A stretch of 64,000 bases of DNA from Eledone cirrhosa (taxonomy: Eukaryota): positions 54,436,001 through 54,500,000 of the forward strand of contig OZ024750.1 of assembly GCA_964016885.1 (NCBI GenBank). Direction: 5' to 3'. The translations under genes and the position numbers were made by a program. Positions 1 through 64,000 of this stretch are shown piece by piece. Under the pieces are notes generated by a model. That model did no database searches. It had not been told where the DNA came from and was given only the letters and a program-made list of their open reading frames with translations. The stretch's first letter is position 1, and each line of letters begins with the position of its first letter.

Positions 1-944
1 TGCAATAAGAAAAAGAAAGAGGGAAAAGAATACTCGTAACACACATAAATCATATTTAGCACTGATTACTAAAAAAAAATATATCTGTCCACTTTCCGTC
101 TCCGGGGGTACTGTACATGATATTATTCAACCATTATTTAGGGTTATCAACTATTATTATAGTTATCTGCATTGTGGCAAATATATTTTCAAATTTCAAA
201 TCTAATGTTTCGTAAATCATTCAAGTCTGTTTTAACACTTAATGAGCAGTTTGAAATGGGACCTATATTTCATACCTGGCTTTTGCTTAGTAACAGTTCA
301 GTTTTACTACATTTTGCAGTTGGCTTGGGCCTCCTGCCAACTTTCTATATGCCTGTCTGTAATCAACACGATCCCAATTGAGGAGTCTCTATGTGGTTGC
401 TCGACCTACTAGAAATAGTTTCCCCAAATCATAGACTTAACCCGTCACTCAGTTTAACATTGTCACCTGGTCCCTGGGTGTCTTCAGCGGAAAATGCTTT
501 GTTGCAAGTATTTGGGTTAGGTATCCTTCCTGTCTGCGGATACCTTCCTCTCGTTATCCTACCTGTATTGGGGACCCTTCCTCCTCTAAACGATTAAAAG
601 ATGGATTATAGACATAACTACAATTTATTGCCCACCCCCACTTCTCAGCCAGCTTTGTTTCCTTATGTCTTAATAATACACAATTTTAAAATGAAATTCG
701 CAGATACAATTTTGAAAATGTAGATTACGATTATGTTGATTAAAATTAAAAAAGTTAAATAAACATTAAAAAACAAAACAAAGCAAATTAACACTTTCAT
801 TATGGTATGGTTCAGTTTCATTTACTGAATACTTTCCATTTGTTTTGTAGTAGGCTAAACATAAACACGGATTCTTTTCGTCATGTCTTCCAATTTCACG
901 TTGATAATGAACAATTTCTTGTTGACGATGAATAATATCAATTT

Positions 945-1052
945 CACTCTTCCGAGGTCCATCAAATAAAATACCAGTCATGCACTGGGGACGATTTAAT
1001 CGACTTTCCCCTCTCCAACTTTTTGGCCTTGTGCCTAAATCAGAAATTATTA
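945..1052 (-). mobile_element. 3' fragment of tRNA-derived SINE (family S1)
   Basis: Contains 'aaataaaataccagt...tttggccttgtgcctaaa', matching the S1 body seen elsewhere in the window; degraded, and orientation uncertain. Confidence 0.4.
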
Positions 1053-1172
1053 TTACTTTTTTTTGTCTACCATAAATTTTGAAATCAGTTTGAAGCAAAG
1101 ATCCGATGAAATTTTCAGCTTGAAGTTCCCATGCTCAATTAATCCACCCCTGATACCGTCCTATTATCTGAA

Positions 1173-1275
1173 TGCCGAGGTTAACTTTGCCTTTCATCCT
1201 TACGGGGTCGATACAATAAAGTACCAGTAATGTACTGTATAATTGCTGGCCTTGTGCCTAAAGTAGAAACAATTA
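1173..1275 (+). mobile_element. SINE S1, 5'-truncated
   Basis: 'gccgaggttaactttgcctttcatccttacggggtcgat...aaagtaccagt...ggccttgtgcctaaagtagaaacaatt'. Confidence 0.8.
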
Positions 1276-1377
1276 TCTGAATACAAACCAAAACAGTTAT
1301 ATAATGCTCACAACTATTTAGTTGTCTCTGATAATGTCTGCTTTATTTCTGTCTTTTCATAAACATAGTAGTTAGTG

Positions 1378-1557
1378 TCATTGGCAGTATCGGTAGAGGG
1401 TCAGACGCCATGCTTTCCAGCATAGTTACGTTCGGTTATGTTCTGAGTTCAAATCCTGCCGAGGTTAACTTTGCCTTTCATCCTTACCGGGTCGATAAAA
1501 TAAAGTACCAGTAATGCACTGGTAATTGCTGGCCTTGTGCCAATAGTAGAAACAATT
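1378..1557 (+). mobile_element. SINE S1 (tRNA-derived head, conserved central domain resembling the Meta domain)
   Basis: A-box-like 'tggcagtatcggtagag', B-box 'gagttcaaatcc', central 'ctttgcctttcatccttacc/ggggtcgataaaataaagtaccag'; more than 10 copies in the window. The domain name is from memory and unverified. Confidence 0.85.
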
Positions 1558-1904
1558 AATTTCTTTAATTTCATTTTACTTCACTTATATCTGCAATACA
1601 TGGTCTAACTTTTTTTCCTTTTGCAAATCTTCGGATCTCTTTAAATGTTGCCTTAATTACAAATTGGTTGGAATTACTAAATAAAAAAAAAATGTAATCA
1701 TTTCAAAATCCACAAACTAACTTATATTCATTAACTACGACTGACTAGCGAATTTCTGTAATAACCATCACCACATCACCGTTGCGCTAAACTGAACATG
1801 TTTATATTGTCAGTGATATCAAATTGACAGTACTTCCTCACATTCTACTACTGCCACTACTACAGGGTAGCCGGCACGTAAATAGACCATTAGAAAAAAT
1901 AATA

Positions 1905-2074
1905 CAGTAAAATTCCGTTATAACGAAATTCACGGGGTATAAAATTCGTTGTAACGAAACATTTTTTAAACGGGATCAAACTAACACATTGAGCGTGTGG
2001 CCCGGTATTGAAACAAATTTCGTTATACTGATAAATTCGTTATAATGATATTTGTTATAACAGAATTTTGCCTG
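1905..2074. mobile_element. Tc1/mariner-pogo-type MITE
   Basis: TA|cagtaaaattccgttataacgaa ... tttgttataacagaattttgcctg|TA; internal cgttata(a)c repeats. Confidence 0.7.
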
Positions 2075-2134
2075 TAATAACATCTATTTTTCATTGGGAT
2101 TTTTTTTAATTCCATATTTTGAAAATCCGAAATA

Positions 2135-2292
2135 TTTACGTCCTCAGTTTGCTCGAGAATTTCTCAGAATTTGGATGCAATAATATCTGCATACCTGGTC
2201 CTGATGTCCTTATCCACCAACGCTTCCCACTTTATCTTGTAGGTCGCCCTGGAATTGCCAGTTTTGGGGACTTTTTTGTCTTCAGGTAGTCT
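2135..2292 (-). pseudogene. Degraded LINE (RTE-like) ORF fragment, EN-RT linker region
   Basis: Minus translation 'RATYKIKWEALVDKDIRTRYADIIASKF*EILEQTEDV' resembles the post-endonuclease linker of RTE ORFs. Confidence 0.4.
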
Positions 2293-2296
2293 CATA

Positions 2297-2820
2297 CTAG
2301 ATGAGGGCGACGTCTTCTCACCCTTTGTTTCACACGCTCTTTCTCTCTAAACAAATAATTGTTTCTACTTTAGGCACAAGGCCAGCAATTACTCAGTGCA
2401 TTACTGGTACTTTATTTTATCGACCCCGTAAGGATGAAAGGCAAAGTCAACCTCGGCGAGATTTGAACTCAGATCGTAAAGGGACGTAACTATGCTGGAA
2501 AGCATGGCGTCCGACACTCTACCGATACTGCCAATCCACCGCCCTAAACAAATAATGTTCCTTTTCTCTCTCTATTTATGTACATATCCCTCGTTTGGCG
2601 CTCCCCTTCTCTCTCTCGATGTCATAACTTTCTGTCACATCAAAAACACGGTGTTCCCTTTTCTTTCTCTATGTCAAGGGCTGTGCCCAGCATGGCCTCA
2701 GCCGGATGGCTGGAACAGGTAAAAAAATAAAAGAGTACATATCTCTCGCTTGGTGCTCCCCCTCTCTAAAGTGAATGTAACGGACGGATGGACGAACAGA
2801 CAGCGTTCTTATAATATAGA
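2297..2820 (-). mobile_element. Non-autonomous Helitron-like element with nested SINE
   Basis: Minus strand reads a|TCTATATTATAAGAACGCTGTCTGTTCGTCCATCCG... and ends ...CTAG|t, with subterminal imperfect hairpin gagggcga/tcaccctt; A/T target. Confidence 0.6.
2360..2543 (-). mobile_element. Full-length SINE S1 with 13-bp TSD
   Basis: TSD ctaaacaaataat at 2347-2359 and 2544-2556; head ggcggtggattggcagtatcggtagag. Confidence 0.9.
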
Positions 2821-3628
2821 TTTAAATGTGCAAATATGACTTAATTTAGCATAAAAATGGTAGTGTGTGTTTGGTTATTCCAGCGTCTTAGCTAAGCCTT
2901 AATCTGCGGTAATGCTGTGATCATGGTTTGCCATATAGAATATCATTCAATATCATTCAATATTTAATTATGGTCGGTGTTGTATGTTTATATATATTAC
3001 TTTTATTTTCCCAAACAAAGGTGGCTGGCCCTTTTAATTACAGGTACACTCTATGCATGAGGTTTCCAAACGATCTGCCTCCACCTAATTTCACTCACAA
3101 GGTTTGGGGCCATTCGAAGTTATAGTAAATAATATTTGAACGTCTTAATCATTTGATCATGCTGTTACCACCACAGATAAATAGATGCTTATAATACAAC
3201 ATAAATAAAAAAAATGACAAGGTTATATAAAAGAGAGATGTTTGTTTGTTGGTTTGTTGCTTCGTGCATCACACAAAAACGAAAACTGACAATTGAAAAG
3301 TCATCATCATCATCGTTTAACATCTATCTTCGCCGCTAGGATGGGTTAGAAAAATAAGTACAGCAATGGAATAAGAGTATACCCAGGAAGGTTAATTTTA
3401 TTAAATCAAAGAAAAAAAACATCCTGGGTATGCTAAACAACCTGACTGCTATTTCTAGCAGGTTGGGAGACAACCATAAGGGATTCTCTCTGTGTTGTCA
3501 GCGATGCTTGTGTTTCGCAGCCAGTGTCTCCGATTCGAATGTTGGTTTACACACGCATACGCACTTACACACATATATAATTATCTATATATAATTATCT
3601 ACATCTATATATATATATATATATAATA

Positions 3629-4699
3629 CTAGCTGAGCTACCCGGTTATTCCTGGGTATTTTATTAAAGTTACAATACTTGATCATTGAAATATGATTTC
3701 TGAATTTTAACTAAAGTAGGAATTATAGCAGAATATTTATTGCCGTTTGTTGAAAGCAAATCATGTAGATAAAAATATTATTAGTTGTGTCGAGTGGTGA
3801 TTTTTTTTAAATACTGCTCCCTATTAAAGTCAGCATATATAATGCTTCACACTTGGAAGAATCATTAGGTATGTCAGTGAAAAGGGCATGACCCAAAAAA
3901 TATATTTAGATTTTATTTATCCCTTTTTTTTTTTGCACAATCAGAACCTCTGAAATTCAAACAAATTGTGAAGACTATTTTAAAAAGCACAAATAAAATA
4001 AAATAAAATAAAATAAAATAAAAAAATAAATTTACCATTGGTTGATGAATGAATGAAGAATTTACTTACTCATTTTTGTAATTCAGGAAAGTTTATTTAA
4101 ATGTAAGTGTGGTAAATATATACATATACACCAGGAACCAAACTCCCACTGTCCCTGCCTCCATCTCTCCAGATCTCCCTATCACTCACTATCACTCACT
4201 ATTATGAGCAAATGGAGCCCGATGTGCTGGCCGCCCAGCAGCCTCGGTGGTCGGAATAGTGGATGGTGAAGGAGACGCGCTGGAAAATCCATACCCTGCA
4301 GGTAGCCAACTGTGTGGCGAAGGTGGTGAGTTGGGAGGTAGCCCTAGAGCCAAGGACACCAGAAGTCTCCATTGCTATGGGTTCAGCAACAAACCTGTCG
4401 GAGAGCAACCGATATTTTGATAGTTTACCCTCCTTGGCCCAAAGTACGGCAGAGCCTGGGTTAATTATAATTTTTACACTAGCTTTCACCAACTTTTACC
4501 TCTATGGCAGTAGGATCTCGTTTGAGGGAGATTTGTTTTCTATTTCTTTTAGGTACACCAGCAGTTATAGTGGCTTCCATGACATACATACACACACATA
4601 CATGTGTTTGTGTGTGTAAGACTGTTCGCTGTGGTTTGAAATGGATTTTGCTAATATTTCTAGTAGATCGAGGTATCACATACATCCTTTCCTTTTTGC

Positions 4700-4739
<40 letters not shown>

Positions 4740-5304
4740 TACACATACATGAGACAGTAGACTGGGATATATATGTCTCTAACTTAAGTACGGTGATTAA
4801 CACACACACTTGTTTCTAATTTAAGAACACCAAGACACACACATGGTCACATACAGTCTCATTAGGACTTTTGTGAAAGAGAGAAAGAGAAGTAATGTTA
4901 AGAAAGGAGTTAATTAAGAAGTGTTTAAAAAATAAATAATTAAGTTTTCTCTCTTTCTTTGGCTCTCTCTCTCATCCCCCTCTCTCTCTTATCCTCTCTC
5001 TCTCATCCCCTCTCTTATCTCCTCTCTCTCAACCCCTCTCTCTTTCTCTACAGAATGAAGAACAAAAAAACATAACTTGTTGCTTCGTTTTGGAGGACTG
5101 AGTTGTGGGAGGAGGAAGGGGAGTAGTGGGAGGGAGGGTTTAATGTCCCCAGGGATTCGATTATTGATTTTTATTGAAATCCAATTAGCTAGTCCTGTTT
5201 CTGAATATTAGCTTAACATGTGTGTAAAGTTTCAGCAGGATCAGATCACAGGTTTAGACGCCAACTGGTTGCACACAGACAGAAATTGCCATTTATATAG
5301 TAGA
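3629..5304 (-). mobile_element. Non-autonomous Helitron (TC...hairpin-CTAG)
   Basis: Minus 5' a|TCTACTATATAAATGGCAATTTCTGTCTGTG; 3' hairpin acccgg-ttattc-ctgggt followed by CTAG|t. Pairing of the two ends is inferred. Confidence 0.6.
4140..4450 (-). pseudogene. C-terminal restriction-like endonuclease fragment of an RLE-type (CRE-like) LINE
   Basis: 'KLSKYRLLSDRFVAEPIAMETSGVLGSRA...WIFQRVSFTI' matches the K..KY..L...F.P.A.ET.G..G...QR.S pattern. Confidence 0.6.
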
Positions 5305-5848
5305 TGAAAGATTGGAACTTTCATCACCCTTTTGAGAAACATGGACCAACCACGTCTATGCAATGACACACACTTTACAGTCAGGCAGAAGATGAACCAT
5401 GTCCTAGAGGTCTCAATCATTAAGGAGAAAATGCATTTATTCCCAAAATTCCTCTCATCCCTTCCTCTACTAAGCTGCTATTCAAATTCTCAAGACTTTA
5501 GTTCTCTGTTAGAGCCAGTTTTACTTTGACCATAAATAAAGCTCAGGCTCAGAGTTTCAAAGTTGTAGAATTGAATACAAGAGAATCGTTTTTTACCCAT
5601 GGACAGTTATATATATGTAGGTTGTTCATGAGTGGAAACTCCTAGAAATCTTCATATACTATGCATGAATGGTAAAATGAAGAACCTGGTGTATCTGGAA
5701 GATTTCTTACGATTTATTTTTATTTCTCACAAACACACCTCAGTATCGCCTCATACTGTAAACCAGACAACACATCCAATATATTCATTTTCTTTTCTAC
5801 TTCTCTTATCTTCTGTTTACTCCGGGCAAAACTGGGTACATCAGCTAG
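5305..5848 (+). mobile_element. Helitron 3' end with decayed PIF1-type helicase C-terminus
   Basis: Frames give 'KIG..ITLLRNMDQPRLCN', 'FIPKIPLIPS', 'F.VRASFTLTINKAQAQS', 'FTHGQLY', 'GCS*V..PRNLHIL', 'KNLVY' with stops/frameshifts; ends hairpin + CTAG|t at 5845-5848. Confidence 0.85.
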
Positions 5849-5862
5849 TATTACAGTACTAG

Positions 5863-6110
5863 GTAATCCTTCGTTTTAAGATCACAGACAACTTCCGGCC
5901 ATTTCCGTGAGTGAAAAAGACTATTAATGTGTGTGTGCCCATACCCTGACCTGACTTTCCTCGTAACTTTCTTAATTATGCATATCTAGAGGGATAAACT
6001 TTTGAAGGTGTAGATCACGATTATGTTCATAACCCCTCCTCCTTTTTTTAAAATGTCATTTTCACTCATAGAAATTAGCGGAAGTTGTCTGTGATCTTAA
6101 GATGGATTAC
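5863..6110. mobile_element. MITE with ~30-bp TIRs
   Basis: gtaatcc..ttaagatcacagacaacttccg / cggaagttgtctgtgatcttaa..ggattac. Confidence 0.65.
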
Positions 6111-7129
6111 TGAATAAAATTGTTTTAAAAAATCATTAAATTTTTAAATAGTAAAGCCATACGTCTTGAGTTCAAATCCTGCTGAGGCCAACATTGCCTT
6201 TCATCTTTAAGTACTGGGTTGGATTTTCACCATGCCACAAATTGCTGGCTTTGTGCTGAAATAATAGTAAAATCATTTATGGACCATCCTGTATTATGGA
6301 TAGAAATGGAAGTGCTGTCCTCCAGTAAATTTTATGAAAGGTGAGGGAAATTGGCATTGATGAATGGGCCTACTGTAGTAATGTGGTTATTGACTGTCTT
6401 GCGGTAAGTACTCAGGAGAAGGTACGGACCTTTGATAGGGCCAGACTTTCAGCTGCTATATGAAATTTGAGGCCCTTCTCTAAAAAAATATAATTATTTT
6501 TTATATTAAGGTTACTGATAAATGATAAATAATATATATATAATTTTTGATGATTTAGTATTAAAGAATACAAACTAACAATAAAATGAAAATATATTAT
6601 AAAAACTGAGGCCCCCCCCGAATGTGTGTGGCCATAAGCTATAACTTATAGTTCAACACTGACCTTTGGTGTGTTAAGATAGTCCACTGTTTTGATATAA
6701 CAATTATGCCTCTCATCCTATCTTTGTTTCTTCATAATTTTCTTAATAATGCATGTTTTTTAATGAAATTTTGTCGAAATATATTTTTCATGATAGGCTA
6801 CAATTGGAAATGATATAACAAATTCAATTCCTTTTAAAACCGGTTAAATTGCTCAAAGCTAAAACTGCCACCAAGTCACTAGCAAGTTCACTTTCTATCA
6901 ACAAACTTTCCTCATAATCAATCTTCAAAAGTATTCTGTATGTTGGTTCGTGAGCCAGCTTTATCTACTTCATTGTCTGGATCAGCTTTGTCCTCATTAA
7001 TGTGGTGTGGTAAATAAATATATACATACAACCCTGGCCAGACTTGCCTCCTGGCGTGGATGACTAGTCTAACCCATGCAAGTGTGGAAAAATGGATGTT
7101 AAATAATGATATACATCAGGTCCGAACAC

Positions 7130-7392
7130 AATGGAACCAAACTCCTACTGTCACAGCTTCCGTCTCTCCTGCTCTCCAAATGAGGGCTCACGCGCTGGCT
7201 GCTCCAGCGTACAGAGTAGAGAAGGTTTTTTTCCCAGAAGATGACGCACTGGAAGAGCCATTCCAGCTCACAAGGTTCACAACTGCGGGAAGCCAACTCT
7301 GTGCCAATGGTGTTGAGTAGGGAGGTGGTCCTAAGGCCAAGGACACCAGAAGTCTCCACTGCTTGTCAGAGAGCGACCAATATTTGTCGATA
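7130..7392 (-). pseudogene. Second RLE-type LINE endonuclease fragment
   Basis: Homologous to 4140-4450; 'ETSGVLGLRTTSLLNTIGTELASRSCEPCELEWLFQ'. Confidence 0.6.
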
Positions 7393-8044
7393 AAATAATA
7401 AAAAAATGGTTTCTATACTTTATATACTTTCATTATTGTATATAATTTGAGGCGGTGGATTGGCAGTATCGGTAGAGGGTTGGACGCCATGCTTTCCAGT
7501 TACGTCCCTTTACGATTCTTTGGGAAAAACTTGATAGCTAGAAAAAAAACTGATGAAAAAAATTTTCCCCCCACTGAAATTTAACAGGCTGTTTTTTATA
7601 ATAATACCATATTTTTTTGATATGAAGTTTAGTGGGGCTACAGGCTCTGAAATCCCTCATTCATCTGTAAAATACACAAATTCATGTACATGGGAACCAG
7701 TCTATAGTTTTTCCTTGGCTTTTAGTTTATATATTTATTTCTCTATTGTTGTTTAATTCACCTAAGCAACCCCTGCCCCCATCTGCTTCCCAACTGTTTT
7801 TCTATTTTGTCCTTATACTGTCAACAACTCCCTGGTCTCTGTGACATGTAAAAAGAAATTGTTTTATACTATATAGTGTGTTGATTATTCTATCATGCTA
7901 TATTAGATTATTAATCCGCCTGTTGTATAATGTCCTTAACCCTACCCTCGTTTGTCCAATGCCATATGTATTGTAACTCCTATCTTTATAACGTTTATTG
8001 TATTATGAGTGAGCATTGTGGCAGATAAATGAAATAATTATCAG

Positions 8045-8755
8045 AGTGGTGGATTGCTAGTATTGGTAGAGCGCTGGACAACATGCTTATAGTTCTGGTC
8101 AATTATGTTCTGAGTTCAAATCCTGCCGAGATTGGCTTTGTCTTTCATCCTTACGGGGTTGATAAAATAAAGTACCATTAATACTCTGGGTCGATTTAAT
8201 TGACTTTCCCCTCCTCCAAAATTGTTGGTCTTGTGCCTAAAGTAGAACATTGGACAGGCAGGTAGATTGGCAGAATCATTAGAGTATAGTCAAAATGTTG
8301 TGTGATATTTGTTTGGTTCTTTACGTTCTGAGTTCAAATCCTGTTGAGATCAACTTTACTTTTCATCATTCCAGGGCTGATATAACAAAGTACCAGTAAG
8401 GTACTTGGATTGATTTGACTTTCCTTTCCTCAAAATTACTGGCCATGTTCCTTAGAAGAAATCATTAGTAGAACATCAGACAAAATACTTTGTTTTTGTT
8501 TCAGCTCTGTATTCTAAGTTAAAATCCATCCTTCTGGGGTCAAGTATTGCTGTCAGTTTATTTAACTTTTCCCTGAAACATTATTATTATTGTTTGGATG
8601 CTGGACACTCTGCAGCATTTAGTATGAGTTCAAATCCCACCAAAGTCAACTTTGCCTTTCATCTTTCCAAGAGTGATAAAATAAAGTACCAATCAAGTAC
8701 TGGGTCGATATAATCAACTTTAACTTTCCTTCAAAATTGCTGGTTTTGTGCTTTT
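8045..8755 (+). mobile_element. Cluster of 3-4 old tandem SINE S1 copies
   Basis: Repeated 'gagttcaaatcc...tttcatc...ataaaataaagtacc...aaaattgctgg' blocks at ~8110, ~8330, ~8515 and ~8626. Confidence 0.75.
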
Positions 8756-10781
8756 GTTGCTAAATGTTTATTTCCTAAGGAAATTACTTTTTGTAATATA
8801 TATTAAACTGTTTGCTCAGTGTATGTATACACATGCACAATGGTGAATTAAGCTTGCACGAAGCTCCTGACTGTGAATTGGGGTCCCTATTGTAGTAACA
8901 GTATTCATCAGAAAATTTACACTTTTGATACAGTTCTATGATGCAAAACTGTTTTAAAGTGTTTATATTTCTCTAAAAATATCCCATCATACTGCTATGC
9001 AAGAACCCTTATGTTCTATACTTAATCCTTTTGATAACAAAGTGTTTGAAACCACCTCTGGTTCTATTATGAAAAGCTGTTTGTTTTAGAGTGTTTATGA
9101 TTATTTAAAAACCTTCCATCATAATATAATATAAGAACCTATAAGTTAGTTATATTACTAAATCCTTCTCAATTCTTAATTATTTTCAAAATGATTTTGA
9201 CTTTCTTTGGCAATATTTTAATAATATTCATAACAGCAATCACAGCTTACATTCACAGTCTCCCTGTGTAACAGTAATTGTTGAGTTTGACCCCACCAAA
9301 TCAACCCTGATTCAACAGACCTATGATCAATAACATTCCTACTGTGGCCAATCCATTTTTTATTCATAACTAATATATGTAAGAGCCAGGTGCCTCCCCA
9401 CTTCTCAACCTTCATAGGAGGTAACTCTGAACAATAGCTGACTCAGGCTGCAATACCAGTATAGAAAACAGACATAAAATGTGTCATTGAGATGTGATAC
9501 GAGGGAAATTTGGTTGTCATTTCTAGTAAGTTGAATAATCACATAGAGCAGAGCTTACCAAAGCGATTGTAGGAACTACTTAGGGAGTTGATTGAAGTTT
9601 TGGGCCAAAACCTGACATTTGTATAAGAAACGGAAATGTATAACGATGATTTCTCATTTTGGCACAAGGCCTGCAATTTGGGGTGGGGGGAAAGTCGATT
9701 AAATCAACCCCATTGCCTCTATCGACCTCAGAAGGATGAAAGGCAAAGTCATGATGATGTTTAGACTTTGTCTATTTTTGTACATGCTTGGGGGTCGATG
9801 GTGTGAAGGATAACAAAGGATTCGATGGTCTAAACAGTTTGAAAATCCCTGATAGTGTGAAGGGTTCGATGGTCTAAAGAGTTTGAAGATCCCTGACAGA
9901 GGCTTTCTCATTGACTCCCCCAGTATACCAGTGATAATGTCAATATGATTCTGAACAATAATTCTATTTGTTGTTCTTTGCTCCAGATAGCAGATAGACA
10001 ACAGGCTGTACCTTGTTATAGCAGCAACAGGAAGGTGGAGGGGAAGGTGAAGAATCTAGAATCAAAAGAAACTAGTAATGGTTTTTGTTGGCAAAAGACA
10101 GTAGATAAAATTTGTAAAATCAGATAAGTTTGTTTGCTGTGAGGTGTGTTCTGACATATCAGACACTTCTTTCTGAAGTATGTGAACTCTGAATGGACTA
10201 AGTCAGTAGTTTCCAAACTTATTTTGTTGCAGAACTCTTATAGGATAACCTCCACCCCCAGAATCCGTATCTATTTTACAGACCCACTGTTATAGTTTAA
10301 ATATGGAAGTGAAACAATTGTGTATTTTAGGGAGAGAATTTCTTAGTATAAAAAAGTATATTACATTTCTGTTATATATTAACATAGAGAAGATCCCAGA
10401 CCCCACTTAATATTAATGATGTGATATTATTGTAATAATGAGAAAGTTATATTAATAATCCCTCTAAAATCTTGATAACTTAAAGATTATTTGGAAATTG
10501 TAGGCGGTCTTTTAATTGGCAATGAAGGGTTAAGACAGATAACAATGATAGAACATCTTGAATTGAAATTTAATTAACAGCTTGTGTTAATGAAATATTT
10601 ACTAATTAAACATTTGACTGTTTGTGTACTTCTCAGACATTAGGTATCCAATTCCACAGAAGATCACATTATCATTAATATTATATTGTTGTATAATCCT
10701 ATAATTTTAGAATCTTCCACTGACCATATACTATTTTTGAATGATCCCCCTCTCACTCTCTCTCTGTATATGTATATATAT

Positions 10782-10892
10782 ATAGGAAAATGTTTAACCC
10801 CGACAGCGTAGCTCAAGCCGTTTCAACAGTTATTTCTGAAATAGCCGTCGAAACGGCTTGAGCTCTGCCGTTGGGGTCAAACATTTTCCTAT
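10782..10892. repeat. Fold-back palindrome (~55-bp arms) flanked by short TA runs
   Basis: taggaaaatgttt..cccc..agctcaagccgtttc..tatttc-t-gaaata..gaaacggcttgagct..gggg..aaacattttccta; mismatches are mostly transitions. Confidence 0.85.
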
Positions 10893-11149
10893 TACCCACT
10901 CTACTACCCTAAGTATTGAGTACTCTGGTGCGTTATGGTCCATCTGGTTCCTTACCACACCTCCTTCGTTATATATATATATATTCACACACATACATAC
11001 AGGTATGTACAAACGAAAGAAAAGCATTTAACACATAATGTATGATAGTATTTATATTAGCAGTTTCACTTAACTCTGCATTACCAGAGGTTTCAAGATG
11101 AAATTACATGTCATTAGATGCATTTTCTCTAATGCATCTAATTAATAAC

Positions 11150-11334
11150 TGTTTCTACTTTAGGCATAAGGCCAGCAATTACCCAGTACATTACTGGTAC
11201 TTTATTTTATCGACCGCGTAAGGATGAAAGGCAAAGTTAACCTCGGCGGGATTTGAACTCAGACTGTAAAGGGACGTAACTATGCTAGAAAGCATGGCGT
11301 CCAACCCTCTACCGATACTGCCAATTCACCGCTC
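11150..11334 (-). mobile_element. Full-length SINE S1 with 15-bp TSD
   Basis: TSD catctaattaataac at 11135-11149 and 11335-11349. Confidence 0.9.
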
Positions 11335-11639
11335 CATCTAATTAATAACATCGATGCAGTGGAGTTAAGACAAACTGTTTATGTAAATACTATATATATG
11401 TATATATACATATAAGAAAATGAGTTTTTTTTTAAATGAAAATAAACGAGATGTCCTACACGAGTAAAAGTATAAGGAAAAAAGATGAAATCGAAAATTC
11501 AATTGGAGTCTTTTTAAGAATATTTATTTGTTTCCTTTACTGGTTTCACAGTTCTTATGCTTTACAAAAGATGGAGGGTTTGTGGTTTTTCTCGCATGTA
11601 TATATAATTGTTTCTACTTTTGGCACAAGGCCAGCAATT

Positions 11640-11995
11640 CATCATCATTTCATTTTACGTCCACTTTTTCCCTGCTTGCAAGGGTGGGACGGGAACTGAT
11701 TCTGGTTTGATTTCTACAGCTGGATGCCCTTCCTAACGCCAACCTCAATTACAGTGAGTGCTGGGTGCTTTTTTTCCCTGGCACCTCCACAACCACTTTG
11801 CAGTGGAATGATATGGACCCCAGTCCCTATCATCTTATTACTACAGCTGAGTAAACTGGAGCAATGTGAAATAAAGTGCCTTGCTCAAGGAAACAACACA
11901 TCACCCGGTCTGAGAATTGAACTCACAACCTTTCGATTGCAAGGCCAATGCTCTAACCACTAAGCCATGTGCCTCCCCACTAAGCCATGTGCCTC
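11640..11995 (-). mobile_element. tRNA-derived CORE-like SINE (S2) with RTE-derived tail, nested in an S1 copy
   Basis: Head ggaggcacatggcttagtggttagagc...gagttcaattct; CORE-like 'tccttgagcaaggcactttatttcacattgctcc'; tail ccgtcccacccttgcaagcagggaaaa..ggacgtaaaatg..gatgatg; caatt TSD; host S1 spans ~11608-12070. Confidence 0.85.
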
Positions 11996-12072
11996 CAATT
12001 ACCTAGTGCATTACTGGTACTTTATTTTATCGACCCCCGTAAGGATGAAAGGCAAAGTTAACCTTGCCTTAA

Positions 12073-12310
12073 TGGGGGTCGATAAAATAAAGTACCAGTA
12101 ATGCACTGGTAATTGCTGGCATTGTGCCAAAAGTAGAAACAATTATATATATATATTAAATCTCGCATGTATATATAATTGTTTCTACTTTTGGCACAAG
12201 GCCAGCAAATACCCAGTGTATTACTGGTACTTTATTTTATCAACCCCGTAAGGATGAAAGGCAAAGTTAACCTCAGCGGGATTTGAACTCAGAATGGCAA
12301 GGGCCGTAAC
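12073..12310. mobile_element. Two further SINE S1 pieces (plus 12073-12145, minus 12178-12310)
   Basis: Direct match to the S1 central/3' region in opposite orientations. Confidence 0.75.
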
Positions 12311-12393
12311 TCTATACGTCAATGTATATATAATGTTTACGTATTTGTTCAGCAAGAATCTTGATTTGAAATCGTGTGTTAAAACCGATATTG

Positions 12394-12675
12394 TTATATT
12401 TGGAGATGGTCATTTTCCCAATTGAACACATGCACCATATAACTTTCACTTTATCTTTATTCTTCTGTCAAAGCTCTTTTGTCACACCAATCTGTGACCT
12501 CCTCAATAACTATCGACAAAATAAAATAGAAATGTAAGACCAGAAAAAGAAGAGGCATAAAAAAAATCGATAGACATTGAAGAGGTCACAGATTGGTGTG
12601 ACGGAAGAAGAAAAAATAAGTTAAAGTTATATGGTGCGTGTGTGTCAATTGGCAAAATGACCATCCCAAATATAT
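12394..12675. repeat. Imperfect palindromic (fold-back/MITE-like) element
   Basis: tatatttgg.gatggtcatttt..caattg...gtcacaccaatctgtgacctc / gaggtcacagattggtgtgac...caattg..aaaatgaccatc.ccaaatata. Confidence 0.8.
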
Positions 12676-12683
12676 ATAAATAT

Positions 12684-13198
12684 GACAATGTCACTGGACT
12701 GAGACCTTTGGCGGTACTCAGTAATAGAGAAGACCCGCCTTACCTAAATACAAAGTAAAACCTACTACAGCCAGTAGGCATCTCTAACAAAATACACCCC
12801 CCCCCCCCTTCAATGTAAAGTTATGTTGGTGCCACAACATCCAGGCCGAAACAAATGAGATCGTGTAGACACAGTCCACGCTGTAATGTGGCCGTGTAGG
12901 CAACATGGTAAAAACCTCCCAGCCCCACACTGTAAATGTGGTTGGTGTTAGGAAGGGCATCCAGCTGTAGAAAACCTGCCAGACAGTCCATGCTGTAATG
13001 TGGCCGTGTAGGCAACACGGTAAAAACCTCCCACCCCACACTGTAAATGTGGTTGGTGTTAGGAAGGGCATCCAGCTGTAGAAAACCCGCCAGATAGTCC
13101 TATGCGAGCAAGACAATCACTCTTGCCTCAAGTGGGAAAACTCCCGTCCAAACCCATGCAAGCATGGAACACGGACGTTAAACGTTGATGATGATGAT
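12684..13198 (+). mobile_element. RTE LINE subfamily B, 3' fragment
   Basis: Matches the 3' part of 33870-34748; internal ~120-bp duplication; (GAT)n tail. Confidence 0.9.
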
Positions 13199-13345
13199 AT
13201 ATATATATGCAGAAGTTATATTTAATTTGTTGGGATTCAACAAGCTTAAAAGTTTTATAACTGATATAAAGCATTTCAACAAGTTACTGGAGTAAATATT
13301 CAATATATTAATAAATGGAAACTATATTTATAAAACCATAATTAT

Positions 13346-13404
13346 TTTATTATATATATTTCAAGGGCAACCAAGGCAGTTTTGGTGCGCTTTCATCAGA
13401 TAAA
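13346..13404 (-). ncRNA. Minimal type-I hammerhead ribozyme in a Penelope 3'-end fragment (~13210-13475)
   Basis: Minus: tttat-CTGATGA-aagcgcaccaa..ttggttgccctt-GAAA-tatata-TA-ataaa; flanks homologous to 53533-53800. Confidence 0.8.
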
Positions 13405-13488
13405 GTACAGAATTTGTTTTATAAATGTTGACATACCCGTAGAAAAACAACCTTGACGGTTGAAGGTTCGATGGATATATATGTATAT

Positions 13489-13862
13489 ATGTAAGTATGT
13501 ATGTATACGTACATACATATATGTATACAGACGTACAGTAGCATGTATATATATACATACAGGCACACATATATATATGCACGTATCAGTTTACCGAACA
13601 TTTATTATAATGCTCGGTTTGTTCGTCCCCAAACAAATAAACAGGTGATGTGGTTGCCTAAACACTACGGCGTAATTCAGGCTGTTTGTTTGTTTGCGGG
13701 CGAACAAACCGAGCATTATAATAAATGTTCGGTAAACTGATACATGCATATATATATGTGTGCCTGTATGTATATATGTATGTACGTATACATACATACT
13801 TACATTTAAGTAAGTGCCGTACTGAGAGTGAGAAATGAAATTTCGTTTCATTCTATTCCATT
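13489..13862. mobile_element. Diverged short copy of the 472-bp retrozyme-like family with 5' inversion
   Basis: Arms 13489-~13645 and ~13682-13806 inverted; right side continues 'ttaagtaagtgccgtactgagagtgagaaatgaaatttcg' as at 50189. Confidence 0.8.
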
Positions 13863-13931
13863 TATATATATATGAATATATGAATATATATATATGAATA
13901 TATATATATATATGAATATATATATATATAT

Positions 13932-14228
13932 CAACTCTGGATGTCGGTGAGCATATCCAGCTAAACTCAGTCTCCTCTGTGTCACTTTTGAGCTGACTTT
14001 TGGGATGCTCCCATACAGCTCTGAGTTTTTCATCCTCAGCGTATACTGAATAATGTTCAGAGCCATCCTACATGGACACACTAGAAGAGGAAGACCAAGG
14101 TTAACGTATGTTGATGCCCTAAGGACAGACATTGGTCTGTTGGAGACGCAGGACATGGCAACGATAATGAGGGACAGAGACCGCTGGAGAGAACTCGTCC
14201 ATGGATCTCGGGAATTTTACCCGCCTTA
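13932..14228 (+). mobile_element. RTE-type LINE 3' end with 5' inversion
   Basis: Plus '[22 protein letters not shown]...[11 protein letters not shown]'; minus 'NSELYGSIPKVSSKVTQRRLSLAGYAHRHPEL' is the upstream part inverted. Confidence 0.8.
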
Positions 14229-14297
14229 GATATATATATAGATATATATATATATAGATATATATATATATATATAGATATATATATATATGTATGA

Positions 14298-14328
<31 letters not shown>

Positions 14329-14334
14329 AATATA

Positions 14335-14533
14335 TATATGTATACAGACGTACAGCAGTATGTATATATATATACATACATGCATACATATATATATGTA
14401 CGCATGGATTCACCGAACATTTATTATAATGCTCGGTGTGTTTGTAAACAAACATCCCGTATCAAGCCGCAGTGTCCAGCAACCATCGTTGCTCGTTTGT
14501 TCAACACTGACAAAGGAACGCTGGACACTGCGT
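14335..14533 (-). mobile_element. Fragment related to the 472-bp family, truncated inside the ribozyme region
   Basis: Minus 'aacgcagtGTCcagcgttcctttgtcagtgttgaacaaa' parallels 'aactaGTAcatcgttcctgtgtcagtgttgaacaaa' at 50399-50435. Confidence 0.65.
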
Positions 14534-14554
14534 TATATATATATGAATATATAT

Positions 14555-16295
14555 AGTAATAATAATAAATTTGAAGACTAAAATCCAAAGAGGGCTCGAT
14601 AAGGATAAATATATATCAAATATATAAGAACCGTAGAGCAAATATTTATTAAAATAACAGATTAAAGTTTAAGCAAAGAATCGCTGCTTTCACCCTTAAC
14701 GGGATCTTCTGAAACTAACAAAGTCAATCTGTAAACGCAGAAGTGGATATTTCAAAAACGTTGCAACCGGAGGAAGACAGGAAGACGATACTTTGGTTCG
14801 TGGAAACGTTCCCTGGCAAAGAACGGGAAAAATCGAATATAATACGTCATTAATAGGAGCGGTGAAAAACAATTACGCGCAAAGACAGAACCACGTTTAT
14901 GGTATAAAAGAGGTCATAGACTAATGTTCTCTTAGGTGGTTCATAGAGATGTTCTCTGGCAATGAACGAAAAAAACGAAGATAATACGTCATATGTGGAG
15001 CGTGGAGAACAATTGCACGCAAAGACAAAACCACGTAAATGGTATAGCTGAAGTCGTAGACTAAATTCTAATTAGGAAGCCGAATGAATCTCCGCTTCAG
15101 AGTTAAGAAAAAAGTAAATAAATACAATACAGGGGTAATAGAAATTAAATAAATGCATACACACATTCAAATACGTACATACACAAGCATACGCAAAACA
15201 CTTGCCATAGGTATACAAAACCACGCACATATAAATGTGTGTGTGTGTGCGTGTATACAAATAAATAATTAAATAAACGTATATAAATAAATAAATACGT
15301 ATATAACAAGCGCACCCACATACCTACATGTAAATACACAAATGTTCGAAGACGTAAGTCAGTCAAAACATGAAGTACACATAAACACACACCCTACATA
15401 CGTACGAACCTGCATACACACGCAGACGCAAAACTCCCGTATACACATAACCAAACCATATGTACCAGAAAATATTAAAAATGTATACGCCACAACATAA
15501 TCAATCAAATATACGTATGAGGAAGTATACGTACCTTCACAAAACATACAGGTAATATATACTTACCTATGCAAATAAGTAATGGTATAAACAAAACATA
15601 TACTTAGCTACCACATCAAGACGTAAAAAAATCCATGTATAGATCGTACTATTCGTTAGGGTATAATGTGGGGCTGTAATACAGGAAAGTTTTGTGCAAT
15701 TTATGTTTACAAGCCGAAATTGCCTCAGATTTTTTGTTTAAGATGTGGTCTGTGGCGTAGAGTATTTCCAGGGCCTCAGCGGCGCAGAAGTCACATGGTC
15801 TTTTATTTCCGTTATACGATCTAGCCCTAGCTAGGATCTCCCAGTGTAACTTAAATTGGGTGTGGTTGTCTTTTAGACTCCAGATATAAGCTGAAAGTGA
15901 CGTCATATTCCTTCTAAGAGGGTAACGAAAAGAATGGGTATGCATGTAAAGACGCTGCTTGAATCTATTGGCGGTTAACCCTATGTAGGCCCTTCTTTCC
16001 CTTATTACGAAGCATTTTCACCCTACACATAAATATAGTAAAATTTTTAATAGAAATACTATTAAAATTTCTTACTCTACGACCCCTAACCTTGCACATA
16101 ACATCACAGCTTCAAATTTAGCTAAACTACCTAACCGTAGGAACACGTGCAACCCTGTAGTTAGTACTAACTGTAATTGTAGGAATCGGGTTGTTTGCCT
16201 CCTATCCGGGAAATGCTTCTCTAGTAACATTGTCTACAAATGTAAGGTTGAAACACCCACGTCCCGTAGGGCCTACATAGGGTTAACCGCCAATA
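14555..16295 (-). mobile_element. Penelope-like element 3' fragment: GIY-YIG domain, long 3' UTR, inverted 5' part
   Basis: Minus 15649-15992 'AYIGLTANRFKQRLYMH..SF...WEIL...CDFCAAE...LNKKSE.ISACKH'; plus 15993-16295 'HKYSKIFNRNTIKISYSTTPNL...CNCRNR..C...C..NIVYKC...AYIG'. Confidence 0.85.
14666..14716 (-). ncRNA. Variant/degenerate hammerhead motif (core CAGAAGA)
   Basis: Minus: agttt-CAGAAGA-tccc-gttaa-gggt-GAAA-gcag-cgattct-ttgc-TT-aaact; all three stems form but core position 4 is non-canonical. Confidence 0.45.
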
Positions 16296-16735
16296 ATTTC
16301 AAGATATCCGAGAAAAAGCACATATAAGAATGTACCAACAATTATATGTGCTTTTTCTCGGATATCGCTTCGGTGTGTGTTGGGGTGTATGTGTACCCAC
16401 CCACGCTAATTCTGCAGGTTTAATACTGTGTTGATGTGTGTATATATATGTATTTATTTTTCTTTGTCTTTGACCTCGAGCCGATGTATGCGGGTGTGGA
16501 GTGTGTGTGTACCCACACACTTCTAACTGTGACTGACTGTATCCCTACGGATTTGTTTGATGTCCAGCATCTTTTGCAGCGATAGAAGTCTGAAAACTTT
16601 TATGACCTCAACTAAAGCTAATAGCAGTCGCCTTGTCTCTGACTGACTGGTGTGTCTCCATATGAGGTAATGAATTGTGTGAGAGAACATCGTTTTTTTC
16701 TCCCTCATATCGAGAATTTGAAGACAATTCATTTT

Positions 16736-16807
16736 CACCTGATGAGATCAGTGATAATCGATCATGGCTTCACAATCGATCTATCTCTTATTGAAACATG
16801 TGTCGTG
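16736..16807 (+). ncRNA. Minimal type-I hammerhead ribozyme
   Basis: cac-CTGATGA-gatcag...atcgat..atcgat...cttatt-GAAA-c-atgt-GTC-gtg; lies in a non-coding segment 16296-16990 that begins with a 25-bp inverted repeat (16303-16366). Confidence 0.7.
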
Positions 16808-16994
16808 ATTAAATGATTGGAATTTTACCTTGCCTTCGGATTTTCATTTTGATACTTATACTCCGTTTTACATCATCTAGCTGCTCCCTCGAATGGAATT
16901 GGAGATATACAAAAGCGTGAAGAACTTAATATTGCTAACATAAAGTTATTGGACCATTTTACACAACCAATATTGCACCTTACTATATAACAAC

Positions 16995-19840
<2,846 letters not shown>

Positions 19841-19877
19841 AAATATAAGAATCAAAGAACTGCTCAAAACATTATTG

Positions 19878-19924
19878 TGCTTACAGCTGTTTCCTCCAAA
19901 CCGAGGTTTGGATTCTTCGGAGCA
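19878..19924 (-). ncRNA. Minimal hammerhead variant (core CCGAAGA)
   Basis: Reverse complement of 20902-20948. Confidence 0.7.
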
Positions 19925-20901
19925 ATTTATTAATGCATGGACAGTTATATGACCTCCTTTTCAGCCGAGAGACATACCAACACATATTCAAACATTGATA
20001 CATATTCAAACATTGTGGGTCAACATTCATTACAAAATTTAGAGTGGCAGTACACACTTCGAGATTACATTTATATTAATAGGTACAATCAAAAATCAAA
20101 GATATAGGTTAAAGTACAACATGAAGATAAGTGGTTATATAGTGCAAATGTTATATGTGTGGCACGCATGTGCGTCTTGTTTATATAGTGTGGCAGAGAG
20201 ATATGTGTGGTAGAGGCACTTAGGTAGGTAAATAAGAGTGTTAGGTTGGTAGATCTGGTGGCAAAGTCTTTATATGATTGATGTAGTCTGTGTGTGGAGA
20301 AATATTATAAGCATTAAAGATAGTGCAAGCATTAAAAGTGTTATAAGTATTGGAGATGCACAACGCAGGGATGTCAAGTAATTCATGTACTTCGGCATTT
20401 TCATGGTCAAGGGAGTGTATATTTCGATTATATGCCTTTCACATAATCCACGACAATCCAGTTAGAGATCGTAGTCTGGTGTTCTTTAGTTCGATGCTTG
20501 CACTATCTTTAATGCTTATAATATTTCTCCACACACAGACTACATCAATCATATAAAGACTTTGCCACCAGATCTACCAACCTAACACTCTTATTTACCT
20601 ACCTAAGTGCCTCTACCACACATATCTCTCTGCCACACTATATAAACAAGACGCACATGCGTGCCACACATATAACATTTGCACTATATAACCACTTATC
20701 TTCATGTTGTACTTTAACCTATATCTTTGATTTTTGATTGTACCTATTAATATAAATGTAATCTCGAAGTGTGTACTGCCACTCTAAATTTTGTAATGAA
20801 TGTTGACCCACAATGTTTGAATATGTATCAATGTTTGAATATGTGTTGGTATGTCTCTCGGCTGAAAAGGAGGTCATATAACTGTCCATGCATTAATAAA
20901 T

Positions 20902-20948
20902 TGCTCCGAAGAATCCAAACCTCGGTTTGGAGGAAACAGCTGTAAGCA
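20902..20948 (+). ncRNA. Minimal hammerhead variant (core CCGAAGA)
   Basis: tgct-CCGAAGA-atccaaac-ctcg-gtttggag-GAAA-c-agct-GTA-agca. Confidence 0.7.
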
Positions 20949-21008
20949 CAATAATGTTTTGAGCAGTTCTTTGATTCTTATATTTCATATAACTGCTCTG
21001 TAAATCAT

Positions 21009-21208
21009 NNNNNNNNNNNNNNNNNNNNNNNNNNNNNNNNNNNNNNNNNNNNNNNNNNNNNNNNNNNNNNNNNNNNNNNNNNNNNNNNNNNNNNNNNNNN
21101 NNNNNNNNNNNNNNNNNNNNNNNNNNNNNNNNNNNNNNNNNNNNNNNNNNNNNNNNNNNNNNNNNNNNNNNNNNNNNNNNNNNNNNNNNNNNNNNNNNNN
21201 NNNNNNNN
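21009..21208. other. Assembly gap (200 N)
   Basis: Run of n. Confidence 1.
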
Positions 21209-21550
21209 ATAGGAATATATATGTGTGTATATATGTATATATGTATATGCGTGTTTGCATGTATGTGTATATGGGTTCTGTATATATTTGTATGTCTCTC
21301 TATTTATATGTTTATCTTTGTATCTATGTGATATATGTGTGTGTGTGTGCATGTATGCATATGTATGTGTTTGTGTGTGTTTGTATGTGTGTGTGTATAT
21401 ATATATGTATGTATTTGCGCACACTCACATACACATATATATATATATATATATATATATGTGGGTGTGTATGTGTGTCTGTATGTGTGTGCGTGTGTAT
21501 ATATGTGTATATATATATATATGTGTATGTATGTGTATGTGTGTGTATAT

Positions 21551-21594
<44 letters not shown>

Positions 21595-21865
21595 ATATAG
21601 GTGTCTATGTGTGAATATATGTCTTTATTCGTATGTGTGTATTTATATATGTTTATATTTAGGTGTATGTATGTATGTGTATGTATGTATGTATATGTAT
21701 GTGTATGTATGTATATTTGTATATGTGTGTATATATATGTATATATATATATACTATATATATATATATTATTCTTTATTATTATTGTAATATAACTTAT
21801 GTGTATATGTGTATAAGTGAGGTTGTGTATGTATATATACTATGTGTATATATAAGGGTAATGAA

Positions 21866-21904
<39 letters not shown>

Positions 21905-22000
21905 CATGTCTGTATTTTACGTGTGTGTGTATATATATGTATATATGTGTATGTGTGTATATATGTATGTATATATGCATATATGTGTACGTGTGTGTAT

Positions 22001-22051
<51 letters not shown>

Positions 22052-22162
22052 TGGATGTTCGTATGTGTTTTCATGGTGGTATGAGTGTGGGATATATATG
22101 TTTATGTATAAGTATATGTATGTGTATGTATATATATATGAGTCTATGTGTGTGTGTGTATA

Positions 22163-22205
<43 letters not shown>

Positions 22206-23175
22206 ATGTGTTGCGCGTGTGTGTGTCCGTATTTTTATCTTTTTATATGTGTATGTGTATGTTCGTGTAAATGTATGTGTGTGTATGACAGTATAGGTAT
22301 GTGTGTATGTATGTATGTGTAGATATCTCTATGTGCGCGTACATGTATGTATGTGTATGTATATTTGTATGCGTATGTACATTATATTATATGTAATATA
22401 TTTTATTGTTTTTATTTTTTTATTTTTCATAATTTATAGATACATTTATATTAGGCTGTCTGGTCTGACAACCTAACACTGACCCCTCCCCCCCCCCCTC
22501 CCACCTAATTTCTGTATCTTGATCTTGAAATGTGTGTACCAGTGTGTTTATGTGAGTGACTTAATTTCTATTTGCTTATGATTTTATATCCACATATATA
22601 AATGTGAGTGGGGGGTGTGTGTGTGTTTGTGTGTTCGTGGTTATGTGTATATTTATATATATACGCACATGTATGTGTGATTATACTGATATGTGTGAGT
22701 ATGAAAAAAATATATTTATATGCTTGACTACATAAGTATCATTGCGTATATTATCAGCGCATTAAGCTTACAGAGATATTAACCTTGAAATTTTTTATTT
22801 GCATCCATCTTTTTAGTATGCACATACATATTATACACACATTATTGTAAAATGCGTGTAGGGTTTTACATATATATACACACACCAAACTGCTTTTTAA
22901 CCCTTTGTGTTTTCATTGGTCAATTTTGAACTGATATTTTGAATTGTTGTTATTATCAATAAATATACTTCATTATCTCTGAAGACGGCGTATATATGAG
23001 TTAGGTATGTATATTTAATCTTGATAATTTGTATAATTTTGTATAATTTTGTACATAGATCTGTTAAATATGCATACCAATTATAGCACATATATACCCT
23101 AGAAACGATCGTTAAATAGTGAACTTTTTTTGTTTAATATAAGGAATTGTTTGTTCATTATTTATTTAATATTTT
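21209..23175 (+). mobile_element. TG/TA-rich non-coding element ending in a hammerhead (diverged copy of the 41240-43441 family)
   Basis: Shared blocks 'cccacctaatttctgtatcttgatct', 'ttaaccttgaaatttt', 'gaattgttgttattatcaataaatata'. Confidence 0.8.
22969..23123 (+). ncRNA. Type-I hammerhead with ~115-nt stem II
   Basis: ttcattatct-CTGAAGA-cggcgtatatatg...catatataccct.a-GAAA-c-gatc-GTT-aaatagtgaa. Confidence 0.7.
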
Positions 23176-29574
<6,399 letters not shown>

Positions 29575-29799
29575 CAATTAAGTCAAAGATGTACATCCAT
29601 ATATGTATACTGAAATACTAGTATGTATATGAATACACACACGTATACATATGTAGATGTACCAAGTTTTTTTTCACTGATCACTTTACTGTGAGTGGCC
29701 AGCTATTCTGTATGTAAACACACAGACAAACCGGTTTTTAGAGTCATACTGGTTTTTGAGGAAACACCTTTCCTCTATTCTCCAGAAAGCCAGACAAGG

Positions 29800-29844
29800 A
29801 ATATTGAACTAGTTTCGTTGTTGTTACAACTCATCAGCAATATT
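29800..29844 (-). ncRNA. Canonical minimal type-I hammerhead ribozyme
   Basis: Minus: aatattg-CTGATGA-gttgt-aaca-acaac-GAAA-c-ta-GTT-caatatt. Confidence 0.92.
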
Positions 29845-30268
29845 TACCTATCTTCCGGCCTCTCTAGAGAATCGTAAAAGCACATATCGCTATATGCTTT
29901 TTCTATGAAAATTAGTAGTGGGCAGACCAACTTGCATAGAGTGTGAGTAAGTACCGGTTCAACGGAGACGATAAAAACAAATAACGAAACGAAACCAAAT
30001 TTCGCTTCGCTTGCAACTCACCCTTGTATGACTGACGCTCAAACAATTAAGTCAAAGATGTACATCCATATATGTATACTGAAATACTAGTATGTATATG
30101 AATACACACACGTATACATATGTAGATGTACCAAGTTTTTTTTCACTGATCACTTTACTGTGAGTGGCCAGCTATTCTGTATGTAAACACACAGACAAAC
30201 CGGTTTTTAGAGTCATACTGGTTTTTGAGGAAACACCTTTCCTCTATTCTCCAGAAAGCCAGACAAGG

Positions 30269-30313
30269 AATATTGAACTAGTTTCGTTGTTGTTACAACT
30301 CATCAGCAATATT
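30269..30313 (-). ncRNA. Canonical minimal type-I hammerhead ribozyme (second unit)
   Basis: Identical to 29800-29844. Confidence 0.92.
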
Positions 30314-30883
30314 TACCTATCTTCCGGCCTCTCTAGAGAATCGTAAAAGCACATATCGCTATATGCTTTTTCTATGAAAATTAGTAGTGGGCAGACCAAC
30401 TTGCATAGAGTGTGAGTAAGTACCGGTTCAACGGAGACGATAAAAACAATGATGAGTTGTAACAACAACGAAACTAGTTCAATATTCCTTGTCTGGCTTT
30501 CTGGAGAATAGAGGAAAGGTGTTTCCTCAAAAACCAGTATGACTCTAAAAACCGGTTTGTCTGTGTGTTTACATACAGAATAGCTGGCCACTCACAGTAA
30601 AGTGATCAGTGAAAAAAAAACTTGGTACATCTACATATGTATACGTGTGTGTATTCATATACATACTAGTATTTCAGTATACATATATGGATGTACATCT
30701 TTGACTTAATTGTTTGAGCGTCAGTCATACAAGGGTGAGTTGCAAGCGAAGCGAAATTTGGTTTCGTTTCGTTATTTGTTTTTATATATATATGAATATA
30801 TATATATATATATATATATGAATATATATATATGAATATATATATATATATATATATGAATATATATATATATATATATATAT

Positions 30884-33172
30884 ATGAAACAGAGGCCAAC
30901 CTGGAGAAGAAAGATCTGGAAGCTGAAAGTCCCCTCAACCAGTAACAGATTTAAAGATATTTTACTCAACGCCTACGACAGTAAAGAAGAACAGATAGAG
31001 ACATTTAACGTAGAAGAGAACTGGGAGTTCCTAAAAAATAACTTACTAGAGGCGACGGATGAGGTTTGTGGCTGGAGTAAGACCTCAAGCAGGAGGAGAG
31101 TGACTTGGTGGTGGAACAATAAAGTAGATGAAGCAGTCAAGGCCAAGAGACAGGCATGGAAAGAATGGAAGAACGGGGGGAGCAGGGTACATTACATAGA
31201 GACCAAGAGGGAAGCTAGGCGACAAGTATACTTAGCTAGGAGGGAAGCAGAGGATAGAAAATTCAAGCATGTTTTACAACGTGAGGACCAGAAACAGGAG
31301 GTATTCAAGATTGCGAGGCAGTGTGTCAGAGATAGTTGTGATGTCATTGGAGAGAAGTGTATCCGGAATGATAAAGGTGAGCTTGCCCTCACAAGTGCTG
31401 AGAAGAAAGATGCATGGAAGAGTCATTATGATAGATTACTAAATGAGGAGAATGCATGGGAAGAAGAGACCCTACCCCACGTAGACCCTATAGAGGGACC
31501 AGCAGTACAAGTCAGCGGCAGCGTAGTAAGTAAGGCAATCAGAGATATGAAGATAGGGAAGGCAACCGGTCCATCGGGTATAGCTGCCGAGATGCTGAAG
31601 GCATCTGGGTCTGTAGGTCACACTATAACCACACGTATCGTTAACCAGGTAATACTAGAGGGGGCCATACCAAAAGATTGGTGCAGTAGCATCATTGTCA
31701 ACTGCTACAAAGGTAAAGGCGATGCACTAGATAGAGGAAACTATAGAGGTATAAAGTTGATGGACCAGGTCATGAAAGTAACAGAAAGAGTTATAGCACA
31801 GCTGATTAGGGACCGGGTGAATATAGACGAGATGCAATTTGGGTTTGTTCCAGGGAAAGGCACCACTGATGCGCTCTTCCTTGTGAGGCAATTACAGGAA
31901 AAGTACCTAGCTAAAAGTAAGCCACTCTACTTGGCATTTGTCGACCTTGAGAAAGCCTTTGACAGAGTTCCACGTGCAGTAATCTGGTGGGCTCTTAGAA
32001 AACTAGGAGTAGATGAATGGCTTGTGAAAGCGGTACAAGCCATGTATAGGGGAGCAGTCAGCAAAGTTAGGATTGGCAATGAGTATAGCGAGGAATTTAG
32101 CGTACAGGTTGGGGTCCACCAGGGCTCTGTTCTTAGCCCTCTCCTGTTCATCATAGTCCTGCAGGCAATAACGGAGGAGTTTAAGACCGGATGCCCATGG
32201 GAACTCCTGTATGCTGATGACCTCGCACTCATAGCTGAATCTATGGTAGAACTAGAGAATAAATTCCAAACCTGGAAGCAGGGACTAGAGAGAAAGGGCC
32301 TCAAAGTCAACATGACAAAGACTAAGGTCCTTATAAGTAGACGAGAAAACAGAACCCAGATCCCCTCAGGGAAATGGCCTTGCTCAGTATGTAGGAAAGG
32401 TGTAGGTAGGAACTCCATTCTTTGCCCCAAATGCAAACAATGGGTACACAAGAGATGTAGCGGGATCTCAGGAAGCTTAATTAAGAATGTAGGATTCACA
32501 TGCAGCAGCTGTGCTGAAACAGCAAGCAAACAGCCACAGGAAACAAGTACCACCAATCTCTGGGAGGGCCCTGTAGAAACAGTAGACAGCTTCTGCTACC
32601 TAGGTGACCGAATTAGCAACGGAGGTGGGTGCTCAGAAAGTACAATAACTAGGGTAAGAACGGGATGGAAGAAGTTTAGGGAACTACTACCACTGCTAGC
32701 TGCAAAAGGCTTCTCCCTCAGAATGAAAGGCAGACTGTATGATGCGTGTATCCGAACAGCGATGTTGCATGGTAGTGAGACCTGGGCGCTGAAGGTGGAA
32801 GACTTACGTAGATTAGAGAGAAACGAAGCCTGCATGCTCCGATGGATGTGTAACAGTAATATACGTGAACGACAAAGCATAAATGAATTGAGAGAGAGAC
32901 TGAGCATAAGAGGAATCAAATGCTGCGTGCAGGAGAGGCGGTTACGCTGGTATGGACATGTGATGCGTATGAAGGATGACAGCTGCATAAAAAGGTGCAG
33001 AGCACTAGAAGTTGATGGAAACCGCGGAGTGGGGAGACCCAAGATGACTTGGGATGAGGTGATAAAAGCCGACCTTACCCAACTACACCTCTCAAAGTCA
33101 ATGACACACGACCGTGACTTCTGGCGTCACGCAGTAATACAGGGTACCCGACCTCCCATGGGTACATGCTGA
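30884..33172 (+). CDS. RTE-clade LINE ORF, 5'-truncated (reverse transcriptase; APE absent), subfamily A
   Basis: [54 protein letters not shown]; open for 762 aa; the ATG is supplied by the satellite. Confidence 0.95.
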
Positions 33173-33473
33173 AGCATATAAACAATATGCCCCCCCCCCC
33201 CCACCGCAAGGTGGTCGTGGAGGTGCCACGGCAAAAAAGCACCCAGCCCACACTGTAAAGTGGACGTGTAGGCGCCACGAAAAAGCACCCAGCACTCACT
33301 GTAAATGAGGTTGGTGTTAGGAAGGGCATCCAGCTGTAGAAATCAAGCCAGATCAGTTCCTGTATGAGCAAGGCATGGTCAGCCGACCAGACACTGCCCA
33401 CAACAGGACAACCCGTCTAACCCATGCTAGCGTGGAAGAACGGACGTAAAACGGTGATGATGATGATGATGAT
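30887..33473 (+). mobile_element. RTE LINE subfamily A with 3' UTR and (GAT)n tail
   Basis: UTR motif gttggtgttaggaagggcatccagctgtagaaa; terminal hairpin ccgtc..ggacg; gatgatgat tail. Confidence 0.95.
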
Positions 33474-33588
33474 ATATATGAATATATATATATGAATATA
33501 TATGAATATATATATATGAATATATATATATATATATATGAATATATATATATGAATATATATATATATATATATGAATATATATATA

Positions 33589-33648
<60 letters not shown>

Positions 33649-33696
33649 TATATATATGAATATATATATGAATATATATATATGAATATATATATA

Positions 33697-33732
<36 letters not shown>

Positions 33733-33768
33733 TATATATATATATATGAATATATATATATATATATA

Positions 33769-33804
<36 letters not shown>

Positions 33805-33869
33805 TATATATATATATATGAATATATATATATATATATATGAATATATATATATATATATATATATAT

Positions 33870-34748
33870 GAGCTTATACCACTATTAGCTGCTAAAGGGT
33901 TCTCACTAAAAATGAAAGGCAGGTTGTACGATGCCTGCATACGAACAGCAATGCTGTACGGCAGTGAGACCTGGGCATTGTGTGCAGAGGATATACGCAG
34001 ACTAGATAGGAACGAAGCTTGCATGCTCCGCTGGATGTGTAACAGTAATATACGTGAACGGCAAAGCATAAACGAACTAAGGAAAAAATTAGAGATAAGA
34101 GGGATCAGATGTTGTTTACTCGAGAGAAGGCTACGTTGGTATGGACACGTGATGCGCATGAAAGTCGATAGCTGTATAACAAAGTGCAGGGCAATAAAGA
34201 TAGACGGTAGTCACGGAATAGGCAGACCTAGGAAAACCTGGGACGAGCTGATAAACTCCGACATCACACACTTACACCTCTCCAAGACAATGTCACTGGA
34301 CCGAGACCTTTGGCGGTACTCAGTAACAGAGAAGACCCGCCTTACCTAAATATATAGTAAAACCTACTCCAGCCAGTAGGCATCTCTAACAAAATACACC
34401 CCGTCCCACCACCCCCGCCCCCACCCCATCCACACCACCCCGTTCTATGTAAAGTTATGTTGGTGCCGCGCCATCGAGGCCGAAACAAATGAGATCGTGT
34501 AGGTGTCACGACAAAAAAACACACAGTCCACGCTGTAATGTGGCCGTGTAGGCAACACGGTAAAAACCTCCCAGACCCACACTGTAAATGTGGTTGGTGT
34601 TAGGAAGGGCATCCAACTGTAGAAAACCTGCCAGACAGTCCTATGCGAGCAAGACAATCACTCTTGCCTCAAGTGGGACTACCCCCGTCCAAACCCATGC
34701 AATCGTGGAACACGGACGTTAAACGTTGATGATGATGATGATGATGAT
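33870..34748 (+). mobile_element. RTE LINE subfamily B, 5'-truncated
   Basis: ORF tail '[20 protein letters not shown]...RLRWYGHV'; near-identical to 62563-63441. Confidence 0.95.
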
Positions 34749-36945
<2,197 letters not shown>

Positions 36946-37012
36946 AAATATAAAATATTAAACAAATAATGAATAAAACAATGAAACAGTTCCTTATATT
37001 AAACAAAAAAAG

Positions 37013-37167
37013 TTCATTATTTAACGATCATTTCTAGGATATATATGTGTTAGAATTGGCATGCATATTCAACAGATCTATGTACAAAATTATACAAAAT
37101 TATACAAACTATCAAGATTAAATATACATACCAAACACACATATACGCCGTCTTCAGAAATAATGAA
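37013..37167 (-). ncRNA. Type-I hammerhead with long stem II (stem III C>T change)
   Basis: Reverse complement of 43225-43379, but reads GAAA-t-gatc-GTT. Confidence 0.7.
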
Positions 37168-37778
37168 ATATATTTATTGATAATAACAACAATTCAAAAT
37201 TTCAGGTCCGTTTGGGAACAAAATTGACCAATGAAAATACAAAAGGTTTTATGCAGTTTGGTGTGTGTATATACATGTAACTACCCCGTACACATATTTA
37301 TACAAAGATGTATGCTCAACATGCATACGCATGCCAAAAAGATGCATGCAAATACAAAATTTCAAGGTTAATGTCTCTGTAAGTTTATAATGCACAGATA
37401 AGATGCGTATAGACACATAAATATGAAATAAGTGTATACACATATTCTCATACTCACACATATCCGTACACTCACACACACGCGCGCGTATATGCATAAA
37501 CATACACATAATTACGAACATACATATACACCCCCACCCCCACACACATATATATATGTGGATATAATATTATCATAAGCACATGGATATTAATTCACTC
37601 ACATAAACACTGCCACACACATTTAGATCAAGATACAGAAATTAGGTGGGAGGGGGGGAGAGGTCAGTATTCAACGGTTTGTGCAGACTGCTTATTTATA
37701 TATGTATCTATAAACTAAGAAATAAAAATTAAAAAGGAAAGAAAAGAAAAAGAAAAAAGAAAAAAGAAATATATCAAG

Positions 37779-37834
<56 letters not shown>

Positions 37835-37916
37835 CACACATCTACACTTAGAACACACATACACACACATATATAAACATATACATATACACACATACAC
37901 ACATATACACACATAC

Positions 37917-37957
<41 letters not shown>

Positions 37958-38472
37958 TACACATATAATCACACATACATATATAGACACACATATATAT
38001 ACACATACACGCACATATACATACACATACATACTTATATACATACAGATATACACATACATACCTATATATACACACAAATACATACAGACATACATAC
38101 ATACATACACACAAATACTTACGCATCCATATATCGGTATATACATACAAACACCACTACACTCTCACACAACTCAGACATACAAAGAAAAAGGTATATA
38201 CCTATACACATATACACATACAAATAGAGATACATATACATATATATATATATATACACATATATATATATATATATACATACACATATACACACATATA
38301 TATACATACACATACATACATGTACACACACATACATATACATACATACACACATACACACATACATATATAGTCATACACACACATACACCTACACGAA
38401 CATACACATACACATATATAAAGATATATATACACACACACACATACACACACACACATATATATAAAATAA

Positions 38473-38511
<39 letters not shown>

Positions 38512-39145
38512 CACATATACATAGACATATATGTACATACATACACATACATACATACATATACACACATATATATATATATATATACACACATAGACAC
38601 ATACATACATACACACACAACATACATACACACACATATATACTCATACATAGACATAGATATATATTCATACATACATACGCACTTACATATACTCATA
38701 TATACAAATACATACGCATCCATATATGCGTATATACATACAAACACCACTACACTCTCACACAACTCAGACATACAAAGAAAAAGGTATATACATATAC
38801 ATATATACACACATTAATAGAGATACATATACACATATATATATATATATACACATACATTTATATATATACACCCACACACACATACAACCATAAACAC
38901 ACATACAAACACACACATACACACATATATACATACATATATATACACACACACAAAAAACACACATACACATATATATTTTTACACATATATATACATA
39001 TATATACATATACACACCCTCACATATACACACATACACATAAGTTATATTATAATAATAAATAATATATATATATATATATATATACACATACGAATAT
39101 AGACATATATACACACATAGATATACATATATATATATATATATA

Positions 39146-40629
39146 CAGGGGATGCTTTGGAGAGGAGCAATTATAGGGGTATAAAACTGATAGATCAGGT
39201 TATGAAAGTGGCAGAAAGGATTCTAGCACAACTAATTAGAGAAAGGGTCAAACTAGATGAGATGCAGTTTGGTTTTGTGCCTGGGAAGAGTACAACAGAT
39301 GCCCTCTTCTTGGTGAGACAAATGCAAGAGAGGTTCTTAGAGAAGAATAAGCCACTATACTTAGCCTTTGTTGACCTAGAGAAGGCCTTTGATAGGGTAC
39401 CCCGATCTGTCATCTGGTGGTCCCTAAGGAAGCTGGGTGTTGAGGAATGGCTTGTAAGGACAGTGCAAACTTTGTACAGAGGTACTCTCAGTAAAGTCAG
39501 GGTAGGAATGGAGTTTAGTGAGGAATTCCAGATACAAGTAGGAGTACATCAGGGTTCGGTCCTCAGCCCGCTCTTGTTCATTATAGTCCTCCAAGCCATA
39601 ACAGAGGAGTTTAAGACTGGCTGTCCATGGGAACTTCTCTATGCTGACGATCTGGCTCTTATGGCAGAATCAGTAGAGGAGCTAGAGAATAAATTCCGGC
39701 TATGGAAACAGCAGTTGGAAGCAAGAGGACTGAGAGTAAATCTAGCTAAGACAAAAGTGTTGATGAGTAGAAAAGAGGACAAAACCCTGATTCCGTCAGG
39801 GAAATGGCCATGTTCGATATGCAGAAAAGGAACTGGCATAAATTCTATAAAATGCACACAATGTAGGTCCTGGGTACACAAGAGATGTAGCGGGATAGCA
39901 GGCAAACTAACAGGTAGGGAGAAATATGTATGCAGTAGATGTACAGGGAAATTAGACAGTAGAAGTCGCACTGATAGACACATTTTTCAAATGCGAGAGG
40001 GCGCTATAGAAGTGGTGGATAGCTTCCGGTACCTAGGAGATCAGATTAGCATGGGAGGAGGGTGTTCCGAGGCCATAGTATCTAGAATAAGGACGGGTTG
40101 GAAGAAGTTTAGGGAGCTGCTTCCTCTGTTGACGAAGAAGGGTTTCTCCCTGCGTACGAAAGGCCGGTTGTATGATGCCTGTGTGAGGAGCGCGATGCTG
40201 CATGGTAGTGAGACATGGGCAGCTACCGCAGAAGATATGCGACGGCTGGAGAGAAATGAGGCAAGCATGCTCCGTTGGATGTGCAGTGTAAATGTGCGTG
40301 AACGACCCAGCATAAATGTGTTGAGAGAGAAACTGTGTCTGAGAGGGATAGAATGTAGTGTACGGGAGAGGAGACTGAGGTGGTATGGACATGTGATGCG
40401 CATGGAGGATGACCGATGGGTGAAGAAGTGCCAGGAAATGCCAGTTGAAGGAAGACGTGGTAGAGGTAGACCACGAAAAACATGGGCGGAGGTGGTGAGA
40501 ACAGACCTGAGATCATTGAAGCTCACGGTGGAGATGACGAGGGACCGTGACGAGTGGAGAGATGCTGTGCTGAATAAGACCCGTCCCACCCTTGCAAGCA
40601 GGGAAAAGCGGACGTAAAATGATGATGAT
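39146..40629 (+). mobile_element. RTE LINE subfamily C, 5'-truncated, open RT ORF (to 40617), essentially no 3' UTR
   Basis: NYRGIKL...LLYADD...RGRGRPRKTW; stop followed immediately by aatgatgatgat. Confidence 0.95.
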
Positions 40630-41863
40630 ACACACACACACACACACACTCACATATATATGTGCGCACACGTACATATATACACATACACACATATACA
40701 CATAAACATATACATGTGCATACATGTACATACACACATATACCCACATAGATACGAAGATAGACATATATATAGAGAGACATACATATATATACACATA
40801 TATATATACACATACATACACACATATATATATATATATATACACACACACATACACGCCCACACACATATACACATATACACATATATATATATATACA
40901 TATACACATATATATACACATGCATACATACACATATATATATATATACACACATATATATACACACAATCTTACATTCTTATTTGCATGCGCATATATG
41001 TATTTTTATATTCAGATATAAAAACCCAAACATATATACACCTACCTACATATATATTCATACATACACGCTTACAAACACAGATGATAATAGTATGGGG
41101 GAAAGGGGGGGGGGGGGGGTTGGAGAAGGGGATTATAGTAAATATATGTTTCAAGAAACATAGAATATTATCTGTATCTGGATCCCAATATATGTTTTTA
41201 CATAGTTTCAGTGTTAGGAAATACAAGAAATAAGGCATATATATATATATGTATATCTATGTGTGTATATATGTCTATATTCGTATGTGTATATATATAT
41301 ATATATATATATTATTTATTATTATAATATAACTTATGTGTATGTGTGTATATGTGAGGGTGTGTATATGTATATATATGTATATATATGTGTAAAAATA
41401 TATATGTGTGTGTTTTTTGTGTGTGTGTGTATATATGTATGTATATATGTGTGTATGTGTGTGTTTGTATGTGTGTTTATGGTTGTATGTGTGTGTGGGT
41501 GTATATATATGAATGTATGTGTATATATATATATATATGTGTATATGTATCTCTATTAATGTGTGTATATATGTATATGTATATACCTTTTTCTTTGTAT
41601 GTCTGAGTTGTGTGAGAGTGTAGTGGTGTTTGTATGTATATACGCATATATGGATGCGTATGTATTTGTATATATGAGTATATGTAAGTGCGTATGTATG
41701 TATGAATATATATCTATGTCTATGTATGAGTATATATGTGTGTGTATGTATGTTGTGTGTGTATGTATGTATGTGTCTATGTGTGTATATATATATATAT
41801 ATATATGTGTGTATATGTATGTATGTATGTGTATGTATGTACATATATGTCTATGTATATGTG

Positions 41864-41902
<39 letters not shown>

Positions 41903-42413
41903 TTATTTTATATATATGTGTGTGTGTGTATGTGTGTGTGTGTATATATATCTTTATATATGTGTATGTGTATGTTCGTGTAGGTGTATGTGTGTGTATG
42001 ACTATATATGTATGTGTGTATGTGTGTATGTATGTATATGTATGTGTGTGTACATGTATGTATGTGTATGTATATATATGTGTGTATATGTGTATGTATA
42101 TATATATATATATATGTGTATATATATATATATATGTATATGTATCTCTATTTGTATGTGTATATGTGTATAGGTATATACCTTTTTCTTTGTAGGTCTG
42201 AGTTGTGTGAGAGTAGTGGTGTTTGTATGTATATACCGATATATGGATGCGTAAGTATTTGTGTGTATGTATGTATGTATGTCTGTATGTATTTGTGTGT
42301 ATATAGGTATGTATGTGTATATCTGTATGTATATAAGTATGTATGTGTATGTATATGTGCGTGTATGTGTATATATATGTGTGTCTATATATGTATGTGT
42401 GATTATATGTGTA

Positions 42414-42446
<33 letters not shown>

Positions 42447-42534
42447 TTATATGTATGTGTGTATATGTGTGTATGTGTGTATATGTATATGTTTATATAT
42501 GTGTGTGTATGTGTGTTCTAAGTGTAGATGTGTG

Positions 42535-42608
<74 letters not shown>

Positions 42609-43224
42609 CTTGATATATTTCTTTTTTCTTTTTTCTTTTTCTTTTCTTTCCTTTTTAATTTTTATTTTTTATTTCTTAGTTTATAGATACATATATAAAT
42701 AAGCAGTCTGCCCAAACCGTTGAATACTGACCTCTCCCCCCCTCCCACCTAATTTCTGTATCTTGATCTAAATGTGTGTGGCAGTGTTTATGTGAGTGAA
42801 TTAATATCCATGTGCTTATGATAATATTATATCCACATATATATGTGTGTGGGTGTGTGTGTGTATATGTATGTTCGTAATTATGTGTATGTTTATGCAT
42901 ATACGCGCGCGTGTGTGTGAGTGTACGGATATGTGTGAGTATGAGAATATGTGTATACACTTATTTCATATTTATGTGTCTATACGCATCTTATCTGTGC
43001 ATTATAAACTTACAGAGACATTAACCTTGAAATTTTGTATTTGCATGCATCTTTTTGGCATGCGTATGCATGTTGAGCATACATCTTTGTATAAATATGT
43101 GTACGGGGTAGTTACATGTATATACACACACCAAACTGCATAAAACCTTTTGTATTTTCATTGGTCAATTTTGTTCCCAAACGGACCTGAAATTTTGAAT
43201 TGTTGTTATTATCAATAAATATAT

Positions 43225-43379
43225 TTCATTATTTCTGAAGACGGCGTATATGTGTGTTTGGTATGTATATTTAATCTTGATAGTTTGTATAATTTTGTAT
43301 AATTTTGTACATAGATCTGTTGAATATGCATGCCAATTCTAACACATATATATCCTAGAAACGATCGTTAAATAATGAA
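43225..43379 (+). ncRNA. Type-I hammerhead with 10-bp stem I and ~116-nt stem II
   Basis: ttcattattt-CTGAAGA-cggcgtatatgtgtg...acacatatatatccta-GAAA-c-gatc-GTT-aaataatgaa. Confidence 0.8.
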
Positions 43380-43575
43380 CTTTTTTTGTTTAATATAAGG
43401 AACTGTTTCATTGTTTTATTCATTATTTGTTTAATATTTTATCTTGACTCTGTATACCGTTTATCTTTCACCGAAAGTGATTTTTCATTACATCTCTTCT
43501 TTCCATGATATCCGGAATACATTGAGTTCTTCATACGGATTGGACACTACCGTAAACTCTTGGTAGATTTATCTA

Positions 43576-45207
<1,632 letters not shown>

Positions 45208-46164
45208 ACTAGACATGAAAAATGCGCAAGCTCAAAAGTGCCACAGAATGTTATAATAAACCTTCAAAAGTGTGGGACTAGAGTTGTTGCTAAAAAATAT
45301 TGTAATCATTATATATCGTACATTCTGTGGCATCCTTTATAAAAATAGCTGAAACCAACGAAGCCTTTATTTTTACGCTATTTCACTTAGTTAATTCTTA
45401 GAGTGTAACATATAAAAATATGATTTACAACTATAAAATAAATTAATTAATATAATAACAGAGCTGCGGAGCTGAAATTTAGGAAATAATGGAGTATCGG
45501 ATCCTGAGTTGGAGCCAGTCAATTTTTGGCCGACTCCGCAGCCCTGTATAATACATTTCATATTAAAGTTATTAATAAACCTATTTTACACTTCATGCAA
45601 ATTACCACGAGATATTGATATTAGATATAAGATACAGCGCAATATCTACAGCTGTAAAAGTACGAAAGCGAAGTAATAATAAGTGGCTTAAGGTAATTCC
45701 AATATGAAAGTTTGTAGTGATAAAAATTTGATAATGCAATACGATTGTTAATATTATAGTTCTATGAAAATGTAACAATAGATAACTAAATTATTTTACT
45801 ATTAGTATATTTAAGAAATTATCATTATAGATTTGATCGTTCATATAAGCATCATATTAAGTTTCAACACAATTATTTTGTTACTATGAGTATATGATAA
45901 TAATATTACGTAATTATTTATAGCTGTTATTACATTAAACATAGATGTATTTATTTTTATATGTTACACTCTAAGAATTAACTAAGTGAAATAGCGTAAA
46001 AATAAAGGCTTCGTTGGTTTAAGCTATTTTTATAAAGGATGCCACAGAATGTACGATATATAATGATTACAATATTTTTTAGCAACAACTCTAGTCCCAC
46101 ACTTTTGAAGGTTTATTATAACATTCTGTGGCACTTTTGAGCTTGCGCATTTTTCATGTCTAGT
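45208..46164. mobile_element. Element with 213-bp near-perfect inverted arms (MITE/fold-back)
   Basis: 45208-45420 vs 45952-46164, one mismatch seen; each arm has an internal tgccacagaatgt/acattctgtggca IR. Confidence 0.8.
45459..45546. mobile_element. Tiny hAT-type MITE
   Basis: cagagctgcggag / ctccgcagccctg TIRs; 8-bp near-TSD tataataa/tataatac. Confidence 0.7.
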
Positions 46165-46719
46165 TTAATATTTTTTTAAGGCAACGCTTGTAATAACTCT
46201 AGTTAAACAGGATATATATTAATAATAAATTATCGTTGTAATGTAATTAGATTATGTAATTGTTATTATAAATTATCTTATAAATATTAGTGTAAGATGT
46301 ATAAAAATATTTTCAGACTTTTAATATAAACAACTACAAAAAACAATCAATATTAAATCAATATATTATACATAATAGAAAACATAAAATATACAATACA
46401 AAAACAAAATATTTACATACAATTGCAATTATCAGTGTATATACATTTTCTTTATATTCCCTGAGCAAATTAATAAGATTTGTTTTTATTGTACATAATT
46501 TGATGACTTGTTGGAGTGTATTAAAAGATAGCAACAATTTGTGATTAAATTGTTATCTTAAGCAACTCACTTTTTAATAGTTGTTGGCTGAGCGAAATTG
46601 TAAAAGCCTATGAGCAAATATAAAAAAAAATACACAAACAACATTTCCTTGTGTTATTACAACATTAGATAAAATAATTGAGCAATGTCGTTATATTTTG
46701 CTCTTATTGCACATTAATA

Positions 46720-46888
46720 GTGTTTCTATTTTTCGGCACAAATCCATTACGGCAGTCCATTACTGGTACTTTATTTTATCGAATTAGTAAGTATGAAAGT
46801 CGAAGTTAACCTCGGCAGGATTTGAACTTAGAATGCAAAGGACCATAACAATACTGCAAAGCATGGTGTCTGACGCTCTACCAATACT
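46720..46888 (-). mobile_element. SINE S1, diverged
   Basis: 'ctggtactttattttatcga...gttaacctcggcaggatttgaact'. Confidence 0.8.
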
Positions 46889-47279
46889 TGTGTTGAGCTG
46901 GTCATTAATTTATGGTGGTCGTGCGTGGAGTAGAGCAATCGCTAGTTGAAATATTATGAACAAAACATTTTTATTTGCCGAAGAACATATTTTCAATACT
47001 GTTTGTGAATGTGACGAAGGAAATACATTCTGATATGGAACAGTGTACAAAGTGTGTCTGTGAATAATATAATGTTACCTCATGTTGTTGTCAAGACATA
47101 ATGGATTTCGTATATCCAGTTAGAAGATGAAACCTAGCCATCTCGGATTAGTTATATTTCATGCCATGTGTAAACGTGTTTGAGGATAGCAAAATATGCG
47201 CGTTAATTATAATAATTAGTTAATAATATTACAAAATATACCTAATTAAACTCTTTGCTTGAAATTTTATCATTCTTCG

Positions 47280-47472
<193 letters not shown>

Positions 47473-48873
47473 TTATCTAGTCCTTCGCTCAAGATTAATC
47501 TATAAGCTTAGATGTTTGCCTTCGTTTAAGTAAATATTACAGTAAGATTTTTAATATAAACAACTACAAAAAACGATTAATATTAAAACGAAAAAATTAT
47601 CAATGATAAAAGAAGCGGATGCAACTTTTTTTTTTATAAAGTTATATTCCTGTTTCTTTAAAGAACATTTCATTTTTGTTCTATTGTAGGCGAAATAATG
47701 CAATGGTTTAATAGGGAAGATATAACTTACGAATTATGTCTCTAACCGTGTAACGCTTTTTAAGTAGATAACTACAATTGAAAATACTAAAGAAATGGAA
47801 CCAACAATTCAATTTGAAAGTCGTCTAGTGACAGTGTATTACTGGTACTTTATTTTATCGACCCCGTAACGATGAAAGGCAAAAATGCAAATGCTTAAAA
47901 TTTAAATTGCCTTAATTCTATCGTCTGCTGTTTCATTAAAGGGAGATTATCGTCTGTATTTAATTCTATCGTCTACTGTTCCACTAAACAGATATACCTC
48001 CACTATCGTCTCTATTTATACATTTTAACTTATAACTTATACACATTTGATTTGAAATATTTTATCTAGTCCCCCCTCTCAATATTATGATGATTTCTTT
48101 CGAATGAAACAGTTCTAGTCCTGTAGAAGCCATTTATATATATAATTGAACTGAGTTAAAAATTCACAATATTTATAATTAAATAAGCTCATATATATAT
48201 GTGTGTATTTATCTGTTTATTGTATTATATATAATGTGTGTATATACAGGATGTCCCCCCAAAATATATACACACTTCAACAGCATTCTAATAACTATTG
48301 CCTGTACAGGTAATCAAAGTGTCAATCGAATGTTAGTTTCGTGTTTTAACAGTACAAATTTACAATACACACATAAAACCAGTGTATATACATACATGAG
48401 TGTGTATACACATACATGAATGTGTATATACAATATATATGTATATATATATAGACACATATATTCACGGTGCAACGGAACATTAAAATATAGATGCGGG
48501 AGAGGGGGGGGGTATATATAGGGGCGCTGGGGATAAAGGAGTGTAAAGCGTGTGTAATTGATATATTGAAGGAGAGGAGCGTGCAGCGATAGAGTAACAA
48601 ATATATAGAGAGGGGGAGAGATGGTATTGAAGGGGAGGAGTGCAAAGCGAAAGAGTAAGAGATATATATAGAGACGGAACAGATAGAGAGAAACAGGCGT
48701 AAGTAACAGTGGAAGAGATATAGAGAGAGGTACTCTGATTGGTTGAAAATTAGCCAATGACATACGATCACCACCACCACGGCTATCCCCGAAAATTTTT
48801 TATAGAAGCTAGGCATATATGTTAGAACACGAAAAGTGAACATTCTGTTGTTTCACACTTTTCGTGTTCTAAC

Positions 48874-49790
<917 letters not shown>

Positions 49791-50368
49791 TAAGTATGCA
49801 TGTATACGTACATACATATATGTATACAGACGTACAGTAGCATGCACATATATATATATATATATACATATATACATACATATGCATACAGGTACACATA
49901 CATATATGCACGTATCAGTTTAGCGGCGCTTATTATAACGTCGCTTTGTTCGTTTGTAAACAAACTGAACAGCCTGAATTTATGCCATACGGTGTTAAGG
50001 CAACCACGTCACCTTTTTGTTTACAAACGAACAAAGCGACGTTATAATAAGCGCCGCTAAACTGATACGTGCATATATGTATGTGTACCTGTATGCATAT
50101 GTATGTATATATGTATATATATATATATATGTGCATGCTACTGTACGTCTGTATACATATGTATGTACGTATACATGCATACTTACATTTAAGTAAGTGC
50201 CATACTAAGAGTGAGAAATGAAATTTCGTTTTCATTTTGTTTCAATTTATCGTTTTCGGTATGCCTGACCGATTTAACTCACTCAATATGCAAATTAGGC
50301 TGCTCAGCCGTTAATTTTCATAAGGAAAGTATATACTTTCGAACGTTCAACTATCTGGCAGATGGGTA

Positions 50369-50413
50369 AACGGTGCTGATGATAGCTAACAAGCTTGAAA
50401 CTAGTACATCGTT
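50369..50413 (+). ncRNA. Minimal type-I hammerhead ribozyme
   Basis: aacggtg-CTGATGA-tagc-taacaa-gctt-GAAA-c-ta-GTA-catcgtt. Confidence 0.88.
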
Positions 50414-50840
50414 CCTGTGTCAGTGTTGAACAAAAAGGTGACGTGGTTGCCTTAACACCGTATGGCATAAATTCAGGCTGTTCAGTTTGTTTACAAACGA
50501 ACAAAGCGACGTTATAATAAGCGCCGCTAAACTGATACGTGCATATATGTATGTGTACCTGTATGCATATGTATATATATATGTATATGTATATATATAT
50601 GTGCATGCTACTGTACGTCTGTATACATATATGTATGTACGTATACATGCATACTTACATTTAAGTAAGTGCCATACTAAGAGTGAGAAATGAAATTTCG
50701 TTTTCATTTTGTTTCAATTTATCGTTTTCGGTATGCCTGACCGATTTAACTCACTCAATATGCAAGTTAGGCTGCTCAGCCGTTAATTTTCATAAGGAAA
50801 GTATATACTTTCGAACGTTCAACTATCTGGCAGATGGGTA

Positions 50841-50885
50841 AACGGTGCTGATGATAGCTAACAAGCTTGAAACTAGTACATCGTT
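50841..50885 (+). ncRNA. Minimal type-I hammerhead ribozyme (second unit)
   Basis: Identical to 50369-50413. Confidence 0.88.
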
Positions 50886-51191
50886 CCTGTGTCAGTGTTG
50901 AACAAAAAGGTGACGTGGTTGCCTTAACACCGTATGGCATAAATTCAGGCTGTTCAGTTTGTTTACAAACGAACAAAGCGACGTTATAATAAGCGCCGCT
51001 AAACTGATACGTGCATATATGTATGTGTACCTGTATGCATATGTATGTATATATGTATATATATATATATATATGTGCATGCTACTGTACGTCTGTATAC
51101 ATATATGTATGTACGTATACATGCATACTTACATTTAAGTAAGTGCCATACTAAGAGTGAGAAATGAAATTTCGTTTTCATTTTGTTTCAA

Positions 51192-53534
<2,343 letters not shown>

Positions 53535-53661
53535 AAAGTTATATTTAAATTGTTGGGTTACAACTAGTAAATATTTATAACTGATATAAAAGCACTCGAC
53601 AAATATTTGGAGTATATTTACAATATTAAATAAATGGAAACTATATTTATAAAACCATATT

Positions 53662-53727
53662 TATTTCATTATATATATTTCAGGGATATCATATTAACAA
53701 TATGCTATGCCTTCCTCAGACAAAATA
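53662..53727 (-). ncRNA. Minimal type-I hammerhead ribozyme
   Basis: Minus: tattttgt-CTGAGGA-aggcatagcatatt-gtt-aatatgatatccct-GAAA-tatata-TA-atgaaata. Confidence 0.82.
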
Positions 53728-55095
53728 CAATATAAACAGTTTTATAGATAAATAGATTCGACATACCGTAACAACATCGACTTGTATTTGAAAAGGTTGA
53801 TTTGGCAGTGAAAAAATTGTACACAGAGAGAAAGAAAGAGAGAAAAAAGGAAAGAAAGACAGAAAACGAAGAAAAAGAAGAAAAAGAAGAAATGCATGGA
53901 ACAAAATAGAGAGATGGAAAGATAGATAAAGAGAAGAACTTCATGTAAAGAAACAGAAAGAGATATATATATATAGAGAGAGAGGAAATAGAGATAGATA
54001 CATATATATAGAAAACTAGGTAGTGGGACGTCTGTTGAGTAAACGTATCAATGATACATTTATTTATTTGTTTATTTATTTAGCTCTAGTATTAATGTAA
54101 GGGAGATATATGGAGAGAAACCAGCTGTTATATATAGAGAGAAAAAAAATATAGAGAGAGAAAAAATTTAAAAATAGCCAGACATATGCGAGGCGTAAAA
54201 AACCCTATGTTTTAATGTAGAGGTATTAGTATTAATAAAAATCAGCCACTATATTGTAAATATCAGTATTCCTGAATGAGACATGTATCCATAATGTGTG
54301 AAAATTAATGATCTTATGTTTAGTTTTTAAAAAAAATTCATATGTTTATGTGATAACTACAAACATCTATGTGAATCTACATGATCAACTCTGCAAACCC
54401 TAAGTTCACGGAAAACATTCCCAATGTGGTATAAAAATTTAAGTATACATATATGTGTATATATATACACACAAATATATATAGAGTCAATATTACTATT
54501 CCTGTCTTTACTCTACAAGATTATCTATCAAGCAGAAATAGAGAGCAGATTTCAATATACTAATAAAAATATATATCAGAAACAAAACTAAAAAATAACA
54601 ATAATAATAATAAGTAATAATAAAATAGAAAACTAAAAAATATTACGAAAGAATATTACATATTAAAAATATTACATATTAAAAAATTTACATATTAAAA
54701 ATATTAAAAATAAAAAATATTAGAAAATACTACAATAATAAAAATAAAAATAAACCACAAAGATCAACCCTTCAAAATTAATTGACAATATATTGCCAAG
54801 TTCATTATAAGCATCAGAGTCGAAAAACAGATAAAGCCAAAAATTATCTATCAAATCGCATCTAGCAAAGATCATTTCAAAAAGTTTAGGATGCCCAATT
54901 TGGTCTACATGTGTTCTTATATTTAATATAGAAGTTTATCTAGTGTAACGTTTATTCGAAATATTTGGAGCATCAACTTTTAGGGTAGCTTAATTTTTCA
55001 TGAAGAATGTTTAAATAAAAATAAAAAGAATAAAAAGAAGGAATCAAAGATTTATCGGCTAGTTTCCCATATAATTATAAATCAACCTAAATATA

Positions 55096-57100
55096 CTACA
55101 TTTTAAATTTAAATTTATATTTAAACGTTGAGTTTAATCTATGTTTGCAACAACTGAATAAATTTGTCCGTAGATTAAGGGAATTTTTAGATTTTAGTAT
55201 AAAGAATATCTCCTCTGCGCAGAGGTCACATGTCTCAGAGGATGAATTAAAAGGAATCCCTCTTGAGACTATATTCCAAGCCGTCGAATATCTAACGTTA
55301 TCTAGCTTAAGTTGCCAGAGTACGCCTGATAGTGCCGTTGAAGATTTTTTGCTTGGATCTGTGAAAGAATTCTTGTGGTTATTATAGCGAAGTTTAAATT
55401 CCGTCGATGTGGAACCGACGTAGTTAAAAGAATTAGAGTCAGTATTAACATTACAATTGTATACTATATTTTTAACTAAGCAGTTGTTATTTAACGGACA
55501 TTTAGATCTATCTCTACAGTTACATTTGTTAACTTGTATATTATTTATGCTATTATCACTAGGTTTTAAGTTCCTATTATTTATTCTATTAATATTTTGT
55601 GCTAAATTTTTGGTGGATGAGTAGGTTAATTTAATTGTATGTCTATTGAAAATTGAGTGATACCTATGTGTTCTAGGGAAGCGATTATCAAGAGCTTTAA
55701 AAAATAGTTTAGCGATGTGGGTTTTAATGTTTAGTGAGAAGGGGGGGGGGGGGGGCAAACCAAATTATGTTCCTAGTTCTATTTCTTTTTTGGCCTTTGG
55801 AATTATTGTAATGCTTTCTATTATAGTTGTTAAGGTTGTTGCCGTAATTAAAAAAGTTGTTACTTTGTTTAGTTTGTCTATCATTATCTATGTACACAAT
55901 CTTATCAGCATATCCTGCTCTAGCTAATGCTTCATTGTAGTATTGGGCTTTTTCGTCGAAAATCTTTCTATTCGACGAGATTCTAGAGATACGTTTTTGA
56001 ACAGAGTTTACTATAGTGTTTTTGACAGATCTGGGGTGGTTAGAGTTAAAGTTGACATAGTTTAAGTTTTCATTCAACTTGTGAAAAGGATAGTGAAGAC
56101 ATGTGTTGACATTTAATGTTATATCTAGGAAATTGACTATTCTATGGTTGTTCTCAATTTCTATTTTAAGATTAAAGTAATTAAAAAATTGTGTAATTTG
56201 TTTACATTTTCTATTTAGTTCAGAGTTATTATTATCAATAAGTAAAAGCATGTCATCTCTATATAAACCTCCGGTAGTACCAGGTATTTTCCTATGTAGC
56301 GAATTGATTAAAAATGAGCCCACAAGGTCAGTTACCTGAGCTGAGTCGGATGATCCCATAGTAATGTCAAAATTGCTATCTCTATCTGCTCTGGTCCATA
56401 GTTGGTCATTAAATTCTATCAAAGTTTTCCTAGCCGATAATATAATATGCATTTCATTGCTAGTTAGGTCAGTATGTTTGAATGCGTAATTTAGTGCCTT
56501 ATTTAGTAGATTAGGGGTAATAGAAGAATAATAGTTAGCTATATCAAGTTGAATAAACTTATTATTATTGTTATATTTAATTTGCTTAAACCACTCAACA
56601 ACCTCTCCAGTTCCCTTCCACAAGCTCAGGTTAGATAAACAATCCAAGTTCTTAATTTGCTGTATCACCCTGTCAAGAATGTTTTTGCTTAATTTGCCCA
56701 GGTCCGATTTTGATGGTGCGATCAATCTAACTGGCAGGTCATTTTCAAAATTCCTCCTGTGATCTTTCATATTGATCTTCGGTTTCCTGGGCACGAAAGG
56801 TTGTGTTCTGTTCTCAATTTCCAACTCGTGTATTATACAAGATGCTTCGACATTCATTTTCTCAAGCTCGGCCTTATCTGCTACCTTGTACTTTTTCCTC
56901 AGCTCTTTCAGTATGAGGCCATTATACATGTCTTTCTGCACTCCATAGAGGTTGTTGGTCTTGTCAGATTTCACCAAGATCTCAGTTTTCTCTAAGCTCT
57001 CAATGTTATCCTTAATGCCTTTCAGATATTCCTGGCCTTTGAAGTTTCTCTTGAATTTGACCCCTTGTATGATAGAAATTATATCGTTTTCAAAGGCCAG
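55096..57100 (-). CDS. Penelope-like RT + GIY-YIG endonuclease, one frameshift in a G/C homopolymer (~55741-55755)
   Basis: KSDKT, K.H, RLI, DIANYYSSI, MGSSDS, LYRDD, FLDIT, SNHP; then IFNRHT.K..YS, CNCR.....CPL...C, IVY..YVG...FKLRYNNH, CDLC.EE, LN.R. Confidence 0.93.
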
Positions 57101-57191
57101 GAATATCTGAAAGGCATTAAGGATAACATTGAGAGCTTAGAGAAAACTGAGAAGATCTTGGTGAAATCTGACAAGACCAACAACCTCTATG

Positions 57192-59202
57192 GAGAGGGGG
57201 GGGGGGTAGGAACTGAGGGTCGCATGGTAAATAACTGAGAGAGATAGAATAGGATTAGAATACCGCATGGTAAATATCCAAGTTAATAAGTTAATACTAC
57301 ATCAGTAAAATTAACAATAATAACGTCATGAAAAAACTACTAAGAGAAACCCTCGAAAATTTATCGCTAATACAGCAGGGAAAATTTAACGCTAATACAG
57401 CAGGGAACATCATAATATTAACGACAATATGTAGGCTAAAATACCTTCGTAGATTAGATGGATGGCTGGAAAAATTGGAATCAGCTCTAGTGATACATTT
57501 TAGCAGAGAAGAATGGGAAAGTGTCTTATCTCTTCAATATTTTCAGATTGAATGAATTAGGTTAAAGACAGGGTAGTAAGCCTTAAAGAAGTGCATAGAG
57601 AGGGGGGGGGTAGGAACTGAGGGTCGCATGGTAAATAACTGAGAGAGATACAATAGGATTAGAATACCGCATGGTAAATATCCAAGTTAATAAGTTAATA
57701 CTACATCAGTAAAATTAACAATAATAACGTCATGAAAAAACTACTAAGAGAAACCCTCGAAAATTTATCGCTAATACAGCAGGGAAAATTTAACGCTAAT
57801 ACAGCAGGGAACATCATAATATTAACGACAATATGTAGGCTAAAATACCTTCGTAGATTAGATGGATGGCTGGAAAAATTGGAATCAGCTCTAGTGATAC
57901 ATTTTAGCAGAGAAGAATGGGAAAGTGTCTTATCTCTTCAATATTTTCAGATTGAATGAATTAGGTTAAAGACAGGGTAGTAAGCCTTAAAGAAGTGCAT
58001 AGAGAGGGGGGGGTAGGAACTGAGGGTCGCATGGTAAATAACTGAGAGAGATAGAATAGGATTAGAATACCGCATGGTAAATATCCAAGTTAATAAGTTA
58101 ATACTACATCAGTAAAATTAACAATAATAACGTCATGAAAAAACTACTAAGAGAAACCCTCGAAAATTTATCGCTAATACAGCAGGGAAAATTTAACGCT
58201 AATACAGCAGGGAACATCATAATATTAACGACAATATGTAGGCTAAAATACCTTCGTAGATTAGATGGCTGGAAAAATTGGAATCAGCTCTAGTGATACA
58301 TTTTAGCAGAGAAGAATGGGAAAGTGTCTTATCTCTTCAATATTTTCAGATTGAATGAATTAGGTTAAAGACAGGGTAGTAAGCCTTAAAGAAGTGCATA
58401 GAGAGGGGGGGGGGTAGGAACTGAGGGTCGCATGGTAAATAACTGAGAGAGATACAATAGGATTAGAATACCGCATGGTAAATATCCAAGTTAATACTAC
58501 ATCAGTAAAATTAACAATAATAACGTCATGAAAAAACTACTAAGAGAAACCCTCGAAAATTTATCGCTAATACAGCAGGGAAAATTTAACGCTAATACAG
58601 CAGGGAACATCATAATATTAACGACAATATGTAGGCTAAAATACCTTCGTAGATTAGATGGATGGCTGGAAAAATTGGAATCAGCTCTAGTGATACATTT
58701 TAGCAGAGAAGAATGGGAAAGTGTCTTATCTCTTCAATATTTTCAGATTGAATGAATTAGGTTAAAGACAGGGTAGTAAGCCTTAAAGAAGTGCATAGAG
58801 AGGGGGGGGGGGTAGGAACTGAGGGTCGCATGGTAAATAACTGAGAGAGATACAATAGGATTAGAATACCGCATGGTAAATATCCAAGTTAATAAGTTAA
58901 TACTACATCAGTAAAATTAACAATAATAACGTCATGAAAAAACTACTAAGAGAAACCCTTGAAAATTTATCGCTAATACAGCAGGGAAAATTTAACGCTA
59001 ATACAGCAGGGAACATCATAATATTAACGACAATATGTAGGCTAAAATACCTTCGTAGATTAGATGGATGGCTGGAAAAATTGGAATCAGCTCTAGTGAT
59101 ACATTTTAGCAGAGAAGAATGGGAAAGTGTCTTATCTCTTCAATATTTTCAGATTGAATGAATTAGGTTAAAGACAGGGTAGTAAGCCTTAAAGAAGTGC
59201 AT
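57192..59202. repeat. Five head-to-tail ~400-bp tandem units
   Basis: 'gtcatgaaaaaactac' ATGs at 57328, 57732, ~58135, 58528 and 58934; nearly identical units. Confidence 0.97.
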
Positions 59203-59203
59203 A

Positions 59204-59237
<34 letters not shown>

Positions 59238-59291
59238 TATATATGAATATATATATATATATATGAATATATATATATATATATATATATA

Positions 59292-59325
<34 letters not shown>

Positions 59326-59379
59326 TATATATATATATATATATATATATGAATATATATATATATATATATATATGAA

Positions 59380-59555
<176 letters not shown>

Positions 59556-59576
59556 TATATATATATATATATATGA

Positions 59577-59608
<32 letters not shown>

Positions 59609-59633
59609 GAATATATATATATATATATATATA

Positions 59634-59675
<42 letters not shown>

Positions 59676-59741
59676 TATATATATATATATATTAGAGAAT
59701 AAATATATATATATATATTAGAGAATATATATATATATATA

Positions 59742-60962
59742 TTAGAGAATAAATTCCAAACCTGGAAGCAGGGACTAGAGAGAAAGGGCCTCAAAGTCAA
59801 CATGACAAAGACTAAGGTCCTTATAAGTAGACGAGAAAACAGAACCCAGATCCCCTCAGGGAAATGGCCTTGCTCAGTATGTAGGAAAGGTGTAGGTAGG
59901 AACTCCATTCTTTGCCCCAAATGCAAACAATGGGTACACAAGAGATGTAGCGGGATCTCAGGAAGCTTAATTAAGAATGTAGGATTCACATGCAGCAGCT
60001 GTGCTGAAACAGCAAGCAAACAGCCACAGGAAACAAGTACCACCAATCTCTGGGAGGGCCCTGTAGAAACAGTAGACAGCTTCTGCTACCTAGGTGACCG
60101 AATTAGCAACGGAGGTGGGTGCTCAGAAAGTACAATAACTAGGGTAAGAACGGGATGGAAGAAGTTTAGGGAACTACTACCACTGCTAGCTGCAAAAGGC
60201 TTCTCCCTCAGAATGAAAGGCAGACTGTATGATGCGTGTATCCGAACAGCGATGTTGCATGGTAGTGAGACCTGGGCGCTGAAGGTGGAAGACTTACGTA
60301 GATTAGAGAGAAACGAAGCCTGCATGCTCCGATGGATGTGTAACAGTAATATACGTGAACGACAAAGCATAAATGAATTGAGAGAGAGACTGAGCATAAG
60401 AGGAATCAAATGCTGCGTGCAGGAGAGGCGGTTACGCTGGTATGGACATGTGATGCGTATGAAGGATGACAGCTGCATAAAAAGGTGCAGAGCACTAGAA
60501 GTTGATGGAAACCGCGGAGTGGGGAGACCCAAGGACTTGGGATGAGGTGATAAAAGCCGACCTTACCCAACTACACCTCTCAAAGTCAATGACACACGAC
60601 CGTGACTTCTGGCGTCACGCAGTAATACAGGGTACCCGACCTCCCATGGGTACATGCTGAAGCATATAAACAATATCCCCCCCCCCCCCCCACCGCAAGG
60701 TGGTCGTGGAGGTGCCACGGCAAAAAAGCACCCAGCCCACACTGTAAAGTGGACGTGTAGGCGCCACGAAAAAGCACCCAGCACTCACTGTAAATGAGGT
60801 TGGTGTTAGGAAGGGCATCCAGCTGTAGAAATCAAGCCAGATCAGTTCCTGTATGAGCAAGGCATGGTCAGCCGACCAGACACTGCCCACAACAGGACAA
60901 CCCGTCTAACCCATGCTAGCGTGGAAGAACGGACGTAAAACGGTGATGATGATGATGATGAT
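59742..60962 (+). mobile_element. RTE LINE subfamily A, 5'-truncated
   Basis: Near-identical to 32253-33473; 2-bp deletion near 60533; (GAT)n tail. Confidence 0.95.
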
Positions 60963-60981
60963 ATATATATATATATATATA

Positions 60982-61017
<36 letters not shown>

Positions 61018-61142
61018 TATATATATATATATATATATATGAATATATATATATATATATATATATGAATATATATATATATATATATATATGAATATAT
61101 ATATATATATATATATATGAATATATATATATATATATATAT

Positions 61143-63441
61143 AAGCATGTTCTACAACGCGATGACCAAAAACGTGAGGTGTTCAGGATTGCTAGGCAAT
61201 GCGTCAAGGAAAACCGTGATATTGTCGGGGAGAAGTGTGTACTAAACGACGATGGCACACTTGCCATCACCGACGCTGATAAGAAGGTAGCTTGGAAGTG
61301 TCACTATGAAAGGCTACTAAATGAGGAGAATAATTGGAGAAAGGCAGTCTCCCCCATATCGACCCAATAGAGGGACCAGCAGTGTTAGTCGAGGGGAGTA
61401 TAATAAGTAAGGCAATCAAGGATATGAAGACTGGTAAGGCGGCTGGGCTTCGGAAATAGTTGCTGAGATGCTGAAGGCATCTGGCACGGTGGGACACACC
61501 ATGGTCACCCGCATAGTTAACCAAGTCGTACAGAATGGGGTTGTTCCGAAGGACTGGCATAGCAGCATCATCGTTAACTGTTATAAGGGTAAAGGAGACG
61601 CCCTAGATAGGAGTAACTATAGAGGCATTAAATTAATCGACCAGGTCATGAAGGTCACGGAAAAAGTAATAGCGCAACTAATCAGAGAGAGAATTGACCT
61701 AGATGAAATGCAGTTCGGGTTTTGTGTCAGGCAAAAGTACCACAGACGCTCTTTTCATAGTACGACAACTACAGGAGAAGTACCTAGCTAAAGGTAAACC
61801 CCTCTACTTAGCTTTTGTCGACTTGGAGAAAGCCTTCGACAGAGTCCCCCGCTCCATTATCTGGTGGGCTCTTAGAAAACTAGGCGTTGACGAATGGCTT
61901 GTGAGGGCTATACAAGCATGTATAAAGAAACAGTCAGCAAGGTTAGAATTAACAACGAATATAGTGAAGAGTTTAGCGTAAAAGTTGGCGTCCATCAGGG
62001 CTCTGTTCTCAGTCCACTACTATTTATTATTGCCCTTCAGGCTATAACAGAGGAGTTCAAGACAGGCTGCCCATGGGAACTCCTATACGCAGACGACCTG
62101 ACACTCATAGCGGAATCAATGGCCGAGCTAGAGAAGAAATTCCAAACATGGAAGCACGGCCTAGAGTCAAAAGGACTTAAAATTAACCTGGCTAAGACCA
62201 AAGTACTAGTTTGTAGGAAAGAAAACAAGGCGGCGGTCCCTTCTGGGAAATGGTCGTGCTCGGTGTGTAGGAAAGGCGTAGGTAGAAACTCCATTTTATG
62301 TCCTAAATGCAAAGTATGGGTGCATAAAAGATGTAGTGGGATCACAGGTAAGCTAACTAAGAACATAGATTTTACATGTGGCCGGTGCTCTGGTGCAATA
62401 AGTAACAGCAAGTGCCCACAAACTACTAGCTCTTTCAATTGCGCAGAGGGTTCTATAGAAATAGTGGACAGCTTCCGTTACCTGGGCGATAAAATCAGCA
62501 GTGGGGGAGGGTGCTCTGAAAGTACTGTAGCTAGAGTCAGAACTGGTTGGAAAAAGTTCAGAGAGCTTATACCACTATTAGCTGCTAAAGGGTTCTCACT
62601 AAAAATGAAAGGCAGGTTGTACGATGCCTGCATACGAACAGCAATGCTGCATGGCAGTGAGACCTGGGCATTGTGTGCAGAGGATATACGCAGACTAGAG
62701 AGGAACGAAGCTTGCATGCTCCGCTGGATGTGTAATAGTAATATACGTGAACGGCAAAGCATAAACGAACTAAGGAAAAAATTAGAGATAAGAGGGATCA
62801 GATGTTGTTTACTCGAGAGAAGGCTACGTTGGTATGGACACGTGATGCGCATGAAAGTCGATAGCTGTATAACAAAGTGCAGGGCAATAAAGATAGACGG
62901 TAGTCACGGAATAGGCAGACCTAGAAAAACCTGGGACGAGCTGATAAACTCCGACATCACACACTTACACCTCTCCAAGACAATGTCACTGGACCGAGAC
63001 CTTTGGCGGTACTCAGTAACAGAGAAGACCCGCCTTACCTAAATATATAGTAAAACCTACTCCAGCCAGTAGGCATCTCTAACAAAATACACCCCGTCCC
63101 ACCACCACCACCCCCACCCGATCCACACCACCCCGTTCTATGTAAAGTTATGTTGGTGCCGCGCCATCGAGGCCGAAACAAATGAGATCGTGTAGGTGTC
63201 ACGACAAAAAAACACACAGTCCACGCTGTAATGTGGCCGTGTAGGCAACACGGTAAAAACCTCCCAGACCCACACTGTAAATGTGGTTGGTGTTAGGAAG
63301 GGCATCCAACTGTAGAAAACCTGCCAGACAGTCCTATGCGAGCAAGACAATCACTCTTGCCTCAAGTGGGACTACCCCCGTCCAAACCCATGCAAGCGTG
63401 GAACACGGACGTTAAACGTTGATGATGATGATGATGATGAT
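61143..63441 (+). mobile_element. RTE LINE subfamily B, 5'-truncated, several frameshifts in RT ORF (ends 63042)
   Basis: ORF pieces 61179-61370, 61468-61791, 61703-61981 and 61894-63042 assemble into the RTE RT with LLYADD; (GAT)n tail. Confidence 0.95.

Positions 63442-64000
<559 letters not shown>

Follow-up and report, generated by a model that had tools for sequence, protein, structure and literature searches.

A 472-bp tandem hammerhead repeat family in Eledone cirrhosa: a probable non-LTR retrozyme with Penelope-like insertion marks

The locus lies in a 64-kb stretch of Eledone cirrhosa DNA (the window, to which all positions refer) and consists of a single insertion between two (TA)n microsatellite flanks. 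The left flank (48876..49787) represents the insertion target and the right flank extends over 51193..53532. The insertion comprises an inverted 5'-truncated arm on the minus strand (49788..50021) and a forward partial tandem of 2.5 x 472 bp on the plus strand (50016..51192). Six nucleotides of microhomology, TTTGTT (50016..50021), belong both to the arm and to the forward unit that comes first. At 50016-51196, Tandem Repeats Finder detects the 472-bp period in 2.5 copies with 98% matches. The reverse complement of 50901-51137 equals 49785-50021 over 237 nt (100%), the first three bases being common to the flank. Counted from the predicted hammerhead cut site, the arm covers unit positions +23 to +254 and stops at a 'no-tail' end, and the tandem starts at +82 and finishes at +312, the 'tail' end. 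The 58-bp 'tail' (51135..51192, plus strand), for which hairpins are predicted, is located at the right end of the insertion only; internal copies of its sequence are found at 50189-50246 and 50661-50718. A preliminary description of this DNA had assigned all of 49788..51191 to tandem 472-bp units. The 2.5 units are recovered at 50016-51192, but 49788-50021 is an inverted copy. The description mentions neither this arm nor the (TA)n target nor the fixed 'tail' with its two ends.

The 472-bp element is non-coding. An ORF check found no reverse transcriptase (RT) plus GIY-YIG ORF in it, and all 10 ATG ORFs of at least 60 aa that overlap it run through low-complexity TA/TG tracts. No tRNA gene was found in the 64-kb window. 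A target-site duplication longer than 4 bp is unreadable at the insertion because both flanks are (TA)n.

Two identical type I hammerhead motifs are encoded on the plus strand of the tandem. Hammerhead 1 (50369..50413) has its core CUGAUGA at 50376 and its GUA cleavage triplet at 50404-50406, with the cut predicted between 50406 and 50407; hammerhead 2 (50841..50885) has its core at 50848 and a predicted cut after 50878. The cores are 472 bp apart in consecutive units, and the predicted cut-to-cut monomer (50407..50878, plus strand, 472 nt) has a GC content of 36% and is strongly self-paired. Each motif is composed of a stem I of 7 bp, a stem II formed by U-U and 4 bp under the loop AACA, the GAAA segment, stem III ACUAGU and GUA. 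The stem I of hammerhead 1 is predicted to extend to about 50345-50430; for both this family and a second, 469-bp family in the window, predictions show such a longer stem I interrupted by an internal loop. The hammerhead scan agrees with the preliminary description in the type I plus-strand motif, the GUA site, the ACTAGT stem III and the predicted cut position. The expectation of one hammerhead in each of about 2.5 units is reduced to two in total, at 50376 and 50848.

The core agrees with the consensus given in PMC3088659 at C3 U4 G5 A6 N7 G8 A9, at G12 A13 A14 A15.1, at U16.1 and at H17. At the base of stem II, the usual but not obligatory G10.1-C11.1 is absent and U-U is found; U10.1-U11.1 is described as a natural hammerhead variant that still cuts (PMC3088659). 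A motif with seven stem I pairs and four stem II pairs occurred in none of 20,000 dinucleotide shuffles of the unit. An Rfam search returned nothing at the gathering level; Hammerhead_HH9 falls far short of its cut-off of 52 bits, scoring 18.5 (E 0.2). The microRNA models heading the E-value list match the TA tract and were dismissed as an effect of composition. Scanning of both strands identified six type I hammerheads in the window. The 472- and 469-bp families account for two each, and the remaining pair, at 53719 and 13399, is built differently. This pair has a long stem II, unlike the 472-family hammerhead, which shows the canonical retrozyme build of a long stem I and a short stem II.

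Half of the 14 core-anchored stem pairs differ between the hammerheads of the 472- and 469-bp families. Six of these seven differences are double changes that keep the pairing, and the seventh is the U-U of the 472 family versus a G-C in the 469 family. In a covariation count of 13 pairs, which rests on two distinct sequences only, 96% of cells pair with six double changes; slid structures reach 27-54% pairing and at most one double change, and 14 of 500 shuffles do as well. As double changes preserve pairing and the core varies little among the contigs of the public run X1 (see below), the 472-family hammerhead is, on this comparative evidence, under structural constraint. Judged in the same way, it joins two weakening features, the weak stem III and the U-U, yet stays conserved.

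Folding of 86 nt around the motif gives -24.9 kcal/mol for the free fold versus -17.3 kcal/mol when constrained to the hammerhead, which lies 7.6 kcal/mol above the minimum. Cofolding of two isolated copies showed no stem III dimer pairing. The weak stem III, together with the U-U that opens stem II, suggests by analogy with other hammerheads that cleavage takes place in dimers; a palindromic short stem III is described as a dimer signal in PMC4209133. Folding of the monomer, proposed earlier as a check, gave a minimum free energy of -158.7 kcal/mol (z -8.7, 0/100 shuffles), part of which is due to the TA/TG tract. Folded as a circle, the monomer is likewise stable (-155.1 kcal/mol).

The 469-bp family is located at 29572..30785 on the minus strand and consists of a 336-bp inverted arm and about 1.9 tandem units with two hammerheads and a 70-bp tail. 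Its two hammerhead cores (30306 and 29837) are associated with a GUU site and a stem II that opens with G-C, and its tandem units are 100% identical over 409 bp. It had been regarded as unrelated to the 472-bp family. This view does not hold: the alignment of the 472- and 469-nt cut-to-cut monomers extends from one end to the other, with 309 of 508 columns identical (61%; 71% of ungapped positions). The global alignment score of 329 compares with 145 +/- 13 for shuffled sequences, and none of 500 shuffles was as good. When the hammerhead core is removed, the upstream 269 nt are still significant both locally and globally (0/1000 each); the downstream part is significant globally (0/1000) but not locally (45/1000). 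By alignment, the two are sister families. They are colinear and share the end positions, stem III and loop II, the ends of the 469-family insertion aligning to +256 and +316 of the 472 unit. They differ in that the 469-bp family has G-C at the base of stem II, a GUU site, a 70-bp tail and this tail on the inverted arm. The two families may cut as mixed dimers, since both keep the ACUAGU stem III despite a divergence of about 30-40%. The inverted arm of the 469 insertion crosses the cut site and halts inside the hammerhead core. Since it crosses the cut site, a cleaved linear monomer is not expected to have been its template.

Two further relatives are found about 35 kb from the 472-bp locus. 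The alignment scores of the regions 13486-13865 and 14289-14540 were reached by none of 200 shuffles on the matching strand. The first relative (13489..13865, plus strand) is diverged but of the same design, with an inverted arm ending at +254, a forward arm from +23 to +316 and (TA)-rich flanks; it starts 23 nt past the cut-site position. The second (14335..14533, minus strand) is more diverged. It opens some 10 nt ahead of the cut site (triplet GTC) and runs into (TA)n; an inverted arm is missing and both ends are truncated. A complete hammerhead is absent from both according to the type I hammerhead scan. At the start of the second relative, 14524-14533 (minus strand) looks like a different stem III with a GUC site, which suggests a third subfamily with its own hammerhead variant. 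Among 13 window regions compared with the unit on both strands, three are significant (13486, 14300 and the 469 family) and nine are at shuffle level; the region 45209-46163 is borderline (4 and 5 of 200 shuffles) and was left out of the count.

In the public run X1, 5,312 contigs align on 50190-50545, with a summed depth of about 0.4-2 million over most of this interval, a figure that does not equal copy number. The alignment comprises contigs at least 80% alike, and differences near contig ends are not listed. Over these 356 nt, 22 sites vary at 3% or more. Within 50376-50413 the only such sites are core position N7 (36%) and loop II (48%), and the U-U at the base of stem II is therefore fixed among the aligned X1 contigs. 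In stem I, positions 50369 (35%) and 50373 (7%) vary, with no partner change listed. In runs X5 and X6 the unit is present at a depth of 5-60 only; four short pieces from run X3, less than 90% alike, were dropped as uninformative. No RNA run is among the six runs listed for the unit, which carries no information on expression. Pattern scans gave 0 matches in metagenome contigs and 0 in viral contigs. Judging by the X1 contigs and the window copies, the 472-bp family is very abundant, variable and dispersed.

Several expectations of the preliminary description can be compared with these data. Copies are not restricted to the locus, as seen from the two in-window relatives and the 5,312 X1 contigs. 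The relatives near 13489 and 14335 are real (0/200 shuffles) and the family is dispersed, although neither carries a full hammerhead. Core conservation among copies holds in X1, where N7 is the only core position varying at 3% or more, but does not extend to these two relatives. The term 'retrozyme-like' is appropriate for a family with tandem units, type I hammerheads and variant contigs in X1.

A 5'-truncated Penelope-like element (53533-57194, minus strand) is situated 2.3 kb from the 472-bp insertion. It displays Hydra-clade motifs, a hammerhead core at 53719 and a short inverted 5' arm reaching to 57194. Its RT frame (55727-57136) contains DKT and its endonuclease frame (55099-55764) contains CxCx5C, CxxC and CxH, the two frames being split at a G run near 55740. 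This endonuclease signature is that of the Hydra clade, which targets (TA)n (PMC8557442), and the presence of a Hydra-like element indicates that such enzymes exist in this genome. The best named homologues, three of the top nine of 298 matches, come from Argonauta hians, which makes an octopod the likely host. Pfam and PDB searches did not recognise the neighbouring RT, and in its homologues RVT_1 gave a weak match in one of five checked. Compared with the 472 unit, the 3' region of the element is at shuffle level (159 and 62 of 200), which gives no support for this element as the partner.

Further features of the window were recorded. The segment 13205-13470 (minus strand), which adjoins the relative at 13489 and contains the long-stem-II hammerhead core at 13399, resembles by eye the 3' end of the Penelope-like element. 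Abutting this element, five tandem 404-bp units (97%) at 57192-59203 end in (TA)n; they contain no hammerhead according to the scan and no tRNA, and are unrelated to the 472 unit. Fold-back elements with inverted arms of 485 bp (100%) and 212 bp (99.5%) are located beside (TA)n at 19848-20978 and 45209-46163, respectively. No hammerhead was found in either, and both are possibly other Penelope-type insertions. A large inverted repeat between (TA)n tracts occupies 37012-43380 with an RT-bearing insertion in its centre, and a related piece is found at 22430-23124. LINE-like copies encoding an RT followed by a PHD finger (Pfam) are located at 30860-33172, 39121-40617 and 59703-63042, with a likeness of about 70-75% between subfamilies and 99% within.

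The arrangement of the insertions is informative about their mobilisation. In each of the three inverted-arm insertions, which lie in TA-rich flanks, a fixed offset of 58-70 bp separates the two ends, the tail measuring 58 bp at the 472 locus, about 60 bp at 13.8 kb and 70 bp in the 469 family. The relative at 13489-13865 has the same end points as the 472 locus, with the arms swapped in orientation. The described marks of Penelope-like elements are insertion into (TA)n, tandems that are partial, an inverted copy with 5' truncation and a tail of 30-40 bp confined to one end (PMC8557442). Purified Poseidon enzyme cuts and extends both target strands, and it initiates reverse transcription internally, at the two boundaries of the tail (PMC11167929). 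The combination of inverted arm, fixed two-end tail and (TA)n target therefore argues for Penelope-like mobilisation of the 472-bp family.

The most probable interpretation, with a probability of roughly 0.78, is that the 472-bp family is a non-LTR retrozyme, a non-autonomous, non-coding passenger of Penelope-like elements. In this scheme, the array would be transcribed on the plus strand, and two hammerheads would pair via the ACUAGU palindrome and cut slowly at GUA to release a 472-nt monomer. By analogy with the coral, mussel and axolotl retrozymes (PMC7229834), a host RNA ligase may close the monomer into a circle. A Penelope-like RT/endonuclease acting in trans would nick both strands of a (TA)n tract, and cDNA would be primed at two fixed internal sites, +254 and +312/+316, that bound the tail. 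If one cDNA remained short and the other ran through 2.5 units, their head-to-head joining at the 6-nt microhomology would yield the inverted arm and the tandem. The template would have to cross the cut site and could be either an uncut multimeric transcript or a circle. Several observations weigh against this interpretation. The hammerhead fold is predicted to lie above the ground state and the motif combines two weakening features; eight of nine predicted Xenopus retrozyme dimers failed to cut when tested (10.64898/2026.07.22.740005), and two stem I positions vary in X1 with no partner change listed. The 3' region of the neighbouring Penelope-like element is at shuffle level against the unit, and the tail of 58-70 bp in the 472 and 469 families exceeds the 30-40 bp described for Penelope-like elements.

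The nature of the template separates the passenger interpretation from its strongest competitor. As the tandem spans the cut site, a linear monomer left by cleavage was presumably not the template, unless template switching by the RT took place. The model put forward in PMC7229834 makes the circular monomer indispensable as template: the RT would complete some 2.5 rounds of the 472-nt circle, and the cDNA, folding back at the microhomology, would produce the inverted arm. This possibility is compatible with a tandem that passes the cut site two times and has both its start and its end within a unit, with the stable circular fold of the monomer (-155.1 kcal/mol) and with the 409 bp of complete identity between the 469-family units. 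The three passes over +82 to +254, however, are not identical. Over 177 columns, the inverted arm matches the far 3' unit with 0 differences; it departs from the adjacent unit by two 2-bp gaps, and from the middle unit by two substitutions and one gap. Identity of the arm with the far unit is predicted by double priming on one uncut multimer and not by fold-back from a circle. This argument is a weak one, as the differences are few and all lie within the slippage-prone TA tract, where slippage or assembly error is also a possible cause. In addition, hammerhead mutants still insert in vitro, cleavage not being needed (PMC11167929). Overall, the obligate circle is considered doubtful, and the sequence leans slightly towards an uncut multimer as the template of the 472 copy.

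A wider proposal may be tentatively attached to the passenger interpretation, although it is more doubtful than the latter. The insertions could be a record of the second half of Penelope transposition, namely dual-strand priming at two fixed sites of an uncut multimer followed by a microhomology join of the cDNAs, with the hammerhead and the circle as a side branch selected for another role. Such a role would be, for example, to limit the template length or to make a stable circle. If true, a Penelope enzyme acting in trans would have a minimal substrate in the 472-nt non-coding RNA with its start sites mapped. As copies are very numerous and the young ones nearly identical, the family is well suited to a test of circle versus uncut transcript as template. 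The kind of element is unchanged by the insertion record.

A less probable explanation denies the family its independence: some autonomous Penelope-like element, with its ORF at another genomic location, would have left the units as 5'-truncated copies of its 3' end (pseudo-LTR arrays). All Penelope end marks are present, and Penelope insertions are mostly 5'-truncated (10.64898/2026.07.22.740005). In both families, however, the tail is followed directly by the next unit and not by ORF-bearing DNA, and all 10 listed overlapping ATG ORFs are low-complexity products of the TA tract. The hammerhead is, moreover, of the canonical retrozyme build, unlike the long-stem-II motifs at 53719 and 13399; this explanation is therefore regarded as unlikely. 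A local satellite that expanded through slippage or unequal crossing-over, its hammerhead being dead or fortuitous, would suit the microsatellite-rich surroundings, the Rfam score far under the cut-off and the in-window relatives without a full hammerhead, but is highly improbable in view of independent insertions that share fixed ends, thousands of variant contigs in one run, compensatory changes and a chance motif frequency of 0/20,000. The plant-type LTR retrozyme was also considered and rejected, as that kind is defined by a type III hammerhead and LTRs.

On the preferred interpretation, the 472-bp family is a new retrozyme family of an already known kind of element. Like the animal non-LTR retrozymes described in PMC7229834 and 10.64898/2026.07.22.740005, it has head-to-tail non-coding units with a type I hammerhead in consecutive units, a GC content below 50%, a self-paired monomer, dispersed high-copy occurrence and co-occurring Penelope-like elements. 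The 472-bp unit is just above the 150-450 bp given in PMC7229834 and inside the 51-972 bp given in 10.64898/2026.07.22.740005. Among the retrozyme features described in the available text of these two sources, neither the inverted arm nor the fixed tail nor the (TA)n target appears. Searches of a mainly non-subscription literature listed no paper on a cephalopod retrozyme, and the main text of an Octopus vulgaris repeat annotation (PMC13282606) mentions Penelope families and not ribozymes in the part available. The preprint 10.64898/2026.07.22.740005 calls a non-LTR retrozyme 'active' when at least two consecutive tandem units each contain a complete type I hammerhead, and by its two predicted hammerheads the 472-bp element falls within this working definition. 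The same source reports that eight of nine predicted Xenopus retrozyme dimers tested did not cut.

With regard to the ribozyme, the closest counterparts are the axolotl motifs HHR_Amex1, with a 1-bp stem III under a palindromic tetraloop, and HHR_Amex2, with U-U at the base of stem II, both of which cut better as dimers (PMC7229834). The 472 motif has both features at once, a likeness by description and not by sequence. With regard to insertion, the family resembles Penelope-like elements (Hydra, Naiad, Neptune, Poseidon) and the non-autonomous Chlamys/MRC1 in its partial tandem, inverted 5'-truncated copy, one-end tail, (TA)n target and hammerhead in the repeat (PMC8557442, PMC11167929). It differs from Penelope-like elements in lacking an RT or GIY-YIG ORF and in its tail of 58-70 bp versus 30-40 bp. 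Published Octopus Naiad 3' ends, as far as available, showed no clear likeness to the unit by eye or by four short motifs. The preprint, with a focus on vertebrates, argues that the non-LTR retrozymes represent non-autonomous Penelope derivatives; the proposal that animal retrozymes are moved by Penelope rests on co-occurrence and, in Xenopus, on sequence kinship, for which the preprint states that invertebrates had not been examined (10.64898/2026.07.22.740005). Here, an invertebrate family itself bears the Penelope marks of tail, inverted arm and (TA)n target, in three insertions from two sister families.
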